From: an uncultured Actinomycetes bacterium
GTDB lineage: Bacteria; Actinomycetota; Thermoleophilia; Gaiellales; JAICJC01
Reading direction: 5' to 3'
Assembly: GCA_963731515.1 (NCBI GenBank)
Contig: CAVSVU010000017.1
Location: 861,164 to 925,163 of the forward strand
Length of the DNA stretch: 64,000 bases
Shown: positions 1 through 64,000 of the stretch, piece by piece
How the letters are laid out: each line of letters opens with the position of its first letter
How positions within the stretch are numbered: position 1 is the first letter of the stretch
Notes under the pieces: model-generated
The model's input: the letters and a program-made list of their open reading frames with translations, nothing else
Told to the model about the DNA's origin: nothing
Database searches by the model: none
Position numbers and translations under genes: made by a program

Positions 1-2056
1 CTCGTGGTCGGGTTCTTCGGGTCCGCGCTGCCGCAGAAGGGCCCGAGCCTGCTGATCGACGCCGCCCAGCGCACGGAGGCGCCGATCCGCGTGCGCATCC
101 ACGGCGAGGTGCCGGAGCGGTTCGCCGCCGAGCTGCGCGCCCGCGACACCCGCGGCGTGGTCGAGATCTGCGGCGCGTTCGGGCACGACGACCTGCCGGA
201 GCTGCTGGCGGGCGTCGACGTCGCGGTGATCCCGTCCGTCTGGTGGGACTGCGCGCCGCTCATGGTCTCCGAGTGCCTGGCGGGCCGCGTTCCCGTCCTG
301 GCCGCCCGGATGGGCGGCATCCCCGACTTCGTCGCCGACGGGGTGAACGGCCTCCTCTTCGACGGCCGCGACGGCGCCGACCTGGCCCGCAAGCTCGACC
401 GCCTGGCGGGCGAGCCGGGACTGCTCGAGCGGCTCCAGGAGGGCATCGCCGCCCCACGCCGCGTTCGCCGCCCACGTCGACGAGCTCGAGGCCTACTACC
501 GCGGGGAGCGTCCCCGCCGCGACCACTCCGGCGTCGCGCCGGTCAGCGTCCGCTGGCAGGGCGACCACGGCTCGACCCAGAGCCTCGCCGGCGTGAACCG
601 CAACGTGTGCGACCTGCTCGAGGGCGCCCCCGGGATCGCGCTCGAGCGCGTCTCCCGCACCGGCCAGGGCGGCGGCCCGGCGCTGCCGCTGCCGGCCCAG
701 GTCGAGGTGCGCCACCAGTTCCCGCCCGACCTGCGCCCGGCCGCGTCCGGCCGGCTGGCGGTCATCCAGCCGTGGGAGTTCGGGGCGGCGCCGGTCGAGT
801 GGGTCGAGGGCATCAACGCGAACGTCGACGAGCTGTGGGTGCCGAGCGCGCACGTCCGCGACGTCTACGTCGCCTCCGGCGTCGAGGCCGGCCGGGTCGC
901 GGTCGTCCCCAACGGGGTCGACCTGGAGATGTTCTCCCCCGACGGCCCGCGCATGGAGCTCGACGCCGCCGGCCTGCGCCTGCTCTTCGTCGGCGGGCTG
1001 ATCGACCGCAAGGGCCCGGACGTGCTGATCTCGGCGTTCCTCGACGTGTTCGCCGGCCGCGACGACGTCACGCTCGTCGTCAAGGACTTCGGCGCCGACG
1101 GCATCTACCCCATGTCCGACCGCAGCCGCCTGCGCGACTACGCCGAGTCCGGCCAGAGCCCGCGCATCGTCTACCTGCACCGCGACATGTCCACCGCGGA
1201 GGTGGCATCGCTCTACCGGGCCTGCGACGTCCTCGTCCACCCGTACCGCGGCGAGGGGTTCGCGATGCCGGTGCTCGAGGCGATGGCGTGCGGGCTGCCG
1301 GTCATGGTGACGGCGGGCGGCCCGACCGACGAGTTCTGCCCCGACGACGCCTGCTGGCGGATCCCGGCGGAGCGGCGCGAGTACGACGAGGACCGGGCCG
1401 GGAAGTGGGTCACCGCCGGCCGGCCGTGGATGCTCGAGCCCGACCCGGGGCAGCTTCGCGAGCTGCTCGTCGCGGCCGTCGCCGACGCCGAGGGCCGGCG
1501 CTCGCGGGGCGCAGGCCGGGCGCGCGGCCGCCAGCCGGCTCTCGTGGGCGGCCGTGGCCGAGTCCTACCGCGAGCGGATCGCCGCACTGGCCGCGCGGCC
1601 GCCGCTGCACGCCGCAGCCCGACCCGGCGCCGCTCGAGCTCGATCCGGCCCGGATCCGGCTCCTGGCGACGCCGGCGTGGCGGGGAGACGACCGGCTGGG
1701 CGAGCTGCTCGCCGCCTGGGTCGGCGGGGTGCGCCCCGGCACCGGCGCCTGCCTCTTCCTGCTCGCCGATCCGCGCAGCGCGCCGGGCGAGGAGGCGTGC
1801 ACCCAGCGCGTCCTCGACGCGGCGGCGAAGGCCGGCGTGAGCCTCGACGACGCCGCCGACATCGTCATCCTCACCCACTCGCTCGCCGGCGCCGACGGCC
1901 CGCGCCTGCACGCGGGCGTCGACGGCTACGCGCCGCTCCACGACGGCTGCGCCGGCCACGAGCGCCTCGCCCGCGCCGCCGGCCGGCCCGTGCTCCCGCT
2001 GCGAGGCCGCCGCCCTGGCCGCCTGGGCGGCGACCGACGCCCGCCTCGCGGCGTAG
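1..2056 (+). CDS. Multi-domain GT4-family glycosyltransferase (5' partial; at least two GT-B units plus a C-terminal domain; frameshifted)
   Basis: The first frame has VIPSVWWDCAPLMVSECLAGRVPVLAARMGGIPD (GT4 C-terminal motif). After an indel near 460, a second unit has LLFVGGLIDRKGPD and HPYRGEGFAMPVLEAMACGLPV. Further indels lie near 1520, 1620 and 2000; the reconstructed frame ends ARLAA-TAG at 2054-2056. Confidence 0.8.
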
Positions 2057-2070
2057 CGGCCCGCGACAAT

Positions 2071-2106
2071 CGGGGACTGTCCCCGGCGAAGCGGGGACAG
2101 TCCCCG
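2071..2106. repeat. REP-like double palindrome GGGGACTGTCCCC...GGGGACAGTCCCC (copy 1)
   Basis: CGGGGACTGTCCCCG-GCGAAG-CGGGGACAGTCCCCG between convergent genes; near-identical copy at 31429-31462. Confidence 0.8.
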
Positions 2107-2122
2107 CTCCCTCGGACCGGCG

Positions 2123-2365
2123 TTAGCTGCGGCGGCGGCCGGTGACGGCCAGGCTGGCTGCGCCGACCACCACCACCACCGCGGCTGCCCACTCGATCCG
2201 GGCGCGCAGCGGATGCACCTTGTGCGTCTGGCCGACCAGGCAGACGCCCTGCTTGGGGCAGCGGGTCGGCGCGGTCTGGTTCCACGTGTAGGCGCCGAGC
2301 ACGGCCAGCACCACCGCTGCGATCGCGGCGAGGAGGACCGCCCGGTTGCGGAGCCGTTCCCGCAT
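2123..2365 (-). CDS. Small two-TM membrane protein (80 aa)
   Basis: Hydrophobic N- and C-terminal segments; TACGCT -10-like hexamer 6 nt before the ATG. Confidence 0.6.
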   Translation of the reverse strand: MRERLRNRAVLLAAIAAVVLAVLGAYTWNQTAPTRCPKQGVCLVGQTHKVHPLRARIEWAAAVVVVVGAASLAVTGRRRS

Positions 2366-2395
2366 CGCGGAAGCGTACCGGGAGGGGTTACCGGA

Positions 2396-2733
2396 TCAGC
2401 GGTGTGCCGCGTGGCCGCGGTCGTGCAGCATGCCGAGCATGCCCACGAACACGAGCGCGGCCGCGACCATCCCGGCCCCGACCAGGATCGCCGCCCGCTC
2501 GGAGGCGACGCCGATCAGCCAGAAGTAGATCGTGCTCGAGAAGCCCGCCACCAGCACGGCGGTGCCGCCCAGGACCGCCATGGTGCGCGCGAGCGCGTAC
2601 GCCGCGTCTCCCGGCATGAGCACCGACGCGGACATCTGCACGCCGAGCGCAGCGGCGATGATGCATCCCATGCACGCGAGGAACGCGGTCGCCGCGGCCC
2701 ACTGGGCCAGGTGCTGCAGCAGGTAGACCCCCA
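2396..2733 (-). CDS. Small multi-TM membrane protein (about 112 aa)
   Basis: Only the hydrophobic last part of the 2396..5929 shadow ORF looks protein-like. GTG at 2733 is preceded by TAGAGT at 7 nt. Confidence 0.6.
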
Positions 2734-2806
2734 CGGGCGCAACTCTACCTGCCGGTCCGCCCCATGTCTGCGAGCCGGGGGAAACACCCCTCGCCCCTCG
2801 CCGCAA

Positions 2807-2824
2807 CCCACCCATACGGGTGGG
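2807..2824. terminator. Hairpin CCCACCC-ATAC-GGGTGGG
   Basis: Perfect 7-bp stem directly after the stop of 2827..3147(-); no U-tract. Confidence 0.3.
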
Positions 2825-2826
2825 GG

Positions 2827-3147
2827 TCAGGGGCCGGCTGCCCGCCCGGCCCGGTAGCCCGCCGAGTAGCCGCGCTCGTAGCTCTTCTTGCGCAGCGAAT
2901 CGATCCGGGCGCGGGCGGCGCCGGCCCGGCCGGTGCGCTCGCTGCCCGCGGCCAGGCCGCGGATGTAGGCCTGACCCTGGAGCTGGCGCACGACGGCCGG
3001 TGAGTAACGCGTCCCGGTGGCGTGCCCGGCCGACCAGGCCGCGACGCCGACCACCGTCGCGAGCCCCGCGGAGAGGCTCAGCCACAGGATGACGCCCGCG
3101 ACCGAGAGGCGCGCGATCGACTCGGAGATGTGCAGGGATCCGTACAC
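2827..3147 (-). CDS. Hypothetical single-TM protein (106 aa)
   Basis: TM segment followed by a YERGYSAGYRAG motif; GAGGAAG RBS-like sequence upstream of the GTG. Confidence 0.55.
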   Translation of the reverse strand: MYGSLHISESIARLSVAGVILWLSLSAGLATVVGVAAWSAGHATGTRYSPAVVRQLQGQAYIRGLAAGSERTGRAGAARARIDSLRKKSYERGYSAGYRAGRAAGP

Positions 3148-3195
3148 GGCGAACTTCCTCCTTCTGCCGGCGGCGACCGGATTCCTGCAAATGCC

Positions 3196-4626
3196 TCAGC
3201 CGGCGAGATCGGCCAGGGCGGCGTCGAGCCGCGCCAGCGACTCGTCCCGCCCGACCAGCTCGAGGCTCTCGTAGAGCCCCGGCGAGACGGTGCTCCCGGT
3301 GAGCGCGACGCGCACCGGCATGAAGAGCACCCGCGGCTTCACACCCTCCCGCTCGCAGGCGGCATGGAGCGCCGCCTCGAGGCCGTCGGCGCGCCACGGC
3401 TCGACGCCGGCGAGCGCGTCGCGCGCAGCCCGGAGCGATGCCGGCGCGCGCTCGTCCTTGCCCACTCGCTCCCACGCCGCGGGGTCGCGTTCCGGCGGGC
3501 CGAACAGGAACCCGGCCAGCCGGGGGAACTGGCCCAGCACCCGCATCTTCTCCTGCACGAGCGGGGCCGCCTCTGCGACCCGCTGCGGCTGGGACGCGAG
3601 CGGCGAGGACGCCGCCACGAGGTAGGTCTGCAGCTCGCTCGTGAACCGGTCGGCGGGCAGCGCGCGCAGATGCTCGCCGTTCAGCCACTCGAGCTTCTCC
3701 GGGTCGAAGACCCCGGGGCTCCTGGTGACCCGCTCGAGCGTGAAGCGCTCGACCAGCTCGGCGCGCGTCATGAAGTTGGTGTGGTCGTCGAAGCTCCAGC
3801 CGACGAGCGCCAGGTAGTTCACGAGCGCGTCGGCGATCACGCCGGCGTCGCGGAACTCCTCCACGGAGATGGCGCCGTGCCGCTTCGACAGCTTGCGCTT
3901 GTCCGGCCCGAGCACCATCGGCAGGTGGGCGAACGTCGGCTCGGGGGCCCCGAGCGCCCGGTAGAGCGCGAGCTGGCGCGGGGTCGAGGACAGCAGATCC
4001 TCGCCGCGGATGACGTGGGTGACGCCCATCGCGATGTCGTCGAACGGGTTGGCGAACTGGTAGGTCGGCGAGCCGTCGGGGCGCAGGATCACGTGGTCGC
4101 CCTGGAGCGCGTTGTCCCATTCCACCGTGCCGTGGACGACGTCCTCGATGACGGTCGTGCCGGTCCGGGGGAGCGCCAGCCGCACGACCGCCGGCCGCCC
4201 CTCGGCCGCGAGCGCCTCGAGCTCGGACGCCGGCCGGTTGCGGCAGCGGCCGCTGTAGATCAGCGGCCGCCCGTCGGCCTGGCGCCGGGCCCGCTCCTCG
4301 GCCAGCTCGGCCTCGGTGCAGTAGCAGCGGTAGGCCGCCCCCTTCGCGATCAGCTCCGCGACCGCCTCCTGATAGATGCCGTAGCGCTGCGTCTGGCGGT
4401 AGGGGCCGTCGTCCCAGTCGATCCCGAGCCAGCGCAGCACCGCCTCGGCGTGCTCGACGGCGGCCTCGGTCGAGCGGGCCACGTCGGTGTCCTCGAACCG
4501 CAGCACGACCCGGCCGCCGCGGCCGCGGGCGAAGAGCCAGTTGAAGAGCATCGTGCGCACCGTGCCGACGTGGAAGAGCCCGGTCGGGCTGGGCGGCATG
4601 CGGACACAGACGGGGCGGGACGACAC
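3196..4626 (-). CDS. gltX: Glutamate--tRNA ligase
   Basis: PSPTGLFHVG (HIGH), RFEDTD, CYC Zn site, HVIRGED, KLSKR (KMSKS), C-terminal anticodon-binding domain. TAGACT 8 nt before the GTG. Confidence 0.97.
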   Translation of the reverse strand: MSSRPVCVRMPPSPTGLFHVGTVRTMLFNWLFARGRGGRVVLRFEDTDVARSTEAAVEHAEAVLRWLGIDWDDGPYRQTQRYGIYQEAVAELIAKGAAYRCYCTEAELAEERARRQADGRPLIYSGRCRNRPASELEALAAEGRPAVVRLALPRTGTTVIEDVVHGTVEWDNALQGDHVILRPDGSPTYQFANPFDDIAMGVTHVIRGEDLLSSTPRQLALYRALGAPEPTFAHLPMVLGPDKRKLSKRHGAISVEEFRDAGVIADALVNYLALVGWSFDDHTNFMTRAELVERFTLERVTRSPGVFDPEKLEWLNGEHLRALPADRFTSELQTYLVAASSPLASQPQRVAEAAPLVQEKMRVLGQFPRLAGFLFGPPERDPAAWERVGKDERAPASLRAARDALAGVEPWRADGLEAALHAACEREGVKPRVLFMPVRVALTGSTVSPGLYESLELVGRDESLARLDAALADLAG

Positions 4627-4681
4627 GGCCGGTCAGTCTAGATGCATGTCCGCGAACCGCACCGCCGACTACCATCGGCCG

Positions 4682-5566
4682 ATGCAGTACGGGGCTCATC
4701 TCGGCGTCGCGGGCGGCGCCCACAAGGCGCTCGAGCGCGCCCGCGCGATCGGCGCGACGTCGCTGCAGATCTTCACCCAGAGCCCGCGCATGTGGCGCCA
4801 CCCCGTCACCGATCCCGAGGCGGCCGAGCGCTTCCGCGCGGCACGCAAGCCGGCGAAGGTGCAGACGGTGGTCTGCCACGCGACGTACCTGATCAACCTG
4901 GGCGCCTCCGACCCCGCGCTGTACGAGAAGTCGGTCGACGCGCTTCACAACACGATGCGGGCGGGGCAGGCGATCGCGGCCGACGGCGTCGTCTTCCACC
5001 TCGGCAGCCATCTCGGCCGCGGCCTCGACGCCGTCATGCCGCAGGTGGCCGAGGCGCTGACCGGCGTGCTCGCCGACGTCGATCCGGAATCGCCGACGCA
5101 GCTCGTGATCGAGAACTCGGCCGGCGCGGGCGGGACGATGGGCGTCGGCCTGGACGAGATCGAGCAGGTGCTCGACGCGATCGGCCGGCACGAGCGCGTG
5201 TCCGTGTGCCTGGACACGTGCCACCTGTGGGCGTCCGGCGTCGACATCACCGACCCCGGCCGGGTCGACGCGCTCATGGCCGAGGTCGACGAGCGCTTCG
5301 GGATGGAGCGCCTCTCCTGCCTGCACGTGAACGACGCCGCGGTCGACCTCGGGTCCCAGCGCGACCGCCACGCCGAGGTCGGCAAGGGCGTGATCGGCGC
5401 CGAGCTGGCGGTGATGCTCGGACATCCCGCCGTGCAGGACATCGCGGCGATCATGGAGACCGCCGGCGAGGACGAGGAGAAGCCGTACGCGCGCAGCATC
5501 CGGGCGCTGCGGCGCTACCACCGCGCCGGGGTGAAGCGGCGCGCGGCCGAGCGGACCGGTGCTTGA
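4682..5566 (+). CDS. nfo: Endonuclease IV (deoxyribonuclease IV)
   Basis: GAHLGVAGG, HATYLINL, FHLGSH, IENSAG, CLDTCHLWASG, LHVND, DRHAEVGKG. TACCAT 6 nt before ATG 4682. Confidence 0.93.
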   Translation: MQYGAHLGVAGGAHKALERARAIGATSLQIFTQSPRMWRHPVTDPEAAERFRAARKPAKVQTVVCHATYLINLGASDPALYEKSVDALHNTMRAGQAIAADGVVFHLGSHLGRGLDAVMPQVAEALTGVLADVDPESPTQLVIENSAGAGGTMGVGLDEIEQVLDAIGRHERVSVCLDTCHLWASGVDITDPGRVDALMAEVDERFGMERLSCLHVNDAAVDLGSQRDRHAEVGKGVIGAELAVMLGHPAVQDIAAIMETAGEDEEKPYARSIRALRRYHRAGVKRRAAERTGA

Positions 5567-6011
5567 CATCGGCGCAGCCCGTCCGCTCCCGCCCTCCGAG
5601 CTCGAGTTCCGGGCGACGCGCAGCGGCGGCCCCGGCGGCCAGCACGTGAACACGTCGTCGACCCGGGTGGAGCTCGTGTTCGACCTCGCCGGCAGCCCCA
5701 CCCTGACCGAGGCGGAGCGGGACCTGGCGCGCCGGCGCCTGCGCTCGCGGCTCGACGCCGAGGGCCGGCTGCGCGTCGTCGCGCAGGACGAGCGCAGCCA
5801 GTACCGCAACCGCCGCCTCGCCACCGAGCGCTTCTGCGCGCTGATGCGCGAGGCGCTCGCGCCGCCGCCGCCGCCGCGCCGGCCGAGCCGGCCCACGAAG
5901 GCGGCCACCCGGGAGCGGCTCGACCGCAAGCGCCGGGACGCGGCCCGGAAGCGGCTGCGGCGCCCGCCGGCCGACGCCGACGACCGCGCGGAGGGCGCCC
6001 GTGCGGCTTGA
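5559..6011 (+). CDS. arfB: Alternative ribosome-rescue peptidyl-tRNA hydrolase ArfB
   Basis: RSGGPGGQHVNTSSTRVEL (GGQ), QDERSQYRNR, basic C-terminal tail. Confidence 0.93.
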   Translation: MLDIGAARPLPPSELEFRATRSGGPGGQHVNTSSTRVELVFDLAGSPTLTEAERDLARRRLRSRLDAEGRLRVVAQDERSQYRNRRLATERFCALMREALAPPPPPRRPSRPTKAATRERLDRKRRDAARKRLRRPPADADDRAEGARAA

Positions 6012-6723
6012 GGGCAGGACGGTCCTCGTGACCGGCGGCGGCAGCGGGATCGGCGCCGCGATCGTGCGCCGGTTCGCCGCGGAGGGCGCGACGGTGTGGG
6101 CGATGGGCAGGCGGCGGGAGCAGCTCGAGGCGAGCGGCGGCCGCCCGATCGCCGGCGACGTCGCCGACCCGGGCGACCGCCGGCGGGCGCTCGAGGCGAC
6201 CGGGCCGCTCGACGTGCTCGTGAACAACGCCGGCCTCGGCGACGCGGGCTGGGACGCGACGATCGCGGTCAACCTCACCGCCGCCCATCGCCTCGCCGAG
6301 CTGGCCGCCGACGGCCTCGCGGAGCGGGGCGGGGCGATCGTGAACGTCGCGTCCGTGGCCGCCCTCGTCGCCGGGCCGGGCGAGCCCCAGTACGCCGTCT
6401 CGAAGGCGGCGCTCGTGATGCTGACGAAGTCGCTCGCCGTGACGCTCGGGCCCCGCGGCGTGCGCGCGAACGCGATCTGCCCGGGATGGGTGCGGACGCC
6501 GATGGCCGACACCGAGATGGCGGCGCTCGGGTCGGACACCGAGGCGGCCTACCGCGAGGTCACACGCAACGTGCCCCTGGGGCGGCCGGCACAGCCGGAC
6601 GAGGTCGCCGCGGCGGCCCTGTTCCTGGCCTCCGCCGAGGCGTCGTACGTCTCCGGCGCCGTGCTCACGGTCGACGGCGGCCTGACGGCGGTGGACGTGG
6701 GCAGCCTCGCCTTCGGTGAATAA
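6001..6723 (+). CDS. SDR family oxidoreductase
   Basis: TGGGSGIG, LVNNAG, NVAS, YAVSK (YxxxK), ICPGWVRTPM, LTVDGG. Confidence 0.92.
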   Translation: MRLEGRTVLVTGGGSGIGAAIVRRFAAEGATVWAMGRRREQLEASGGRPIAGDVADPGDRRRALEATGPLDVLVNNAGLGDAGWDATIAVNLTAAHRLAELAADGLAERGGAIVNVASVAALVAGPGEPQYAVSKAALVMLTKSLAVTLGPRGVRANAICPGWVRTPMADTEMAALGSDTEAAYREVTRNVPLGRPAQPDEVAAAALFLASAEASYVSGAVLTVDGGLTAVDVGSLAFGE

Positions 6724-6747
6724 CCGGTGCCAGGCACCGGATATTCA
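6717..6747. repeat. 31-bp palindrome TGAATAACCGGTGCCAGGCACCGGATATTCA (copy 1)
   Basis: Near-perfect 15-1-15 inverted repeat; second copy at 20083-20113. Confidence 0.85.
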
Positions 6748-6758
6748 GGCCACCCGCG

Positions 6759-7154
6759 TCAGTCGTCGCCGCGGATGACGCGGAAGCTCGGCCGGTCGGG
6801 CAGCTCGTGGAACTCGGGGTTGATGCAGCCCATCGGATCCTCGCGGTTCTCGTAGGCCCGCTCGACGTCGGCCGGGCAGATCGGCAGCGGCTCGCGCACC
6901 GCCCGCACCGACCCGAAGCCGTTGCGGCGCCGGCGGGCGCGCTCGAGCACCTCGAGGTCGATGTCGGCGGCGAAGATCTCCTGGGTGCAGCCGACGTACG
7001 TGCGCCCGAAGGCGTCGTAGGCATAGAGGAAGGGGCACTGCTGGTCGAGGCACCGGGACGGGTGCACGACCTTCTGGCACACCACCCCGCAGCGTCTGCA
7101 CTCCACGTCGGACGAGCGAGGAGCGACGGGCAGAGACTGGCGGATACGGCCCAT
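6759..7154 (-). CDS. Cys-rich hypothetical protein (131 aa, 8 Cys)
   Basis: CRRCGVVC...C...C...C...C...C pattern, GC3-biased codons, TAAGAT 6 nt before the ATG. Confidence 0.7.
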   Translation of the reverse strand: MGRIRQSLPVAPRSSDVECRRCGVVCQKVVHPSRCLDQQCPFLYAYDAFGRTYVGCTQEIFAADIDLEVLERARRRRNGFGSVRAVREPLPICPADVERAYENREDPMGCINPEFHELPDRPSFRVIRGDD

Positions 7155-7156
7155 CG

Positions 7157-7882
7157 TCAGATCTTACCGGGCGATCCGGATTCGACAATCCCCTCGAGAA
7201 CCTCCAGCACGTGCAGGGGTTCTGTGCAGATCGTCACACCCCTCCCACCGGACTCCGGATCGCGCCGGTACCAGGCTGCAAGGCAGGTGCGCATGCCCGC
7301 GCCGGCCGGGCCGAGCACGTCGTCGCGCACGCTGTCGCCCACGAAGAGGACGGCGCCGGGAGCGACCCCGAGCGCCTCCGCGACCGCCGCGTAGAAGCCG
7401 GGATGCGGCTTGCGCACGCCCACCTCGCACGAGAGCACGATCGCATCGACGCGGCCCCCGATCCCCTGCTCCTCCAGGTCGGCACGGAAGAGCGCCGGCG
7501 GGTCGAACGTGTTCGCGGCGAGGGCCGTCCGCAGGCCGAGCGCCCGCACCCCGTCGAGCAGCGCCGGCGTGTCGGGATGCACGTGCCGGGCCGGCGCCCA
7601 CGCGCGGTACTCGGCCTCGATGCCGCGGCGCACGGCCGCCGGCTCCGCCTCGATCCCGGCCTCCGCGAGCGCCCCCGCCACGGCGCCGGCGTAGTCGAGC
7701 TCGGCCGGGCCGGCGTCCGAGCGGGTGAACCGCCGCCGCAGCCCCTCGCCCACCCGGCCGGCCTTCGCGGGATCCGCCCCGACGACGGCGACCAGCGCCT
7801 CCACCCCCCGCCGCCACAGCGCCTCGTCCCAGCGGAACTCGGCCAGGGTGTCGCGGTGGTCGAACGCCACGGCCCGCAGCAC
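7157..7882 (-). CDS. HAD-superfamily hydrolase
   Basis: AVAFDHRDTL (variant motif I), LAANT, EVGVRKPHP (motif III), FVGDSVRDD (motif IV). Confidence 0.85.
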   Translation of the reverse strand: MLRAVAFDHRDTLAEFRWDEALWRRGVEALVAVVGADPAKAGRVGEGLRRRFTRSDAGPAELDYAGAVAGALAEAGIEAEPAAVRRGIEAEYRAWAPARHVHPDTPALLDGVRALGLRTALAANTFDPPALFRADLEEQGIGGRVDAIVLSCEVGVRKPHPGFYAAVAEALGVAPGAVLFVGDSVRDDVLGPAGAGMRTCLAAWYRRDPESGGRGVTICTEPLHVLEVLEGIVESGSPGKI

Positions 7883-7890
7883 CGCAGCGG

Positions 7891-9339
7891 CTACCCGGAC
7901 GTGGGGTGCTCGTCGAAGCCGTAGCGGACGAGCAGCCGCTTGGCCGCCTCGGCCTCGTCCAGCCGCGACACCGGCCGCGTGTGCGGCGCGTCCTTCAGCA
8001 TCCGCGGGTCGTCGGCCGCCTCCTGGGCGATCGCGAGCATCGCGTCGCAGAACGCGTCCAGCGTCTCGCGCGTCTCCGTCTCGGTCGGCTCGATCATGAG
8101 CGCCTCGGCCACGATCAGCGGGAAGTAGATCGTCGGCGGGTGGAACCCGTGGTCCATCAGCCGCTTGGCGACGTCGAGGGCCGTGATCCCGTGCTCCCGC
8201 TTGAGGTTGCGGGCGGAGACGACGAACTCGTGCATGCAGTGGCGGTCGACGGGCACGTCGTACGCCCCGCGCAGCCGGGCGAGCACGTAGTTCGCGTTCA
8301 GCACGGCGACCTCGGACATGTCCCGCAGCCCCGGGCCCCACATGCGCATGAAGGCGTACGCGCGCACGAACACGCCGAACGGCCCGCCGAACCCGCGCAC
8401 CTTGCCGATCGTCTTCGGCCGGTCGCTCTCGAGCCGGAACGTGTCGCCGTCGCGGACGACGACCGGCACGGGCAGGAACGGCTCCAGGTCGCGCCGCACC
8501 GCCACCGGCCCGCCGCCCGGCCCGCCGCCGCCGTGCGGCTGCGAGAACGTCTTGTGCAGGTTGTAGTGGACGATGTCGAAGCCCATGTCGCCGGGCCGCG
8601 AGATGCCGCAGACGGCGTTCAGGTTGGCGCCGTCGTAGTAGAGGAGCGCGCCGGCCGAGTGGAAGATGTCGGCGATCTCGGTGATCCCCTCCTCGAACAG
8701 CCCCAGCGTCGAGGGGTTGGTCAGCATCAGCCCCGCCGTGCGCTCCCCCACCTTGCCGCGCAGGTCGTCGACGTCGACGTTGCCGCGCATGTCGGTCTTC
8801 ACCCGCACGAGCGTGTAGCCCGCCATGGCCACGCTGGCCGGGTTGGTGCCGTGGGCGGTGTCGGGGATGACCACCTCGGTGCGGTCCTCGCCGCGATCGG
8901 CGAAGTACGCCCGCATGAGCGTGAGGCCGGTCAGCTCGCCCTGCGACCCGGCCGCCGGCTGGAGCGTGACCGCGTCCAGCCCGACCACCTCGGCCAGCAT
9001 CTCCTGCAGCCGCCACATCAGCTCGAGCGCCCCCTGCGCGCCCTCGTCCTCCTGGTGCGGGTGCAGATCGGCGAACCCGGGCAGCCCCACCGCCCGCTCG
9101 TTGATGCGCGGGTTGTACTTCATCGTGCAGGACCCGAGCGGGTAGAAGCCGGTGTCGATCCCGAACGTCCGCGTCGAGAGCTCGGTGTAGTGGCGGACGA
9201 GCTCCGGCTCGGCCAGCTCCGGCAGCCGCGGCGGCCGCGCCCGGGCGAGCTCCGCCGGCACCTCCGCCGGGGCGACGCCCGGATCGGGGATGCGGCCGGC
9301 CCGCCGTCCCGCGCGCGACTTCTCGTAGATGAGCTTCAT
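7891..9339 (-). CDS. gcvPB: Glycine dehydrogenase (decarboxylating) subunit 2
   Basis: [48 protein letters not shown]; ATG 9339 overlaps the gcvPA stop. Confidence 0.97.
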
Positions 9340-10673
9340 GCCGCCACCGCCTGCACCTGGCGCAGCACGTCGGCGAGCCGGTCGATGTCCGCCGCCGTGC
9401 GCTTCTCGGTCAGGCACACGAGCAGCACGTCGTCCATGCCCGGGTAGTCGCGCCCGAGGGCGTAGCCGGGATGGACTCCGAGCTTGCGGGCGTCGCGGAT
9501 CACCTCCCGCGCCGGCCGGCGCAGGCGCACGGCGAACTCCTGGAAGGTCGGCCGCTCGAACGCGAGCGGGAGGCCGAGGCGGCGCTTCGCGTGCTCGGCC
9601 AGCGACAGGCATGACCGGCCGACGTCATGGAGGCCCTCGGGACCGAGCCAGCTCAGGTAGATCAGGCCGGCCACGGCGAGCAGCGTCTGGTTCGTCGTGA
9701 TGTTCGACGTCGCCTTCTCGCGGCGGATGTGCTGCTCGCGCGTCTGCAGGGTCAGCACGAATCCGCGCCGTCCGTCATGGTCGTGGGTCTCGCCGACGAT
9801 CCGGCCCGGGAGCTTGCGGATGTAGTCCGACCGCGCGGCCAGGAAGCCGAAGTGCGGCCCCCCGTAGGACATGTGGTTCCCGGCGGACTGGCCCTCGCCG
9901 ATCGCGAGCGCGCAGCCGTAGGCGCCGGGGGCCTCGAGCACGCCGAGCGTCATCAGGTCGACGTGCGCGATCGGGAGCGCGCCGGCCGCAGCCGCCGCGG
10001 CGGCCAGCTCCGGCGCCGGCTCGAGGCAGCCGAAGAAGTTCGGCTGCGGGAAGATCGCGCAGGCGGCCCCGGCGCACGCGGCGCCGAACCGCTCGGGATC
10101 GGTGCTGCCGCCGGCGTGCGGCACCTCGACGACCTCCATGCCGAACCCGGGCGCGAACGTGCGCACCACCTGGCGCACCTGCGGGTTCAGCGTCTCGGCC
10201 ACGACGACCCGGGCGCGGCCCGTCGTCTGCTTGGCGACGTAGCACGCGTCTGCGGCGACCGTCGTCCCGTCGTAGCCGGACGCGTTGGAGACGTCCATGC
10301 CGGTCAGCTCGCAGATCGCGGTCTGGTACTCGAAGATCGCCTGAAGCGTCCCCTGGCTCATCTCCGGCTGGTACGGCGTGTAGGCCGTGAGCAGCTCGCC
10401 GCGCTGCATGACGGCGTCGACGACGGCCGGCACGTAGTGGTCGTACACCCCGGCGCCGAGGAACGAGAGCTCGCTCCCGGTGCCGGAGTTGCGCCCGGCC
10501 AGCTCGCACAGGTGCGCCCACAGCTCGCCCTCGGTGAGCGCCGGGTCGACCCGCAGCGGCCGGTCGAGGCGGACGTCCGCCGGGATCTCGGTGAAGAGGT
10601 CGGCGACCGAGTCCACGCCGATCGCGGCCAGCATGGCGGCCCGGTCGGCATCGGTCAGCGAGGTGAAGCTCAC
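9336..10673 (-). CDS. gcvPA: Glycine dehydrogenase (decarboxylating) subunit 1
   Basis: [43 protein letters not shown]. Confidence 0.97.
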
Positions 10674-11062
10674 AGCGACTCGAGCAGCTCGCGGTACGCG
10701 CCCGCGCTCAGCAGGCCGTCGACCTCGCCGGGGTCGCTCAGGCGCACCTTGACCAGCCAGCCGTCGCCGTAGGGGTCGTCGTTGACGGTGCTCTCGTTCC
10801 CCTCCAGGGCGGCGTTCACCTCGACGATCTCGCCCGACAGCGGCGCCACCAGTGACGACACGGCCTTGGTCGATTCCAGCTCGCCGTAGTCGGCGTCCTT
10901 GGCGATCGTCTCGCCCACCTCGGGCGGGCTGTAGAACACGACCTCGCCGAGCGTGTCCTGCGCGTACCAGGTGATGCCGAAGGTGGCGGTGTCGCCGTCG
11001 ACCCGCACCCAGTCGTGGGCCTCGTGGTAGCGCAGCTCCTCGGGGTAGCTCTCATCGCTCAT
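10670..11062 (-). CDS. gcvH: Glycine cleavage system H protein
   Basis: HDWVRVDG, GITWYAQDTLGEVV, ESTKA lipoyl-lysine, NDDPYGDGWL. Confidence 0.96.
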   Translation of the reverse strand: MSDESYPEELRYHEAHDWVRVDGDTATFGITWYAQDTLGEVVFYSPPEVGETIAKDADYGELESTKAVSSLVAPLSGEIVEVNAALEGNESTVNDDPYGDGWLVKVRLSDPGEVDGLLSAGAYRELLESL

Positions 11063-12126
11063 CGGCGCGTCTCCTTGACATACAGGGGTTTGGCAGCCAC
11101 GCGGGCGGCGACGGGCCGTCCGCGGGCGTCGATCTCGATCTCGGTGCCCTCCGCGGCCAGGTCGGCGGGGACGTATCCCATCCCGATGCCGATCCCGAGC
11201 GAGGGCGACATCGTGCCGCTCGTGACCTCGCCGGCCGGGCGCATGGACATGCCCTGGCGCGGGATCCCGCGCCCCTCCACCCGCAGCGCCACGAGCCGGT
11301 CGTGGGCGCCGGCCTCCTTCTGGGCACGGAGCGTCTCGGCGCCGACGAAGTCCTTTCGGTCGAGGGCGCACACCCAGCCGAGCCCCGCCTCCAGGGCGGT
11401 GTGGGCGTCGTCCAGGTCGTTGCCGTACAACGGGTAGCACACCTCGAGGCGGAGCGTGTCGCGGGCGCCCAGCCCGGCGGGGACGGCCCCGGCGGCGACG
11501 ATCCCGTCCCACAGCGGGCCGACCTTCTCGGCCGCGGCCATGAGCTCGACGCCCGGCTCGCCGGTGTAGCCGGTGCGGGCGACGATCGCGCGGACGCCGC
11601 ACACTTCGGCGTCGACGAACCCGAACGGCGGCAGCTCCGGCAGCTCGACCAGACCCAGGGCGTCCGGGCCCTGAAGGGCGAGCATCGCGATCCCGTCCGA
11701 GAGATCCTCGAGCTCCGCGTCGCCCGGCACGTGGGCGGCGAGCCAGTCGTGGTCGGCGTCGACGCGCGACGCGTTCACCACCAGGAGGACGTGGTCGTCG
11801 GCGAACCGGTAGGCGATCAGATCGTCGATCGGGCAGCCGCGCTCGTCGAGGAGCAGCGTGTACTGCGCCTTCCCGGCCCCGATCCGGTCGATGTCGTTCG
11901 AGAGCATCCGCTGCACGAACGGGATGGCGCCGGCGCCGCGCACCTCGAGCTGGCCCATGTGCGAGACGTCGAAGAGCCCGGCGTGGCTGCGGACGGCCTG
12001 GTGCTCGGGGATCACGCCCTGGTACTGGACCGGCATGTCCCACCCGGCGAAGGGGACCATCCGTGCTCCCGCTGCCACGTGGCGGTCGTGGAGCGGCGTG
12101 TGGCGGAGACCCTCGGACGCGTGCAT
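11059..12126 (-). CDS. gcvT: Glycine cleavage system aminomethyltransferase T
   Basis: FAGWDMPVQY, FDVSHMG, RTGYTGE, GLGARDTLRLE. Confidence 0.97.
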   Translation of the reverse strand: MHASEGLRHTPLHDRHVAAGARMVPFAGWDMPVQYQGVIPEHQAVRSHAGLFDVSHMGQLEVRGAGAIPFVQRMLSNDIDRIGAGKAQYTLLLDERGCPIDDLIAYRFADDHVLLVVNASRVDADHDWLAAHVPGDAELEDLSDGIAMLALQGPDALGLVELPELPPFGFVDAEVCGVRAIVARTGYTGEPGVELMAAAEKVGPLWDGIVAAGAVPAGLGARDTLRLEVCYPLYGNDLDDAHTALEAGLGWVCALDRKDFVGAETLRAQKEAGAHDRLVALRVEGRGIPRQGMSMRPAGEVTSGTMSPSLGIGIGMGYVPADLAAEGTEIEIDARGRPVAARVAAKPLYVKETRR

Positions 12127-12203
12127 CCGGGCGCGCAGTCTACCGGGTTACGCGGTCGCGAACATGCGGACGGCGCACGGGCCTGCGGGCCGCCGCTCCG
12201 GGC

Positions 12204-12524
12204 TCAGGCGCCGGCCCCGACGACGGGCTTTTCGACCAGCCAGAAACGGTCATGTGACTCGACGATGCGCTCGCCCTCCGGGAAGACGTGACCCGGCTTC
12301 ACGGTGAACCGGTTCGGGGCCGAGTGGGCGGCCGTGAAATCGGCGACGGTCATCTCCATCCCCTCGATGCACTCGGGGTCGCCGCACTCGCAGACGAACG
12401 GGACGAGCTCGCCGATCGCGTCGGCGTCCTGCTCGAACTCCACCCGGCGGTTGTTGTAGTCCCGAAACACCTGCTCGTTCTTCAGCAGGCGGTCGTGCCG
12501 AACCTCGTCGCGGTCGAGCGTCAC
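12204..12524 (-). CDS. Hypothetical protein with FVCECxxxxC...GH motif
   Basis: KNEQVFRDYN...FVCECGDPEC...KPGH; TACCGT 7 nt before the GTG. Confidence 0.75.
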   Translation of the reverse strand: MTLDRDEVRHDRLLKNEQVFRDYNNRRVEFEQDADAIGELVPFVCECGDPECIEGMEMTVADFTAAHSAPNRFTVKPGHVFPEGERIVESHDRFWLVEKPVVGAGA

Positions 12525-12767
12525 GGTCGGAACGGTACCGGACCGCGGCGGCGGCCAACGCGGCCCGCGCCGCGCTCTGGCCGCCTTGCATCGTGTGCCA
12601 ACTGTTCGGATCTGGTGAAGAAGCAGGGGAATTCCAAGGCCCCCTGAAGGAAGCGTGTAATACTTTGGAGAACGTCAAGCTCCGCCGGGAGTCCACGGGT
12701 GCAAAAACCGGTGCGGCGGGGTATGGGCAGCTACGGGCGTGAGTCGAAACGAAGGAACGGCAGACCA

Positions 12768-13187
12768 ATGAGCGCACACATGGATTCTCCGTCGTTCAGC
12801 GAGATCTTTCCTGACGACGGCGACGGGCACGAAGAGCGCGACGACGTCGCCGCGGATGCGCGGCACGTCACCATCTCTGGGCACAAGTACACGCGCCGGC
12901 GCCAGGACACGAACCGGATCAAGCGCGCCCGCCAGCAGGTGCGCGGCCTGCCGACCGTGATCGCCGAGCGCGAGTGGGTGGCGACCTGGATCGAGCTGAT
13001 CGACGCCAGCCTCTACACCCCGCCGGGTACGCCGCGGGCCGGGCGCATCCTGCGCGAGGCCTACGTCGAGGGCAGCATCCGCCTCCCGGTGATCCGCGAC
13101 CTGGGCCGGTCGCTCCTGCCGCATCCGGCGCCCGACGCGCCGGCCCGGCCGCTGGCGACGACCACCGTCGAGTCCGTCCCGGCCTGA
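12768..13187 (+). CDS. Hypothetical protein (139 aa)
   Basis: Coding-like GC3 pattern from ATG 12768; GAAGGAA upstream. Confidence 0.65.
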   Translation: MSAHMDSPSFSEIFPDDGDGHEERDDVAADARHVTISGHKYTRRRQDTNRIKRARQQVRGLPTVIAEREWVATWIELIDASLYTPPGTPRAGRILREAYVEGSIRLPVIRDLGRSLLPHPAPDAPARPLATTTVESVPA

Positions 13188-13230
13188 TCGCTCGGCCGGC
13201 ATCGCCGGCCGTGTGGGATAGCATCGGGGC

Positions 13231-13362
13231 ATGGCCGGCGGACGCAGCCTCGGGGTGACGATCGTGGTCGCGCTCCTGCTCCTGATCGGCGGCGCGCTCG
13301 GCGCCGGGATGCTCTTCGCCCACGTCGTCGGCAAGACGACGTCAGAGCCGCCGCGCCGCTAG
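13231..13362 (+). CDS. Small single-TM protein (43 aa), below the ORF-track cutoff
   Basis: MAGGRSLGVTIVVALLLLIGGALGAGMLFAHVVGKTTSEPPRR-TAG; TAGCAT 6 nt before the ATG. Confidence 0.6.
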   Translation: MAGGRSLGVTIVVALLLLIGGALGAGMLFAHVVGKTTSEPPRR

Positions 13363-13386
13363 AACGCCTCGGACCGGATCGGCCGG

Positions 13387-14487
13387 CTACTCGTCGCGCA
13401 GGAAGGACGGGATCTCGAGCGCGTCGGGCGGCATCTGGAACTGGCCGGTGTCGCGTGAGTCGACCGCCGGCTCCGGGCGGCGGGGCTGCTGCTCGCGGCG
13501 CCCGCCGGCGGCGAATGCGGCCGCGGGCCGGTCGGGGCTGTGGCGGTCGAAGCCGGTGGCGATGACCGTCACCCGCACCTGGTCGCCCAGCTGCTCGTCG
13601 ATGACCGCGCCGAAGATGATGTTCGCGTCGCTGTCGGCGGCGCTGCCGATGATCTCGGCCGCCTCGTTCACCTCGAAGAGGCCCATGTCCGACCCGCCAG
13701 TGATGTTGAGCAGTATGCCGGTGGCCCCCTCGACGGATGCCTCGAGCAGCGGCGAGGAGATCGCCGCCTTGGCGGCCTCGGCCGCCCGGTTCTCGCCGCC
13801 GGCCACACCGATGCCCATGAGCGCCGAGCCGGCCTGGCGCATGATCGTGCGCACGTCGGCGAAGTCGAGGTTGATGAGGCCGGGGACCGTGATCAGGTCG
13901 GTGATGCCCTGGACGCCCTGGCGCAGCACGTCGTCGGCGATGCGGAACGCGTCGACGATCGACGTGCGCTTCTCGACCACCTGGAGCAGACGGTCGTTGG
14001 GGATGATGATGAGCGTGTCGACCTTGTCGCGGAGCTGGCGGATGCCGCCCTCGGCCTGGTCGGCGCGCTTGCGGCCCTCGAACCCGAACGGGCGGGTGAC
14101 GACGCCGACCGTGAGCGCTCCCAGCTCGCGGGCGATCTCGGCGATGACGGGCGCCGCGCCGGTGCCGGTGCCGCCGCCCTTGCCGGCCGTGACGAAGACC
14201 ATGTCGGCGCCCTTCAGCGCCTCCTTCAGCTCGTCACGGCTCTCGGTGGCGGCCTCGAGCCCGATGGCGGGATCGGCGCCGGCGCCCAGGCCTCGGGTGA
14301 TCTTGGAGCCGATGTGGATCTTCACGTCGGCGTCGCACATGAGCAGCGCCTGCGCGTCCGTGTTGACCGCGATGAACTCCACCCCGCGCAGCCCGGCGTC
14401 GACCATGCGGTTCACGGCGTTGGTGCCGCCGCCGCCCACGCCGACCACCTTGATGACCGCCAGATAGTTGCCGCTCGGATCTCTCAT
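13387..14487 (-). CDS. ftsZ: Cell division protein FtsZ
   Basis: [24 protein letters not shown] tubulin signature, INLDFAD, C-terminal IPSFLR; ATG 14487 with a purine-rich RBS. Confidence 0.98.
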
Positions 14488-14499
14488 CTGCCTACCCCC

Positions 14500-14523
14500 A
14501 ACCTGAACCTCTACTAGAGGGTT
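14500..14523. promoter_or_regulatory. MerR-type dyad operator candidate in the ftsZ leader
   Basis: AACCTGAACCTCTACTAGAGGGTT (CCTC-N5-GAGG dyad); similar site at 14643-14665. Confidence 0.55.
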
Positions 14524-14594
14524 CGAGTGTGACTGCGCGAAAGGCCCGTCCAGCGGGCACAGCGAAGCCGGGCTGCCGGTCGGGCGCATTGGGG

Positions 14595-14623
14595 AGGGTA
14601 CCCGGCCCGACTCTCGCTGTCAA
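14595..14623 (-). promoter_or_regulatory. Sigma-A-type ftsZ promoter
   Basis: Minus strand TTGACA (14623-14618), 17-nt spacer, TACCCT (14600-14595). Confidence 0.7.
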
Positions 14624-14642
14624 GCAGATGGTTAGGAGGGCT

Positions 14643-14665
14643 AACCCTGTACCTCAAGTCGAGGC
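14643..14665. promoter_or_regulatory. Second MerR-type dyad candidate, upstream of the ftsZ -35
   Basis: AACCCTGTACCTCAAGTCGAGGC, abutting the ftsQ stop. Confidence 0.5.
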
Positions 14666-15460
14666 TCACTTCTTGTAGCCGATGGCCGGGCGAGCCGGTG
14701 CCGATACGTCCACGTAGGCCACCGAGTGGCGGATCGAGGCGCCCATCCGGGCGAGCACGCGGGCGGCGACGTGCAGCTTCAGATCGAGCGAGCCGGCCGT
14801 CCCCAGGCGCACCTGGAGGCCGTGGCCGAACACCGCCACCACGCCGCCCGGCGAGGCAACGACCTTCTTCAGCCTGGCGATGCTCTCGGGAAACCCGCCG
14901 GGGACGACCGCGAGGACGCGGAGCGCCGAGCGCATCTGGGCCGTGTCGACGGTGCGCCCGGCGAGCGGCTGCGAGGTCGGCGGGAGCACGAGCCTCGGCA
15001 GGGCGTCCGGCGCCTTGGTGGCGGTGCGCAGCACCCGGCCGTCGACCGAGACGATGTAGGCGGCCTTGCCGGCACGGACGAGCGCGGCCGGCCGCTCCAT
15101 GACGACCGAGATCGCGACCGTGTGCGGGAAGGCGCGGTCGACGCGCGCAGCCTTCACGTCGGGGATGGCCTCGAGCTGGGCCGCGAGCGAGGAGGCGTCG
15201 ACGCGGAGCAGGCTCCTGCCGGCCACGTCCTGGGCGACCGCCGCGCGCACGAGCGCGTCGACCCGCGGCGTCGCGCCGGTGACGGACACCTGCGAGGCGG
15301 CGAAGATCGAGGAGTGCTCGAGGGCCCAGTAGCCGACCGGGAGCAGCACGATCGCGAGGGCGCCGACGACCACCGCCAGCCGGCGGCGGCCTTCGGAGCG
15401 ACGGAGCGCCCTCCGGCGCAGCACCAGCGCAGGGTCGAAATGGGCAGCTGCCATGTCCAT
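14666..15460 (-). CDS. ftsQ: Cell division protein FtsQ/DivIB
   Basis: Basic N-terminus, single TM, POTRA-like region (VKAARVDRAFPHTVAISV), C-terminal YVDVSAPARP; lies between murB and ftsZ. Confidence 0.88.
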   Translation of the reverse strand: MDMAAAHFDPALVLRRRALRRSEGRRRLAVVVGALAIVLLPVGYWALEHSSIFAASQVSVTGATPRVDALVRAAVAQDVAGRSLLRVDASSLAAQLEAIPDVKAARVDRAFPHTVAISVVMERPAALVRAGKAAYIVSVDGRVLRTATKAPDALPRLVLPPTSQPLAGRTVDTAQMRSALRVLAVVPGGFPESIARLKKVVASPGGVVAVFGHGLQVRLGTAGSLDLKLHVAARVLARMGASIRHSVAYVDVSAPARPAIGYKK

Positions 15461-15494
15461 CCAGTTCGCCGGACGGCGGGCGGATCCTGCCGGT

Positions 15495-16392
15495 TCAGGC
15501 CGGGGCGTCCAGCGCGATCGGGCCGAGCATCTGCACCTCGTGCTCGAGCTCGACGCCGAACCGCTCGCGCGCCCGCCGGCGCGCCTCCTGCATCAGGGCG
15601 ATCACGTCCGCCGACCGGGCGCCGCCCGTGTTCTCGATGAAGTTCGCGTGCACGGGGGAGATGCGGGCGCCGCCCGCGGTGAAGCCCTTGAGCCCGCACT
15701 CCTCGAGCATGCGCCCGGCGGAGCGCTCGCCGCCCGGGTTCTTCCACACCGACCCGAACGTGCGCACCTTGGCGGGCTGGGCCTCGCGCCGGCGCCGCTG
15801 CATGTCGGCCACCGTCGCCCGGATCCGCTCGGAGTCGTCCGGCCGCAGCCGCAGCACCGCCTCGGCGACCACCTCGCGCGGGCCGACGTCCGAGTGCCGG
15901 TAGCGCATGCCGAGCTCGTCCGGCCCTCCGGCCCGCTCCCCGGCCGCACCGACCACCACCGCCCGCTCGAGCACGTCGCGCAGCTCGCCGCCGTACGCGC
16001 CCGCATTCATCCGCACCGCGCCGCCGGCCGTGCCCGGGATGGCGCACCCGAACTCGATCCCGGAGAGCCCCCAGCCCGTCGCCCGCTTCACGATCGCCGC
16101 GAGCGAGGCGCCGCCGCCGCAGACGATCCGCTCGCCGTCGCGCTCGATCCGGGCCAGACCGCCGGCGAGGCGCAGGACGACGCCGTCGTAGCCCTCGTCC
16201 GCCACCAGCAGGTTCGAGCCGAGGCCGACCACCGCCACGTCGAGCTTCTCCGCGTCGGCCCACCGCAGCACCTCGGCCAGCTCGGCGCCGCGTGCCCGGC
16301 CGGGCCAGGAAGCGCGCCGGCCCGCCCGTGCCGACGGTCGTCAGGCGCGAAACGGGGTAGTCCGGCTGGACGCACGCGGGCACGCCGCTCAT
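15495..16392 (-). CDS. murB: UDP-N-acetylenolpyruvoylglucosamine reductase (one frameshift near 16290)
   Basis: TTVGTGGPA in one frame, then GLGSNLLVAD, IPGTAGGAVRMNAGAYG, GSVWKNP, HANF in another. Confidence 0.92.
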
Positions 16393-17735
16393 CCCAGCAG
16401 CACGTCCCCCACGCTGCGGACGTCGCCGGCGCCCACCGTGAGAACGAGGTCGCCGTCGCGCAGGCGCCCGCGCAGGTACGCCGCGGCGTCGCCCAGGGCG
16501 GGCATGTACGCGAGCGGCATTCCCGGCCGCCGCTCCGAGACGGCGTCGACGACGAGCTTCGCGGTCACCCCCGCCAGGGGCCGCTCGCGGGCGGCGTAGA
16601 TCTCGGTCACGACCACCTCGTCGGCGCCCGCGAGCGCGGTGCCGAACTCGTGCGCCGAGGCGGCCGTGCGCGAGTAGAGGTGGGGCTGGAAGCAGACGAC
16701 GACCCGCGCCGGCGCGTGCGTGCGGGCGGCGTCGATGACCGCCGCGACCTTGGCCGGGTTGTGCGCGTAGTCGTCGACGACCGTCGCGCCGGCGACGCGC
16801 CCGCGCACCTCGAAGCGGCGGCCGACGCCGGTGAACTCGGCCAGCGCCGCGGCCGCGTCCGCGGCGGCCGCACCGGCCGCGGCCAGGGCCGCGATCGCCC
16901 CGGCGGCGTTGCGCGCGTTGTGGGCGCCGGGCACGCGCAGCGTGACGTCGACCGGGAGCTCGTCCGGCACGGACAGCCAGAAGCGCGACCCCTCCGGGCC
17001 GCTGCGGAAGCCGCTGATGTGCCAGTCGGCGCCGTCGTCGAAGCCGAATGTCGCGACCGGCGCCGCTCCGGCGGGGAGCGACACGCCGTCGCCGAGCACG
17101 ACCGCCCCGTCGGCCGGCACGTGCGCGACCCACTCGGCGAACAGCCGCTCGACCTCGTGCACCGACGCGTAGCGGGCGTGATGGTCGAGGTCGACGTTCG
17201 TCACGACGGCGACGCGCGGGCGCAGCAGGGCGCAGCTTCCGTCGGACTCGTCCCCCTCGGCGATCAGGAGGTCTCCCCCGCCCGGCCCGGCGTTCCCGCC
17301 CAGCTGGGGCACCTCGCCGCCCACGAGCCAGGTCGGGTCGAGCCCGAGCCGGTCTGCGGCGAAGGCGATCATCGCGGTGGTGGTCGTCTTGCCGTGCGCG
17401 CCCGTCACGCAGATCGACGTCTTCTGCGCGACGAGCTCGGCCAGCAGCTCGCCCCGGTGAAGGACGCGCAGCCCGAGCTCCGACGCCGCAGCCAGCTCGT
17501 CGAGCTCGTCCGGCACCGCCGACGAGACGACCACCTCCATGCCGGGCTCGAGGTGGACGCGGTCATGGCCCTCGGAGACGTCGATGCCGAACCGGCGCAG
17601 GCGCAGCGAGTACTCGGACGGCGTCCGGTCGCAGCCGGACACGTCGGCGCCCCAGGCGTAGGCGACGACGGCGAGCGCCGACATCCCGGCGCCGCCGATC
17701 CCGATCATGTGCAGCCTGCGGTCGGCCAGCGTCAT
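16389..17735 (-). CDS. murC: UDP-N-acetylmuramate--L-alanine ligase
   Basis: HMIGIGGAGMS, GAHGKTTTT, EGDESDGS, DDYAHNP, FQPHLYSRT. Confidence 0.96.
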   Translation of the reverse strand: MTLADRRLHMIGIGGAGMSALAVVAYAWGADVSGCDRTPSEYSLRLRRFGIDVSEGHDRVHLEPGMEVVVSSAVPDELDELAAASELGLRVLHRGELLAELVAQKTSICVTGAHGKTTTTAMIAFAADRLGLDPTWLVGGEVPQLGGNAGPGGGDLLIAEGDESDGSCALLRPRVAVVTNVDLDHHARYASVHEVERLFAEWVAHVPADGAVVLGDGVSLPAGAAPVATFGFDDGADWHISGFRSGPEGSRFWLSVPDELPVDVTLRVPGAHNARNAAGAIAALAAAGAAAADAAAALAEFTGVGRRFEVRGRVAGATVVDDYAHNPAKVAAVIDAARTHAPARVVVCFQPHLYSRTAASAHEFGTALAGADEVVVTEIYAARERPLAGVTAKLVVDAVSERRPGMPLAYMPALGDAAAYLRGRLRDGDLVLTVGAGDVRSVGDVLLG

Positions 17736-18829
17736 CGGGCCAGGGCCAGGAGCTCGGTCGCGATCCGCTCGCCGGCGTCGGGCCGCGCCAGCCGCCGGGC
17801 GGCCTCCGCCATCCCCGCCAGCCGGTCGGGGTCGGCGAGCAGCGCATCGACCTCGGTCGAGAGCCGGACGGCGGTCAGCTCGTTGTCGGCGATCACGATC
17901 GCCGCGCCGCCGTCGGCGATGAACTCCGCGTTGCGCGACTGGTGGTCGGCGGTCACGTTCGGCGACGGGACGAGGATCGCCGGCCGGCCGGCGGCGGCGA
18001 TCTCGAACACCGACCCGCCCGCCCGCGAGACGACCAGGTCGGCGGCGGCGAGGATCGGGCCGAGCCCGGCGGTGTACGGCAGCACGCGGTAGTGCGGCGC
18101 GGCCCGCCCCGACGCCTGGGTGAACTCGCGCTCGCCGGTGATGTGGACGACGGTGAAGCCGGGATCGTCCGCCGCCCACGCGGCGGTGGCCGCCCGGTTC
18201 ATCGTCGTCGAGCCCAGGCTGCCGCCGACGACGAGCACGATCCGGCGGTCGGCGGGAAGGTCGAACTCGCGCCGGCCCTCCTCCGCCGTCGCGTCGAGCA
18301 CCGCCCGGGGCACCGGCCGACCGGTGAGCTGGTAGCGCGGCGGCCCGAGGTCGCCGATCGGGAAGGCCAGGAACACCCGGCGCGCGAACGGCGCGGCCAT
18401 CCGGTTGGCGAGGCCGAGGTGCGCGTCGACCTCCATCAGCGCCGCCGGGATGCGCATGCCCGCCGCCGCGGCCAGCATCGGCCCGGCCACGTACCCGCCC
18501 CCGCCGAACACGACATCGGGGCGGACGCGGCGGAGGATGCGCGCGCACGCGGCCGGCGCGACGGCGGCCAGGCCGAGCCCGCGCACGAGGCCGAGCGACG
18601 GCCGCCGCGGGAGGCCGGAGACGTGGTAGGTGTGGAGCGGGTAGCCGGCGGCGGGGACGAGCCGGGACTCGATCCGCTCGGCCGTGCCGGCGAACACGAC
18701 GTCGGCGCCTCTAGCCGTGAGCTCGGCGGCGACCGCCAGCGACGGCACGACGTGGCCGGCGGTTCCCCCGGCTGCGATCAGCACCCGCGGGCTGCGGCCG
18801 GGGTCGCTTGCGGCTTTCGGCGGTGTCAT
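17732..18829 (-). CDS. murG: Undecaprenyldiphospho-muramoylpentapeptide beta-N-acetylglucosaminyltransferase
   Basis: AGGTAGHV, GGGGYV, GGSLGS, HQSRNA. Confidence 0.96.
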   Translation of the reverse strand: MTPPKAASDPGRSPRVLIAAGGTAGHVVPSLAVAAELTARGADVVFAGTAERIESRLVPAAGYPLHTYHVSGLPRRPSLGLVRGLGLAAVAPAACARILRRVRPDVVFGGGGYVAGPMLAAAAGMRIPAALMEVDAHLGLANRMAAPFARRVFLAFPIGDLGPPRYQLTGRPVPRAVLDATAEEGRREFDLPADRRIVLVVGGSLGSTTMNRAATAAWAADDPGFTVVHITGEREFTQASGRAAPHYRVLPYTAGLGPILAAADLVVSRAGGSVFEIAAAGRPAILVPSPNVTADHQSRNAEFIADGGAAIVIADNELTAVRLSTEVDALLADPDRLAGMAEAARRLARPDAGERIATELLALAR

Positions 18830-20048
18830 CGGCGGGCACTGCCTTGCGGGCGACTGCCCGCTCGCTGTCGGCGACGTTCAGGAGCGTCCCGATCAGGGTG
18901 AGGAACACGATCAGGCTGGATCCGCCTGAGCTTATCAGCGGCAGCGGGACCCCCGTGAGGGGCAGGAAGCCGAGCACCGCGCCCAGGTTCACGACCGCCT
19001 GGCCGGTGACGAGGCAGGTGATCCCGGTGGCCAGGAACTTGCCGAACGGGTCCTTCGTGCGCATCGCGATCCGGAAGCCGAGCACGGCGAACGCGGCGAA
19101 CGCGGCGACGGTCACGAGGATGCCGATCAGGCCCAGCTCCTCGCCGATCACCGCGGCGATCATGTCGCTCGGCGCCTCGGGGAGGTAGCCGTTCTTGACC
19201 GTGCCCTGGCCGAGGCCCTTGCCCCAGATCCCGCCCGAGCCGAGCGAGAGCAGCGCCTGCACGTTCTGGTAGCCGCTGCCGCCGGCGTCCTGCCACGGGT
19301 GCATGAAGGCGAGCAGGCGGGCGTGCATGTAGGCGTTCTGGGAGATGACGAGCGCGGCGCCTGCGGAGACGATCCCGGCCGTGCCGACCAGGAGCCGGAA
19401 CGGCGTGCCGGCCACGATCAGGACGCCCGTGACCATGACCGCGATCGCGATCGTCGTGCCCAGGTCGGGCTCGAGCGCGACCAGCCCGCACACGATCAGC
19501 GCGGCGAGCCCGACCGGGTTCGCGAGCTCCTTGATCGAGCGGGGCGGGCGCTTGCGCGCGGTCAGGACGGCCGCGCAGAAGACGACCATCGCCAGCTTGG
19601 CGAACTCGGACGGCTGCAGGGTGAGCGGGCCGGCGACGATCCAGCGCTCGGCGCCGTTCACGCGCACGCCGATGCCCGGCACCTTCACGAGGACGAGCCC
19701 GATGAGCGCCATCAGCATGAGCAGCGGCGCCAGGACGCGCAGGCGGCGGTAGCGGAAGCGGGCGGCGCCGACCATGCAGCCGATGCCGAGGACGGCGTAC
19801 GCCCCCTGGCGCAGGAGCGGCGAGAGCGGGTTGGCGCCGTTCACGACGGCGATGCCGCTCGACGCGCTGTAGACCATGATCAGGCCGAACGCGACCAGCC
19901 CGAGGGTCAGCAGCAGCAGGAGGTGGTACTCGATCTGGTGGGTGTTCGACGTGCGCCGTCGCCGCGACGGCCGCTCCGCGGCCGCTCCGTTCCCCCCGGT
20001 GTTGTCGATCGCGTGCAACCTCGCCACAGGCACCCCCAAGGAACCCAT
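18711..20048 (-). CDS. ftsW: Lipid II polymerase FtsW
   Basis: MVYSAS, GAERWI, QPSEFAKL, EPDLGT, IGEELG, LPLISSGGSS; C-terminal tail overlaps the murG start; exact start uncertain. Confidence 0.94.
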   Translation of the reverse strand: MGSLGVPVARLHAIDNTGGNGAAAERPSRRRRTSNTHQIEYHLLLLLTLGLVAFGLIMVYSASSGIAVVNGANPLSPLLRQGAYAVLGIGCMVGAARFRYRRLRVLAPLLMLMALIGLVLVKVPGIGVRVNGAERWIVAGPLTLQPSEFAKLAMVVFCAAVLTARKRPPRSIKELANPVGLAALIVCGLVALEPDLGTTIAIAVMVTGVLIVAGTPFRLLVGTAGIVSAGAALVISQNAYMHARLLAFMHPWQDAGGSGYQNVQALLSLGSGGIWGKGLGQGTVKNGYLPEAPSDMIAAVIGEELGLIGILVTVAAFAAFAVLGFRIAMRTKDPFGKFLATGITCLVTGQAVVNLGAVLGFLPLTGVPLPLISSGGSSLIVFLTLIGTLLNVADSERAVARKAVPADDTAESRKRPRPQPAGADRSRGNRRPRRAVAGGRRRAHG

Positions 20049-20082
20049 GGATCTGTTCGCCGCCCGGTCACGGTCACCTGCA

Positions 20083-20113
20083 TGAATAACCGGTGCCTGG
20101 CACCGGTTATTCA
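20083..20113. repeat. 31-bp perfect palindrome TGAATAACCGGTGCCTGGCACCGGTTATTCA (copy 2)
   Basis: Perfect 15-1-15 inverted repeat containing the murD stop codon. Confidence 0.85.
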
Positions 20114-21388
20114 GCGGCGGCGCGGGCGAGCTCGGCGAAGCGCTCGCCGCGCTGCTCGTAGTCGCGGAACTGGTCGAAGCTCGCGCAGGCCGGCGAGAGC
20201 AGCACCGTGTCGCCGGCGACGGCGGCAGCGGACGCCTCGGCGACGGCGCGCTCGAGCGTCCCGCAGCGGGCGTACGCCGCCCCGGCCGCGTCGAGGGCGG
20301 CCGCGATGGCGTCGGCGGCGGCGCCGATCAGGTACGACCGCGCCACCGGCCCCGCGGCGATCGCGGCGGCCATCTCGGCGTACGACCCGCCCTTGAGCGA
20401 GCCGCCCAGGATCAGGTGAACGCCGTGGTCGAAGGCCGTGAGCGCCTTCACGGTCGCGTCGGGATTGGTGGCCTTGGAGTCGTTCACCCACTCGACGCCG
20501 CCCGCCCGCGGCGACCGGCTGGAGCCGGTGCGGCGGCGGATCGAACCCGCGCAGCGCGGCGTTCAGGGCCGCGTCGCCGACCCCGGCGGCGCGCGCGGCG
20601 GCCGCGGCGGCGACGGCGTTCTCGAGGTTGTGCCGCCCCCGCAGCCGGGCGTGCTCCCAGTCGAGCGGGCCCGGGTCGGAGGCCGAGAACCAGATCCGCT
20701 CGCCGGCTCCGGGAAGCCGCGCCGCCCGCAGGGCCGGGTCGTCGCCGTTCAGGACGGCGGTGTCGCCGGCGACCTGGTTCTCGAGGATCCGCAGCTTGCA
20801 GCGCAGGTACCCGTCCATGCTCCCGTGCCGGTCGAGGTGGTCGGGGGTCACGTTCAGGATCACCGCCACCCGGCAGCGCAGCCGGTCGATGTCCTCGAGC
20901 TGGAAGCTCGAGAGCTCGCAGGCGATCCACGTCCCCGCCGGGACGCGCCCGGGCAGCTCCGTCAGCGCCCGTCCCACGTTGCCGGCGACCTCGGCGTCGA
21001 GCCCGCCGGCGCGCAGCATCGCCCCGAGCAGGTGCGTGGTCGTGGTCTTGCCGTTCGTCCCGGTCACGCCCGCGATCGGGTTGTCCGGGAGCATCCGCGC
21101 CGCCAGCTCGACCTCGCTCCAGACCGGCACGCCCGCTGCCCGGGCGGCGGCCACCTGGGCCGCCTCGCCGGGCACGCCCGGGCTCTTCACCAGCGCCGTC
21201 AGGCCGTCGACGGGCACGATCCCGCCGCCGAGCCGCGCCTCGATGCCGAGCGCCTCCAGGCGGGACACGTCGAGGTCGGTGCCGCCGTCGGCGGCCAGGA
21301 TCTCGGAGCCCGGCCAGACGCGGGCGATGGCCTCGCACGCCGCGATGCCGGAGCGGCGCAGCCCGACGACCAGGTAGCGCCCGCTCAC
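20107..21388 (-). CDS. murD: UDP-N-acetylmuramoyl-L-alanine--D-glutamate ligase (frameshift near 20500)
   Basis: VVGLRRSG, KSPGVP, GTNGKTTTT, ELSSFQLE, NVTPDHLDRH, then NDSKATN and LLSPACASFDQF in a second frame. Confidence 0.93.
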
Positions 21389-22419
21389 CGGTACTTGGAG
21401 AAGAAGAGGTAGTAGAGGACGAAGCCGCTCGCCCCGAAGCCCGCCGCCGTGATCCAGAAGCGGACGATGATCTTGTTCTCGGTCCACTCCATCATCTCGA
21501 AGTGATGGTGCAGCGGCGCCATCAGGAACACGCGCTTCCCGAAGACCCGGAACGAGACGACCTGGATCGCGACCGACAGCGCCTCGATCACGAACACGCC
21601 GCCGACGACCACGAGCAGCGCCTCGGTCTTGGTGAAGATCGCGAGCGCGGCCAGGCCGCCCCCCAGCCCGAACGAGCCCGTGTCGCCCATGAAGACGTCG
21701 GCGGGGTAGGCGTTGTACCAGAGAAAGCCCACGCAGCCGCCGACGAGCGCGGCCGCGATGATGGCCAGGTCGAGCGCGCGTGGGTTGCCCACGTAGACGC
21801 CGTGGACGGTGTGGCCCGGGTAGACGCCGTTGTGGGCCAGGAAGGCGACCACCATCATCGCCGCATAGGTGAGCGCGGCGATCGTGACCGTCCCGGCCGC
21901 GAGCCCGTCGAGGCCGTCGGTCAGGTTCACGGCGTTCGCCGCCCCCGCCACCACCAGGAAGATGAAGACGTAGTAGACGGGCCCGAGGCCGATGTACGTG
22001 TTGAGGATCGGGATGTAGAGGTCGGTCGAGAGGTGCTCGCGGTGCGCCACCCAGCCCACGCCGGCGACGACGGCGGCCAGCAGGAGCAGCTTCCACCGCC
22101 CCGACAGGCCCAGCGACCGCTTCCGCGTCAGCTTCAGGTAGTCGTCGAGGAAGCCGATCCCGGCGCAGGCGAGCGCCGTCCCGGCGACGGCCAGGCCCGG
22201 GCCGGTGTGCTCGGTGAAGATCAGGAACGCGAGCAGGGCGCACCCGAGCATGCCGAGGCCGCCCATCGTCGGCGTGCCCTGCTTCGACGCGTGGCCCGCC
22301 GGGCCGTCCTCGCGGATGTGCTGTCCGAACTCGTTGCGGCGCAGGAACGCGATCAGCGCCGGGCCGGAGACGATCCCGAGCAGCATCGCGACGACGCCGG
22401 CGGCGAGGACGAGCTTCAC
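21385..22419 (-). CDS. mraY: Phospho-N-acetylmuramoyl-pentapeptide transferase
   Basis: KQGTPTMGG, GFLDD, NAVNLTDGLDGLA, FMGDTGS, MAPLHHHFE. Confidence 0.97.
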   Translation of the reverse strand: MKLVLAAGVVAMLLGIVSGPALIAFLRRNEFGQHIREDGPAGHASKQGTPTMGGLGMLGCALLAFLIFTEHTGPGLAVAGTALACAGIGFLDDYLKLTRKRSLGLSGRWKLLLLAAVVAGVGWVAHREHLSTDLYIPILNTYIGLGPVYYVFIFLVVAGAANAVNLTDGLDGLAAGTVTIAALTYAAMMVVAFLAHNGVYPGHTVHGVYVGNPRALDLAIIAAALVGGCVGFLWYNAYPADVFMGDTGSFGLGGGLAALAIFTKTEALLVVVGGVFVIEALSVAIQVVSFRVFGKRVFLMAPLHHHFEMMEWTENKIIVRFWITAAGFGASGFVLYYLFFSKYR

Positions 22420-23738
22420 GTGAGCGCCTCGACCACGGCCTCGAGCCCCGCCGAGCGGCTGCCCTTGACGAGCACCGCGTCGCCCGGCTCGAGCACGTCC
22501 GGCACGCCGGCGGCGGCGGCGGCGGCGTCCGCGAACCAGCGCCCGCCGTAGGCGCGGCTGAGCGGGCCGACGGCGACGACGACGTCGACGCCCAGCCGCT
22601 CCGCCTCGCGGCCGATCTCCTCGTGCAGGCCCGGCCCGGTCGGCCCCAGCTCCGCCATCTCGCCCATCACCGCCACGGTGCGGCGGCCGCCGGCCGCGGA
22701 CACCAGATGGCGCAGCGCCGCCCGCATCGAGACGGGGTTCGCGTTGTAGCAGTCGGCGATCACGAAGCCGTCGCCGGGAAGGGCGATCCGCTCGCCCCGC
22801 CAGCGCGAGAACTCGACCTCGGCGGCGCCGGCGAGCAGCTCCGGGTCGGCAGGGTCGAGGCCGAGGCCGGCGCAGGCCGCGACGGCGGCCGCGAGGTTCA
22901 GGCCGTTGTGGTGCTGGTCGAAGTTCACCGGCACCGTGATGGTTCGACCGCCGAGCCCGATCTCCGCTCTGCCCGGCGCGAAGCCGGCCAGGCGCACATC
23001 GGCGCCGTCCGCCTCCCCGAACGTCGTCACGCGCGCGCGTGTGAGATCCAGATAGGGGGCGAGCAACGGCTCGGCGAACGGGACGACGGCCGTCCCGTTC
23101 GGCCCGAGCGGATCGAGGATCTCGGCCTTCGCCTCGGCGACGCCCTCGATGCTCCCGACCTGCTCGAGATGGACGGGCCCGATCGACGTGATCACGGCGA
23201 CGTCGGGGCGGGCGATCTCGGCCAGGTAGGCGACCTGGCCCATGCCCCGCATCGCCAGCTCGCACACGACCGCCTCGGTGCCGGCCTCGATCCGGCAGAG
23301 CGTGAGCGGCACGCCGATCTCGGTGTTGAAGTTGGCGTGGCTCGCGACGGTGCGCAGACGGCGGCGCAGGAGCGCGGCCAGCAGATCCTTCGTGGAGGTC
23401 TTCCCCGTGGAGCCGGTGATCCCGACCACGCGGGCGCCGGAGCGGCGGCGCACCTCGGCGGCCAGCCGGCCGAGGGCGATCATCGGATCGGGGACGACGA
23501 TCGTGTGCTCGTCCGGCGGCGGATCGCCCGGCGTGCCTCCGGCCATGACGGCGGCGGCGCCGGCGCGCAGGGCGTCGGCCGCGTAGCGGGCACCGTCCGT
23601 GCGCTCGCCGGGCAGGGCGACGAACAGGTCGCCCGCCGCCACCGCCCGCGAGTCGATCGTGACGCCGGTGATGGTCGCCCGCGACTCCGTGCGACCGCCG
23701 CAGGCCTCCGCGATCTCGCCCGCCGCGAGCGCGATCAT
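22416..23738 (-). CDS. murF: UDP-N-acetylmuramoyl-tripeptide--D-alanyl-D-alanine ligase
   Basis: IDSR, GITGSTGKTSTKD, NFNTEIGVP, DCYNANP, VKGSR. Confidence 0.96.
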   Translation of the reverse strand: MIALAAGEIAEACGGRTESRATITGVTIDSRAVAAGDLFVALPGERTDGARYAADALRAGAAAVMAGGTPGDPPPDEHTIVVPDPMIALGRLAAEVRRRSGARVVGITGSTGKTSTKDLLAALLRRRLRTVASHANFNTEIGVPLTLCRIEAGTEAVVCELAMRGMGQVAYLAEIARPDVAVITSIGPVHLEQVGSIEGVAEAKAEILDPLGPNGTAVVPFAEPLLAPYLDLTRARVTTFGEADGADVRLAGFAPGRAEIGLGGRTITVPVNFDQHHNGLNLAAAVAACAGLGLDPADPELLAGAAEVEFSRWRGERIALPGDGFVIADCYNANPVSMRAALRHLVSAAGGRRTVAVMGEMAELGPTGPGLHEEIGREAERLGVDVVVAVGPLSRAYGGRWFADAAAAAAGVPDVLEPGDAVLVKGSRSAGLEAVVEALT

Positions 23739-25175
23739 GCCGCCGGGAGCCCGGCCAGCGCCTCGCGCGCCACCGTGCGATCGTCGAAGGGGAGCGTCCG
23801 GTCGGCGAACTGCTGGCCCTGCTCGTGGCCCTTGCCCGCGATGACGACGACGTCGCCCGCCCGGGCCATGCCGACGGCGCGCTCGATCGCGGCCCGACGG
23901 TCGGGCTCGGACTCCATCGGGATGCCGTCCATGATGTCGGCGATGATCGCCTCGGGATCCTCGCTGCGGGGGTTGTCCGAGGTGACCAGGGCGACGTCCG
24001 CCAGACGCCGTGCCACCCGCCCCATCAACGGGCGCTTGCCCCGGTCGCGGTCACCGCCGCAGCCGAACACGCAGATCAGCCGCCCGGACGTGATCTCGCG
24101 GGCCGAGCCCAGCACGTTCTCGAGGCCGTCCGGCGTGTGCGCGTAGTCGACGAGGACGGTGAACGGCTGGCCGGCGTCCACCGCCTCGAACCGGCCGGGG
24201 ACGCCCGGCACCGACGCGATCCCGGCGCGGACGGCGGCGTGCGGAAGCTCGAGCAGCTCCGCCAGCGCGACGGCGCAGAGCACGTTCTCGACGTTGAAGC
24301 CGCCCCGCAGGCGCACGTCGAGCGGGATCGGGCCCCGCGGCGTCGAGACGATCAGGGCGATCGCCCCGCCGGCGCCCACCTCCACGGCGTGCGGGCGCAC
24401 GTCCGCGTCGGCGTCCGTCCGCGCGGCGTAGGTGAGCACCGGCCCGCCGGCCGTCCCGGCCAGGCGGCGGCCGTACTCGTCGCCGACGTTGATCGCGCCG
24501 GGCGCCTCGCCGAACAGGCGCGCCTTGGCCGCGAAGTAGGCCTCCATGTCGGGGTGGAAGTCCAGGTGATCCTGGGTCAGGTTCGTGAATCCGGCGGCGG
24601 CGAAGCGCACGCCGGCGACCCGCTCGAGCTCGAGGGCGTGGGACGACACCTCCATCGCGCAGGCCCGGTCGCCGGCGTCGGCCATCCGCCGCAGGATCGC
24701 CTGCAGGTCGACGCTCTCCGGCGTCGTCCGCGCGACCGGCTCCACCACGCCGCCGATCCGCGACTCGATCGTGCCCAGGAGCCCGGCCTGCCCCAGGGCC
24801 GCCTCCAGCACCGCGTGCATGAGGAAGGCCGTCGTCGTCTTCCCGTTCGTCCCGGTGATGCCGACGACGTCGAGCTCGCCGCTGGGATGGCCGTAGAACG
24901 CGTCGGCGGCGGCCGCCATCGCCGCGCGCGACGACGCGACCACGAGCTGGGGCACGTCGATGGTCGAGCTCGCGCTCGACGACGAGCGCCGAAGCGCCGT
25001 TCGCGACGGCGACACCGGCGAAGTCGTGCCCGTCGGCGGTGAACCCGGGAACGCACACGTGCAGCGCCCCGGGCACGGCCGACTCGGCGCGGTAGGTGAC
25101 GGCGGTGATGTCGACGTCCGCCCGGCCACGCACCGAGCGTGGGCCGACCGCCTCGATCAGCGTCGAGAGCTCCAT
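23735..25175 (-). CDS. murE: UDP-N-acetylmuramoyl-L-alanyl-D-glutamate--2,6-diaminopimelate ligase (frameshift near 24960)
   Basis: GITGTNGKTTT, MEVSSH, NLTQDHLDFH, VDYAHTPD, DNPR (DAP-type motif), AGKGHE. Confidence 0.94.
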
Positions 25176-25188
25176 GCTCGCGGGAAGG

Positions 25189-26988
25189 CTACTGAACCGG
25201 ACGGTCGGGCCGGATGCCCGCGTGGTTCGCGTACCACGAGCCGATCTGCTCGAAGGCCGGCGCCGCCACGTCGCCGCCGAAGTGGCTCGTCTGCGGCGAG
25301 TCGACCACGATCATGATCTCGACCTGGGGGTCGTCGGCCGGCAGGAAGCCGATGAACGAGGCGTCGTACTGGTTCGAGTAGCCGCCGTCCGGGCTCGGCT
25401 TCTGGGCGGTGCCCGTCTTGCCGGCGACGGTGTAGCCGGGGATGGTGGCCTGGACGCCGGTGCCGCCGTCGACGACGCCTTCGAGCATCGACACCATCTG
25501 GCCGTCGACCTCGGGCGAGAGGATCCGCCGCTGCGACGGCCGGTGCAGCTTCTCGCCCTGGATGTGCGAGACCAGGTGCGGCGCGATCATGACGCCGCCG
25601 TTCGCGATCGCCTGGTACATCGACGCCATCTGCATCGCCGTCACGCCGATGCCCTGGCCGATCGGGATCGTGCCGATCGAGGACAGCGTCCAGTCGCGAC
25701 CCGGGAGCACGATGCCGCTGGCCTCGCCGGGGAAGCCGAGCGCGGTGCGCCGCCCGAACCCGTACCGGTGGATCCACGTCATCAGGTCGTGCCTGCCGAC
25801 CATCTGGGCGATCTCGTCGGTGCCGATGTTGGACGAGATCTTGAGGATGTGGCGCACGGAGATGTTCCACGGCTTGTGGGGGATGTCGTCGCGGATGACC
25901 TTGTCGCCGAACGCGAGATGGTCGGGCACGTTGTGGAGCACCTCGCCCGGCCAGACCACGCCGGCCGTGAGCGCGGCCGAGAACGTCACGGTCTTGAAGG
26001 TCGAGCCGGGCTCGTACACGGTCTGCAGCGCCTGGTTGCTCCAGTGGGCCTGGTTCCGGGCCAGGTGGGCCTGGTTGTTGTCGTAGCCCGGCGCCGTGGC
26101 CATGGCGACGATCGCGCCGGTGCGCGGGTCCATGACGATGCCCGTCGCCCACTTGGCCCGGGTGCTGCGCACCGTCGCCGCGAGCACGTCCTGCACCTTC
26201 GTCTGCACGGCGGCGCTGAGGGTGAGCCGGACGTTGCGGCCGTTCTGGGGCTTCTCGACGTCGACCGTGTCGAGCACCATGCCGCCCGGGTCGGTGATCG
26301 TCACCTGCTTGCCGGGCCGGCCCTCGAGGACGTGGTTGTACTGGTGCTCGAGGCCGGCGCCCTCGCCCTTGCCGGCGCTGCCGTCGATGCCGGTGAACCC
26401 GAGCAGCTGCGACGCGACCGGCCCGTCCGGATACCAGCGCTGGAGCTCGGGGAACGTCGAGATCCCGGGCAGGTGGTGGCGCATGATGCGCGCCGCGACG
26501 TCGGTCGGGAGCTGGCGGACGACGTAGCCGCCGCGGCGCAGGTCGGCCGCCAGCACGGTCACCTCGGCGGCCCAGGCCGGGTTCGGGCGCAGCTTCGGCT
26601 TGTGGGCGCCATGGTGGTGCTTGGAGGCCTTCGTCTTCGCCTGCTGCTCCTGCCTCTGCAGCGCGTGGCGGCCGACCCGCCTGAACGGGTGGAAGCCCAT
26701 CGCCCGGGCGATGATCGCCGCCGTCGCCGACACGTTCTTCAGCTTCTTCGGGTCGGAGACGATCGTCTTCGACGGCTGCGTCTGGGCGAGCACCTGGCCG
26801 TCGGCGCTGATGATCGAGCCACGCAGGCCGGGCAGCGTCGTCTCGCCGCGCTGCTGGGAGCCGGCCTTCTGCGACAGGCCGGCCGCGTCCACGCCCTGGA
26901 TCTGGATCGCACGGGCGACGACCACCACGAACGCCATCAGCGAGACGGCGAGCATCAGCCGCAGCCGGTGGTCGGACATCCGCCTCAC
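25189..26988 (-). CDS. ftsI: Class B penicillin-binding protein FtsI
   Basis: TM anchor, RGSI..ADG dimerisation start, EPGSTFK (SxxK), SSN (SxN), KTGT. Confidence 0.93.
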   Translation of the reverse strand: MRRMSDHRLRLMLAVSLMAFVVVVARAIQIQGVDAAGLSQKAGSQQRGETTLPGLRGSIISADGQVLAQTQPSKTIVSDPKKLKNVSATAAIIARAMGFHPFRRVGRHALQRQEQQAKTKASKHHHGAHKPKLRPNPAWAAEVTVLAADLRRGGYVVRQLPTDVAARIMRHHLPGISTFPELQRWYPDGPVASQLLGFTGIDGSAGKGEGAGLEHQYNHVLEGRPGKQVTITDPGGMVLDTVDVEKPQNGRNVRLTLSAAVQTKVQDVLAATVRSTRAKWATGIVMDPRTGAIVAMATAPGYDNNQAHLARNQAHWSNQALQTVYEPGSTFKTVTFSAALTAGVVWPGEVLHNVPDHLAFGDKVIRDDIPHKPWNISVRHILKISSNIGTDEIAQMVGRHDLMTWIHRYGFGRRTALGFPGEASGIVLPGRDWTLSSIGTIPIGQGIGVTAMQMASMYQAIANGGVMIAPHLVSHIQGEKLHRPSQRRILSPEVDGQMVSMLEGVVDGGTGVQATIPGYTVAGKTGTAQKPSPDGGYSNQYDASFIGFLPADDPQVEIMIVVDSPQTSHFGGDVAAPAFEQIGSWYANHAGIRPDRPVQ

Positions 26989-27380
26989 GGCCGGGCCTGC
27001 GCCTTCGGATGCGGCCGGTGGAGGCGCACGTACTTCGTCGTGTTCGGGTCGGCCGGGAGCATCCCCAGCTTCTGCGCGGCGACGCCGATCGAGCTCGGCG
27101 AGGACAGGTTCGTGACCTGGTTTCGCAGGAGCCGGTTCTCGTCCTGGAGCTGCTGGGCGTGCGCCTGCAGGCGGTTCACGTCGATGCTGTCGCGGAGCGC
27201 GGCGACGTTCAGGGCGACGATGCCGCCGAGGAGCGTGGCCAGCACGACGACCCAGACGGCGCCGCCCGCGGTCATCCGCCGGGGGCGGACGCGCCGGCGC
27301 GGGACCGCGCGGGGGGCGGCCGCAGGCTCGGGCGCCGTGCGGGAACGGGCCGGCGCGCGGGCCGAGACGGCGATGCTCAC
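26985..27380 (-). CDS. ftsL: FtsL-like cell division protein
   Basis: Basic N-terminus, TM, heptad coiled coil, AQKLGM; syntenic position between rsmH and ftsI. Confidence 0.8.
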   Translation of the reverse strand: MSIAVSARAPARSRTAPEPAAAPRAVPRRRVRPRRMTAGGAVWVVVLATLLGGIVALNVAALRDSIDVNRLQAHAQQLQDENRLLRNQVTNLSSPSSIGVAAQKLGMLPADPNTTKYVRLHRPHPKAQARP

Positions 27381-28312
27381 GGGGCCGGCGTCCTCTCGGC
27401 GGCCCGCAGACGGGCAGAGGACGAGCGCGGGTTGGTGCAGCGCTCGTCGACGCTCGCCACGACCGCCCGCCGGGTCAGGCTGCGCAGGCGCGGCTCGTGC
27501 CCGCACACGCACACCGGGAAGTCCGGCGGGCAGGTGCAGCCGCGGGCCTCGTCGCGGATGAACTGCTTCGCGATCCTGTCCTCGAGCGAGTGGAAGCTGA
27601 TCACGGCGAGCCGCCCGCCCGGGGCGAGCAGGTCGACGGCCAGCCCGAGGCCCTCCCGGAGCGACTCGAGCTCGCCGTTCGTCGCGATCCGCAGGGCCTG
27701 GAAGACGCGCCGCGCCGGATGTCCCTGGCCGAACCGGGCCGGCGTCGGGATGGCCGCCTTGATCACCTCGACCAGGTCGCCGCTGCGCTCGAACGGCTCG
27801 AGCTTGCGCCGGCGCACGATCGCGCGCGCGATCTGGAACGAGTAGCGCTCCTCGCCGAACGTCCGCAGGACGCCGGCCAGGTCGCGCTCGTCCCACGTGT
27901 TCACGATCTCGGCCGCGGAGAGCTCGGCGGTCGCGTCCATGCGCATGTCGAGCGGCGCGTCGTTGGCGTAGCTGAAGCCGCGGTGGGGCCGGTCGATCTG
28001 CATCGACGAGACGCCGAGGTCCATCAGGATCGCCTGGACGCGGGTGCCGCTCGCGACCATGTTGCGCAGGACGAGGGCGAAGTCGCCGTGCAGGAACCGC
28101 GTCTGGCTGGTCGCGCCCGACGCGAAGCGGGCGAAGAACGGCTCGGCCTCGTGGTCGCGGTCGATGCCGATGTAGGTGCCGCTGCCCCGCAGGTACGGCT
28201 CGAGGACGGCCGCGTGGCCGCCCGCGCCGAAGGTGCAGTCGACCACCGTGTCGCCGGGGCGGGGCTCGAGGAGCTCGGCCACCTCGGGCGCCATGACGGG
28301 GACGTGGTCCAC
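27377..28312 (-). CDS. rsmH: 16S rRNA m4C1402 methyltransferase
   Basis: HVPVM, DCTFGAGGH, DLGVSSMQ, PLDMRMD, ISFHSLEDR, NPRSSSARLR. Confidence 0.97.
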   Translation of the reverse strand: MDHVPVMAPEVAELLEPRPGDTVVDCTFGAGGHAAVLEPYLRGSGTYIGIDRDHEAEPFFARFASGATSQTRFLHGDFALVLRNMVASGTRVQAILMDLGVSSMQIDRPHRGFSYANDAPLDMRMDATAELSAAEIVNTWDERDLAGVLRTFGEERYSFQIARAIVRRRKLEPFERSGDLVEVIKAAIPTPARFGQGHPARRVFQALRIATNGELESLREGLGLAVDLLAPGGRLAVISFHSLEDRIAKQFIRDEARGCTCPPDFPVCVCGHEPRLRSLTRRAVVASVDERCTNPRSSSARLRAAERTPAP

Positions 28313-28319
28313 CCCCGGG

Positions 28320-28748
28320 CTACTGCTGTGAGAGAGATTCGGCAACATCCTCAATGCTCCCCTCGGATTCGGCCTGCGTGCGGCGCCAGGTGGCGAGATC
28401 CCAGATCTCCAGCATGTCTCGCAGCCCCGCCACCACGATGTCCCGCTCGAGCCCGGCGTGCGCGAGCTGGGCCGGCGGCAGCATGATGCGGCCCTGCCGG
28501 TCGAGCTCGGTCTCCGCCGCGCCCGCGTACAGGTGCCGGCTCATGGCCCGGGCCTGGCGGCTGAACGGCGAGAGCCGTCCGAGCTGCTGATCCACGAATG
28601 CCTCGAACCCGGCCGGCGTGTAGACAGACAGGCACCGGTCGACCCCCTTGGCGACGATCACGCCGTCGCCGAAGTGCGGCCGCAGCTTGGCCGGGAGAGT
28701 TACGCGGTTCTTGGCATCCAGCTTTTGGACAGATTCGCCGAGCAGCAC
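28320..28748 (-). CDS. mraZ: Division/cell wall cluster repressor MraZ
   Basis: LDAKNRVTLP and LDRQGRIMLP repeats, LEIWD; 142 aa from GTG 28748. Confidence 0.95.
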   Translation of the reverse strand: MLLGESVQKLDAKNRVTLPAKLRPHFGDGVIVAKGVDRCLSVYTPAGFEAFVDQQLGRLSPFSRQARAMSRHLYAGAAETELDRQGRIMLPPAQLAHAGLERDIVVAGLRDMLEIWDLATWRRTQAESEGSIEDVAESLSQQ

Positions 28749-28759
28749 GGGTGCGGCCT

Positions 28760-28797
28760 CCCATTCCGCCCCACAATACCCCACTTTCCACCACTTT
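28760..28797 (-). promoter_or_regulatory. MraZ-binding direct repeats
   Basis: Minus strand AAAGTGGTGG AAAGTGGGGT ATTGTGGGGC GGAATGGG: GTGG-like boxes at 10-bp periodicity upstream of mraZ. Confidence 0.85.
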
Positions 28798-28938
28798 GCA
28801 ACGCTGCGGGTCCACAACGAGGGTCGCAACGCTCGGAGGGCGATGCCGCCGATCCCGGGTGCCAAACCTGCGCTGGCGGAAAATCCTTACAAAAAAGGCT
28901 GCGTTTGCAGGCCTTTGCAAGTGGTAAAGTCCGGCGCC

Positions 28939-30087
28939 ATGTCGAGCCCGCCCACGCAGCGGCACCGGCGCCGGCTCGGGCCGGTCCTTGCCGCCGTCGT
29001 CCTCACGGCAGTGCTCGCGACCATCGCAGGCACCGCAACGGCCGGGGCGGATCCGATCCACGAGAAGCGCGTCGAGGCGCAGCAGGCTCAGGATCAGCTG
29101 AACGGCCTCTACGCCCAGGAGGACGCGGCGGTCGAGGCCTACGACAGGGCCCACGCGAAGCTCGACGCCGTCAACCGCCAGATCCGCACGAACAGGATCC
29201 GCCTCGGGATCGCGAAGCAGAACCTCGCGGCGGCCCGGGCGCAGCTCGCGCGCCTCGTCGTCGCCGCCTACAAGGGCGGCGACCCGAACGCGGCGATGTA
29301 CGTGCTCGCCGCCCGGTCGTTCACCGACCTCGTCGACCGCGTGGACGTCATGAACCGGACGTCGCACGACGAGTCGGCGATCCTGCACCGGGTCACCGTC
29401 GCCGAGCGCCAGGTCGTCCGGCGCCGCACCCTCCTGCGCAAGGAGCGGGTGCAGGCGCGCAAGCTCGTGAAGAAGGCCGACGCCGCCAAGCAGCGCGCGG
29501 CCGCCCTGATCACGAGCCAGAAGGCGAAGATCGCCTCTCTGAACTCGCAGATCCAGCAGCTTGTCGGCGAGCGCAAGGCCCGGCTCGCCCGCGAGGCCCG
29601 CGCCCGCGCCGCCGCTGCCGCGGCGGCCGCTGCGGCGGCCGCCGCTCCGGCCCCCACCCAGACCTCGGCGCCCAGCCCGGCGCCGGTCGAGCCGCCCTCC
29701 GGCGCGCCCGTGCCGCCGGCCAACTCGCTCGGCGAGCAGGCCGTCCAGATCGCGATGGGCGAGCTCGGCGTCCCCTACGTCTGGGGCGGCGCCAGCCCGT
29801 CCGGATTCGACTGCTCCGGCCTGACGATGTGGGTCTACGCCCAGCTCGGCATCCACCTCGACCACTTCACCGGGTCGCAGTGGACGGCCGGCCCGCACGT
29901 TTCCGAGAGCGAGCTCGCCCCGGGCGACCTCGTCTTCTTCGAGCCGGACATCGGGCACGTCGGGATCTACATCGGCAACGGCGAGTTCATCCACGCGCCG
30001 CACACCGGCACGGTCGTCCAGATCTCGAGCCTCTCGGACTCGTGGTACGCGGCCGAGTATCAGGGCGCCGTCCGGGTCACCGGCTGA
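28939..30087 (+). CDS. Secreted coiled-coil NlpC/P60 (C40) peptidoglycan endopeptidase
   Basis: Signal peptide, long coiled coil, Ala/Pro linker, PYVWGG..FDCSGL, HVGIY, IHAP; TAAAGT 8 nt before ATG 28939. Confidence 0.93.
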   Translation: MSSPPTQRHRRRLGPVLAAVVLTAVLATIAGTATAGADPIHEKRVEAQQAQDQLNGLYAQEDAAVEAYDRAHAKLDAVNRQIRTNRIRLGIAKQNLAAARAQLARLVVAAYKGGDPNAAMYVLAARSFTDLVDRVDVMNRTSHDESAILHRVTVAERQVVRRRTLLRKERVQARKLVKKADAAKQRAAALITSQKAKIASLNSQIQQLVGERKARLAREARARAAAAAAAAAAAAAPAPTQTSAPSPAPVEPPSGAPVPPANSLGEQAVQIAMGELGVPYVWGGASPSGFDCSGLTMWVYAQLGIHLDHFTGSQWTAGPHVSESELAPGDLVFFEPDIGHVGIYIGNGEFIHAPHTGTVVQISSLSDSWYAAEYQGAVRVTG

Positions 30088-30365
30088 CGACGGCTGGGCT
30101 ATCCAGCCCCCGCGGACGCGGGTATGATGGGCCTGCGGTCATCCCCACACGATGTGTGCCCTCCCGGTGGAGGCGTGTGGAGAGGGCGGCGGGAGGTCGC
30201 AGGCGGTTGGGGTCACCGGCCGGCGAGAAATCAGTGCGGTGCCAATCCGCAATCAACGACCGTGGCGTAGAGAAGACGTCAGGCGGGGAATAGCCTGCCT
30301 GCGACGAACGTTATGCAGACGACGGATCCAGGGAACCTTCAGGGAGTCTGAGGAGTTGATGAGGA

Positions 30366-31409
30366 ATGACTGACCAGCTCGTCATCGAGCCCGAAGCGCG
30401 GCTCTTGGTTGAGCTTGGACAGGAGCGGGGTCTCGTATATGAGGACGAGCTCGCGGGCCTCGCGCTCGAGCTGGACCTCGAGGCCGACGATGTGCAGGCG
30501 CTGCGCGACGAGCTCGCGCAGCTCGGCGTGGACATCGTCGATCCCCCCGCGCCTGAGGAGCGCATCGAGGTCGTCGAGGTCGAGATCGCGACGACGAACA
30601 GCCTTGACCTCTTCCTGCGCCAGGCGGGCCGCTACCCGCTGCTGACGAAGGACGAGGAGGTCATGCTGGCGAAGCGCATCGAGGCCGGCGACCCGCTCGC
30701 GAAGCGGCGGATGATCGAGTCGAACCTGCGCCTGGTCGTGTCGATCGCGAAGCAGTACCGCGGTCAGGGCGTGCCCTTCCTCGATCTGATCCAGGAGGGC
30801 GTCCTCGGCCTGAACCGCGCGGTCGAGAAGTTCGACTGGCGCCGCGACCTCAAGTTCTCGACGTACGCCACCTGGTGGATCCGCCAGGCCGTGCAGCGCT
30901 CCATCGCGAACAGCGGCCGCACCATCCGGCTGCCCGTGCACGTCTCCGACCGCCTGCGGGCGATCGAGCGCGCCCGGCGCTCGCTGGAGGCCAGCCTGGG
31001 CCGGGAGCCGTCCGAGGACGAGATCGCCCGTGCCGCCGAGCTGACGTCGGACGCCGTGTCCGAGACGCTCGGCCTGGCCCGCAAGACCGTGTCGCTGCAC
31101 GAGCCGGTCGGCGAGGACGGCGACTCCGAGCTCGGCGACATGATCGCCGACCCGGACGCCGGCAACCCCGAGGAGCTGGCCGAGACGCACCTGCGTCACG
31201 AGCGGCTGCGCGAGGGCCTCGCCCGCCTGGGCGAGCGCAAGCGCCTGATCCTCGAGCTGCGGTTCGGGCTCGACGGGCAGGACCCGCGCAACCTCGAGGA
31301 GATCGGCCGCATCGTCGGGCTGACGCGCGAGCGCGTCCGCCAGCTCGAGGCCGAGGCGCTGCGCGAGCTGGCCGCATCGGCCGACATGCAGCCGCTGCGC
31401 GCGGCCTAG
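30366..31409 (+). CDS. RpoD/SigA-like sigma-70 factor
   Basis: Region 1.1-like N-terminus, [44 protein letters not shown]; may be a paralogue rather than the primary sigma. Confidence 0.93.
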
Positions 31410-31428
31410 CCGGCCCGCGAGCACTTCT

Positions 31429-31462
31429 GGGGACTGTCCCGCGAGAAGCGGGGACAGTCCCC
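31429..31462. repeat. REP-like double palindrome GGGGACTGTCCC...GGGGACAGTCCCC (copy 2)
   Basis: Between the convergent sigma and pncA-nadE stops; matches 2071-2106. Confidence 0.8.
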
Positions 31463-31465
31463 GTT

Positions 31466-32806
31466 CTACGTCAGGGCGTGCGGCACGTCGTGCTTCCACG
31501 CCACCGAGTCGGCCCGCGCCTTCACCCGCCGCACCACGTCGAGGTCGACGCCCGTGCGCTCGGCGGCCGCCTCCGGCGTCATGCCCAGGTCGATCATCGC
31601 CACCAGCGCCCGGTCGGCGTCGCGGTAGGTGAACCCCAGCTCGTCCTCGTCGGTCTGCCCGCCCCACAGGCCCGCCGTGGGGTGCTTGTCGAGCACCGCC
31701 TGCGGCTGCCCCAGGACGCGCGCGGCCGCGCGCACCTCGGTCTTGTAGAGGTCGGTGATCGGCTCGATGTCGGACGCCGAGTCCCCGAAGCGGGTGAAGT
31801 ACCCGAGCAGGTTCTCGGTGCGGTTCTCGGTGCCGAGAACGAGCGCGTGCAGCTCCTGGGCGAGGTCGTAGATCACGATCATGCGCGCCCGGGCGCTGGC
31901 GTTGCCCTCGCGGATGTCCGACTCGTGCAGCGTCGGGCGCGCCGACGCGAGCGCCTCGATCATCGGATCGATCGAGACCGTCAGCAGGTTCTCCTCCGGC
32001 AGCCCGGCCGCGAGCGCCGAGGCGCCGGCGTCGTCGATGTGCACCTGCTCGGTATGCCGCGACGGCAGGCGCACGGCGACGACGTGCTCCGGGCCGATCG
32101 TGCGGGCCGCGAACGCCATCGCGACCGCGGAGTCGATCCCGCCCGAGAGCCCGATCACCGCCCTCCCCCGCCCCGCTGCCCTCATCACCGCGCGCAGGCG
32201 CTCCTCCTTGAGCTCGAGGATCGGTGCGAGCGCCGCCTCGTCGCGCAGCAGCTCGAGCCGGTCGAGCCGGCCGCCCGCCGCCAGAATCTCCGCCAGCGCC
32301 CGGCGGCCGTCGCCGGGCGCGACATCGACCGCGGCGATCGCGTCGGTCAGCACGATCGTCTCGAAGCCCTCCCGGATCGCGTCCAGCGCCGTCGCCCGGA
32401 CGCAGTAGTCGGTGGCGACGCCCCCGACCACGACGCGTTTCACCCCGCGCCCGCGCAGGTAGTCGCCGAGACCGGTGCCGTCGAAGTCCGAGTAGGCCTC
32501 GCGGTCGCGGTCGCCCCCCTTGTCCTGGATGCGGTCGAAGCGCATCCCCGCCACGGAAGGGTGCAGCTCGGCCCCCGCCGTCCCCTCGACGCAGTGCGGG
32601 GGCCACGGGCCGCCGCGGGCGGCGAACGAGACGTGGTCGGCCGGATGCCAATCGCGGGTCCCGACCACGGTCCCGGCACCGGCCGCCGCCCGCGCGAGCG
32701 CGGGCGCGAGCAGGTCGGCGCCGGCCACGCTGAGGGCGCCGCCGGGGCAGAAGTCGTTCTGCATGTCGACCACGATCAGCGCCGTGGTCGCGTCGGAGCC
32801 GGTCAT
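31466..32806 (-). CDS. pncA-nadE: Fused nicotinamidase (PncA, about aa 1-181) and NH3-dependent NAD+ synthetase (NadE)
   Basis: VVDMQNDF (D14), TRDWH, PPHC, K96 and ATDYCV (C135), then SGGIDS, GNASARARM, TENRTE, GYFTRFGD in one open frame of 446 aa. ATG 32806 has a GAGGAGG RBS and an ATGA overlap with pncB. Confidence 0.9.
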   Translation of the reverse strand: MTGSDATTALIVVDMQNDFCPGGALSVAGADLLAPALARAAAGAGTVVGTRDWHPADHVSFAARGGPWPPHCVEGTAGAELHPSVAGMRFDRIQDKGGDRDREAYSDFDGTGLGDYLRGRGVKRVVVGGVATDYCVRATALDAIREGFETIVLTDAIAAVDVAPGDGRRALAEILAAGGRLDRLELLRDEAALAPILELKEERLRAVMRAAGRGRAVIGLSGGIDSAVAMAFAARTIGPEHVVAVRLPSRHTEQVHIDDAGASALAAGLPEENLLTVSIDPMIEALASARPTLHESDIREGNASARARMIVIYDLAQELHALVLGTENRTENLLGYFTRFGDSASDIEPITDLYKTEVRAAARVLGQPQAVLDKHPTAGLWGGQTDEDELGFTYRDADRALVAMIDLGMTPEAAAERTGVDLDVVRRVKARADSVAWKHDVPHALT

Positions 32807-34107
32807 GACAGTTCCTCCTCGAGGGCGGAGAGCCGGGGCGAGTGCCGCGGCGGCTGACGGTCGGGATCGCGCAGCGCCCGTACCCGTTCGGGCAGCGCGG
32901 CAACCTGGGCCGCCGCGCGATCGCGGATCTCGCCGAGGGGCGGCAGCGGCGCGACGAGGGCGCCGGCGCGGATGACGGGCTCGAGCAGGGGCTCGCCGGG
33001 CACGTCCTCGCCGACGAGCCCGATGGTGTCGCCGTCCTCCGCGCGGAACACCTGGTGGCGGCCGGGCAGGTTCGACTTGGCCCCGGCCGCCTTCATCACC
33101 GGACGGCCGTCGCTCCACACGAGCTTGTAGACGCCGCCCAGGGTGGGCGCGTCGCTCGACGTCGTCAGGGCCGTGCCGACCCCGAAGCCGTCGATCGGCG
33201 CGCCGGCTGCCAGCAGGTCGGTGATCCGGTACTCGTCCAGGTCGCCGGAGCAGACGATGCGCGTCTCGGTGCAGCCGCCGGCGTCCAGGATCCCGCGCAC
33301 GGCCGTGGTCACCTCGACCAGGTCGCCGGAGTCGAGCCGCACCGCCTCGGGCACGATCCCGGTGAGGTGGGACGCCCTGCAGGCGGCGCGGGCGCCGGCG
33401 AGGGCGTCGCGGGTGTCGATCAGGAGCGTCGAGCGGTCGGGATGGTCGCGCAGGAACGCGCAGAACGCCTCGACGTCGGTCGGGAACGAGAGCACGTAGC
33501 TGTGCGCCATCGTCCCCGAGGTGGGGATGCCCCACAGGTACCCGGCCGCGACGGTGGCGGTGGCGGAGCAGCCGCCGATGTATGCCGAGCGGGCCGCGAG
33601 CAGCCCGGCGTCGGCGCCGTGCGCCCGGCGGAAGCCGAAGTCGACCACCGGCCGCCCGCCGGCGGCGGCCACGATCCGGGCCGCCTTGGTCGCGATCATG
33701 GTCTGGAAGTTCACCTGGTTCAGCAGGAAGGTCTCGGCCAGCTGGCAGGCCAGCCGCCCGCCCTCGACGCGCAGGATCGGCTCGCCGGCGTGCACGACCG
33801 TGCCCTCGGGGACGGCGTCCACGCTGCCCTCGAACCGCAGCCCGGCCAGGTGCCGCAGCAGCGGCTCGCTGACCGTGCGCGAGCGGCGCAGGTAGCCGAC
33901 CGCCTCCGTCCCGAACCGGAAGCCGGTCAGGTAGTCGCAGACGCGCTCGAGCCCGGCCGCGACCAGGAAGCCCCGCTCCGGCGGCAGGGTGCGCACGAAG
34001 AGCTCGAACGCCACCTCGCCGTCGGCCTTGCCCTGGGCCAGGTAGGAGTCCGCCATCGCGAGCTGGTACTCGTCGGTCATGAGCTCGACGGGCGGCCAGG
34101 CGATCAT
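32803..34107 (-). CDS. pncB: Nicotinate phosphoribosyltransferase
   Basis: TDEYQLAM, DFGFRRAHG, GTMAHSY, LIDT, VRLDSGD, DGFGVGT, GGVYKLV. Confidence 0.95.
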   Translation of the reverse strand: MIAWPPVELMTDEYQLAMADSYLAQGKADGEVAFELFVRTLPPERGFLVAAGLERVCDYLTGFRFGTEAVGYLRRSRTVSEPLLRHLAGLRFEGSVDAVPEGTVVHAGEPILRVEGGRLACQLAETFLLNQVNFQTMIATKAARIVAAAGGRPVVDFGFRRAHGADAGLLAARSAYIGGCSATATVAAGYLWGIPTSGTMAHSYVLSFPTDVEAFCAFLRDHPDRSTLLIDTRDALAGARAACRASHLTGIVPEAVRLDSGDLVEVTTAVRGILDAGGCTETRIVCSGDLDEYRITDLLAAGAPIDGFGVGTALTTSSDAPTLGGVYKLVWSDGRPVMKAAGAKSNLPGRHQVFRAEDGDTIGLVGEDVPGEPLLEPVIRAGALVAPLPPLGEIRDRAAAQVAALPERVRALRDPDRQPPRHSPRLSALEEELS

Positions 34108-34804
34108 GCCGACCGCCGGTAGCGCGCGCTCTGGGCCAGGATCAGGGGCCGGCGGTCGGCGAAGCGGTAGAGCGCCGCCGGGCGGCCGCCGGTGGGCCGC
34201 TCGCCCGACTCGGCCAGCACGCCCCACCCGAGGGCGATGCGGCGGAAGTTGTTCGGCTCGAACGCCCGCCCGATCCCGGCCTCGTACACCCGCCGCAGCT
34301 CCGAGAGCGTGAACGTCTCGGGCAGCAGGCTCCAGGCCACGTTCTGGTACTCGAGCTTGTAGGCCAGCCGCTGGCGGGCGTACCCCAGGATGCGGTCGTG
34401 GTCGAAGGCGAGCACCGTCCCGGCCTCGGTGTCGCGAAGCAGCGGCTCGAGCGGCCGCCAGATCGGCCTCGCGGGCGTCCGATCCTGGCCGCAGCCGCAC
34501 GCGGCCGCCGTCGACGAGGGCCAGGTAGCAGCACGAGATCACCCGCCCGCGCGGGTCGCGGTCGAGCTCCGAGAAGGTGGCGAGCTGCTCCATGTAGGTG
34601 TCGGTGACGCCGGTCTCCTCGCGCAGCTCCCGCTCGGCCGCCTCCTCGAGCGTCTCGTACGGCTCGAGCAGGCCGCCCGGGCAGCGCCCAGTAGCTCTCG
34701 TACGGCTCGTAGCGGCGGCGGACGAGGAGGACGTTCATCGCGCCGTCCCGGAAGGCGAACACGGCGACGTCGGCGGCGACGCGCGGATGTTGGGCCTCGG
34801 CCAC
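34104..34804 (-). CDS. nrtR: NrtR transcriptional regulator (Nudix + winged helix; two frameshifts)
   Basis: ADVAVF..VLLVRR..WALPG, then RDPRGRVIS, then AFDH..ILG..FTLSELRRVYE..NFRR..GRPAALYRF across three frames. Confidence 0.9.
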
Positions 34805-34825
34805 TTATAGACCTCGTGACTACTT
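34805..34825. promoter_or_regulatory. NrtR operator overlapping the nrtR promoter
   Basis: TTATAGACCTCGTGACTACTT, a 21-bp imperfect dyad resembling TTATAGTC-N5-GACTATAA. It abuts the GTG start; minus-strand TGCTAAAGT extended -10 overlaps it. Confidence 0.7.
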
Positions 34826-36229
34826 TAGCACGAGGGCGAGATCAGCACCGTGCGCAGGCTGGTGTAGAACTCGCGCGCGGCCTTGCCCTGCTCGCGCGGG
34901 CCCAGGCCGGATGCCTTCTCGCCGCCGAACGGCGTGTGCAGGTCGACGCCGGACGTGGGCTGGTTGACGCGCACCAGGCCGGTGTCGAGCCGGTTCGCCA
35001 GGTCGAGCACGCGGTCGAGGTCGCGCGTGAAGACGGCGGTGACGAGGCCGTGGCGGACGCCGTTCGCGAGCTCCACGGCCGCGTCCGCCCCGTCGGCGCG
35101 CATGAGCGCGCAGACCGGCGCGAACACCTCCTCCTGGGCCAGCTCGGCGGACGGGTCGTCGACCTCGACGAGGGCCGGCCTCAGGTAGTTGCCGGGGCCG
35201 TCGAGCGGCGCGCCGCCCGCGAGCAGCCGCCCGCCCGCCTCCACCCCGCGCTTCACCGCCGCTGCGGCCGCGTCGCGGGCGTCGGCCGAGATCAGCGGCC
35301 CGACCCGGCAGGCCTCGTCGGCGGGATCCTCGATCCGCAGCGACTCGACGGCCGCGACCAGGGCGTCGCGCATCCCGCCCGCCACCGCGCCGTCGCAGAT
35401 GACGCGGCTCGTCGCGGTGCACTTCTGGCCGGCGTAGCCCATCGCGGCGGTCGCGATCGTCGCGGCGGCCGTCTCGAGGTCTGCGTCGGCGAGCACGATC
35501 GACGCGTTCTGGCCGCCCATCTCGCACTGCACGGCGGCGCCGCGGTCGACCGCCATCCGGGCGACGGCGCTCCCGGTCGCCACGGAGCCCGTGAACGAGA
35601 TGGCGTTCACGCCGGGATGGCCGACGAGGGCGGCGCCGGCGTCGGCGCGGCCCTGCACCAGCTGCACGACCGGCCCGGGCAGCTCCGGCGCGAGGCACTC
35701 GAGCAGCGCCTCGGCGCACGCCGGCGAGAACGGCGACGGCTTCCACACGCACGCGTTCCCGTAGGCGAGCGCGGGCGCGAGCTTCCAGGCCGGGATGGCG
35801 ATGGGGAAGTTCCAGGGCGTGATCAGGCCGACGACGCCGCGCGGCCGGCGCCGCGCCATGAGCAGCGAGCGGCCGTCGCCGGACGGGAACGTGTCGCCGT
35901 CGGGGTCGAGCGCGGCCTGGGCGTGGTAGCGCAGGATCGCCGCGGTGCGGGCGACCTCGCCGCGGGCCTCGAGCACGGGCTTGCCCACCTCGCGGCGGAC
36001 GAGCTCGGCCAGCTCCCCCGCGGCCGCCTCGACCCGGGCCGCGGCCCGGCTGAGCGCGTCCGCGCGGGCCTGCGCCGGCAGCGCCGCGTATCCGGGCGCG
36101 GCGGCCGCCGCCGCGGAGACGGCCCGGTCGACGTCGATGCCGCCGCCGGGGACGAACGTCCCGATGCGGTCGGCGGGGTCGGCGGGGTTCTCGCTGACGA
36201 TGTCGTGCGGAGGAAGCGGCCGCGGCCAC
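34825..36229 (-). CDS. Aldehyde dehydrogenase (probable indel near the start)
   Basis: SENPADP, ITPWNFP, WKPS, FTGS, EMGGQN, AGQKCTATSR, EEVFAP, PFGGEKASG; no in-frame start, nearest GTG at 36229 in another frame. Confidence 0.9.
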
Positions 36230-36234
36230 GACGG

Positions 36235-36333
36235 CTACTGGCTCACGTGGACGATCAGCGCCAGCACCGCGAGAAGCACCACCATCGTCAAGAGCGCCCA
36301 CCAGCGCGACGTCGAGGTCGGAGGGCTCGTCAT
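36235..36333 (-). CDS. Small single-TM peptide (32 aa)
   Basis: MTSPPTSTSRWWALLTMVVLLAVLALIVHVSQ; TAACAT 8 nt before the ATG. Confidence 0.5.
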   Translation of the reverse strand: MTSPPTSTSRWWALLTMVVLLAVLALIVHVSQ

Positions 36334-36344
36334 GGGCGCGGATG

Positions 36345-36845
36345 TTACCCGGCCGGGTCGGCGGACGACGCGCCTTCGACGAGCGCCTCCCCCACCACCA
36401 CGACCACGAAGAGCGCGATCGTGGTGAGGTGCACGAGCGAGCACCACAGGCAGACGGCGTCGATCTCGAAGAGCTCGGCGTAGATCAGGTAGACGACGGT
36501 GCAGACGCCGCCGATCGCCCAGCCCAGCCGGGCGTAGCGCACGAGCGGCTCCGGCGAGCGCCACGCGGGCGGCGCGCACAGGCAGGCGGCGACGACGAAG
36601 AAGGCGACGCCGAGCACGGCCACCGGGATGCCGAGGACGTACGACTGCGGGCTCGTCGTCACCTTCTCGCAGTCGATCACGCCGCTGGCCGAGCAGGCCA
36701 GGCGCACGTGGGTCGTGAAGTGGGTGACCGTCAGGTAGGCGGCGACGGCCAGACCGATCACGGCCAGCGTCATCGAGGAGCGCAGCACCCACGCCGGCAC
36801 CGGGCGGCCGGGCGGGCGCGCGTCGGTCGCCGTCGCCGCGATCAC
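36345..36845 (-). CDS. Vitamin K epoxide reductase (VKOR) family protein
   Basis: Loop cysteines [23 protein letters not shown] redox motif, four TMs; GTGA overlap with DUF929. Confidence 0.92.
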
Positions 36846-37729
36846 GCCTTGGGCAGGTGCTTCGCCGCGGCGGTGACGCCGGGCGTCGAGCACACGTTCG
36901 CCGGCTGGCCTCCGGTCTGCGCGCACAGCGCGGCCGTGATCTGGTTCGCGGAGCCGAGGATGGCGATGCTCGGATCGGTGTTCGTGTCGCGCATGGCCGT
37001 CGCGACCTGCGGCATCGTCATCCCGGCCAGGATCTGCGGGTTGTAGCTGGCGTCGGTCTGCAGGTAGTTGCCCATGTAGATGAACGGGATCGTGCCCTTG
37101 GGGTCGTACTTGCGGATCAGCTGGTTCTGCTGGGCGGTCGGCCGTTCGAGGGGCGCGTACGTGCCGCCGACCGGCCGGTTCCCGTAGAGCTCCACGGTCT
37201 GCAGGGCCAGGTACTTGCTGGCGTACTTCGCGTTGTGGAACGAGAAGGTGGGCGTGTTCGGGTAGACGTCGCTCGACGACGAGTGGGTCGCGCCCAGGTT
37301 CGTAAACGTGCCGAAGCGCGAGAGGGCGGTGACGAGCGGCCAGCGCTCGGCCGCGCAGAACGGGCAGTACTCGGCGCCCATGTAGAGCACGAGCGGCTTC
37401 CCGCCCACGCGCAGCGGCGTGCCGCCGATCCGGCTCAGGCCGCCGATGCCGGAGACGGCGCCGATCGTGTTGAACGTCGACGCGGGCACGGTGGAGACGT
37501 TGTGGACGACCGATGCGGGCGCGAGGCCCGTGCGCTTGGCCGGCTTGGGCGAGCTCTGGAGCAGCTTGGCGCCGACGAGCGCGCCGATCACGACGAGCAG
37601 GCCGACGATGCCGCCGACCGCGAGCAGCATCGGGTTTCGGCCGCCCTGCTTCTTCGGCTGGGAGGTGAGCCGCTCGCCGCGGCTGCGCTCGGCGGCCCGG
37701 CGCTGCTGACGCGTCTTCTGGTTCGTCAC
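36842..37729 (-). CDS. DUF929-family membrane-anchored thioredoxin-fold protein
   Basis: TM anchor, [37 protein letters not shown] cis-Pro loop. Confidence 0.85.
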
Positions 37730-37785
37730 CCTTCAAACACTAGTGGCCCTGTCTAAGCAAACCTGAAGAGCGCGCTCACGTCGAC

Positions 37786-38004
37786 TTAGGGATCGGGCGG
37801 GCACAGGCACGGGTGCGGGCGGCGATGCTCGGGCCCGTGGTGGTGCCCGCCGCCGCCTCCACCTCCCTGCCGGTGCGGCAGCGCGTGCGCGATCGCGCGG
37901 GCCATCCAGCGCACCGGCGTCTCGAACCGGACGAGGACGCACAGGCTCAGCATGAGCGCCGTCAGCAGGAGGACGTACTCGATGGTGGCCTGGCCGCGGC
38001 GCAT
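37786..38004 (-). CDS. Flp/TadE-type pilin-like protein
   Basis: MRRGQATIEY class III signal peptide, hydrophobic helix; TAGCCT 7 nt before the ATG. Confidence 0.7.
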   Translation of the reverse strand: MRRGQATIEYVLLLTALMLSLCVLVRFETPVRWMARAIAHALPHRQGGGGGGGHHHGPEHRRPHPCLCPPDP

Positions 38005-38061
38005 GTCTCCGAGGCTACGGATGTGCCTGTCACGCGTGGGTGACGGCGCGTGTCGATCCCG

Positions 38062-38859
38062 TCACAACCCGGACAACGAGCCGGACACGGTCAGCAGCAC
38101 CGCGGCGGCCAGCGGCAGGAGCGCGGCCGGCACGAGCACGAAGACCACGACGACGAGCACCCGCGGCCCGGCCTTCGCCGCGCGCTCCTGGACGGCCCGG
38201 GCCCGCGCCGTCCGGGCGCGGTCGGCCTGGCGCCGCAGCGACTCGGCCAGCGGAACGCCCAGGCGGTCGCTCAGCCGCAGCGTCAGCGCGAGCTGGGCCA
38301 GCGACGGCGAGCCGGACCGCGCCGCCAGGTCACGCAGCTCGTCGGCGCGCGGGCGGCCGAGGGCGATGTTGGCGTACGCGAGCTCGAGCTCGGCTCCGAG
38401 CTCGCCACCGACCGCCTCCCCCGCTCCGCGGAGCGACGCATCCAGACCGACGCCCGCGGCGACCGTGCTCGCGACGAGCTCGACCAGCTCCGGCACGCGC
38501 CGCTCGATCCGCTCCGACCTCCGGGCAGCGGCGGCGCGCAGCCACAGGTGCGGGTACACCGCGCCGAACCCCGCCAGGGCGAGCGCCGCGACGACGCCGG
38601 TGAGACCGCCGAGCGCGGCGAACGCCAGGACGGCGAGCCCGGCGGACGCCGCCACCGCTCCCGCCCGGAACGCCGACACGTCGATTCCCCGGCCTGCGAG
38701 CAGCGCCGCCGGACGCCGCCCGATCGCGGACAGCACCCGCACCGACGGGCTTCCGCGCCCGCCCCGGTCGGGCGGGTTGAGACGGCGGTCTCGGACGGCC
38801 GCACGCCGGGCCTCGCCCAGCGCGAGCGCGGCGAGCGCGAGCAGCAGCCACCCGCTCAC
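38062..38859 (-). CDS. tadC: TadC-like type II secretion F-domain protein
   Basis: VPELVELVASTVAAGVGLD, GVPLAESLRRQA, C-terminal TM. Confidence 0.85.
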   Translation of the reverse strand: MSGWLLLALAALALGEARRAAVRDRRLNPPDRGGRGSPSVRVLSAIGRRPAALLAGRGIDVSAFRAGAVAASAGLAVLAFAALGGLTGVVAALALAGFGAVYPHLWLRAAAARRSERIERRVPELVELVASTVAAGVGLDASLRGAGEAVGGELGAELELAYANIALGRPRADELRDLAARSGSPSLAQLALTLRLSDRLGVPLAESLRRQADRARTARARAVQERAAKAGPRVLVVVVFVLVPAALLPLAAAVLLTVSGSLSGL

Positions 38860-39440
38860 GGGTCGACCTGCGCGAGGCGGCGGATCAGCACGTGCCCGAT
38901 CGCAGCCAATCCCGCCGACGTCGCCAGCGAGAGCCACCCCAGCGGCGAGCGCACGAGCAGGTCGAACCCGGGACGGTCGGCGAGGTAGAGCGCCGCGACG
39001 CCGAGGCCGGGCATCGCCGTCACGATCCGGCCCGTCGCCCGCGCCTGCGCCGTCGCCACCTCCGCGGCCCGACGCTGGGCGCCGCGCTCGTGGAGCAGCT
39101 CGGCGGTGCGCTCGAGCAGGAGCGCCAGATCGCCACCGGCCCGCGTGTGCAGCCGCACGGCCGCGGCCAGGTACGCGACGTCGGCACCCTCGCCGAGCGC
39201 CGCGAACGCCTCTGCGATCGGCGTCCCCAGCGCGGCATCGGCCGCCGCAGCCGCGACGCGGCCCGCGGTCGGCTCCGGCGCGTCCTCGACCGCGTCGGCG
39301 AGCGCCTGGCGCAGCGACCTGCCGGCGCGGACGTGCGCGGCCAGGATCTCGACGACGAGCGCAAGCTGGGCGTCCTCCGACCGGCCTCGCAGGGCACGGA
39401 TCCGATCGGCGAGCGGCGTCAGGCGCCGGCGAAGGCGCAT
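38856..39440 (-). CDS. tadB: TadB-like type II secretion F-domain protein
   Basis: LAAHVRAGRSL, GGDLALLL, TAQARATG. Confidence 0.85.
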   Translation of the reverse strand: MRLRRRLTPLADRIRALRGRSEDAQLALVVEILAAHVRAGRSLRQALADAVEDAPEPTAGRVAAAAADAALGTPIAEAFAALGEGADVAYLAAAVRLHTRAGGDLALLLERTAELLHERGAQRRAAEVATAQARATGRIVTAMPGLGVAALYLADRPGFDLLVRSPLGWLSLATSAGLAAIGHVLIRRLAQVDP

Positions 39441-40577
39441 CGCCGCTCCCGCAGCTCGCCCAGCAGCCGGGCATCGAGCATGTGGAGCTGCCCGTCGCGG
39501 CCGCGGGCGTCCACGAAGCGCACCCGCCGTGAGCCGTCGCCGTCCCGCACCAGATGGACGATCACGTCGACCGCCGAGGCGACCTGCTCGCGCACCGCGG
39601 CGTGAGGCAGGTCGAGCCCGGCCATCAGCGCCATCGTCTCGATCCGGCGCACGGCGTCGGCCGGCGAGCTCGCGTGAACGGTGGTCAGCGAGCCGTCGTG
39701 GCCGGTGTTCATCGCCTGGAGCATGTCGAGCGCCTCGCCGCCGCGCACCTCGCCGACGACGATCCGGTCGGGTCGCATCCGCAGGGCGTTGCGCACGAGC
39801 GCGCGCAGCGTCACCTCGCCGCGGCCCTCGACGTTCGGCGGACGGCTCTCGAGCCGGGCGACGTGCGGCTGCGGCAGCCGCAGCTCCGCGGCATCCTCGA
39901 CCGTGACGATCCGCTCGGCCGGGTCGATGAACCCCGCGAGCGCGTTCAGGAGCGTCGTCTTCCCCGTGCCGGTGCCGCCCGACACGACGACGTTCAGTCG
40001 TCCGCGCACACAGCGCTCGAGCAGATCCGCCTGGCCGGCGGTGAGGCTCCCGGCCGCGACGAGGTCCTCCACCCGGAACGGCGCCCGGGCGAACTTGCGG
40101 ATCGTGAGCAGCGGGCCGTCGAGCGCGATCGGCGGCAGCACCGCGTTCACGCGGCTGCCGTCGGGAAGGCGAGCGTCGACCATCGGGCTCGACTCGTCCA
40201 CGCGGCGGCCGACCGAGCTGACGACCCGGTCGATCACCTGGCGCAGATGCTCGTCGTCGCGGAACGCCACCGGCTCGCGGAGGAGCCGGCCCGCCCGCTC
40301 GGCGTAGATCCGCCCGGAGCCGTTCGCGATCACCTCGGTCACGCCCCGGTCGCGCAGCAGCGGATCGAGCGGGCCGAGGCCGACGGTGTCGTCCACGATG
40401 CCGGCGACCAGGCGACGGGCGTCGGCGGGATCGAGGGCGACGCCATCGCCGTGCAGCAGCTGCCCACGCGACTCGTTCCGCCGCCGCGCGGAGGTCGCCG
40501 CTCGCGGGGCGGTCGAGCAGCTCACGCCGCAGCCGCTCGCGGTATCCGGCTGCCAGGCCGGCGATGGGATCGGTCAC
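39419..40577 (-). CDS. cpaF: TadA/CpaF pilus assembly ATPase (frameshift near 40480)
   Basis: LGPLDPLL, GGTGTGKTT, TVEDAAEL, LRMRPDRIVVGEVRG, MNTGHDGSLTTVHA. Confidence 0.93.
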
Positions 40578-41653
40578 CCCGACACCTCTGCAGCCAGCTC
40601 TCGGAGGGCGACCGCGTGCCTTCTGCCGGGCCAGCGGTCGAGCCGGGCACGGCCGTCGGCGAGGGCGTCCAGCGCCTCCGCGTCGGCACGCACGACCGCG
40701 CCGACAGGGACGCCGACCGTCCGGGCGATTCCCCGCAGGGAGAGATCGGAGCGACGGCTCCAGCGGTTGACGACCACGCGGATGCCGTCCGCGGAGCCCG
40801 CCCGTGCGAGCGTCGTCACGAGCTCGCGGCCGGCCGCCGCCGCGGGCGCGTCCGGCGTGACGACGACGAGCGCGCGGTCGGCGGCGACGGCCGCCTCACG
40901 CGACGCGGCGAACACCCCGCAGCCGGCATCGACCACCGCGGGGCCGCCCGCGCGCAGGTCGCGCACGAGCGCGGCCGCGAAGCCCCCCGGAAGCGCCGCC
41001 GCGATCTCGGGCCCGGCCGGCCCGGGCACGAGCCGCAGGCCGCACGGATGCTCGACGGCGGCGCTCGCGACGGCTGCGGCCAGCCCCTCGCCGACGTGGG
41101 CGAGGTCGGCCAGCGACCGCTCGGCGCGACACCCGAGCAGCGACGCGAGGCTCGCCCAGGAGCCCGACATGTCGACGAGCGCCGCCCCGGCCAGACGCGC
41201 GAGGGCGAGCGCCGTCGACGTTGCTCCGGTGCCGCCCTTCGCCCCCACGACCGCGGTGACGCGGCCTGCCGGCGAGGCGGCAGGCCGGCCGGATGTGACC
41301 GCCGCCTCGACGAGCACGTCACCGAGTGTGGCCGGGACGGCGGGGAGTGGCAGCACGGCACGGGCGCCGGCTGCCAGGGCGCGGCGGTAGGTGTCCACGC
41401 CGGCTGACCGCGCGAGCACGATGGCCGGGCGGCCGCACCCGGCGACGAGCTGGCGCAGCGCCGGCGCGCCGCGTTCGCCGGGGTCGGCGAGAAGCGCCAC
41501 GTCGCAGGGCGGGAGGCGGCCCGCGACGGCACGCAGGGGCGCGATCACGCCCACGAGCTGGACGCCGGGCAGGTCGTCGGCGAGCGCGGTCATCTCCGCT
41601 CCGAGGAGCGGGTCGGCGGCGACGACGAGGCAGCGGACCGTGGGCGCGATCAT
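40574..41653 (-). CDS. cpaE: CpaE/TadZ-like receiver-ParA protein
   Basis: Pseudo-receiver N-terminus, GAKGGTGATS deviant Walker A. Confidence 0.8.
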   Translation of the reverse strand: MIAPTVRCLVVAADPLLGAEMTALADDLPGVQLVGVIAPLRAVAGRLPPCDVALLADPGERGAPALRQLVAGCGRPAIVLARSAGVDTYRRALAAGARAVLPLPAVPATLGDVLVEAAVTSGRPAASPAGRVTAVVGAKGGTGATSTALALARLAGAALVDMSGSWASLASLLGCRAERSLADLAHVGEGLAAAVASAAVEHPCGLRLVPGPAGPEIAAALPGGFAAALVRDLRAGGPAVVDAGCGVFAASREAAVAADRALVVVTPDAPAAAAGRELVTTLARAGSADGIRVVVNRWSRRSDLSLRGIARTVGVPVGAVVRADAEALDALADGRARLDRWPGRRHAVALRELAAEVSG

Positions 41654-42252
41654 CCCGCCGCGTCTCCGGCCCCGCGGACCACCAGCCGCAGCGAGCCCGC
41701 GCCCTCGGCGGCGATCGCGCCGGGCACCGCGGCGGGCGGGAGCAGGAGCGTCGCGACCGACCCGGAGTCGTCCCGGCGGGCGGACAGCACGAGGACGTCC
41801 GAGAGCACGAGGCGGGTGCGGCCGCCGCGCCCGGGCGGCGTGAGATAGACGTCCGCGCGGACGCCCGCCAGATCCCCGGCCGGGAGGCCCGCCGCCTCGT
41901 CGAGCCGGATCGCCAGCTCGCGCGCGGCCGCGGGCGGCGTGTCCGAGGTGATCTCGGCGTCCATCACCGGTGCGCCGGCGACCAGCCCCACCGCGGCCCG
42001 GCGGCCGATCGCCGCAGCCGGATCCGCAAGCTGGTGCGGCGACGCCCACGTCGCCGGGATCCGCACCGTGCCGAGGTCGGCGGCGGCGATCCGGGCGCCC
42101 GCGGCAACCGGCCGGACCGCGACGACGCGCACGAGCCGCCGGCCGGCGGGCGCCTCCGCGGCCGTCCCCGAGCCCAGCCGGGCGAGGCCGAGCAGGGCGA
42201 GGACGATTCCCGCCAGCGCGAGCACGAGGCTGCGGCGGCGGTGCCGGCTCAC
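41650..42252 (-). CDS. cpaB: CpaB/RcpC SAF-domain protein
   Basis: TM, VVAVRPVAAGARIAAADL SAF motif, RADVY, VLSDVLVL. Confidence 0.8.
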   Translation of the reverse strand: MSRHRRRSLVLALAGIVLALLGLARLGSGTAAEAPAGRRLVRVVAVRPVAAGARIAAADLGTVRIPATWASPHQLADPAAAIGRRAAVGLVAGAPVMDAEITSDTPPAAARELAIRLDEAAGLPAGDLAGVRADVYLTPPGRGGRTRLVLSDVLVLSARRDDSGSVATLLLPPAAVPGAIAAEGAGSLRLVVRGAGDAAG

Positions 42253-42963
42253 GCCCGCGCCCCCGGGAGGCAGCGATTGCAGTCGGCGCCCAGCATCGGC
42301 ACGCCGCACCAGTCGCACCGCGGCGCGGACGCGATCCGCTCGCGAAGGGCCATCAGCGAGCCGGCCGGGAGGGCGGGCGCGACCAGCAGCTCCACCGTCC
42401 AGGGCACGCCGAGCGAGGCGGCCAGACCGCCCTCGAGCCATCCCAGCTGCACGCCGTCGACGCGGACGGCGGCGACCACACCTTCGGGAGCTCCGGTTCC
42501 CGACACGGCCGCGGCGCACACCGCGCGTGTCCGGCCCGCCGCGGCGATGCCGGCCAGCACATCAGGGTCGACCGGAGCCTGCGTCCAGCGGCCGGCCGAC
42601 CAGCGCGCACAGGCGCGGCGCCCTCCGCCGGACACGATCAGCCCGGCCCGGCGGAGCGACGGCGGCCGACGGGCTGACGATCCACATCGAGGCCCGGCCC
42701 TCGACGGCATCGAGGAGGGCGGCGACCTCGGGCGCCGGCCACCCCTGCTCGTGCGCGTGCGCGGCGAGTCCCGCCAGGTAGCGGCCGCCGATCCCGGGCA
42801 GGCGAACCTCGTGTCCGACGCCCGCGCCGGCGAGCCCTTCGGCCCTCGCGACCCGTCCGTGGGCCGAGAGGGCCGAGACGAGCCGCAGCGGCCGGGCGGC
42901 CGCGGGCCCGGGCTCGGCGGGGGCCTCGAGGAGGCGGAGGATCGCGGCGTCGTCCGCCGTCAT
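42249..42963 (-). CDS. Hypothetical protein with C-terminal Zn ribbon (probably frameshifted)
   Basis: ATG 42963 overlaps the kinase stop; C-terminal CDWC...CNRC lies in another frame and ends at the cpaB start. Confidence 0.5.
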
Positions 42964-43727
42964 TCGTGGTCGACCAGACAGGGCAGCGTGACGGTGAACT
43001 GCGACCCGCTCCCGACCGCGCTGGACACCGCGATCGAGCCGCCGTGGGCCTCCGTGAGCTCCCGGGCGACCGCCAGCCCCAGCCCGGCGCCGGGCTCCGG
43101 CCGCCGCGCCTGGAAGAACTCGTCGAAGATGAACGGCAGGTCGGCCTCGGCGATGCCCCGCCCCGCGTCCTCGACGGCCACCTGGAGCGTGTCGTCGACC
43201 CGCCGGGCGCGCACGGTCACGTCGGTGCCGGGCGGGGCGTACTTGATGCCGTTGGTGATGAGGTTCGCGAAGATCTGGCGGACGCGGTTCTGATCGCCAC
43301 GGACGAGCGCGCCATTGCAGGTCCACTCGAGGCGCACCCGCACTCCGCCCTGCTCGGCCACCGTCTGCAGCCGCTCGGCGACCTCACTCACGCACGGCTC
43401 GAGCGGGAACACCTCGGCGTTGACGCGCAGCTCGCCCGCCCGTGCGCGCGACAGCTCGAGCAGGTCCTCGATCAGGTAGCCGAGGCGCTCGCACTCGCCG
43501 TCGATCACGTCGAGCTTGGCGGCCTTGGCGGGATCGCACTCCGAGCGGTGGAGGGTGTAGACGTAGCCCTTGATCACCGTGAGCGGCGTCCGCAGCTCGT
43601 GCGACACCTTGCCGATGAACTCTGCCCGCGCCCGCTCCTCGCGGACGAGCAGCGTCGCCAGCTCCTCCACCGACGCGTGCACGCGGTCGTCGGCGCCGCT
43701 CCGGCGCCGGCGCAGCGCGACCCGCAT
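42960..43727 (-). CDS. Histidine kinase (HisKA + HATPase) lacking a sensor domain
   Basis: VSHELRTPL, NLITNGIKY, VEDAGRGI, GAGLGLA; ATG 43727 in a TGATG overlap with the regulator remnant. Confidence 0.92.
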   Translation of the reverse strand: MRVALRRRRSGADDRVHASVEELATLLVREERARAEFIGKVSHELRTPLTVIKGYVYTLHRSECDPAKAAKLDVIDGECERLGYLIEDLLELSRARAGELRVNAEVFPLEPCVSEVAERLQTVAEQGGVRVRLEWTCNGALVRGDQNRVRQIFANLITNGIKYAPPGTDVTVRARRVDDTLQVAVEDAGRGIAEADLPFIFDEFFQARRPEPGAGLGLAVARELTEAHGGSIAVSSAVGSGSQFTVTLPCLVDHE

Positions 43728-43852
43728 CACTCCGGCCTGCACAGGCGGTAGCCGACGCCCCACTCGTTGGCGAGCCAGCCGGCGGGGGAATGGACGCGCA
43801 GCTTCTGGCGCAGCCGGCTGGCGTGCGAGTCGAGCGTCCGGGTGCGGCCGGG
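43727..43852 (-). pseudogene. 3' remnant of an OmpR/PhoB-family response regulator, truncated by the island
   Basis: My translation: PGRTRTLDSHASRLRQKLRVHSPAGWLANEWGVGYRLCRPE-TGA (winged-helix end). An in-frame TAA at 43855-43853 and unrelated sequence lie upstream. Confidence 0.85.
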
Positions 43853-44039
43853 TTAGGAGATAAGGGGTTCCGAAACCGGCCTGCCCGCTGGTCGGGAGCC
43901 GGTGCCGTCCTAAACAACGCTCCGAGGATTCACGCGTGGCGCGCGCAACGCAAGACTTTGGTAGGCCCGACCTAGGAACAAAGTCGCTGGGTGGCCGCGC
44001 GCGTGGGCAGCGGAGCCGATGTGGTTGCCCTGGCTGGCT

Positions 44040-46475
44040 TTACCCTAGGTCCGGGGACCGCCAACGGGCCGCACTTGCCCGAGCCCGTGTCATATCGGCT
44101 CGTATAGTGGCTGCGACCGGGGCCCAATCGAACGCCAGGTCGTCGGCTCGGACGTTTTCCCATTGCGAATCTAGGTACTTAATGAAGACGCTCCCTCGCT
44201 CGAGCCTGTCCTCGACTTCGCGCACATCGCTGAGCAAGTCCGCGAATTTCTGAGTCCACAATCGGCGTGTCGACCACCGCGGCGTCGATGTAAACGAACG
44301 TGCCTATTAGGCGTTTGTAGGTATACGCCCCCCCGGTCGTGATCCGCGAAACTGCCGCGTCGATTTTCGGTCCGCATCACCGGGACTATGCAGCAGGCGC
44401 ATTCGCACACAAAGGTCAAGCGCGAACTCTACCTGCGTAGGGGTGAACCCTATTGCCTGGCCGTGCGCCATGATGGCGCTCAGGCCGACATACCCATCAA
44501 CGCCGGCGACCTGGCCGCTACGCTCGACGAATGCGAGGACGATCGGAATCAGGAAGTGCTGACGGCCGTCGTTGGTGGAGATCTCGAACACGTTCGCGAT
44601 GGGTGATGAACTTGGGTTGTAGTGAACGTTGTCCCCGTAAATGATTGCGCGGACGAACTCGTGGAGTGCAATCAGGTAGTTACCGTCAGCCTCCTCGATT
44701 TCGAAGATCTTGGCTGTATCCACATGGCCGCTGCCGACGAAAGTATTCAGGAATCCCAACGCCGACCGTATGTTGCCTCCGCTGAGGTTCTCCACAAGCT
44801 CCAAGAGCTGTGGCCTCCGTCGAAACGAGCGATCGAGAATCTTCAGGTACATACTCAGTCGGTCGGCTTGTTCATCAAGAGCGCTGGGCATAAGCTCATG
44901 GCGCGTCTCAGGACGCAGGACAAGTTCCTGGCAGAACGCGATCCGCTTTTGAATGACCTCGAGCAGGCTCGGCGGAGCGATCGTGAATACGCGAGGCTGG
45001 TACGCAGTGAGTGACCCCGCCGTGCGGGAGCGGTAGAACGTTTCGGGCCGCAAGCTGAGGAACACGGTGGCGGGCCAAGTCTGCGCCAGGCTTTGCCCGA
45101 TCAGGAAGACGCGTTCTTGGAACTCAAAGTCTCGCTGGTCGATGTTGTCCAAGAACACGATCAACTGGCGCTTCTGGGTCTTCGTCGCATACTTCAAGCT
45201 CGCCTGCAAGTGGCGGTCGCGGATCGCTAGCTTCCTCGACAACAGCTCAATCTCGCGGATGTCATACTCCTCTGGGCGACTCTTGCGGAGGCGGCCGTAG
45301 ACGCTCGTCTCGAAGCTCTGGAGCTCCGCCTTGTAGACGTTCCGGACGAACTTGTCGGCCTCGATATCGAGACCGTCTCTCGCCAGCTGCTCCGTGAAGT
45401 GCTCCGTGACGTACGCTTCGAGATCTTCGGACAACGCAGGCTCTTGTCCGAAGTCGAGCGAGAGTACGATGCTGTTGTTCACGATCTCCCGAGCGTCCAC
45501 CCGTCGGAAGTGGCGGATGAAGATTGTTTTCCCGACGCCCACGTCACCCACCAACAGGAGTGGCCGTCTCCCAAGGCTCGCTGCGACCAGATCCGACTTT
45601 AGGTCAGGCGACAGCGTTCCCTTCGAGCCTGCCGGAACCGGGGTGATGTCTTCCTCCCCCGAAGCAAGTGCCGCGTACCTTGCTTCAAGGATCTCCCGGC
45701 TTACTAAGGCATAGTCGGAAAGGGTGTGGTTCGACGAGTAGCACCTGCTCAGGAACTCGTCTTCAAGTTCAGGCGCGCTCACGATATCCAGCAATACGAG
45801 GTTGCCCAGGGTTTCGAGCCCACCCTGAATCGCGTTACGCTGCCAGTAGCCTGGATAGGTGGCGATCCGCGACGAGAGCTTCGGTGGAGGCGGCACCACA
45901 TCCGACGCACCGAGAGTGGAAACGAGTGCCTGTCGAACGACACCATCCGCGGAGAGGTTGTCCCAGAGAGCCTGAAACTCGGCGCGCATGTCGGCGAGGG
46001 ACGCGAACACGAGCGCACGGCCATCGAGCGGTGGCACACCGTCCTGCCTGCTGCCCAGGAAGGCAACGAGCTGGTGGCCGTTCGAAAACGACGCGCACGG
46101 GACACCGCGAGTGAGGCAATAGTCGCAAACCTGCCGCACCGCAGCAGCGACCGCGTCATCCGACTCCATGACGGTCTTTAGATCCATCGTCCCGGACCCC
46201 ACTCCTGCCGGCAACTCAAAATAGATGCCTTCACGCTTCGCCTCAACGATCAGGCGCGTCGAGAACTCGCCCAGCGCGTAGTCCGCGTATGTGCGTCCAT
46301 GGGGATCCTCTAGGCGAATGTGATCCTTGGGCCAGCGGAGCACGTCTGCGAGCAGCGCGTCTATTAGATGGAATCGGGTGGTCGCCTCGTTGCGCGTCTG
46401 GATACCCCGGCTCTCCCACCACTCCAGAAGGGCGTCTAAGGCTGCGCGGCCACGTTCGAACTCGTCGGCGGTCAT
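44040..46475 (-). CDS. HsdR_N-like nuclease - P-loop ATPase - winged-helix protein (about 810 aa; two frameshifts at 44220-44350)
   Basis: NEATTRFHLID..ADYAL..IVEAKR, LVGDVGVGKT (Walker A), IVFLDNID (Walker B); the C-terminus continues via YIDAAVVDTPI into 44040..44261. Confidence 0.8.
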
Positions 46476-46695
46476 CTACCGGAGAATCTAGCCCTCGGGT
46501 CGGCGGACTGTGCGTACCAGTCCCCACGAGATCCCGATCGCCTGAGGCACGTCGTGGGCACCATCTGACTCCAGCCGATGGGCGCCGGGCGTCGGATGCG
46601 CGCGCACGGCGGCAAGTGTCCGGGGTCGTGGAATCGGCGCGATTCACTCTTGTGGAGTCGGGCGCGTTCGGGCCGCCGCGTGTCACCAGACGATG

Positions 46696-49600
46696 TCACG
46701 TCCAGTTCCGGATAAGAGCTTCGAGGGCTCGTCGGTTCCGAGGGCGCGGCACCGCGCGACCCGCTCGTACCTCTTTGACCTGGCTGAGGCTGATAGTCCG
46801 ACCACCGGCATACGTGGGGAACTCGGCCACAATTGTCCTCGCGGGGATCTCGGCGAGGCGAGGGAGCCAGGTCGTGCGCCAGGGATCGGCGGCGGGATCG
46901 GCATAGGTGTTCAGGACCTCGTCGCCCGCCATGATGCCAACTTCGACTTCTTCGAGGTCGTTGGCCTCCTTCCCGATATAGGTGAGGGAGGTGGCGACGA
47001 CGGGGCGGCGCTGCAGGAGGCCGACCGTCGAGGGCCGGCAGGGTTCGCCCTCGGCGTCAAGGCTCTTCGGCTCGGGGTGGACGCGGTAGCGGGTCAGGAT
47101 GTCGGCGTAGGTGCGGACTCTGACGGCGCCGAGGTTTGGGTCGTCCTCGGCGGTCGTGATCGTGAAGTGCCGCCGGGTGTACCGGTCTTGCCAGGGGAGG
47201 TTGAGCCAGCGGGTGGGATCTCGGTCATACGGCGCGATCAGCTGGAACCGGGTGGAGTCCGCTTCAGGCGGGTGGGCGAGTGGGGCGACCTGGGTTGAGA
47301 GCAGGAAGTTGAAAGCGTTGATCTGCTCCTCGAGCGGGGCGGCCTGGTTGTACGTGCGGAACGGTCTAAGGGTGTATGGGGTGCTGACGGTGATACGGCT
47401 GACCCCGGGTCGCCCGCCCCAGTCCGGCTGGTGGTGATCGCCGCGAAAGGCGGCGAGCCACGTTTGGCGGATCCAGTCGCGGTCGCTGCTCTCGGGATCG
47501 GTTGGGTTGAGGAGGTGACCGAGGCCGTGTTCTGACCATTTCTCAAGCTTGGGCCGAAGGATCGGTGTGCCGGCGGCGTCTCGGCGGTAGAGGGCGTAGC
47601 GCTTGGCGCTGATCGCGTAGCAGAGGAGCTCCCGCTCCTCGCCGTCGATACGGTTCTCACGCTCAAGCTCGAGAACGGGCCCATCGACGATGGACCGGTC
47701 GTAGGGGTTGAGGCGAGTGAACCGGTGTCGGATCGTCTCGACGTCTTCCCACGAGATGAGCGGAATGGCGTCCGTCGGGACGTGTTCCGGGCGTTGGGTG
47801 GCGGCAATGGCGATGCTGTCGGTGTCGCAAAAGGCGTAGGTGCCGCCGGCGTCGGTGACGAGGCGTTCGGTGAGGGCGAGCATGAGCCGGGCGGCGCCGG
47901 TGATGAGGGCGGCCATGGGGGCGAAGAACCACGCGCCGGGGTCTTCCGGGGTGGCGATCGGGATGGTGAAGGTGGTGCCGTCGATGCGGCGGACGGTGAC
48001 GGGTTCGGTGCGCTTGTCGGCGAGTTCGTGGCGGACCATCTCGGCGTAGATGCCGTAGCTGCTGGCGTTCGCCAACACCTTCAGGAATGTCGTCCAGCCG
48101 GGCGTCGGCAGCTCCCGGGTCGCGCCGCAGGGCGATCTCCTTCCTCAGTTCGATCACCCGCCGGAAGAAGTCCTCTTCGGCGGGGTCGACCGGGATCTCG
48201 CCTCGGAGCATGATCCGCCGCGTGATCGACGCTTGCCGGCCGACGGGGCGCAGACGGATCGCGCGGAGGATCTTGGGCGGCTTGTGCTCCGGGTGCAGGA
48301 GCTTGGCGGCGATCACATCGGGGAGGGAGTACCAGAGTGGGAATGGGCTGGTGAGCGGATTGACGCCGATCTGCCAGCCTCCCCCGGCCTGGTAGCGCGC
48401 GCGAATGGGGAGCACGTCGCCGTCCGGCGCGACCTGCACGAGCGCACAGAGGCCTCGCCAGGTGTCAGGGTGGAAGCAGTCGTCGAGGGTGATCGTGTCG
48501 AGGAGGCGGCGGACTTCGGTGGTCGCGTCGGGCGTGTCGATGCGCTCGCAGGTGACCATCGACCACAGGTCCATGAGGCTGTTGACGGTGGGGTACATGG
48601 AGAGGAAGTCGCAGTAGCGCACCGGCACGGTGTGGCGGCGGATGCGGCATTCGGCGCGGCCGCCGTAGTAGGCGGAGGTGGCGTAGCCGAGCACCTCTTC
48701 GGGGAAGTCGGGCTGACGCGCCAGGGGCGGCTGGATCCCCATCGCGGTCAGGTACGCCTTGCCGATGCTGGCGGGCGAGTACGCCTTGGTGGCCGGCAGC
48801 GTGACGGGGTGACGGGCGTACTCCGCCATCAGCCGCTCGTACAGCTCGCCGGTGGCGCGGACGTCGGCGCGGTTGTAGTCGATGTAGGCCGGCGTGATCC
48901 GGCCGTGCTCCTCGGCCTCCTCCTTCGGGTTGGCCACGGCGAAGTCATCGCAGGCGCGGCCGAGCGTATAGCCCTCGTTGGTGAGCGCGAACGCCAGCGT
49001 CCGCAGGTCGAGGAAGTGGCCGAAGAACTGCCGTTCCGGGTGCGCCGCGACGGCGTCTGCGTGTTCGGGGAGGCGAAACCCGATCAGGTGGCGTTTGGAG
49101 TCGATCGTCTTGACCGCGACCCGCGGGCGATACCGCGAGTCGTCAAACCATCCCCCGTCCTTGCGCCGGCCGCGGATGATCGGCAGCGAGAAACCACCCT
49201 CGAACGCGTCGCGACGCCCTCCAGGGTCACGGTTCCTCGTCTCGCCCGCCTGCTTGTACACGAGCCGCGATAGGTCGAACGGGAGATTGAACCCGACGAT
49301 CAGCGCCTGCTGCTCAAACCCGATCCGAAACAGCACCTCCTCGGCAAAGGTGGAACGCGAGTAAAGGCGCAGGTGCCAGGACGGCGGCTGTGCGGCGGGA
49401 TCGATATCAGGCTCGTGGTCGCGGGCGTACGCCTCGAGCGTCGCGTACCCGCCCGGATTACGGGCGGGGAGCGAGTCGTCGTAGATCAGCCCCTCCTCCA
49501 GGCAGCGCAGCGTCGGCACACCGTCAGTCCAGGTCGCGTGGAAGTAGCGCCACGAGCCGAAAGGTCAGCTGCTGCCCGGGATCGACCGTCGTCTCGCAGT

Positions 49601-49733
49601 CGAACACGACCACGATCTTCGGTTCACGGTTCTCCTGTTCGGCCTCGTGAGGCTCATCATCCGCGGCCGGCAGACAACCCGCACTCGGCGCGTACGCCCG
49701 AACCGCGATCGGAAGCCTCGACGTGGCCGTCAT
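46696..49733 (-). CDS. polB: Family B DNA polymerase, casposon-type (about 1010 aa; indels near 49560 and 48100)
   Basis: Exo I VFDCETT, Exo II VGFNLPFD, Exo III YNRADV, YYGGR, motif A DFLSMYP, motif B KVLANASSYG, motif C CDTDS, KRY. Confidence 0.92.
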
Positions 49734-49737
49734 CCGC

Positions 49738-50628
49738 CTATGCCTCGGCGATCAGCTCATCCAGGGCCGCCTCCGCGTCCCCGCTCGTATGAGCGTCGGC
49801 GAGCCGCACGTAGAACCGCTGGATGACGTCGTTTACACGGACGGCCTTCACCAGATTCGTGACCAGCACCCGACCTTGTTCGTCTTCACTTGCGCGTGGA
49901 TCGAACGGCTCGAGGTCGAGCGACCGCCCCAGCTTCTGGACGGCGTCGAAGTACTCGCCGGACCGGCCCGACTCCACCAGCAGCAAGAACCCGCGACCGA
50001 CGTCCTCGTGACGCGCCGCAAGCTGCTCGAGCTCCTGGGTGCGGCAGGTATCGCCGAGCATGCTGCGGGCTGCCCCCGCTTCCAAATCAAGAACCCCTCG
50101 CGCCTGGATACGGTCTGTCGCGTCACGTTTGGACCGCGGCGGCGGTTTCCGCACTCTCGGCGAGCTCCACCGCTTCGCCGCAGTTCGCGCCGGTGACCCC
50201 CCGGCGAGGCGTCGATCGCGAAGGCGGGGATCCGGCCCGACCACCCGATCCGTGATGTCGGGAGGGTCAATCTGAAAGATCGTTTGCGTGCCCGTGTCGC
50301 CAAGCCGCTCCATCACGTCGCCCTCGCCGTCCATCCGTGCGTAGCGCATGGCCAGGGCGAGGACGTCCGTGAGCCCGCCGAACACGCCTGCGGCGCGTTC
50401 CGCCTCCGACCGCTCCTCATGGTCTAGGCGGACACCGCGTGCCCGCTGCTGCTCCGTTAACACCTCATGGCAGTAGGAGCCGTCCCGCCGGCACGCCCCG
50501 ACCGTGAGCCCGCGATCGTTGGCGTGACCGGCGACGTGGTGCTGTTCGATCTTCGCCGGCGTCGTCCGCCCACACGTGAGGCACACCTCGCCTGGCTGCA
50601 CCCACCCTGAGTCGAGCCGGGACGTCAT
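49738..50628 (-). CDS. HNH-like Zn-binding endonuclease-domain protein
   Basis: CLTCG..EQHHVAGHAND..C..CH N-terminal domain; ATGA overlap with the upstream HTH gene, stop 4 nt from the polB ATG. Confidence 0.7.
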   Translation of the reverse strand: MTSRLDSGWVQPGEVCLTCGRTTPAKIEQHHVAGHANDRGLTVGACRRDGSYCHEVLTEQQRARGVRLDHEERSEAERAAGVFGGLTDVLALAMRYARMDGEGDVMERLGDTGTQTIFQIDPPDITDRVVGPDPRLRDRRLAGGSPARTAAKRWSSPRVRKPPPRSKRDATDRIQARGVLDLEAGAARSMLGDTCRTQELEQLAARHEDVGRGFLLLVESGRSGEYFDAVQKLGRSLDLEPFDPRASEDEQGRVLVTNLVKAVRVNDVIQRFYVRLADAHTSGDAEAALDELIAEA

Positions 50629-51140
50629 GCCGCGGTGAGCGCGTAGAACTCGTCGAAATCCGGCTCGCCTCGCAGGGCAGCCTCCTCGATCACGTCCGGA
50701 TCCGTCTCCAACAGGACGCCGCCGAACGAGCGGCCGCGGAAGGGGACGAGCGCGTCGACGTCGCCCTCCAGAAACCGGTCGACCGCCTGGTTGTACTTCG
50801 CGATCGTGCTCGCCTGGCGACTCCCCGTCACGGTCACCAGCCGAGCGCCGTCAGGCGTCCGCACCCGCACCCGCCGCACCAGGCGGTCACCGGAGCGGAC
50901 ACGGACCCGTGCCCGGGCGCTGCTCCGCCTAAACGCCGACCCCGCATACCGCAAGACCGTCTGCCGCGTCGTCCCAAGCGCCTTGGCCGCCCGGGTCAAC
51001 GACTCCCGCCCGTCACCCCGCCGAAGCCGATGCACCACCCGAAGCGCCTTCTCATACCGGGCCCGCTCGCGAGGCGACAGGCGCTCGAACTGCTTCGCAG
51101 ATCGAGGCTCCTTCGCGCCCTTCATGGCATTCGTCGGCAT
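50625..51140 (-). CDS. HTH DNA-binding protein
   Basis: SLTRAAKALGTTRQTVLRY HTH; ATG 51140 with a GGAG RBS. Confidence 0.8.
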   Translation of the reverse strand: MPTNAMKGAKEPRSAKQFERLSPRERARYEKALRVVHRLRRGDGRESLTRAAKALGTTRQTVLRYAGSAFRRSSARARVRVRSGDRLVRRVRVRTPDGARLVTVTGSRQASTIAKYNQAVDRFLEGDVDALVPFRGRSFGGVLLETDPDVIEEAALRGEPDFDEFYALTAA

Positions 51141-51209
51141 AGGTTCTCCGTCGACTCGAGCGGGTCGGCTGCCGGCTCGGATAGACAGCGAGCACGGCAC
51201 GGCGCACCT

Positions 51210-51249
51210 CCCGGCTCGCCCGTGATATCCACCTCACGAGCGAGCCGGG
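51210..51249. other. 16-bp-stem inverted repeat in the divergent casposon intergenic region
   Basis: CCCGGCTCGCCCGTGA-TATCCACC-TCACGAGCGAGCCGGG, one mismatch. Confidence 0.7.
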
Positions 51250-51431
51250 TTAGGCCTTCCCGTTCCCCTCGGCGAGGCGTCTCGGTGACAGTGACCAGCT
51301 TCGTCCTGTCAGCTAGCTGCAGCTGCCTCTAGTGAAGCGAGGTGGTCGGGGGTGAACGGGTGGTGTCGGGAGAGTGTCGGGCCTGCGGGCCGAAAGTGTT
51401 TGCATGAGTTCCGACCCCTAATCTGTTCGCG

Positions 51432-52271
51432 TTGCCCACCCGTGTCCCCAGCCGAGCCGACCGCGCCCTCGCCACGAAGCTACGCGAGGAGGGCTATGGC
51501 TGGGTGCGCGACACGCAGCTCCAGGGCTGGCGACGCGCCGGTGCGCTGCCCGAGGTCACGGTCGTCCGACCGGCGCGACGCGGCTCAGAGTCGGTGTACC
51601 CCGAGGGCACCCTCGACCAGGCCAGGGCGTTGTGCGCGTACCTGGAGCGCTACCGCGACCTTGATAAGGCCGTCGTGCTCTTGTGGTTGTCCGGCCACCC
51701 GATCGAGACCCGCGCCCTCCGGCGCGCGTTCAGACGTGGCCTAGGCTGGATGGACAAGACCATCGCCGCCCACCGCGTCAAAGGCATGAGCGACGACCAG
51801 CTCGCGAGCCGCGTCGCGCGCGCCATCGTCGCCAGCCCGAGGCGCACACACGACGACCAAGCCACTCGCCGGAAGGCGATCCAGACGGCCGGCGGGCGCC
51901 AAGAACTCGCCGACGTCTACAAGCAATTCGTGCTCCTCTACCTCGGCGCTCCGGTCGGGGCTGCCGGATTTCTCGGCGCAGTGCGCGCCGCCGGATGGAA
52001 CCTCCCAGCGACCGACCTGGCGGATGGCCCCCTCTCGCAGCGGCTTGACGAACTCCAGGCAGAACCCGGCGCCGCCGGCGGACTCGGCACCATGCTCCGC
52101 ACCCGAGTCCCCGGCATGACCGCCGAGGACTTCAACGGCCTCCGAGGATTCCTTAAAGGCATGTGCGAGTTCGCGGTTCAGGGCGGCGATAGCTTCGGCC
52201 TCCCGAACACGGGCTTCCTCACCGACTGCGCCCACGCTCTCGGCTACCACGACCCCGGGCACACCCGGTAG
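51432..52271 (+). CDS. Hypothetical protein with MerR-like N-terminal HTH
   Basis: LQGWRRAGALP..GSESVYP; directly upstream of cas1; TTG start uncertain. Confidence 0.6.
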   Translation: MPTRVPSRADRALATKLREEGYGWVRDTQLQGWRRAGALPEVTVVRPARRGSESVYPEGTLDQARALCAYLERYRDLDKAVVLLWLSGHPIETRALRRAFRRGLGWMDKTIAAHRVKGMSDDQLASRVARAIVASPRRTHDDQATRRKAIQTAGGRQELADVYKQFVLLYLGAPVGAAGFLGAVRAAGWNLPATDLADGPLSQRLDELQAEPGAAGGLGTMLRTRVPGMTAEDFNGLRGFLKGMCEFAVQGGDSFGLPNTGFLTDCAHALGYHDPGHTR

Positions 52272-52345
52272 AGTCGCTTCTACATTCAGCGGCCCGGCGA
52301 CGCGGCAACGTCCCGGGCCCGGCACCGGAACAACGGAGGTTCCAG

Positions 52346-53878
52346 ATGCCCGCCCAACCTAGCGCACCGCTGACCCACGACGACGCCGGGGCGCGCGCCC
52401 ACGAGAGCCGCTTCCCGGACAATGTGACGGGTGTTCGGGTCGTCGACGGGTACGGCGTCAAGATCTCGGTCAGGCGCCGCATGCTCGTCGTGGAGGACGG
52501 GATCGGCCGTCAGCGCCGACAGACGACGCATGCCCGGGCGACCTGCCCGTTCCGCCGACTGCTCATCCTCGGCCACACCGGCTACATCTCCCTCGAGGCC
52601 ATCCGCTGGTGCTGGGACCTCGGGATCGGCATCGTCCACATCGACGCCGACCGCAACCTCCTCCTGACCAGCGCCCGCCGCGACGTCGCCACCAACCGCC
52701 TACGCCGCGTACAAGCCTTCGCCCCATACACCGAGCTGGGCGTCGAGGCGGCTCGGCTCGTGATGCGATCGAAGCTGGCCGGCCAGCAGGACGTGGCGCG
52801 CAATCTGAGCGGCGGTTGTGGCGACGCTGCGGTATCGACGATCGGCGACGCCCTCAGGGCCGTCGAGGCCGCGTCCACGCTTGACGACGTGCTCGCTGCC
52901 GAGTCGACCGCGGCGTTCGCATACTGGGACACGTGGAGCCGGCTCCCACTCCGCTTCGCCAGTCGTGGCGGCCGCGAGGTGCCGGGTCACTGGGCCACGT
53001 TCGGAATCCGGTCGTCGCCGATCTCGGGGACACGCCGCCACGCAGCCACCCCCGCGAACGCGCTCCTGAATTACGCCTATGCCCTTCTTGAGGCGGAGAC
53101 CACGCTCGCACTTCACGCCTCGGGACTCGACCCTGCACTGGGGATCTGGCACCGCGATGAGGCTGGCCGCGACTCGCTCGCGCTGGATGTCATGGAGGCG
53201 GCACGCCCGGCCGCCGATCGTCTTGTCCTACGGCTCCTGACCGACGGCGCGTTGCGTCCACGCGACTTCTACGAGACCCGCCGGGGGGCGTGTCGTGTTC
53301 TCCCGCCGCTCTCGCACCACCTCGCCACCTGGATGTCCACACTCGCAGGCGCAATCGAGCCGACCGTGCTCCAGCTGGGTCGGCTGTTCGACCGCACCGT
53401 CGACGTGGAAGACGCCGGCGGCGTCCTGTTTGCGCGGCCTCGACGCTCCGAGCATCGGCGAGCGTCGGTACGGAGCACCTGGCCGGGCCAACACGTCATC
53501 CGGGCCTGCCGGGTGTGCGGCGTCGTTCTCCCGGTCGGATCCCGAGACGCCCACTGCGAGAACTGCGCGCCGCACCGCCCGCCAAGCGCCGACGCCGCGC
53601 ACCGCGACGCCGGTGCCCGCGTCACTCAAGCCCGGCGTGACAGTATCCGCCGTCAGCGTGTCGCGGCACTCGAATGGGATCGCCACAACACCCGACCCAA
53701 CCCGGCCATCTTCCAGGTCGAGATCCTGCCGCACCTCCAGGGCATCAGCTACTCGGCGCTAGCACGAGCAACCGGACTCAGCCGCCGCTATACGAAACTG
53801 ATAGCGACCGGCCAGGCGACCCCACACCCGATGCATTGGGCCGCGTTCCGATCCGCGGGCCAGGCGCGCAGCATCTGA
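52346..53878 (+). CDS. cas1: Stand-alone Cas1 (casposase) with C-terminal Zn finger and HTH
   Basis: ISLEAIRWC, AESTAAFAYW (E), NALLNYAYALL, GLDPALGIWH (H), SLALDVMEAARP (D/E), then CRVC..CENC and an HTH; GGAGG RBS. Confidence 0.93.
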   Translation: MPAQPSAPLTHDDAGARAHESRFPDNVTGVRVVDGYGVKISVRRRMLVVEDGIGRQRRQTTHARATCPFRRLLILGHTGYISLEAIRWCWDLGIGIVHIDADRNLLLTSARRDVATNRLRRVQAFAPYTELGVEAARLVMRSKLAGQQDVARNLSGGCGDAAVSTIGDALRAVEAASTLDDVLAAESTAAFAYWDTWSRLPLRFASRGGREVPGHWATFGIRSSPISGTRRHAATPANALLNYAYALLEAETTLALHASGLDPALGIWHRDEAGRDSLALDVMEAARPAADRLVLRLLTDGALRPRDFYETRRGACRVLPPLSHHLATWMSTLAGAIEPTVLQLGRLFDRTVDVEDAGGVLFARPRRSEHRRASVRSTWPGQHVIRACRVCGVVLPVGSRDAHCENCAPHRPPSADAAHRDAGARVTQARRDSIRRQRVAALEWDRHNTRPNPAIFQVEILPHLQGISYSALARATGLSRRYTKLIATGQATPHPMHWAAFRSAGQARSI

Positions 53879-54064
53879 CTCGAGACGAACTCGACGGCCG
53901 AGGGTCACGGATTGGGGATTCCTACGTCAGACTGTCCATGCCGCGGCTCCTTGGGAGTTGAAGGCCGAGTTCTGCGCCGAAAGGACAACCGCGTGCTGAG
54001 CCGAAGACTCCGAGCGGACCAGCCGTCGTGATCGACACAACCTGTCTACGGAAAGGGGAACAAC

Positions 54065-54517
54065 TTGAGGCGCGCTCTGATTGTCACCACGGTAGCCTTG
54101 GCGATGAGCATCGCGACCGTAAATTCAGCCGAAGCCGCTCCGAAGTGGCCAGCCCGTTGCACGACGTGGAAATGTGTGAACGCCCACCTGAACAGCCTGC
54201 ACGCGACGGTCCTGGCGCAGAAGACCAGAATCACGAAGGTGAACACAAACCTCAACGGATTTTTCGGCTGTCTGTACGAAGCCCCAGTGACCGAGTATGG
54301 CGACCCCTCAGGGACATTCGGATATCTGTGGACGGACGATGGCAACCCGGCAGACGCCTATGCCACCAGCGGGTTCGACTACACAAATAGCGGCAATATC
54401 CCAGACTTCTGGGCCTTCGTCGACAATTGCAGTCGCAACACTCCAGCTCGGGTCGGGCAGCAGACCCTGAGTCGGGGCGGATACTCCACGCATCTGCTCG
54501 CCGGCTCGCGCAGGTAA
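54065..54517 (+). CDS. Secreted hypothetical protein (4 Cys)
   Basis: Signal peptide ending AEA; AAGGGGAA RBS-like sequence. Confidence 0.7.
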   Translation: MRRALIVTTVALAMSIATVNSAEAAPKWPARCTTWKCVNAHLNSLHATVLAQKTRITKVNTNLNGFFGCLYEAPVTEYGDPSGTFGYLWTDDGNPADAYATSGFDYTNSGNIPDFWAFVDNCSRNTPARVGQQTLSRGGYSTHLLAGSRR

Positions 54518-54540
54518 CCGACCCCGCGCGCACAAACGGT

Positions 54541-54571
54541 GCGGCCACCGGGTAGCACACTCGGTGGCCGC
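54541..54571. terminator. 10-bp-stem hairpin between convergent genes
   Basis: GCGGCCACCG-N11-CGGTGGCCGC. Confidence 0.45.
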
Positions 54572-54685
54572 TACGTGCGCTTGCAGCGCCACGGTTTTCC
54601 ACCGGCATCGCCGTCGCGTTGATCGCGGACGGCCGGACCCCGCAAGGGGCGGCGCTTCGCCGGGTAGGTGCGGATACCGTTCAGG

Positions 54686-55120
54686 TCAGCAGACCTTGTA
54701 GCCGAGTGATGTCCCCTTGTACGCGCAGCTGTCGCGGATGGTGCCTGTGCGCTTGACGAGCGTCGCCTTGTCGCCGGTGTTGTTCCAGATGTAGTTGCCC
54801 GATCGCCAGTAGAGGTTCGCCGCGGCGTTGGTGCCCGAGCCGGTGTGAACTCGAACGGAGCAGCCGCCACACAGCGAGAACTTGGGGAACGTGAAGCGGT
54901 GGTGTGACTGGTCATGCAGCCGCCACCCAGTCAGCGCCTTGGCGCGCTTGCCGTTGTTGTGGACGGTCACCCACTCCTTGTTCAGGCTGAGATTGGATCC
55001 TGTATCTGGGCCAGGCGGGTTGTAGCGGACGAACGAGATCAGGATCTCCGCACTTGCGACCGAGGGGAATCCGAGCAAGAAGACGACCACGAGCGGGACG
55101 ACGAGCCGACGCACGACCAT
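54686..55120 (-). CDS. Secreted lamin-tail-domain (LTD) protein
   Basis: Signal peptide, YNPPGPD..EWVTVHN..LTGWRL..FTFP..VHTGSG..IWNNTGD. Confidence 0.85.
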   Translation of the reverse strand: MVVRRLVVPLVVVFLLGFPSVASAEILISFVRYNPPGPDTGSNLSLNKEWVTVHNNGKRAKALTGWRLHDQSHHRFTFPKFSLCGGCSVRVHTGSGTNAAANLYWRSGNYIWNNTGDKATLVKRTGTIRDSCAYKGTSLGYKVC

Positions 55121-55239
55121 GCTACGCACCTCCCGAGGTGACGAGGGATCGCCAGACCGTAGCTCACCCGAATGGGGCACGCCACCTCGCGATCCCACTC
55201 CTAGGATCGCGGCTGTCCCGACCGACGGAGAGGTGATCG

Positions 55240-55617
55240 GTGCCGCTGTTCAACAAGCAGACTGAAGAAGACAAGCAAGCCGACCGCCGACGTAAAGAGC
55301 AGGAGAAGGCGGAACGCGCCGTCCAGGAGGCCGCCGCCCGGCAACTCGAGGAGGAGCGTAACGCAGCCGAGCAGGCAGCCTACGCGACCTATCTCGCGGC
55401 GATCCCCAAGTTCGAATACGAGGTGCTTACCCTCTCCTCCACCATCTGGGCCAGCGCCGGCAAGTTCGACGGCAGTGGCCTCCAAGAGACCCTCAATCAG
55501 CACGCCGCCGAAGGGTGGCGGGTTATCGAGATCGCCATGAGCGGCAAAATCGAGAAAGCGTTCAGCGCCGACCGAAACGACATGTACGTCGTCTTCGAGC
55601 GGCCGGGCCGCCGCTGA
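55240..55617 (+). CDS. DUF4177-like protein
   Basis: Coiled-coil N-terminus, FEYEV..LNQHAAEGWRV..VFERP. Confidence 0.75.
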   Translation: MPLFNKQTEEDKQADRRRKEQEKAERAVQEAAARQLEEERNAAEQAAYATYLAAIPKFEYEVLTLSSTIWASAGKFDGSGLQETLNQHAAEGWRVIEIAMSGKIEKAFSADRNDMYVVFERPGRR

Positions 55618-55623
55618 TGCCGG

Positions 55624-55863
55624 GTGTGCGGTCAAGCCCGAGCATGTCAGCGCGTCCTTTACGTCAGCCTGGTATTGCTGCTCACCGTAGCGGCGCTTCT
55701 CTTGAGCGCCTGTGGGACACAAGCACACGGGTTCTGTGCCAAGCACGCATGTATCGCCAACTTCTCCAACGGCAGCGGGTACGTCGTCCAATGCCAAGAT
55801 GGGATGTGGAGCCACTCCGGAGGTCGACCCGGCGCCTGCTCGGGTCACGGAGGAGAACGATAA
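55624..55863 (+). CDS. Small Cys-rich lipoprotein (DUF3761-like C-terminus)
   Basis: LLLSAC lipobox, CQDG..SHS..GACSGHGG; start uncertain. Confidence 0.6.
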   Translation: MCGQARACQRVLYVSLVLLLTVAALLLSACGTQAHGFCAKHACIANFSNGSGYVVQCQDGMWSHSGGRPGACSGHGGER

Positions 55864-55989
55864 AACGGGCGATCGACCGTCGGACGTCCCCAAACCGGGG
55901 ATGCGGACCGGATCGCCGCAATCCGCATGGCCCACCTGGCCGAGCGCGGCGGATGGCGGCGTGGTCGTTCCTCGAGGTAGGATCGGTGC

Positions 55990-58900
55990 GTGGCAGTGGA
56001 GCTTGATGCGGGGCAGGCGAGAAGGTTCCAGAGCCTGGTGGCCTCCGCGGAGTTTGAGAGTGAGGAGCGCGCGTACAAGGTCGCTCTCCACGAGGTGCTT
56101 CTAAGGATCCTCGACCCTGGCGCCCTGGATCAGCCCGAGTCAGCCCAACGCCTTGCTGATTTCTTCCGCGACCGGCTTGACCTGGCCGAGCTCGGGTTCT
56201 CAAGCGAGGATGCTGATGCGATCGGGTCGGCTGCAGCCCCTCTTGGGGGGATACGTGGCGCCTTCGCGAACCTTTGCGGGGGGCGGTGGGGCGTCAATAA
56301 CTTCGTCTGGATTCCAGGCGCGATCGACGCTGGCCTTGGACAGCCGACTCTTGAGGCGTTCGCGCGCCTCGTCGACGAGGGCCGGCCGCTCGCTGATCGG
56401 GTCGACCAGTTCCGTGTCGATCTCCGTGAGGTCGAGGAGCGAGCCGCTGGTGGATCGGGGTGGCAGGAGCAGTGGCATGTCATCGATATCCAGCTGGCGT
56501 TCGTCGCGGCGCTCCTAGGAGCGTTGGATCCGCAGCGCTACACCTTCTACCAAGCGACTCTCCTTCGGGAGGCAGTCGAGCGGTACGGCGGTGAATGGCC
56601 CAAGGGCAGCGCGGGGACGCGGTACGCGGCGATTTGTGAGTTCGTCCAGGCTGTCCGGTTTCAACTCGAGCAGCACGGCGCGTCGACAAGGGACTTGATC
56701 GATGTCCAGAGCTTCCTCTTTCTCACAACTCAGGAAGGCAGGGGTGAGGAGCGGACGCCACGTGTCTGGATCGTCCGCGCCGGTCAGCACGGAGAAGGCG
56801 AAGAGGTCGCGCTCAGCAACGACGCCGCAGTCATTGGCTGGCGCGAGCTGCCAGATCTAAGCGGCTATCCGGATTTCCCCGCCATCAAGGCCCTGTACAC
56901 CGAGCAGTTCCCGACGGACTCGCCGCAGACAATCAGCAAGCAGGCGTCCCAGATCGATCGGTTCGTCCATGAGTTGCGCGTCGGAGACTTCGTGCTGCTC
57001 CCGCGGGTTCTGGAGCCTGAAGTTGTTGCTGTGGGTGAGGTCGTCGGTGACTACGAGTACCACCCGGAAGCACCGTTCTTCGACGCCGACGCAGTTCACA
57101 CACGTCCCGTCGACTGGTTGGACACCGCCGTGCCGCGGTCATCCTTCGATCGCGAGTTGCGCGGCCGGCTCGGCCTCACCGGGACGGTCGCCCAAATCCA
57201 CCTCTCAGACACCTCCGACCGGGTCCGCAGAGCGCTCGGCGAACCGAGCACGGAGCAGCAATCGGGGGTGAGTTACTGGTGGGTCAACCAGGGCAAGTCT
57301 TTTGACCGCTCGCGAACAGGTGGCTACCTGTGGGCGCCCCGCGAAGGCGCCGGTGGCCGCCAATTCGCCCACTGGCTCAACATGACCAAGGTCGCCGTCG
57401 GCGACATCGTCCTCCACTATTCGAGCGGCTATCTCCGTGCCGTCGGCCGCGTCACTCACGAAGCCGTCGAAGCGGACCGCCCAACTTCTCAAGACCTGCA
57501 GTGGGACGAGCGAGGCTGGGTCGTTCAACTTGACTACCTGGATCTCGACCCCACGATCCCGCTGGAGACGATCCCGGTGGAATGGCGAGAATCTGAACGA
57601 GGCCCGTTTGCCCGCACTGGCCAAGTTAATCAGGGCTATCTGTTCCCGCTCTCGACGGCGTTCGCCGAGCAGCTCGCGGGACGCTTCCCCCAGGTGCAGG
57701 CCGCGTTCGACGAAGCTGATGGCGCACCACGACGAGCCCACCTGTGGTGCATCTACGCCGGCCGTGGCGTCGCGGCGAACCTCGACATAGGACGCAAAGC
57801 CGGCGTCTGGGGCGTCCGCAAGCCCGACCGACTCCGAGACCTTCACCAGGGCGACGAGGTGCTCCTGGTGCACGACCTGACCAGCGACGTCAGCCCCGCA
57901 CCGCCCGGGTTTCCACGCGTGGGACTCCAAGATTTCCACGGCGTCGCAACGGCAGTGCTCCGTGCCACCATCACCGGCGAACCATTCACCGACGACACGC
58001 CGATCTGGCCCGACGCCACGTACCCGGATCGATTCCGTTTCACCGAGCAGTCGTTCGACCACCAAGTCCCCGTCGACGAACACCACCTCGAGACCGATGT
58101 CCTGGATGCGATCCGCCGATCAGCCCTCGACGGGGGATGTCCGATCTTGGCGGGATCACTCCCCGACCTACCAGCTGGGTACGTCGAGCCGGAGTTCGAG
58201 ACGATCGAAGCGCAGATCAAGGCTGAGGGCCTTGAGATGTCGCCGCAAACGCTGCGCCGCTACCACCTCTCCCTGAAGACGCGCGGCTTCGTGATCCTGT
58301 CCGGGCTCAGCGGCAGCGGCAAGACGTGGCTCAGCCAGGCCTACGCCAACGCGGTCGAGGCCCGACCGCTGCTGGTCGCGGTCGCGCCCAACTGGACGAC
58401 GAACGAGGACCTGCTCGGCTACTGCAACCCGCTCGACCAGACAGCTATGTGGACACCCAGTTCAGCGCGTTCCTCCGCGAGGCGGCACGCGAACACGAAC
58501 AGGCTGCGCTCCACGAGCGCGCCGCGTTCCCGTATCACCTGATCCTGGACGAGATGAACCTCGCGCGCGTCGAGTACTACTTCGCGAAGTTCCTCTCGGA
58601 CGATGGAGGTCCGCGCCCGCGGCGACGACGCGTACGATCGAGCTCGCGCCGGGCGAGCACGTGCGACTGCCGCCGAATCTGTACGTTCATCGGCACGGTC
58701 AACGTCGACGAGACGACGCACGGCTTCGCCGACAAGGTCTACGACCGCGCCCAGCTGCTCGAGCTGACCATCACCGAGGACGACATCAACAAGCACCTCG
58801 GCGAGCGTCGACTACGCCGAGGCCGTGCTCGCGGTCTGGAAGGCCGTCCACGACCTCGCGCCGTTCGCCTACCGGACTCTTGACGAGATCACCGCCTACA

Positions 58901-59115
58901 TCACCCAAGCCGAGCTCATGAAGGTGCCCTGGCAGGAAGCGCTCGACGAGCAGCTCGTCCAGAAGGTCCTGCCGAAGCTGAAGGGTGCCAATCCGGATAT
59001 CAAGACGGTGCTCGAACGCCTCATCGAGGTATGCGCCGAGTACCCTCTCACCAGGACGAAGGCGCAGCGGATGCTCGACGACTACCGCCGGTATGGGTTC
59101 ACCTCCTACTTCTAG
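55990..59115 (+). CDS. mcrB: McrB-like AAA+ GTPase with three EVE/PUA-like domains (several indels at 58440-58810)
   Basis: GLSGSGKT, VAPNWT, LILDEMNLARVEYYFA, GTVNVDETT, QKVLPKL; ends GFTSYF-TAG. Confidence 0.88.
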
Positions 59116-60781
59116 CCTCCGCTTCCGCAACCAGGACGGAGCCGACCTGGCCACGCCGGAGGAGTGGGTTGAATGCTGGCTCCAAATCCCCGTCGATCGC
59201 GACCGGGTCGACGAGGTCGTCGTCCGCCGGCAAGGACAACAACTCCCCGTGCTCGTTCGAAGGCTTGGCGATGAGTGGGTCGTCGTCTCACAGTGGCCGC
59301 GATCGTCAACGGGCACTTACCTCGTCGAAGCGGCTACGGAGAACCAGACATGGCAGACGACCGTCACGATTGAGCCCCAGAAGATCACGCCCGCCGCGTA
59401 CCGTCGACTCGTCGACGATCTCCAACTCGACCTTCCCGCGGCCGTCGCGATCGCGCTTCAACAATGCGGCGCTCTCACCGGCGTCGAGATTCTCCCGCCC
59501 CAAGATGCCACCGTCGAGGCCGAACTTCTCCGCCTCCGAAGAGCCATCACCGGATCCGAAGAGCGCCCCGGACTCGCGACGCTCCTTCCTCAAATCGCCA
59601 GCGACCCACATGAGCAACTCGTCCACGACGAGGTCTGGGTCGACCGTGCGCGCGTCCGCCGCCTGCGCCCCGGCGGGCTAGTCGCCGCCGTCGCCAAACC
59701 CAACAACCTCGACGACGACCACAGGCCCAAGCGTGCTCCCGACGCCCGAGTCATCCACACCGTCGATGTCTACGAGAACCGCCTGCTTGACGTCTACGAA
59801 CGGCAAGTCGAGCTGCGCTTGCTGCGCATTCTCCGTGCACACTCAACTCCGGCGGACGCTCGGCGCGAGGCACACGACCTGCTGCACGCGCTCACCATCG
59901 CCCGCCGCCAGGCCAGCTTCCTCGACCAAGTCACACGCCCCGCCACACTCACCGCCCGCGTCACGATGGTGCTGCTCAGACGCCCCGCATACCGCGCCAT
60001 GTTCGAGGGATACCTGGAGCTGCACCGGGCAGTCCGTGTCCGACTCGACCATCCCGCGCTCGAATCCCCACTTGAAAACCTCCCAGCGCTCTACCAGCTC
60101 TGGGGCACCCTCCGAATCATCGCATCAACCATCCGAGTCGCAGCGACCCACGGATACGCCGTCGATGAGCGCCAGCTGGTCAGGCACGACACGGAGGGCC
60201 TCTTCATCCAGATAGCCCCTGACGGAAAGCCCGCGGTCACCCTCCACGACCCTGAGACCGGCATGCGCGTCACCCTCACGCCCGAGCGGAGCTTCACCCG
60301 CGCATCCCACCCGATCCGATCCGTCTCCTTCAAGCAACGACCCGACATCGTCATCGAATTCCAGGCCACAGGTTCCGCTGAACCGAGGCTGGTGGTGTTC
60401 GACCCCAAGTACAAGCTCGATAGCGAGCTCGGACTGTCCGACCCAGCCGAAACCGATGGTTCGCTGGAGCCCGTTCCAGCCGGACGTCCGAAGAAGGTCG
60501 ACATCGACAAGATGCACGCCTACCGCGACGCCATCCGCGGGCCCGCAGGCACCAGAGTCGTCGACTACGCCGCCATCCTCTACCCAGGCACAACCGTCGA
60601 ATATGGAAACGGTGTCGCAGCTGTCCACGCGTACCCCGGGGCGGCCGCAACCCTGGATCAACACGTCGAGCAACTCCTGGCGAACCACCTTCGGGGCGCG
60701 ACGCCTGGTGGCGAACGGTCACCCGCGGGCAATCATCCGAGAAACTGCGCTGTGGGCGGGCCCCCGATTTCACAGACGTGA
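59093..60781 (+). CDS. mcrC: McrC-like DUF2357 + PD-(D/E)xK nuclease
   Basis: VDVYENRL, LYQLWG, RPDIV, FDPKYK, DIDKMHAYRDAI; overlaps the mcrB stop. Confidence 0.88.
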   Translation: MGSPPTSSLRFRNQDGADLATPEEWVECWLQIPVDRDRVDEVVVRRQGQQLPVLVRRLGDEWVVVSQWPRSSTGTYLVEAATENQTWQTTVTIEPQKITPAAYRRLVDDLQLDLPAAVAIALQQCGALTGVEILPPQDATVEAELLRLRRAITGSEERPGLATLLPQIASDPHEQLVHDEVWVDRARVRRLRPGGLVAAVAKPNNLDDDHRPKRAPDARVIHTVDVYENRLLDVYERQVELRLLRILRAHSTPADARREAHDLLHALTIARRQASFLDQVTRPATLTARVTMVLLRRPAYRAMFEGYLELHRAVRVRLDHPALESPLENLPALYQLWGTLRIIASTIRVAATHGYAVDERQLVRHDTEGLFIQIAPDGKPAVTLHDPETGMRVTLTPERSFTRASHPIRSVSFKQRPDIVIEFQATGSAEPRLVVFDPKYKLDSELGLSDPAETDGSLEPVPAGRPKKVDIDKMHAYRDAIRGPAGTRVVDYAAILYPGTTVEYGNGVAAVHAYPGAAATLDQHVEQLLANHLRGATPGGERSPAGNHPRNCAVGGPPISQT

Positions 60782-61078
60782 GCCGCGATCAGGTCATTCT
60801 CCCATTCCAGCAGCCCGCGAGCGCTCGCCTCGGGGAGTGCGATCCACGACACACGGAGCCGGCTCGGTGTTCCAAGCGCAGCCGCCTGCCGGTGCGCCCC
60901 TCCCGCTGCCCGCACGAAATGGGTCTTCACCCGAGTTCGGATCACTCCCTTTCCTACATAGACAAGCGCACCGCCGCACCCGATACAGCCCCGGAGATCT
61001 TACGTCTGGAAGACTCCCACGGTCGCCTGCCCGAATGGGGAGCGAGAACCACGACGACCAAACAGGTTCGGCTGGCAT
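60733..61078 (-). CDS. GIY-YIG-like nuclease (frameshift near 60975)
   Basis: WSSW..PGLYRVR joined to LVYVGKG..RTRVKTH..LLEWENDLIAAH..PTAQFLG. Confidence 0.6.
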
Positions 61079-61281
61079 CCCGAAGGATTGTCCACGATCG
61101 AGCCGCCGCTCCGCAGGCCGTGGCGATACCAGGGCTTCACAGCGACAGCTTGGTCGCCCGCTTGGGTTTGCGGCTGGACAAAGGTGCTGCTAGTTGAGTG
61201 ATGCGTGGTCCCATTCGCTTGACCACATGCTGCCGCGACGAGACACATGAGCATGAGGACGGCTGGGGACGATCGTCGCAT
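61000..61281 (-). CDS. Putative lipoprotein
   Basis: LVAAAC lipobox; its 3' end overlaps the GIY-YIG gene, so the true extent is doubtful. Confidence 0.35.
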   Translation of the reverse strand: MRRSSPAVLMLMCLVAAACGQANGTTHHSTSSTFVQPQTQAGDQAVAVKPWYRHGLRSGGSIVDNPSGCQPNLFGRRGSRSPFGQATVGVFQT

Positions 61282-61338
61282 GGTGCCCCATCGGCGGGCG
61301 GGGATCGGTCCTAAAAGGACTTCTCGTCCGGGGGTTGG

Positions 61339-62469
61339 TCACTCGCAGCCGAGCCCGTCGCCGTCTGCGTCGAGGCCGTATGGGTCGGACCCGCTGACGT
61401 GGTAGGTGACGCCGGGCGCGGTGTAGTACGGGCCGTTGCCGCTGCCGCCTTCGCAGTCGTAGTCAGCGCCGCCGTGGTCGACGAGGCACGGCGAGTAGCC
61501 GGGCGTGCAGTTACTTCCACTGCCGCCACTTGTGGTCTTTTTCTTGATCGTGACGGGGTGCCAGGCCGAGGCGGTCTTCTGGCCGTAGTAGATGCTGACG
61601 ACTCGGAGCCAGTATTTCCCGGGTGGTTGGACGGTGCCGGCGGAGTTCGCGCCGTTCCACTGCCAGGTGTGGGTTTGGCCGTGTCCGAGTACTCCCAGCT
61701 GGGCGATGTTGATGGTTCGGCCGGAGTTGGTGCGCACCCGCACCGTGTCGCTCGTGTCGGTATTGGCGGAGAAACTGAGTGTGGTCGAGTCGCGGTAGCC
61801 GTCCTGTTCGATGGGATAGAAGGGTGAGGGTGAGACGCGGACGTGGCTGACCCTCGGCGGGATCGGCCGCAAGCTGACGGTGACCGTCCGCCCCCTGGTC
61901 GTCTGCCCGCCGGTCGCGGCGATCAGCTGGAGGTGGAAGCGGCCGGGTCGGGCCGGCGCACCGTCGGCGGCACGACCATTCCACACCCACGAGTGCAACT
62001 TTCCTGCCGGAAGCTCCCCCAGGCGAGCGGTGCGGATGACTCGGCCGCGGCGGTCGATCACGCGGACCGTGTCGACGGCCAATGTGGGGGTGGAGAAGTA
62101 GAAGCGGGTGACGTCGCGGACACCGTCGTTTTCGATCGGATAGAACGTCGCCGGCGCTGCGCTTGAACGAATCGGCTTGGCAGGTGGTGGTGGCGTCGTT
62201 GTCGAGGAGGTCGCTGGGCTAGTAGCAGGCTGGCTCTGCGACGGACTGGTTGTCTGGGGCGCCGCCGTCGTTTTGCTCGCCTCCGAGCCGCCGCCTGTCG
62301 CCGATCCCACAACGGCCACCGACACGATCGCGACTATTGCGATTGACGCCAGTCGGCCCCACACTGGCCAGGATCGACGCCAAAGCCACCACGACACCAT
62401 CAGCGGGAGCAGCACGACCCACACGATCGCGCGCAACCACCATGGCTGGCGCTGAAGATCAGCCCACAT
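61339..62469 (-). CDS. Membrane-anchored protein with two FlgD-like Ig domains and an excalibur-like Ca-binding tail
   Basis: Duplicated FYPIE.DG.RD..W.WNG units, S/T/P-rich linker, GLDADGDGLGCE. Confidence 0.8.
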   Translation of the reverse strand: MWADLQRQPWWLRAIVWVVLLPLMVSWWLWRRSWPVWGRLASIAIVAIVSVAVVGSATGGGSEASKTTAAPQTTSPSQSQPATSPATSSTTTPPPPAKPIRSSAAPATFYPIENDGVRDVTRFYFSTPTLAVDTVRVIDRRGRVIRTARLGELPAGKLHSWVWNGRAADGAPARPGRFHLQLIAATGGQTTRGRTVTVSLRPIPPRVSHVRVSPSPFYPIEQDGYRDSTTLSFSANTDTSDTVRVRTNSGRTINIAQLGVLGHGQTHTWQWNGANSAGTVQPPGKYWLRVVSIYYGQKTASAWHPVTIKKKTTSGGSGSNCTPGYSPCLVDHGGADYDCEGGSGNGPYYTAPGVTYHVSGSDPYGLDADGDGLGCE

Positions 62470-62640
62470 CTCTCACCCCTTGCCCGCGGCCGCACACGCC
62501 GTGCCTCGACCGCCTAGCTGCCCATACCCAACGCCCGGAACCGTATCAAAGGTCGCAAGCGCGGGCGGGTTTCGTTCAGATACGAGCGCCGTCCCAGCGT
62601 CCTCGCGTCCCTGAGAGTGCGGATCCGACGCCCGGGCAGG

Positions 62641-63604
62641 TCAGGTGTCGCGTTGCGCAGCGGCTTGGATCGCGGCAGCGACGACCTGCCCGCCGACCGG
62701 GATCTTGAAGAGCGGCGCGGTCTGCCGATTGGAGGCGTGAATGCGGATTCCGTCGGAGAATGCGTCCAAGCTCGCGAGCTTGGCATACGCGGTGTCGATC
62801 GTCTTGCGCGTACCCATGAACACGACGCGCTTTGACGAGACGGAGATAATGCCGGTGTCGGCGGCCTCCAAATGCGATCCGACAACCACGCTCTTGCCGC
62901 GGAACGAACCCGTGCGGAAGCGCACACCCTTCGCGATCGGCACGCTGACGCCCCGAGACCCCCCGCGAAACTCGCGCTCGATGACCTCCTTCATCAGCGC
63001 CGCACCGGTCTCCAGATGGACAATCTCGCCGCGCTTGGCCATCAAGCGGGCTTGGCCAGCCGGCACCTCGGGAAGCCGACCGTCGTTGATGCGGGCGATC
63101 GTGAGGCGCACAAGCAACCCTTTGAACTCGGGCCGGTTCAGATCGGCTTGGGTAACCCCAAGCGCGTCACCGACCTCCTGCCAGCGCTCCTCTTCCGTCG
63201 TGGAGAGGAGATCGTCCGCGAGCAGTCCGTCCGAAAAGGCAAGCAGCGCCGCATGCGCGTCGTCCCGATGGCGCGGATCCGCCAACGCACGAAGCTCCGT
63301 CAGCGTCTGGGTCGAGTCGTCCCCACCCCGGAGCTTGGCCAGCGCAGCTCGGTAGCGATCGTCCTCGACCTTCCGCTCGTCGTGCTCCGCCTTGCGCCGA
63401 TTCAGCCACCCGCGCACACCACCCTCCGAAAGGATAGGGAGAGACGTGACGGGCGCCTGCTCAGGCGGAGCGGGCGCCGTCTTCGCCGTCGCGGGCGCGG
63501 TCTCTACGGCCGGCGCCGCCTCGCCCTTCGGAACGGCAAGTCCGCACTCCGGGCGGAAATTCGCGCCCGACGCCGAATTCTGTCCCACAGCGGGCACACC
63601 TCAC
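62641..63604 (-). CDS. Hypothetical protein with Zn-ribbon N-terminus (frameshifted) and TerB-like middle
   Basis: GTG 63604 gives MRCARCG; main frame ANFRPECG, FSDGLLADDLLSTTEEERW, C-terminal GGSRGVSVPIAKGVRFR. Confidence 0.65.
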
Positions 63605-63644
63605 CGCCCGACCCTACCGCGAATCGTCGACGACGTCGTGCAGA

Positions 63645-63911
63645 TCACCGGTGATGCAGCCGAGCCGGATTCCCGGAGCACGTAAACCCGTACTTGAGGT
63701 ACTGCTGCTTGTAGCGGAGGGAGCAGTATTCGCCCGCTCGGAGGCACTTCACGACACCGCCGATTGTTCCCTTGACATAGCCAGACCCGCACGTCTTGGC
63801 CGGCACGAGCGTGACCGCAGCCGTCGCGTGCTGAGAGGCGTGCGCCGACGCAGTCGTCGGGACGATTAATGCCAGCGCCGTCATCACTACGGCCGTCATG
63901 CGCTTGTTCAA
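63645..63911 (-). CDS. Small secreted Cys-rich protein (88 aa)
   Basis: Signal peptide, C..GY..C LRAGEYC..YGFTC; GGAGGAA RBS. Confidence 0.7.
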   Translation of the reverse strand: MNKRMTAVVMTALALIVPTTASAHASQHATAAVTLVPAKTCGSGYVKGTIGGVVKCLRAGEYCSLRYKQQYLKYGFTCSGNPARLHHR

Positions 63912-64000
63912 GGGAGTTCCTCCTAGGTCGATCCGGACCAGTCTGTTATCGACACTGCCGCTGAACTCCTGAGGGTCGGACGCGCGAGACCACCCAACAG

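What the first reader, a model, noticed from the sequence alone, without database searches (positions are those of the whole stretch)
43727..43870. Island inserted inside an OmpR-family response regulator gene that heads the kinase-Tad pilus operon
Seen: an unannotated 41-codon stretch (PGRTRTLDSHASRLRQKL...WGVGYRL) is the end of an OmpR winged helix, and its TGA overlaps the kinase ATG. Upstream it meets an in-frame TAA and A/T-richer DNA (TTAGGAGATAAGGGGTTCCGAAACC on +). This fixes the left junction at about 43,853. Known casposon targets include tRNA and aEF-2 genes. Inference: a protein-coding regulator gene is a new target. The insertion may silence or re-wire Tad pili, which are potential phage receptors, while adding defence genes.
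Basis: partly seen in the sequence, partly recalled or inferred. Interest (0 to 1): 0.75.

Follow-up and report, generated by a model that had tools for sequence, protein, structure and literature searches.

The report
Casposon inserted inside a response-regulator gene
A self-replicating Cas1 transposon (casposon) carrying defence-type cargo has cut a two-component response-regulator gene in two at one exact spot ahead of a Tad-pilus operon, and related casposons sit at the same spot in other soil Gaiellales, which makes this a new, gene-disrupting casposon target.

Summary
Window 43730-43849 (-) holds the last 40 codons of an OmpR-type response regulator (RR). It is 97.5% identical to the intact 235-aa RR of a close relative, and its stop overlaps the kinase start. 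Homology to two empty-site genomes stops exactly at 43849. From 43850 onward lies lower-GC DNA (59-70% against 72-80%) with Cas1, a family-B polymerase split by a frameshift, and McrBC-like genes.

The 33 nt at 43850-43882 (GGGTTAGGAGATAAGGGGTTCCGAAACCGGCCT) are a transposon terminus. The same sequence abuts the RR 5' half in inverted sense in three other Gaiellales contigs. It also forms both inverted ends of a 2.6-kb element with a 14-bp target duplication.

A related Cas1-PolB element (L110, 16,051 bp) is complete in the same RR codons. It has about 40-bp inverted ends and a perfect 15-bp duplication (GGCCGCACGCGCACG, codons 196-200). A third element (L114) abuts the same codon.

No integrase was found in the visible 20 kb. 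The RR loses its recognition helix and wing, and no replacement 3' end is supplied.

The right end lies beyond 64,000 and could not be fetched. Published bacterial casposons are described as intergenic. I rate this a new variant of a known kind.

The parts
43727..43849 (-). 3' remnant of the OmpR-family response-regulator gene: codons 196-235 plus the TGA stop. It encodes the recognition helix and wing.
   Evidence: Pfam Trans_reg_C positions 42-77 of 77. tblastn 97.5% identity to the L003 RR, residues 196-235. Homology to empty sites ends at 43849.
43836..43849 (.). One copy of the target-site duplication: GTCCGGGTGCGGCC on +, which is GGCCGCACCCGGAC (RR codons 196-200, GRTRT) on -. It is 14 bp, or 15 bp (43835-43849) if the ambiguous G is counted. 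The second copy should lie beyond 64,000.
   Evidence: The same codons are kept on the truncated 5' halves in L085, L087, L088, L084 and L114. They are duplicated perfectly in L110 at 892-906 and 16958-16972.
43850..43882 (+). Left terminal inverted repeat of the casposon (GGGTTAGGAGATAAGGGGTTCCGAAACCGGCCT).
   Evidence: 97% identical over 34 nt to the L085 junction, where it abuts the RR 5' half. It recurs in L087 and L088/89 and in 17 metagenome contigs. It forms both inverted ends of the L102 element. It occurs once in the window.
43850..64000 (.). Visible part of the inserted element, at least 20.15 kb; the right end is outside the window.
   Evidence: GC drop. No second terminus in the window. 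No RR 5' half in the window.
44307..46475 (-). Cargo: 722-aa P-loop NTPase (weak AAA_16 match). It is co-oriented with the kinase-Tad operon and ends 457 nt from the terminus.
   Evidence: Pfam AAA_16, E 4.3e-07, below the curated cut-off. No PADLOC or NCBIfam hit.
46696..49519 (-). Family-B DNA polymerase gene, split into two overlapping ORFs (47663-49519 and 46696-48078) by one frameshift at about 48,088-48,104.
   Evidence: Motif A (DFLSMYPT) lies in the first ORF; motif C (FCDTDS) and KRYA lie in the second. Both ORFs match the single 1141-1142-aa proteins of L110 and L114 in consecutive frames. Weak Pfam DNA_pol_B_2, E 0.0049.
50625..51200 (-). 191-aa core gene conserved in the related Cas1-PolB elements; function unknown.
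   Evidence: tblastn hits in L110, L111, L112, L113 and L114, 28-41% identity. No Pfam hit.
52346..53878 (+). Casposase: 510-aa Cas1 homologue with an extension of about 190 aa at the C-terminus. It is intact.
   Evidence: Pfam Cas_Cas1 132.5 bits. TIGR00287 107.5 bits against a 71.7 cut-off. PDB matches include the M. mazei casposase 6opm, E 5e-18. 61% identical to the Cas1 of the complete element L110. No CRISPR array.
55237..55617 (+). DUF4177 gene; the same domain is fused to the closest Cas1 relative.
   Evidence: Pfam DUF4177, E 4.4e-11. P0259 (72% identical Cas1) carries PF13783.
55990..60781 (+). McrBC-like cargo pair: an 850-aa AAA_5 GTPase-type protein (55990-58542) and a 598-aa DUF2357 + PD-(D/E)XK nuclease (58985-60781).
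   Evidence: Pfam AAA_5, PDDEXK_7 and DUF2357. PADLOC candidate-defence models PDC-S02 and PDC-M26A. A non-homologous McrBC pair is cargo in L114.
42960..43727 (-). Cognate histidine kinase, intact, now separated from the RR 5' half and its promoter.
   Evidence: Pfam HisKA and HATPase_c. 86-92% identical orthologues follow an intact RR in L001 and L003.
39419..42519 (-). Tad/Flp pilus genes downstream of the kinase: CpaB-like SAF protein, CpaE/TadZ-like ATPase and CpaF/TadA ATPase.
   Evidence: Pfam SAF/RcpC, CbiA and T2SSE. Same gene order in L001, L002 and L110.

Best explanation
The DNA right of 43,849 is the left end of a large casposon, more than 20 kb long. A casposon is a self-synthesising transposon moved by a Cas1-type integrase (casposase). 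This one has integrated site-specifically inside the coding sequence of an OmpR-family response regulator (RR), at codons 196-200 (GRTRT).

The inferred mechanism is as follows. The casposase binds the roughly 33-nt inverted termini (GGGTTAGGAGATAAGGG...CGAAAC...). It makes a cut staggered by 14-15 bp in the target GGCCGCACCCGGAC(G) and joins the element ends. Repair then duplicates the target. One copy stays on the RR 5' half at the far end, and the other starts the 40-codon remnant seen here.

The insertion removes the recognition helix and wing from the RR. In elements with the window's type of terminus, the reading frame ends one codon into the terminus. It also separates the intact kinase and the Tad-pilus operon from the RR promoter. 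Their transcription must therefore come from read-through of the co-oriented cargo gene or from an internal promoter; this step is inferred, not shown.

Shown: the truncation point; that the terminus acts as an inverted repeat elsewhere; the complete TIR + TSD + Cas1 + PolB architecture at the same codons in a relative; and the absence of a recombinase in the visible 20 kb.

Inferred: that the window's own far end is the mirror image, that Cas1 is the enzyme responsible, and the regulatory consequences.
For: RR remnant and exact breakpoint.

Empty sites with an intact 235-aa RR directly upstream of the same kinase-Tad operon: L001 and L003.

Six RR protein clusters from different Gaiellales (74-95% identity) all break after GRTRT: P0129, P0131, P0187, P0192, P0218 and P0229.

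At DNA level, the window's terminus follows ...ACG in L085, L087 and L088/89, abutting the RR 5' half. This is the inverse of its relation to the RR 3' half in the window.

L102 carries two inverted copies of the terminus 2.6 kb apart, flanked by GTCAAACCGCGCCA and GTCAAACCGGGCGA, which match at 12 of 14 positions.

L110 is a complete 16,051-bp element. It has Cas1 (61% identical), a 1142-aa PolB, about 40-nt TIRs (2 mismatches) and a perfect 15-bp TSD, between RR aa 1-200 and RR aa 196-235 followed by the kinase and Tad genes.

L114 is a third Cas1-PolB element whose terminus abuts RR codon 200.

Relative to the RR, Cas1 points one way in L110 and the other way in the window and L114, as expected for symmetric ends.

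Cas1 is intact and is not next to a CRISPR array. PolB motifs A and C are present.

A TSD of 14-15 bp matches the casposon median of 15 and the 15 bp measured in vitro (PMC4046053, PMC9939771).
Against: The window's right terminus, second TSD copy and RR 5' half are not visible, and the source contig could not be read beyond 64,000.

The element is longer than any relative examined; L110 is 16 kb. The distal 10 kb could therefore include another inserted element.

PolB is interrupted by at least one frameshift. The copy may be decaying, or the long-read assembly may be in error.

The window's terminus type was found next to Cas1 only in the window itself. The complete Cas1-bearing relatives have a related but different terminus (GAGAAAACAGATAGAGAGGGCGAAAC).

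No biochemical evidence ties this Cas1 to these ends.
Confidence: 0.85

Rival explanations
1. The island is a larger integrative element moved by a tyrosine or serine recombinase encoded beyond 64,000, with the RR codons as its att core. The Cas1-PolB module would be only a passenger or a nested element.
For: The right end is unseen. The island exceeds 20 kb. GC varies within it: 0.59-0.60 at 44-46 kb, 0.65-0.70 at 46-54 kb and 0.63-0.66 at 54-64 kb. In L002 a different island with serine recombinases occupies the same RR gene. No inverted repeats bracket the Cas1-PolB core inside the window.
Against: The L002 island breaks the RR at codon ~111, not 196-200, and shares no DNA with the window's island. 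L110 shows that a Cas1-PolB element bounded by TIRs and a 15-bp TSD occupies exactly these codons; the only recombinase-type gene on record there is an IS3 transposase. The window's boundary sequence behaves as an inverted repeat, not as one arm of an att site. The bases kept next to the junction differ with each host's codon usage (GGACGCACGCGCACG, GGTCGCACGCGGACG, GGCAAGACACGGACG). This fits a duplicated host target rather than a core brought by the element.
Confidence: 0.08
2. The GGGTTAGGAGATAAGGG termini belong to a transposon family moved by some other, unidentified transposase. Cas1 and PolB would then be cargo.
For: The terminus is found in 17 metagenome contigs in non-RR contexts with no Cas1 in view. 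The 2.6-kb L102 element carries only a Band_7 gene and a 178-aa ORF.
Against: Those contigs are short, and L102 is best read as a non-autonomous derivative. Three independent elements at this RR site all carry Cas1 + PolB, with no other transposase on record except an IS3 insertion. A 14-15-bp TSD is the casposase signature (PMC4046053, PMC9939771) and is unusual for IS families (my own knowledge).
Confidence: 0.05
3. The junction is an assembly chimera, or a deletion or rearrangement that happens to end in the RR gene.
For: The source is probably a long-read metagenome assembly, since sister contigs show many frameshifts (L086). PolB carries a frameshift.
Against: The same breakpoint, to the base, recurs in independent assemblies from JGI and ENA samples: L084, L085, L087, L088, L089, L110 and L114.
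Confidence: 0.02

Closest known systems
Family 3 (bacterial) casposons, e.g. HenMar-C1, NitAL212-C1 and the Streptomyces albulus PD-1 element (Krupovic et al. 2014, PMC4046053; 2016, PMC4779613)
   Same: Bacterial host, including an actinobacterial precedent. Cas1-solo with a C-terminal extension plus a family-B polymerase. TIRs within the published 25-602 nt range. TSD near the published median of 15 bp. Variable cargo that includes restriction/defence-type genes and IS insertions.
   Different: Published family 3 elements are all intergenic; this one sits inside a protein-coding gene. No HNH endonuclease gene was detected, although one is reported in all family 2 and 3 elements. Family placement by Cas1 phylogeny was not tested. 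At more than 20 kb the window's copy is larger than the relatives examined here.
Family 1 thaumarchaeal casposons in the 3' end of aEF-2, and family 2/4 casposons at tRNA 3' ends (A. boonei tRNA-Pro, M. mazei tRNA-Leu; PMC5137440, PMC6977970, PMC8464041)
   Same: Strict site-specific integration at a conserved gene sequence. The same site is used repeatedly in diverged genomes. TSD of 14-15 bp.
   Different: Those insertions leave the target gene's product unaltered. Here 35 of 235 codons (recognition helix and wing) are cut off and nothing replaces them, and the downstream operon is detached from the gene's promoter.
Integrase-type islands and prophages that split genes (e.g. large serine recombinase elements such as the B. 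subtilis skin or SPbeta elements; from my own knowledge)
   Same: A mobile element interrupts a regulatory or developmental gene at one fixed position. In principle this allows on/off control by excision.
   Different: No recombinase or att architecture is present; the element has inverted ends and a target duplication. Precise excision of casposons that restores the gene has not been shown for this family.

Membership tests
Casposon (Krupovic et al. 2014) | Encodes a Cas1 homologue (casposase) that is not part of a CRISPR-cas locus | tested here: met
   Cas_Cas1 132.5 bits. TIGR00287 above its cut-off. PDB hits to Cas1 and to casposase 6opm. No repeat array in 43-64 kb. No Cas2 or other cas domain among the ORFs scanned.
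Casposon (Krupovic et al. 2014) | Encodes a family-B DNA polymerase | tested here: met
   Motifs A (DFLSMYPT), C (FCDTDS) and KRYA. Homologous to the intact 1141-1142-aa proteins of L110 and L114. The Pfam hit is only weak (E 0.0049), and the gene is split by a frameshift at about 48.09-48.10 kb.
Casposon (Krupovic et al. 2014) | Terminal inverted repeats at both ends | tested here: inconclusive
   Only the left terminus (43850-43882) is in the window. The same sequence is found in inverted relation to the RR in L085, L087 and L088 and as both ends of the L102 element. Complete ~40-nt TIRs are seen in the relative L110.
Casposon (Krupovic et al. 2014) | Target-site duplication of about 14-15 bp flanking the element | tested here: inconclusive
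   One copy is in the window (43836-43849). The matching copy is kept on the truncated RR 5' halves of other genomes. A perfect 15-bp TSD is seen in L110 and an imperfect 14-bp one (12/14) in L102.
Casposon (Krupovic et al. 2014) | No tyrosine/serine recombinase or conserved transposase in the element | tested here: met
   About 20 ORFs between 43.85 and 64.0 kb were scanned against Pfam with no recombinase or transposase hit. This holds only for the visible 20 kb.
Casposon family 3 | HNH endonuclease gene (reported in all family 2 and 3 elements, PMC4046053) | tested here: not met
   No HNH domain was found in any scanned ORF of the window, L110 or L114 at E <= 0.01. A divergent HNH could have been missed.
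Casposon family 3 | Cas1 falls in the family 3 clade of the Cas1 tree | not tested
   No reference family 1-4 casposase sequences were at hand except PDB 6opm (family 2), which matches at E 5e-18, no better than CRISPR Cas1 4n06 at 5e-23.
OmpR/PhoB-family response regulator (the target gene) | Receiver domain plus C-terminal winged-helix Trans_reg_C domain | tested here: met
   The orthologues in L001 and L003 have Response_reg + Trans_reg_C over 235 aa. The window keeps only Trans_reg_C positions 42-77, so the gene is a fragment here.
Integrase-mediated genomic island | Recombinase gene near one end and direct att repeats with element-derived core | tested here: not met
   No recombinase in the visible 20 kb. 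The boundary is an inverted-repeat terminus. The far end was not seen.

The most novel reading that the evidence does not exclude
These elements may represent a widespread, undescribed clade of soil-bacterial casposons. On this reading they share a conserved terminus (GGGTTAGGAGATAAGGG-N-CGAAAC and variants) and include short non-autonomous 'mini-casposons'. Their casposases would recognise several distinct targets, one of them inside a response-regulator gene. Insertion and possible excision there would act as a heritable on/off switch for the two-component control of Tad pili, while also delivering McrBC-type defence cargo.
Probability: 0.3. Interest if true: 0.8.

Novelty: new variant of a known kind. 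Interest (0 to 1): 0.62.

Why it matters
Casposons are the proposed ancestors of the CRISPR adaptation machinery, and very few bacterial ones have been described. The literature I could search (PMC4046053, PMC4779613, PMC9939771) describes their targets as intergenic regions, tRNA 3' ends and the aEF-2 3' end, always leaving the target gene intact.

Here a bacterial casposase lineage uses one defined 14-15-bp target inside a coding sequence. It does so in at least three Cas1-bearing elements and several further junction contigs from diverged Gaiellales, and in both orientations. That provides a natural, matched set of terminus, target and enzyme for biochemical work on how a bacterial casposase selects its target, which parallels leader-repeat recognition by CRISPR Cas1.

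It is also a case where a casposon has a direct phenotypic cost or effect. It truncates a regulator and uncouples a kinase-Tad pilus operon from its promoter. The same element family carries defence-type cargo (McrBC-like pairs in two of the three elements).

Finally, the 2.6-kb element with the same ends and a 14-bp duplication suggests that non-autonomous derivatives exist.

Tried and rejected
- **Second terminus or other inverted or direct repeats bracketing the island or the Cas1-PolB core inside the window.** The repeat finder, Smith-Waterman and ungapped scans gave only noise.
- **Fetching the source contig beyond 64,000.** Exact look-up of window proteins gave either no record or only a 4.9-kb Logan contig without DNA; the 0.2-1 Mb block was not read. 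Cluster listings did not reveal the source genome's RR 5' fragment.
- **First metagenome scan with a strict terminus pattern.** It gave 0 hits. The looser pattern gave 17.
- **Viral contigs.** No Cas1 relative was found. The three 16-mer terminus hits were chance matches in low-GC phage contigs.
- **The idea that the terminus is a structured RNA or a guide-RNA scaffold (TnpB/IS110-like).** There was no Rfam hit and no fold better than shuffles. The geometry (same sequence on both sides of the target, in inverted sense) fits a TIR, so I rejected the idea.
- **L086 (kinase fused to Trans_reg_C).** It turned out to be a frameshift-ridden empty site and was not informative.
- **L112/L113 (Cas1 58% identical).** No clear TIRs were found, and I did not pursue them.
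- **Promoter and terminator consensus scan between the cargo gene and the kinase.** Nothing was found, and the sigma-70 consensus may not apply to this lineage.
- **PDB and Pfam searches with the intact L110 PolB.** No significant hit. Polymerase identity rests on motifs A and C and the weak Pfam hit.
Full report
**1. The observation**

The window has 72-80% GC up to about 43.8 kb and 59-70% GC from 44 kb to the end.

On the minus strand, 43849-43730 encodes GRTRTLDSHASRLRQKLRVHSPAGWLANEWGVGYRLCRPE, followed by TGA. Pfam places this stretch at positions 42-77 of the 77-position Trans_reg_C model, at 28.6 bits and above the curated cut-off. The stop shares a base with the ATG of a 255-aa histidine kinase (HisKA + HATPase_c). 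Downstream of the kinase lie CpaB-like, CpaE-like and CpaF Tad-pilus genes.

The codon before G196 (CCC) and the in-frame TAA belong to foreign DNA. The junction moves only slightly, to 43,849/43,850.

**2. Empty sites and the lineage**

Orthologues of the kinase (86-92% identical) come from Gaiellales metagenome bins. In L001 (a 2.6-Mb ENA contig) and L003 (GCA_046732235.1), an intact 235-aa RR with receiver and winged-helix domains sits directly upstream of the kinase and the same Tad genes.

tblastn with these RRs finds only residues 196-235 in the window (97.5% identity to L003). Nucleotide homology to both loci ends at 43849. The RR 5' half is not anywhere in the window.

**3. The breakpoint is a recurrent, exact site**

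I searched with the N-terminal 195 residues of the L003 RR. Among more than 100 intact orthologue clusters, six were cut at the same place...WGFRSQGRTRT followed by G-stop (P0187, P0192, P0218), GE-stop (P0229), GNR-stop (P0129) or GLVGSCS-stop (P0131).

At DNA level, the RR 5' half runs to ...ACG in L085, L087 and L088/L089. It is then followed by GGTTAGGAGATAAGGG(G/T)...CGAAAC(CGGCCT).

The same 33-34 nt lie at window 43849-43882 (97% identical). There, however, they abut the RR 3' half, in the opposite sense relative to the gene. An element whose two ends read the same from outside inwards has terminal inverted repeats.

Codons 196-200 are present both on the truncated 5' halves and on the window's 3' remnant. 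The target is therefore duplicated.

**4. Direct proof in relatives**

The terminus pattern occurs in 17 JGI metagenome contigs, in other contexts, with both flanks variable.

In L102, two inverted copies lie 2,611 bp apart. They are flanked by GTCAAACCGCGCCA and GTCAAACCGGGCGA, which match at 12 of 14 positions. Their cargo is a Band_7 gene and no Cas1.

The Cas1 of the window (510 aa) has about 200 relatives of 490-560 aa. The locus of P0260 (61% identical; L110, a 4.28-Mb contig) contains, in order:
- RR aa 1-200 at 307-906;
- an element at 907-16957, with a 1142-aa polymerase, small conserved genes, Cas1 and an IS3 insertion;
- RR aa 196-235 at 16958-17077;
- the kinase and Tad genes.

The element's ends are GAGAAAACAGATAGAGAGGG(T/C)GAAACGCCGCA(A/G)AAGCGCGG in inverted orientation. 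The flanking GGCCGCACGCGCACG is repeated perfectly.

This terminus is also the one in L084. It shares the AGATA-GGG-CGAAAC core with the window's terminus.

L114 (Cas1 58% identical) is a third Cas1-PolB element. Its terminus, GGAGAGTAGATAGAGAGGGCGAAAC, follows RR codon 200.

Cas1 points the same way as the RR in L110 and the opposite way in L114 and in the window. Both orientations therefore occur.

If the first G of the terminus is assigned to the TIR, as the GGGTTAGG form in most other loci suggests, the duplication is 14 bp. Otherwise it is 15 bp. Krupovic et al. noted such TIR/TSD overlap (PMC4046053).

**5. What the window's element contains**

| Window coordinates | Strand | Content |
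|---|---|---|
| 43850-43882 | + | Left TIR |
| 44307-46475 | - | 722-aa P-loop protein, co-oriented with the kinase |
| 46696-49519 | - | Polymerase |
| 50625-51200 | - | Conserved 191-aa gene |
| 52346-53878 | + | Intact Cas1 |
| 54686-55198 | - | Lamin-tail-domain protein |
| 55237-55617 | + | DUF4177 gene |
| 55990-60781 | + | McrB-like AAA_5 protein and DUF2357 + PD-(D/E)XK partner |
| 61339-62469 | - | FlgD_ig protein with a hydrophobic N-terminal stretch (seen in the translation; not tested for export) |
| 62641 to the window end | - | Further ORFs |

- **Polymerase.** Motif A lies in ORF 47663-49519 and motif C in ORF 46696-48078. Both ORFs match the single proteins of L110 and L114 in consecutive frames, with the frame change at about 48,088-48,104. 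This is either a real frameshift or a long-read assembly error.
- **DUF4177.** The same domain is fused to the closest Cas1 relative, P0259.
- **McrBC-like pair.** The AAA_5 protein hits candidate-defence models in PADLOC.

No CRISPR array was found. No recombinase or transposase domain was found among the ORFs scanned. No second terminus is present. The element is therefore at least 20.15 kb long and continues past the window. L114 also carries a McrBC pair, not homologous to the window's, next to its polymerase.

**6. Consequence for the host genes**

Part of this is shown and part is inferred.

Shown: the RR loses Trans_reg_C positions 42-77. No replacement 3' end is supplied: the frame reads ACG GGT TAG in elements with the window's type of terminus, and 64 unrelated codons in L110. 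The kinase and Tad genes are intact.

From established knowledge of OmpR/PhoB regulators, the lost segment is the recognition helix and the wing. The truncated protein should therefore not bind DNA.

Inferred: the kinase-Tad operon is detached from the RR promoter. It may be transcribed by read-through from the co-oriented cargo gene. No promoter or terminator consensus was found in the 457-nt spacer, and that scan may not suit this phylum. Links to phage receptors are speculation.

**7. Comparison with what is known**

Casposons are defined by Cas1 + PolB, TIRs of 25-602 nt and TSDs with a median of 15 bp, with no other recombinase (PMC4046053). In vitro integration gives 15-bp duplications, and target choice depends on a sequence next to the duplicated segment (PMC5137440, PMC6977970, reviewed in PMC9939771).

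[quoted passage not shown] No paper in the library links casposons with response regulators as targets.

The present elements satisfy the casposon definition. This is complete in L110; in the window one end is missing. They differ in three ways:
- They insert inside a coding sequence and truncate it.
- Their termini are not ones I could find described.
- They lack a detectable HNH gene.

Family assignment was not tested.

**8. Rivals**

- **An integrase island with the casposon as passenger.** This cannot be excluded for the window's unseen distal part, but it is unlikely. The boundary is a TIR, the same codons hold a complete TIR/TSD casposon in L110, and the host-specific bases next to the junction argue for a duplicated target rather than an att core.
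- **A different transposase using these ends.** This is unlikely, because three independent elements at this site all carry Cas1 + PolB and nothing else that could do the job.
- **Misassembly.** This is excluded by recurrence of the junction in independent assemblies.

**9. Verdict**

The finding is real and its interpretation is supported. It is a casposon integrated site-specifically within a response-regulator gene at the head of a kinase-Tad operon. It is a new variant of a known kind of element.

Confidence in the main explanation is about 0.85. The missing piece is the window's own right junction.

Noticed in passing
L002:1-9632 (ENA ERZ25039457 contig_18236): A second, unrelated island interrupts the same RR gene at a different position: about codon 111, at the KPF motif, with the junction at L002 9627-9632. 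It carries two serine-recombinase genes (1-2027) and an AAA_25 protein (6123-7538). The sister contig L001 has the intact gene and is otherwise almost identical (2 differences in 11 kb). This RR gene appears to be an insertion hotspot for two kinds of mobile element.
   Followed up: partly
L102:8453-11063 (JGI Ga0209014_10001804): A 2,611-bp element has the window-type terminus at both ends in inverted orientation and an imperfect 14-bp target duplication. It carries a Band_7/SPFH gene and a 178-aa ORF but no Cas1 or PolB. It lies 18 nt downstream of the stop codon of a gene whose product resembles the C-terminal part of type I restriction enzyme HsdR (by eye from the translation; not scanned). 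It is a candidate non-autonomous 'mini-casposon'.
   Followed up: partly
L094, L096, L097, L100, L102, L105, L106 (metagenome contigs): In several non-RR insertions, the sequence GTCAAAC (GTCAATT in L100) starts 14 nt (15 in L100) outside the terminus. This suggests a second preferred target motif for elements with this terminus. L102 and L105 contain genes whose products resemble the HsdR C-terminus (by eye; not scanned).
   Followed up: no
window:48088-48104 and possibly 49505-49520: The casposon polymerase gene changes frame once between motifs A and C. A weak frame -3 match at 49715-49506 hints at a second break near its 5' end. This could be decay of the element or long-read assembly error; a sister contig, L086, is full of frameshifts.
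   Followed up: partly
window:55237-55617 (+): A small DUF4177 gene lies 1.4 kb downstream of Cas1. The closest Cas1 relative in the database (P0259, 72% identical) has DUF4177 fused to Cas1. The domain may be a functional partner of this casposase lineage.
   Followed up: no
L110:12044-13230: The complete casposon in L110 carries an IS3-family transposase pair (HTH_Tnp_1 + rve) inserted between Cas1 and the right end. This resembles the IS insertions reported in other casposons.
   Followed up: no
L114:93-2635 and window:55990-60781: Two of the three casposons at this RR site carry McrBC-type GTPase + nuclease pairs that are not homologous to each other. Restriction-type cargo seems to have been acquired repeatedly.
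   Followed up: no
L106:7459-8419: In one metagenome contig the terminus lies about 230 nt upstream of a different OmpR-family RR gene, which is followed by a kinase-like ORF. I could not tell whether these genes are cargo or whether this is another RR-associated target.
   Followed up: no
P0149 (SRA-derived protein): One RR fragment looks chimeric. Its first ~125 residues resemble the L003-type RR and the rest resembles the P0192/P0218-type. This could reflect recombination between RR alleles or a read-assembly artefact.
   Followed up: no

Follow-up and report, generated by a model that had tools for sequence, protein, structure and literature searches.

Gene content of the core region

The window analyzed here, a 64,000-nt stretch of DNA from an actinobacterium assigned at the order level as Gaiellales-like, contains between 46696 and 53878 two divergently oriented gene groups, which encode a family B DNA polymerase (PolB) with two partner proteins and a Cas1 protein with an upstream gene:

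46699-49733, minus strand: PolB, ~1011 codons in three reading frames (motifs, profile matches)
49738-50628, minus strand: 296-aa HNH protein (profile match to McrA HNH)
50625-51200, minus strand: 191-aa conserved HTH protein, first gene of an HTH-HNH-PolB operon (weak Pfam HTH match)
51201-51431, no strand: spacer separating the two divergent core operons (gene coordinates)
51432-52271, plus strand: 279-aa protein, encoded ahead of Cas1 in the same orientation (nothing significant among families or PDB entries)
52346-53878, plus strand: casposase Cas1, 510 aa (Pfam Cas_Cas1, HMMs, neighbor-joining tree)

The coupled HTH-HNH-PolB operon, with PolB as its last gene, is as an earlier sequence-only reading of this DNA had described it: the 191-aa ORF overlaps the 296-aa ORF by 4 nt, and the latter ends 4 nt ahead of the PolB ATG at 49733. 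The HTH signal of the 191-aa protein is weak but consistent (Pfam, and a similarly weak profile match to PDB structures), and homologues occupy the same position in 54 of 88 related loci. The 296-aa protein harbors an N-terminal HNH-type zinc-finger nuclease domain with the pattern CxxC...HH...C...CH (C16, C19, H30, H31, C46, C53, H54) and a C-terminal extension beyond the domain. A profile of its relatives matches the McrA HNH domain (E=1.6e-6), and its orthologue in the related locus L088 is 58% identical and contains the same CRKDGSYCH variant. Promoters are presumed, from the gene coordinates, to lie within 51201-51431. The 279-aa gene had been labeled MerR-like, a label we do not retain, as the protein gave no significant match to MerR or to any other family or PDB entry; weak homologues are found at the same position in six loci. 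Cas1 and PolB are linked in 66 of 86 related loci.

Cas1 is a family 3 type casposase with an intact catalytic tetrad

The Cas1 protein matches Pfam Cas_Cas1 (2e-38), and in an alignment with reference casposases its residues E186, H269, D281, and E284 coincide with their catalytic tetrad, which bears out the earlier observation that the E/H/D positions are kept. The C terminus contains a four-cysteine zinc ribbon (C388, C391, C404, C407) followed by an HTH. When scored against per-family HMMs, the protein obtained 300.6 bits for family 3, compared with 106.1 for family 2, 68.9 for CRISPR Cas1, and 37.3 for family 1. The family 3 score was 253.8 bits with AceAut left out of the model, while accepted family 3 members, used as a control, gave leave-one-out scores of 176-246 bits. 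In a neighbor-joining tree, in which the deep nodes have bootstraps of 41-55%, the protein falls inside family 3 beside AceAut-C1 and not with the CRISPR Cas1 proteins. The sequence identities are 43% to AceAut, 42% to SacSpi, and 25-27% to family 2. Thus, of the family 2/3 placement suggested previously, the family 3 part stands and the family 2 part does not.

Generic models (TIGR00287, PADLOC Cas1) also match the protein, and its relatives are labeled "CRISPR-associated endonuclease Cas1" in source databases, as would be expected if it were an orphaned or degenerate CRISPR adaptation gene beside a PolB left by an unrelated phage, pipolin, or plasmid. We give that explanation next to no credence. 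Consistent with what had been noted from the sequence, searches of the 64,000-nt window returned no CRISPR array, Rfam match, or cas2-like ORF; none of the 90 related loci has an array (0/90), and no cas2 or other cas gene lies near them or in the window. The family 3 HMM outscores the CRISPR one roughly threefold, the Cas1-PolB linkage is kept across phyla, terminal inverted repeats (TIRs) and target-site duplications (TSDs) enclose Cas1 and PolB together in relatives, and there is no integrase among the annotated genes of the island.

PolB retains its motifs but is split by two frame changes

The previously described complement of PolB motifs, and its distribution over three ORFs, was reproduced. 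Exo I (FDCET) is located in a 69-aa first piece, and the remaining motifs are Exo II (NLPFD), Exo III (YNRAD), motif A (DFLSMYP), motif B (KVLANASSYG), motif C (YAFCDTDS), and KxY (SAKRY). The motif positions are invariant or nearly so in a 24-sequence alignment, and a profile built from this alignment matches PDB family B polymerases (E=1.8e-5 for Pol alpha). Each frame change comes down to one surplus base in a short homopolymer run, a T run at 49560-49562 and a G/C run at 48114-48116, and removal of the two bases produces a clean 1011-codon ORF with no stops. The repaired gene has a dN/dS of 0.21 when compared with the intact, 73-75% identical orthologue of L088.

If the two breaks in PolB, and at least two in an McrB-like cargo gene (see below), are real, the window copy would be a dead relic, immobile, decaying, and vertically inherited, a reading that we put at somewhat less than an even chance. 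The breaks stand in the assembled sequence, and the first PolB break, which yields the 69-aa ORF, recurs in a separate Logan assembly (run ERR12037367); that assembly, however, may share reads with the one containing the window, and its contigs end at ~48057, 58098, and 58690, beside the broken regions. Fragmented PolB genes are also present in six relatives (L020, L031, L041, L047, L053, and L068), and Methanosarcina casposons are known with inactivated PolB copies (PMC4779613). Against decay, removal of one base at each of two sites suffices to restore the 1011 codons, and the invariant motif residues are all kept; together with the dN/dS of 0.21, this indicates that any inactivation was very recent. 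Moreover, compared with its L001 orthologue, a host Tad-operon gene adjoining the element likewise contains 1 inserted nt, which suggests assembly-level indels. The single-base breaks in PolB and the McrB-like gene may therefore be recent mutations or assembly errors, and may reflect assembly indels rather than decay. Self-synthesis by the window copy is putative, as PolB is not one ORF in the sequence as assembled.

The left terminus lies within a response-regulator gene

The element begins exactly at position 43850 and runs beyond 64000, and is therefore larger than 20.15 kb. The region 46696-53878, to which the sequence-only reading had confined it, covers the core but not the whole element. 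The features at the left junction are:

42960-43763: histidine kinase, partner of the regulator (Pfam HisKA, HATPase_c)
43730-43849, minus strand: 3' fragment of an OmpR-type response-regulator gene, last 40 codons (GRTRTLDSHASRLRQKL...CRPE) and stop (tblastn)
43835-43849, no strand: 15-bp target copy CGTCCGGGTGCGGCC (reverse complement GGCCGCACCCGGACG), regulator codons 196-200 (GRTRT)
43850-43882, plus strand: left TIR (terminus) GGGTTAGGAGATAAGGGGTTCCGAAACCGG..., which fits the clade TIR consensus
43850-64000, no strand: visible part of the casposon (GC drop; no second terminus in the window)

The GC content of the element is 60-70% (60% at 44-46 kb, 68-70% in the core, and 64-66% at 54-64 kb), compared with a host background of 73-79%, and the host homology to the related loci L001, L093, and L091 stops at 43849. 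The left terminus abuts the 15-bp target within the regulator gene. The remaining regulator fragment, directly upstream of the gene for the histidine-kinase partner, is 92.5% identical to the C terminus of the restored L001 regulator (tblastn) and matches the intact L093 regulator at 39 of 40 residues, showing that the insertion cuts the last 40 codons off the regulator gene and parts the gene from its kinase partner. Only the left end is visible in the window; neither a second terminus nor the 5' part of the regulator gene was found up to 64000. The right TIR, the second TSD copy, and the regulator 5' part are expected past the window end, where the junction should read inverted GGGTTAGGAGATAAGGGG..., then CGTCCGGGTGCGGCC, then the regulator 5' part. 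Position 43835-43849 would thus be one copy of the duplicated target.

Both termini are seen in relatives. The clade to which the window element belongs gave 157 genome hits, among them 17 complete elements bounded by TIRs and TSDs. These elements are 11.5-19.1 kb in length; their TIRs span 23-385 nt and their TSDs 14-19 bp, ranges that agree with published family 3 values, and all 17 have the TIR consensus GGG(A/T)TAGGAGATA(G/A)GGG..GAAA at both ends. The casposon proposal had been tied to bounding TIRs and a TSD, of which the window contains the left TIR and target.

Related elements use the same target in both orientations

Empty sites, a comparison that had also been proposed earlier, are present in L093 and L091, both of which contain an intact, uninterrupted regulator gene with a single target copy and show homology to the window that begins exactly at the target base. 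The L001 locus harbors a 16,051-bp element with a 52-nt TIR at both ends and a perfect 15-bp TSD, inserted at the same regulator codons as the window element but in the opposite orientation, and the junction of the L006 element is located at these codons as well. These structures show that independent elements use the same target in both orientations; integration in this clade is site-specific.

The shared site of the window, L001, and L006 elements would also arise, with no site-specific targeting, from one old insertion that was passed on vertically and then underwent inversion and divergence. The hosts are indeed related, their flanks are syntenic with 78% nucleotide identity, and recombination of one TIR with the other could in principle cause an inversion (discussed in PMC4779613). 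Yet the element proteins are only 39% (PolB), 37% (HTH protein), and 61% (Cas1) identical, compared with 66-92% for the flanking host proteins, and PolB is under purifying selection despite this divergence. The elements differ wholly in cargo and are opposite in orientation, the close relatives L093 and L091 have clean empty sites, and the L088 element, whose PolB module is 75% identical to that of the window, resides at another site. Target reuse across genomes is found in other subclades too. We therefore regard a single shared insertion as very improbable and favor repeated, site-specific integration.

Collectively, the Cas1 placement, the boundaries, the empty sites, and the absence of CRISPR components support the earlier proposal of a casposon. 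The element is a genuine casposon, one of the large self-replicating transposons whose integration depends on a Cas1 enzyme. We assign a probability of about 90% to the reading that 46696-53878 represents its core, that it belongs to the bacterial, AceAut-C1-like family 3, and that it is integrated in the chromosome of a Gaiellales-like soil actinobacterium. The suggestion that it might represent a new host lineage or subfamily is narrowed: the element is a new member of the already described bacterial family 3, which includes the actinobacterial casposon StrAlb-C1 (PMC4046053), and only the host order is new. The wider interest lies in the clade, a large and barely described soil radiation.

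Cargo genes and the extent of the element

In addition to the core, the low-GC island contains the following genes, the first six of which are listed as cargo:

44307-46475, minus strand: P-loop ATPase (AAA_16-like), 722 aa (Pfam AAA_16, 4e-7)
54065-54517, plus strand: 150-aa secreted protein
54686-55198, minus strand: lamin-tail-domain protein (Pfam LTD, 8e-20)
55240-55617, plus strand: DUF4177 protein (Pfam DUF4177, 4e-11)
55990-59115, plus strand: McrB-like AAA_5 NTPase with N-terminal PDC-S02-like domains (Pfam AAA_5; PADLOC PDC-S02, 9e-38)
58985-60781, plus strand: DUF2357 and PD-(D/E)XK nuclease, McrC-like partner (PDDEXK_7, 6e-23; DUF2357, 5e-9)
61339-62469, minus strand: 376-aa secreted FlgD-Ig-domain protein (Pfam FlgD_ig, 2e-15)
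62641-63597, minus strand: 318-aa protein (no Pfam or PADLOC matches)

The ATPase gene lies between PolB and the left terminus; its AAA_16 match is below the curated cut-off, its NCBIfam Sll1717-family match is weak, and it has no PADLOC match and no homologue in the related loci. The genes at 54065-55617 are also present on an independent Logan contig. The McrB-like gene has frame breaks at ~58441-58446 and near 58.83 kb, between which the sequence is out of frame, and PDC-M26A profile positions 305-389 and 386-427 match on two different frames. The McrBC-like restriction module and the P-loop ATPase are likely defense genes carried as cargo.

The 54-64 kb genes are provisionally assigned to the same casposon, from their GC content and because no terminus was seen before them. 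It is also conceivable, though unlikely, that the island is composite, the McrBC-like and secreted-protein genes at 54-64 kb representing a second, tandem or nested element and the casposon either ending beyond the window or having lost its right end. The GC content differs between the segments, tandem casposons and nested IS elements are found in relatives (L069/L073, L059, and L067) along with an IS3-family element in L001, and a length >20.15 kb exceeds that of all 17 complete relatives (maximum 19.1 kb). However, AceAut-C1 is itself 20,034 bp, the L006 element carries McrBC too, beside PolB, and neither a TIR-like internal terminus across 43.9-64 kb nor a recombinase in the visible part was found.

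Proposed mechanism and comparison with known elements

No family 3 casposase is yet known to transpose or integrate DNA. By analogy with what biochemical work has established for casposases of families 1 and 2 (PMC5137440, PMC6977970, PMC8464041), the Cas1-type casposase would bind the TIR ends, with its C-terminal zinc ribbon and HTH probably helping to read the ends and the target, and would link their 3' ends to the target at points 15 bp apart on its two strands. Repair of the gaps would then generate the 15-bp duplication. Copying or excision of the element is presumably the task of its family B polymerase, acting with the HNH and HTH proteins.

Pipolins (piPolB) resemble the window element as integrated elements with a family B polymerase and defense cargo, but they use tyrosine recombinases, usually target tRNA genes, have att direct repeats, and lack Cas1 (PMC11551731). 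In contrast, the window element combines Cas1 with TIRs and a 15-bp TSD, and its visible part yielded no recombinase. The experimentally studied family 2 casposons of Aciduliprofundum boonei and Methanosarcina mazei follow the same logic as the window element, with a C-terminal HTH in the casposase, an RNA-primed-type PolB, HNH and HTH proteins, and a 14-15 bp TSD. Their sequence-specific integration, target reuse, insertion in both orientations, and tandem arrays (PMC4779613, PMC5137440, PMC6977970) likewise have counterparts in the window clade. Unlike the window element, however, they reside in archaea, at tRNA gene 3' ends or intergenic sites, and their Cas1 proteins are distant (25-27% identity; 106 vs. 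301 bits).

StrAlb-C1 and the Cas1-solo of Saccharopolyspora spinosa (PMC4046053, PMC4779613) share the host phylum, Actinomycetota, with the window element, and their Cas1 proteins are 37-42% identical to that of the window. In StrAlb-C1, the direct repeat is 17 bp long and the TIR is G-rich with a AGTAGAGAGAG-like core, similar to the window element, and the HNH gene is common to the actinobacterial family 3 members. However, these hosts are Actinomycetes, whereas the window host is Thermoleophilia/Gaiellales-like, and StrAlb-C1 lacks both the extra Cas1 domains and the conserved HTH protein (PMC4046053), which the window element has.

The closest reference is AceAut-C1 (PMC4046053), whose Cas1 nests in the window clade in the neighbor-joining tree and also has a zinc-binding domain and HTH at its C terminus. 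Both elements encode PolB, HNH, and the conserved HTH protein, and AceAut-C1, at ~20 kb with a 15-bp TSD, is similar in dimensions. They differ in host phylum and cargo, and AceAut-C1 was reported as intergenic with a 602-nt TIR, whereas the window element is located in a coding gene and the TIRs of its clade are mostly 23-59 nt. Separately, 22 nt of the left TIR of the window element were also seen as a solo copy in two metagenome contigs.

Gene Content and Family of the Window Element

By the defining features tested, the element that starts at 43850 and runs past the end of the window is a family 3 casposon. The sequence-only reading had already taken it for a casposon, and that interpretation is supported with corrections, as the features of the superfamily and of family 3 that were examined and lie within the window were found, the family assignment being Cas1-based. 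The window has a GC content of ~75% up to ~43.8 kb and of 60-70% from there to its end, and the region from 46696 to 53878 comprises two divergent gene sets.

Features of the window element and its target
43835-43849: 15-bp regulator target
43850 onward: casposon left terminus, GGGTTAGGAGATAAGGGGTTCC..., fitting the clade TIR consensus
Between PolB and the left end: 722-aa ATPase, AAA_16-like
46699-49733, minus strand: PolB gene, family B polymerase, ATG at 49733, frame broken
49738-50628, minus strand: 296-aa ORF with N-terminal HNH-type domain, ending 4 nt before the PolB ATG
50625-51200, minus strand: 191-aa ORF, HTH protein, 4-nt overlap with the 296-aa ORF
51432-52271, plus strand: 279-aa ORF, after a 231-nt gap, no family match
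52346-53878, plus strand: Cas1, 510 aa, casposase
Right of Cas1: secreted 150-aa protein, lamin-tail-domain protein and DUF4177 protein
55990-59115, plus strand: McrB-like AAA_5 gene, PADLOC PDC-S02 and PDC-M26A, frame broken within 58440-58880
Partner of the McrB-like gene: DUF2357/PD-(D/E)XK gene
Last visible genes: FlgD-Ig secreted protein and a 318-aa protein without assigned function

The minus-strand genes form the coupled HTH-HNH-PolB operon first read from the sequence, its tight packing confirmed by a 4-nt overlap followed by 4-nt spacing. The 296-aa protein contains an N-terminal CxxC...HH...C...CH domain, and an HNH profile built from this protein and the PolB-adjacent genes of ten relatives matches the McrA HNH domain (E=1.6e-6) and also the HNH domains of IscB. 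In the window protein a four-residue insertion replaces the usual Asn, giving a CRKDGSYCH variant. Decay was rejected as its explanation because the 58% identical orthologue on the metagenome contig L088 carries the identical variant, and the insertion is therefore a subclade trait. The 191-aa protein harbors an 'SLTxAARxxGTTxxTVRRY' helix-turn-helix motif, with weak matches to HTH families, and 54 of 88 loci encode it at the corresponding position. Both the HNH gene and the conserved HTH gene of the family 3 gene set are present, the former by profile and the latter by locus conservation. The 279-aa gene, by contrast with its earlier label of MerR-like, has no significant match in Pfam, NCBIfam, PADLOC or PDB, and the label was dropped.

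Cas1 matches Pfam Cas_Cas1 (2e-38). Its length of 510 aa and its retained catalytic positions, both noted previously, hold up: E186, H269, D281 and E284 do not vary across 34 members of the clade, and in alignment they fall on the tetrad of CRISPR Cas1 and the reference casposases. Also invariant in the clade alignment is a C-terminal four-cysteine zinc ribbon (C388, C391, C404 and C407) with an HTH, and in this the protein resembles the Cas1 of the published family 3 casposon AceAut-C1, which likewise has a C-terminal zinc-binding domain and HTH (PMC4046053).

The reference Cas1 alignment in Additional file 2 of PMC4046053, which covers families 1, 2 and 3 and CRISPR Cas1, was used for a neighbor-joining (NJ) tree and for per-family HMMs. 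The window Cas1 scored 300.6 bits with the family 3 HMM (253.8 without AceAut), 106.1 with family 2, 68.9 with CRISPR Cas1 and 37.3 with family 1, compared with 176-246 bits for accepted family 3 members in leave-one-out controls. In the NJ tree the window clade lies inside family 3, with AceAut-C1 nested among the Chloroflexota members of the clade; the actinobacterial subclade has 100% bootstrap support and the deep nodes a modest 41-55%, and the HMMs place the protein more clearly than the tree. Sequence identity was 43% to AceAut, 42% to Saccharopolyspora, 37% to StrAlb and 32% to NitAL212, compared with 25-27% to family 2 and 15-26% to CRISPR Cas1. Hence the window Cas1 groups with the family 3 casposases (NitAL212, AceAut, StrAlb, SacSpi and HenMar) and not with families 1 or 2, nor, in the comparison that the sequence-only reading had proposed, is it nested within CRISPR Cas1. 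Since StrAlb-C1 is an actinobacterial family 3 casposon already on record, the host phylum is not new for the family.

A CRISPR-Cas adaptation module would have Cas1 beside cas2 and an array. No CRISPR array, Rfam match or cas2-like ORF was found within the window up to 64000, and these searches confirm the earlier observation that it holds neither cas2 nor CRISPR repeats. Moreover, relatives have no further cas genes in their gene tables, and no CRISPR array occurs in 90 related loci (1.45 Mb in total). CRISPR-like repeats in the related loci L014 and L037 were rejected, as they are perfect tandem repeats. A pipolin would combine a primer-independent PolB with a tyrosine recombinase and att direct repeats, in most cases at a tRNA gene. 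The element does not have this makeup either: the genes annotated between 43.85 and 64 kb include no tyrosine or serine recombinase or classical transposase, the window has no tRNA gene, and there is instead a TIR with a 15-bp TSD-type junction. Targeting of tRNA genes was likewise rejected, given the window without such a gene and a tRNA near the element end in only 2 of 19 relatives.

The Family B Polymerase and Its Frame Breaks

PolB spans three frames (49733-c.49561, c.49561-c.48115 and c.48115-46699). The initial description, a family B polymerase with all Exo I-III and Pol A/B/C motifs that is split by indels, was reproduced in both motifs and frames. The exonuclease motifs read FDCET (Exo I), NLPFD (Exo II) and YNRAD (Exo III) and the polymerase motifs DFLSMYP (A), KVLANASSYG (B), YAFCDTDS (C) and SAKRY (KxY). 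Aligned with 23 intact relatives, these positions prove invariant or nearly so. The family could not be established from single sequences, the individual fragments giving only a sub-threshold DNA_pol_B_2 match in Pfam/NCBIfam and nothing by phmmer against PDB, and an alignment profile was required. This profile matched Pol alpha (E=1.8e-5) and also archaeal PolB in PDB, and its exonuclease region matched DEDD nucleases. The element therefore contains the PolB that marks the casposon superfamily, despite two 1-nt frame breaks in the window copy.

In relatives PolB is one ORF of ~1000-1140 aa. Comparison with the closest of these, the intact 1019-aa protein of L088 (73-75% identical), reveals exactly two frame changes in the window gene, each caused by one surplus base in a short homopolymer, the first being TTT (49560-49562) and the second a run of G/C (48114-48116). 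Without the two extra bases the gene has 1011 codons, no stop and a dN/dS of 0.21 relative to L088. The breaks may be real and reflect very recent inactivation, as the first break is present in a separate Logan assembly of run ERR12037367 and PolB genes are fragmented in some relatives too. Alternatively, the breaks may be assembly-level indels, as PolB is otherwise undamaged, the adjacent host Tad-operon gene has a comparable 1-nt insertion relative to its orthologue in L001 (a related locus), the McrB-like cargo gene has several breaks inside 450 nt, and Logan contigs terminate beside broken stretches.

The host gene in question (~42270-42888, minus strand), orthologous to a 240-aa Tad-operon gene of L001, occupies two frames through a 1-nt insertion at 42655-42665 (tcggCcgcc in the window versus tcgg-cggg in L001); either it is a pseudogene or the assembly has single-base indels. 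This frameshift is known from the direct L001 comparison only, as a codon-position GC frame map could not tell gene boundaries from frameshifts and so gave no count of host frameshifts. In the McrB-like gene the frame changes at least twice, with a short out-of-frame stretch within ~450 nt, and the two Logan contigs over the island flank this stretch, ending at ~58098 and ~58690.

Insertion into a Response-Regulator Gene at a Defined Target

The left boundary is defined by comparison with L001, from the chromosome of MAG MFD05502.bin.2.11, which encodes a Cas1 61% identical to that of the window. The 16,051-bp L001 element ends in TIRs of 52 nt and is flanked by GGCCGCACGCGCACG, a perfect direct repeat of 15 bp. 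When its flanks are joined they yield an intact 235-aa OmpR-type response regulator, whose residues 196-200, GRTRT, are specified by the repeated 15 bp. The window retains the final 40 codons of the orthologous regulator (43849-43730, minus strand), directly upstream of the histidine kinase gene (42960-43763), and the target CGTCCGGGTGCGGCC at 43835-43849 abuts GGGTTAGGAGATAAGGGGTTCCGAAAC at 43850. Host homology between the window and L001, 78% identity over 4.6 kb, ends exactly at the junction base. Homology to two further loci, L093 (85.9% identity) and L091 (77.8%), likewise ends exactly at 43849; in both, the kinase follows an uninterrupted 235-aa regulator in which the target occurs once, and they thus provide the empty site in relatives that had been suggested as a check.

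No part of the window contains the 585 nt that precede the target in the regulator gene, and searches within it for a second terminus or second TSD copy found none. The element is therefore longer than 20.15 kb, with its right end outside the window. Casposons typically have a TSD of about 14-15 bp. Of the TIRs and TSD that the sequence-only reading proposed to look for, the window has one TIR (left, at 43850) and one 15-bp target copy at that terminus, with the second end beyond it; L001 and 16 other relatives have TIRs at both ends and TSDs of 14-19 bp.

The related locus L006 has the same junction in the same regulator codons. The orientation of the core relative to the regulator is the same in the window and L006 and opposite in L001; the element proteins are less similar (PolB 39%, HTH 37% and Cas1 61% identity) than the flanking host proteins (66-92%); and the cargo is entirely different between the compared elements. 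The opposite orientation, excess divergence and different cargo argue for independent insertions of the window, L001 and L006 elements into one specific site, the same reasoning as applied to Methanosarcina casposons (PMC4779613).

The insertion deprives the regulator of its recognition-helix and wing region and parts the kinase gene from its promoter. With the regulator truncated and the kinase so separated, this two-component system, whose genes adjoin those of the Tad pilus, is probably inactivated, as judged from the gene structure.

The L004/L005 element has its terminus (L004, 13100-13160) next to GCCGACACACGCACGCTC, which resembles the regulator target GGCCGCACGCGCACGCTC yet lies outside that gene, a hint that the subclade recognizes a short sequence motif and not the gene as such. 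In L092 (ENA ERZ25039457 contig_18236, ~3626) the kinase is identical to that of L091 and the downstream DNA is 99.98% identical, but homology is lost at about codon 110 of the same regulator, with an AAA_25 gene and a gene for 308 aa upstream; the regulator gene has here undergone another insertion or rearrangement, away from the casposon target. The terminal 22 nt of the window element, extending to ~33 nt, are also found by themselves, far from any casposon genes seen on the contigs, at 413-434 of L089 and 1127-1148 of L090 (JGI contigs Ga0070714_100141058 and Ga0070713_100222611), alleles that differ by a ~130-nt indel and in which the copy sits between a regulator-like gene and a membrane-protein gene. 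It looks like a solo-TIR footprint, and a metagenome 22-mer match was rejected as the right end of the element because it was only such a copy at an unrelated locus.

Related Elements in Other Genomes

A scan of one genome per species identified 157 Cas1 relatives, in Actinomycetota (Gaiellaceae, Solirubrobacteraceae and Acidimicrobiia), Chloroflexota, Acidobacteriota, Gemmatimonadota and others. PolB lies divergently upstream of Cas1 in 66 of 86 loci, most of the others being cut by contig ends. Automated searching recovered 17 complete elements. They measure 11.5-19.1 kb, their TIRs 23-385 nt and their direct repeats 14-19 bp. The window terminus fits the sequence common to their termini, GGG(A/T)TAGGAGATA(G/A)GGG...GAAA, and many duplications contain GTCAA/TTGAC. 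Sizes and repeats match published family 3 elements, namely AceAut-C1 (20,034 bp, 15-bp TSD), NitAL212-C1 (14.4 kb, 14-bp TSD) and StrAlb-C1 (17-bp repeat). Targets in the clade are generally not tRNA genes, and the same target is reused across genomes in the Acidobacteriota loci L054/L059/L067 and L066/L069. In addition, L069 and L073 are tandem casposons on one contig (CAWEFX010000005.1), and in the right flanks of L059 and L067 a TIR-like sequence of another element begins next to the TSD.

Relative to the window, L088 shows identities of 73-75% for PolB, 58% for HNH, 76-84% for HTH and 59% for Cas1, and L001 and L006 show 58-61% for Cas1 and only 36-39% for PolB; this mosaic of identities suggests that Cas1 and PolB modules have been exchanged between elements. 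The closest Cas1 (72% identity over 85% of its length), at 1347-2867 of L087 (JGI Ga0597083_0011499), also has a DUF4177 match and is preceded by ArsR-like and DUF899 genes and not by a PolB operon; L087 may be a truncated element or a derivative lacking PolB. In L001 an IS3-family element (rve and HTH_Tnp_1, with its own 26-nt inverted repeats; 12014-13303) sits inside the casposon downstream of Cas1, and the L002 contig of the same assembly ends at the boundary of this IS3-family element.

Proposed Mechanism and Significance

The CRISPR adaptation machinery is proposed to descend from casposons. To our knowledge, casposon biochemistry has so far concerned archaeal families 1 and 2 only, and fewer than about ten bacterial (family 3) casposons have been described. 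Taken alone, the single window element is confirmatory and not surprising. Together with its relatives, it indicates that family 3-type casposons are common among uncultured soil bacteria, integrate at defined sequences with 14-19 bp duplications and carry defence cargo. Slightly more likely than not, with a probability of roughly 0.55, is a joint reading in which the window element represents a large, almost undescribed soil radiation of AceAut-like family 3 casposons. This radiation would span at least 157 species-level genomes and be strictly site-specific, with reused targets and tandem arrays, and one actinobacterial subclade would have evolved to hit the conserved GRTRT coding motif, in the recognition-helix region, of an OmpR-family regulator, knocking out a two-component system by the Tad operon. 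If true, this would be the first protein-coding, gene-disrupting target reported for bacterial casposons, and it would open casposase target recognition to study in a tractable bacterial system. In the literature, family 3 insertions are all intergenic (PMC4779613), and later papers contain only a small hot-spring set and mention of an unpublished survey (PMC9755687, PMC9966878 and PMC9939771). As far as the searchable literature goes, three points appear to be new: the host order, how large the soil radiation is, and the protein-coding disrupted target.

Given the gene set, catalytic residues, exact junction and empty and occupied alleles observed directly, and the TIR/TSD geometry observed in relatives, a route of integration can be drawn by analogy with archaeal casposases (PMC5137440, PMC6614799, PMC6977970 and PMC8464041). 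The casposase would bind the TIR ends and join them to the target strands 15 bp apart, gap repair would then yield the 15-bp duplication, and the PolB, HNH and HTH proteins would support replication or excision. A defined target with occupied and empty alleles suits reconstitution of bacterial casposase integration, and the locus makes it possible to study DNA recognition by the zinc-ribbon and HTH extension.

Host and Cargo

The flank of the element contains the dcw cluster, gcvPA/gcvH and gltX, and the host FtsZ is 87-90% identical to 'Gaiellales bacterium' entries. The dcw cluster and FtsZ identify a bacterial host, as in family 3, and the FtsZ similarity supports the Thermoleophilia-like origin first proposed. 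Defence cargo, also part of that proposal, is represented in the window by the McrBC-like module. Defence-type cargo is recurrent among these elements, with McrBC also in L006 and SIR2-like and DUF4145 genes in L004 and L088. The stretch encoding the 722-aa ATPase (44000-46500) has a GC content of ~60%, compared with 68-70% in the casposon core, and has no homologue in related loci; this gene is probably recently acquired cargo.

What the first reader, a model, noticed from the sequence alone, without database searches (positions are those of the whole stretch)
55990..60781. McrBC-like system whose GTPase carries three different tandem EVE/PUA-like reader domains
Seen: before the AAA+ module are an N-terminal helical domain (ending DLIDVQSFLF) and three dissimilar beta domains: VWIVRAG..IGW..GDFVL, YWWVNQG..GGYLWAP..GDIVLHY and LWCIY..NLDIG..GVWG..GDEVLL. 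It is coupled to a DUF2357/PD-(D/E)xK partner. Known: McrB homologues swap N-terminal modified-base readers (EVE, YTH, SRA, DUF3578). Inference: a type IV system able to read several DNA modifications at once.
Basis: partly seen in the sequence, partly recalled or inferred. Interest (0 to 1): 0.62.

Follow-up and report, generated by a model that had tools for sequence, protein, structure and literature searches.

The report
McrBC restriction operon with three PUA-type readers
This is a modification-dependent (type IV, McrBC-type) restriction operon whose motor protein carries three unrelated-looking modified-base reader domains in a row. That is a rare combination of known parts rather than a new kind of system, and the gene is broken in the assembly by what are most likely sequencing errors.

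Summary
A McrB-like AAA+ GTPase gene (55990-59115) overlaps a McrC-like gene (59093-60781; DUF2357 + PD-(D/E)xK).

Ahead of its AAA+ module, McrB carries four parts:
- **N:** a 254-aa helical domain of unknown kind.
- **A (DUF8426):** its AlphaFold model matches only YTH domains.
- **B:** a clear homologue of the 5mC/5hmC-flipping EVE domain of VcaM4I (PDB 6YEX, E 8e-18), with the pocket residues kept.
- **C:** a small unnamed family that matches the archaeal EVE proteins PH1033 and MJECL36 by both profile and fold.

- The AAA+ core is interrupted by five or six single-base indels within about 380 bp. The same kind of break hits murB, murD and murE, so these are most likely assembly errors, not a pseudogene.
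- Stacked readers are the rule in this McrB clade (NxD-motif branch), and relatives mix ScoMcrA_N, sulfur-binding, Pua-like, EVE and DUF8426 modules.

Reading several modifications at once is plausible (ScoMcrA is a precedent) but untested. The operon lies in a ~22-kb Cas1-bearing insertion and is absent from 39 of 40 related genomes.

The parts
55990..59115 (+). mcrB-like gene (AAA+ GTPase with a long N-terminal array). GTG start; about 1040 aa if the indels are discounted. As assembled it is read in frames 1, 3, 1, 2, 3, 1.
   Evidence: It is 60% identical over the full length to the intact P0002 (1042 aa).
55990..56751 (+). N-terminal helical domain (aa 1-254), kind unknown, with invariant GGRWGVNNFVWIPGA-like core.
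   Evidence: No Pfam, NCBIfam, PHROG or PDB sequence hit. Found only in this McrB clade.
56752..57261 (+). Domain A (aa 255-424): DUF8426 (PF28530), the N-terminal module of PADLOC candidate PDC-S02. YTH-like PUA-superfamily fold.
   Evidence: PADLOC PDC-S02 E 8e-38. Precomputed Pfam PF28530 = DUF8426. AF2 pLDDT 95.8. All top-50 PDB fold hits are YTH domains, E from 2e-4, TM 0.45-0.57.
57262..57720 (+). Domain B (aa 425-577): VcaM4I-type EVE domain, the clade's near-universal module next to the AAA+.
   Evidence: PDB 6yex/6yjb/6ykf/6ymg, E 8e-18 for the single sequence and 6e-29 for the profile. VcaM4I W22, P24, W82, Q128 and Y130 are kept; T11->S and E15->S (with PMC7897488). Present in 86 of 87 pooled relatives.
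57721..58194 (+). Domain C (aa 578-735): small unnamed EVE-like family (WG, GD and WPD..YP.RF motifs).
   Evidence: Only 92 representatives among 1.84e9 proteins. Profile hits PDB 2p5d at E 5.7e-5 and 1wmm at E 7e-5. AF2 pLDDT 93.4. Fold hits are PH1033 and MJECL36 (TM 0.55-0.60), then YTH domains. Fused elsewhere to HNH, MrcB_N, T5orf172/MUG113 and AAA_5.
58195..59115 (+). McrB-type AAA+ GTPase module: Walker A GLSGSGKT (58303-58326), Walker B LILDEMN (in frame 3), sensor motif N-V-D-E (NxD type), C-terminal lid.
   Evidence: AAA_5. PDC-M26A. The P0002 AAA+ part hits Thermococcus gammatolerans McrB 6ut3 at E 8e-6, with NVDE aligned to NTAD. NxD branch as described in PMC11090510.
58430..58810 (+). 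Patch of five or six single-base indels (four clear +1 insertions, plus one +2 or -1 site) that break the AAA+ core. The net change is a multiple of 3, so the last 100 aa are back in frame 1.
59093..60781 (+). mcrC-like gene: DUF2357 plus PD-(D/E)xK nuclease (RPDIVIE...FDPKYK). Intact, 562 aa.
   Evidence: 57% identical to the L001 McrC over its full length.

Best explanation
This is a two-gene McrBC-type, modification-dependent (type IV) restriction system of the NxD-motif branch, carried as cargo inside a ~22-kb Cas1-bearing insertion.

Shown here:
- McrB has the order helical domain N, YTH-like DUF8426 (A), VcaM4I-type EVE (B), PH1033-like EVE (C), then the AAA+ GTPase.
- McrC has DUF2357 plus an intact PD-(D/E)xK motif and overlaps mcrB by 23 nt.

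Inferred by analogy with E. coli and T. gammatolerans McrBC and with VcaM4I:
- McrB hexamers dock on foreign DNA through their reader domains.
- Domain B flips a modified cytosine (5mC/5hmC type) into a P/W/Y pocket, with a Gln wedge.
- McrC-stimulated GTP hydrolysis drives translocation, and McrC cuts the DNA.

Further inferred:
- B is the primary reader, because it is the near-constant module of the clade.
- A and C are accessory pockets that widen the range of modified bases recognised (OR logic). This matches their occurrence elsewhere as N-terminal modules of stand-alone nucleases.

The five or six indels in the AAA+ core are most likely assembly errors, so the system is probably functional in the organism.
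For: - **McrBC identity:** AAA_5, DUF2357 and PDDEXK_7 hits. The AAA+ part matches the T. gammatolerans McrB structure. The genes overlap by 23 nt.
- **Domain B:** matches VcaM4I at E 8e-18 (single sequence) and 6e-29 (profile), with the pocket and wedge residues conserved (PMC7897488).
- **Domain C:** profile and fold hits to EVE proteins. In other proteins it is fused to HNH (12 of 65), MrcB_N (10), GIY-YIG-like T5orf172/MUG113 (4) and AAA_5 (20). In relatives, a canonical Pfam EVE sits in the same slot between B and the AAA+.
- **Domain A:** high-confidence model whose PDB neighbours are all YTH domains. It is the N-terminal module of PADLOC single-gene candidate PDC-S02 and matches part of a type II REase model.
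- **A, B and C are distinct families**.
- **Relatives stack readers:** ScoMcrA_N, DNA-SBD_ScoMcrA, Pua-like, EVE and DUF8426.
- **Self-compatibility:** no C5 DNA methyltransferase (PF00145) in the host genome.
- **Assembly errors:** the same kind of frame break occurs in murD, murE and murB and in a glycosyltransferase. There are about 566 candidate breaks genome-wide and they are clustered.
- **Accessory distribution:** absent from 39 of 40 related genomes; the fortieth (G004) has only a partial match to the AAA+ part. The region has low GC, 0.65 against 0.72 for the genome. It lies inside a split response-regulator gene together with a solo Cas1.
Against: - No binding or restriction data exist for A, C or any NxD-type McrB (PMC11090510 says none has been characterised).
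- A and C resemble known readers only at superfamily level (TM about 0.5-0.6, 10-17% identity).
- The local Pfam EVE model does not score C, and scores B only at E 0.25.
- VcaM4I E15, which hydrogen-bonds the cytosine N4, is Ser here, so the base preference of B may differ.
- Six indels in 380 bp with none in the other 4.4 kb is far denser than the genome average of about 1 per 7 kb.
- The function of the 254-aa N domain is unknown.
Confidence: 0.62

Rival explanations
1. There is only one true DNA-modification reader (B). A and C do not add specificities. Instead they raise avidity for densely modified DNA (AND logic) or gate the enzyme by autoinhibition until modified DNA is bound, as the EVE domain and linker do in VcaM4I.
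For: B is the constant module and sits next to the AAA+ in the minimal relatives (B-AAA+, e.g. P0052). In VcaM4I the EVE domain plus linker block the nuclease (PMC7897488). A and C have only superfamily-level similarity to known readers.
Against: Domains A and C occur on their own fused to nucleases (HNH, GIY-YIG-like, PDC-S02), where they must be the only targeting module. The free shuffling of modules among relatives looks like specificity swapping.
Confidence: 0.2
2. The operon is a dead remnant. The indels in the AAA+ core are real mutations that inactivated a self-toxic or useless restriction system after the element arrived.
For: Five or six indels lie within 380 bp of the catalytic core while the rest of the operon is clean. 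That density is far above the genome-wide average. Type IV systems are often lost when the host acquires a modification.
Against: Identical single-base frame breaks hit the essential genes murB, murD and murE. Breaks are clustered across the whole assembly. The shifted segments keep full codon-usage signal and homologue-level identity with no stops. McrC and the 815-aa N-terminal part are intact. No C5 methyltransferase is present to create self-toxicity.
Confidence: 0.2
3. The system targets modified RNA rather than DNA, as proposed for the CoCoNuT members of the same NxD branch, with the YTH-like domains reading m6A-type RNA marks.
For: The NxD motif places it in the branch that contains the predicted RNA-targeting CoCoNuTs. 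The closest fold neighbours of A and C are m6A-RNA-binding YTH domains.
Against: There are no coiled coils, HEPN, cold-shock or SmpB-like domains. McrC keeps a canonical PD-(D/E)xK DNA nuclease motif. B is a homologue of a DNA 5mC/5hmC reader. Relatives carry the DNA sulfur-binding domain. The YTH domain of T. gammatolerans McrB reads 6mA in DNA (PMC7897488, PMC7641849).
Confidence: 0.06

Closest known systems
E. coli K-12 McrBC and Thermococcus gammatolerans McrBC (PDB 6UT3-6UT8)
   Same: Two overlapping genes. The AAA+ GTPase has Walker A and B motifs and a sensor Asn motif. McrC has DUF2357 plus PD-(D/E)xK. An N-terminal base-flipping reader precedes the motor.
   Different: The sensor motif is N-V-D-E (NxD branch, never characterised) rather than NxxD. 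The single DUF3578/ADAM or YTH reader is replaced by a 735-aa array of one helical and three PUA-type domains.
VcaM4I (EVE-HNH modification-dependent endonuclease, PDB 6YEX/6YJB/6YKF/6YMG)
   Same: Domain B is homologous over the whole EVE domain (E 8e-18) and keeps W22, P24, W82, Q128 and Y130, the residues that sandwich the flipped 5mC/5hmC and fill the gap in the DNA stack.
   Different: It is fused to a McrB motor instead of HNH. E15 (the contact to cytosine N4) is Ser and T11 is Ser. It is flanked by two further PUA-type domains.
EVE-McrB fusion proteins (Bell, Wolf & Koonin 2020, PMC7641849) and the NxD branch of McrBC (Bell et al. 2024, PMC11090510)
   Same: Same class: EVE-superfamily readers fused to McrB GTPases, 'with additional domains often present'. 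The NxD motif is followed by Glu.
   Different: The specific order N-A-B-C-AAA+ was found in only two sequences (the window and P0002). It is not a CoCoNuT: it has no coiled coil and its McrC nuclease is intact.
ScoMcrA (SBD-SRA-HNH type IV endonuclease)
   Same: It is a precedent for one type IV enzyme carrying two different modification readers (phosphorothioate and 5mC/5hmC). Its N-terminal and sulfur-binding modules occur in relatives of this McrB.
   Different: It is a single-chain HNH enzyme without a GTPase motor. The window's protein has neither the SBD nor the SRA domain.
PH1033 / MJECL36 (UPF0310, archaeal stand-alone EVE proteins; PDB 1WMM, 2HD9, 2P5D)
   Same: Best profile and fold matches of domain C, which shares the WG, GD and YPxR motifs.
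   Different: 14-17% identity and TM 0.5-0.6. Domain C has an extra C-terminal helix and is a fusion module of restriction enzymes.

Membership tests
McrBC type IV restriction system | McrB-type AAA+ GTPase with Walker A, Walker B and the sensor N..D motif | tested here: met
   GLSGSGKT, LILDEMN and TVNVDE are all present. AAA_5 hit. Match to the T. gammatolerans McrB structure at E 8e-6 through the intact homologue. The motifs lie in different frames of the assembly.
McrBC type IV restriction system | Adjacent McrC with DUF2357 and a PD-(D/E)xK nuclease | tested here: met
   DUF2357 E 4e-9 and PDDEXK_7 E 5.5e-23. PD...D-P-K motif present. 23-nt overlap with mcrB.
McrBC type IV restriction system | Uninterrupted mcrB reading frame | tested here: inconclusive
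   Five or six indels at 58430-58810. The same kind of break occurs in murB, murD and murE, which points to assembly error.
McrBC type IV restriction system | GTP-dependent cleavage of modified DNA only | not testable with these tools
   Needs biochemistry or phage assays.
NxD branch of McrB GTPases (Bell et al. 2024) | One-residue deletion turning NxxD into NxD, usually followed by E or D | tested here: met
   N-V-D-E aligned to N-T-A-D of T. gammatolerans McrB. Definition read. No phylogeny was made.
CoCoNuT systems | Long coiled coils on McrB or McrC, plus tandem or HEPN nucleases and RNA-binding domains | tested here: not met
   The Pfam and PADLOC scans show none of these. McrC has an intact PD-(D/E)xK motif.
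EVE domain, VcaM4I type (domain B) | Sequence homology to the EVE domain of VcaM4I, with the flipped-base pocket (P24, W82, Y130) and wedge Q128 | tested here: met
   E 8e-18 and 6e-29. All four residues plus W22 are conserved; E15->S (PMC7897488).
EVE / UPF0310 (domain C) | Significant match to EVE-family sequences and the PUA-like barrel fold | tested here: met
   Profile against PDB: 2p5d at E 5.7e-5 and 1wmm at E 7e-5. Foldseek top hits 1wmm, 2p5d and 2hd9, probability 1.00, TM 0.49-0.60. The Pfam EVE HMM itself did not score it, so membership is at superfamily or distant-family level.
YTH-like PUA-superfamily domain (domain A = DUF8426) | YTH/PUA-like fold with an aromatic pocket | tested here: inconclusive
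   The fold is supported: pLDDT 95.8, and all 50 best PDB hits are YTH domains, E from 2e-4, TM 0.45-0.57. There is no sequence-level hit. Two invariant Trp residues (W30, W122 of the domain) could form a cage, but no coordinates were available to check.
Modified-base reader function (A, B, C) | Preferential binding of modified over unmodified nucleic acid | not testable with these tools
   Inferred from homology (B) and from fusion contexts (A; C).

The most novel reading that the evidence does not exclude
One McrB hexamer works as a multi-specific sensor. The three unrelated pockets would each read a chemically different mark: B a 5mC/5hmC-type cytosine, YTH-like A a methylated adenine, and C another hypermodified base. 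The clade-specific 254-aa helical domain would be a fourth, new kind of DNA-mark or regulatory module. A single NxD-type McrBC, spread by a casposon, would then restrict phages with quite different DNA chemistries.
Probability: 0.25. Interest if true: 0.6.

Novelty: new member of a known kind. Interest (0 to 1): 0.36.

Why it matters
If the three pockets have different specificities, this clade would be a natural library of combinable modified-base readers on one motor. That would be useful for understanding how type IV systems keep up with phage DNA hypermodification, and as a source of new binding modules for epigenetic mapping. Two candidates stand out: DUF8426, and the small domain-C family that has no Pfam entry. 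It would also be a first handle on the uncharacterised NxD branch of McrB GTPases. As it stands, it is a rare combination of known parts, found in an error-prone assembly.

Tried and rejected
- **Family scans:** the local Pfam gave nothing for N, A or C and only E 0.25 to EVE for B. NCBIfam gave nothing for McrB or McrC. PHROGs gave only one weak unknown family for A.
- **Domain A:** its profile had no PDB sequence hit; the only hits were chance picornavirus VP1 matches at E > 0.1.
- **N domain:** no PDB hit, and no short or stand-alone homologues beyond fragments.
- **Frame-break counting:** a first heuristic frame-switch counter over-called (3414 events) and was replaced by a 7-state HMM (566 events). 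That count still contains some true gene junctions, e.g. ftsW/murG at 18804.
- **Repeats:** an inverted-repeat search of 43000-64000 found no terminal repeats above chance. The right end of the insertion lies beyond the window.
- **Recent duplication of A, B and C:** rejected. Profile-profile comparison aligns only the GD hairpin.
- **CoCoNuT membership:** rejected. There are no coiled coils and no RNA modules.
Full report
**What is there**

By homology the gene ends at TAG 59113-59115. A second gene starts at ATG 59093, 23 nt before that stop, and ends at 60781.

Pfam gives AAA_5 for the first gene, and DUF2357 (E 4e-9) plus PDDEXK_7 (E 5.5e-23) for the second. The second protein is 57% identical over its full length to the McrC partner of the closest homologue and keeps the PD...D-x-K motif (RPDIVIE...FDPKYK).

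The AAA+ part of the intact homologue P0002 matches the solved McrB of Thermococcus gammatolerans (6UT3, E 8e-6). Its sensor motif N-V-D-E aligns to N-T-A-D. That is the 'NxD followed by E' variant that Bell et al. 2024 describe for a large McrBC branch in which no member has been characterised. It is not a CoCoNuT: it has no coiled coil, HEPN or RNA-binding modules, and the McrC nuclease is intact.

**The gene is broken in the assembly**

The reading frame changes five times between 58430 and 58810 (1->3->1->2->3->1). This follows from alignment with the intact, 60%-identical 1042-aa homologue P0002 and its DNA in L001, and from a codon-usage scan.

Four of the breaks are clear single-base insertions, none of them in a homopolymer. 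The first is either two single insertions or one deletion. The net change is a multiple of three, so the last 100 residues return to frame 1. The shifted pieces contain no stops and keep homologue-level identity.

I therefore asked whether the assembly as a whole has such breaks:
- rpoB, rpoC, dnaK and gyrB are intact.
- murD (~20520), murE (~24963) and murB (~16302) in this same window are each split between two frames in the middle of conserved sequence. A glycosyltransferase is split at ~1522 and ~1606.
- A 7-state codon HMM finds about 566 candidate breaks in 3.9 Mb of coding sequence. They are clustered: 13% of neighbour distances are under 500 nt, against 3% expected.
- Earlier notes of this scan say the same.

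Essential cell-wall genes cannot all be dead. The breaks are therefore most likely consensus errors of a long-read metagenome-assembled genome (25 contigs, 91% complete), and mcrB should not be called a pseudogene. I keep about 20% for a real inactivation, because six indels in 380 bp is far above the average density.

**The N-terminal array**

Domain shuffling among homologues sets the borders: N is aa 1-254, A is 255-424, B is 425-577, C is 578-735, and the AAA+ module follows.

- **Domain B.** This is the clearest case. Alone it hits the EVE-HNH endonuclease VcaM4I (6YEX/6YJB/6YKF/6YMG) at E 8e-18, and as a profile at E 6e-29, over the whole EVE domain. According to the VcaM4I paper (PMC7897488), the flipped 5mC/5hmC is sandwiched by P24, W82 and Y130. 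Q128 fills the gap in the DNA stack, and W22, T11 and E15 contact the Watson-Crick edge. In the window P24, W22, W82, Q128 and Y130 are conserved, while T11 and E15 are both Ser. B is present in 86 of 87 pooled relatives and is the only N-terminal module in the shortest ones.
- **Domain C.** It belongs to a small family of 92 representatives at E <= 1e-3 among 1.84 billion proteins, and no Pfam model hit it. Its profile hits the archaeal UPF0310/EVE proteins MJECL36 (2P5D, E 5.7e-5) and PH1033 (1WMM, E 7e-5), sharing the WG, GD and YPxR motifs, and more weakly YTH domains. An AlphaFold model (pLDDT 93.4) has the same proteins as best structural neighbours (TM 0.49-0.60), followed by dozens of YTH domains. 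In other proteins the domain is fused to HNH (12 of 65), the E. coli-type McrB reader MrcB_N (10), GIY-YIG-like T5orf172/MUG113 (4) and AAA_5 (20). This is the fusion pattern of a targeting module of modification-dependent nucleases. In three relatives a canonical Pfam EVE sits in exactly this slot between B and the AAA+.
- **Domain A.** This is Pfam DUF8426 and the N-terminal 160 residues of the PADLOC single-gene candidate PDC-S02 (E 8e-38). It has no sequence-level match to any solved structure. Its model is very confident (pLDDT 95.8), and all 50 best PDB neighbours are YTH domains (E from 2e-4, TM 0.45-0.57). The family has two invariant tryptophans.
- **Relationship among A, B and C.** Profile-profile comparison aligns only the short GD hairpin (probabilities 9%, 1.7% and 74%). 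They are three separate families of one superfamily, not recent duplicates.
- **Domain N.** The 254-aa helical domain has no hit in Pfam, NCBIfam, PHROGs or PDB sequences and occurs only in this McrB clade. It remains unexplained.

**How unusual is it?**

The exact order N-A-B-C-AAA+ was found only in the window and in P0002. B-C-AAA+ occurs in at least five further proteins.

Stacking readers is the rule in this clade. Relatives combine ScoMcrA_N, the phosphorothioate-sensing DNA-SBD_ScoMcrA, Pfam 'Pua-like', EVE, DUF8426 and B in many orders, with up to four or five modules. The literature already notes that EVE-McrB proteins often carry additional domains (PMC7641849). ScoMcrA (SBD-SRA-HNH) is an experimentally studied type IV enzyme with two different readers (PMC7461809).

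**Context**

- The operon lies in a low-GC stretch (0.65 against 0.72 for the genome).
- That stretch is an insertion that splits an OmpR-type response-regulator gene. The C-terminal piece is at ~43750-43870, and the N-terminal piece is about 1.8 kb beyond the window's end.
- The insertion also holds a solo Cas1 (TIGR00287, E 7e-31). Earlier notes call it a family 3 casposon. I confirmed only the split gene and the Cas1.
- Of 40 related genomes, none has the operon and one has only a partial AAA+ match.
- The host genome has no C5 DNA methyltransferase (PF00145), so a cytosine-methyl reader would not attack self DNA.

**Mechanism**

What is shown is the domain anatomy and the homologies. The following steps are inferred:
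- The hexameric McrB docks on modified DNA through its readers.
- B flips a modified cytosine.
- McrC stimulates GTP hydrolysis and translocation, then cleaves.

Whether A and C add specificities (my preferred reading), add avidity, or act as regulators cannot be decided here.

**Verdict**

The claim that the system reads several modifications at once is reasonable but unproven. The system is a rare combination of known parts in a known, very modular family, recorded in an assembly that breaks the gene artificially. Interest is modest.

Noticed in passing
window 16302, 20520 and 24963 (- strand); 1522 and 1606 (+ strand): murB, murD, murE and a glycosyltransferase are each split between reading frames inside conserved sequence. 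Genome-wide there are about 566 candidate frame breaks, and they are clustered. The assembly is rich in indels, so apparent pseudogenes in it are unreliable.
   Followed up: yes
window 52346-53878 (+): A solo Cas1-like gene (TIGR00287, E 7e-31; 510 aa with a C-terminal extension) lies 2 kb upstream of mcrB. Earlier notes call the element a family 3 casposon.
   Followed up: partly
window ~43750-43870 (-) and contig C17 about 1.8-2.4 kb past the window end (window-equivalent 65842-66372, -): An OmpR-type response-regulator gene is split. The receiver and the start of the winged helix (ending ...FRSQGRTRTG) are on the right. The end of the winged helix (TRTLDSHASRLRQKL...GVGYRL) is on the left. 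This brackets a ~22-kb insertion that contains the McrBC operon.
   Followed up: partly
window 55990-56751: A 254-aa helical domain with a strongly conserved GGRWGVNNFVWIPGA core has no detectable relative outside this McrB clade. Its function is unknown.
   Followed up: partly
L001 6195-6560, L002 63-674, L005 1239-1973: A DUF3761 gene lies just upstream of the McrB homologue in three unrelated metagenomic loci. In L001 and L002 a 336-aa Pol-beta-palm-like nucleotidyltransferase gene lies between them. This may be a conserved neighbourhood; neither gene was looked for in the window.
   Followed up: no
window 54686-55198 (-), 54065-54517 (+), 55240-55617 (+): Small genes lie between Cas1 and mcrB. 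Two have signal-peptide-like N-termini; one of these resembles a lamin-tail-type domain (from memory only). The third is a 125-aa charged-helix protein directly upstream of mcrB. None was analysed.
   Followed up: no
I did not check it.
   Followed up: no
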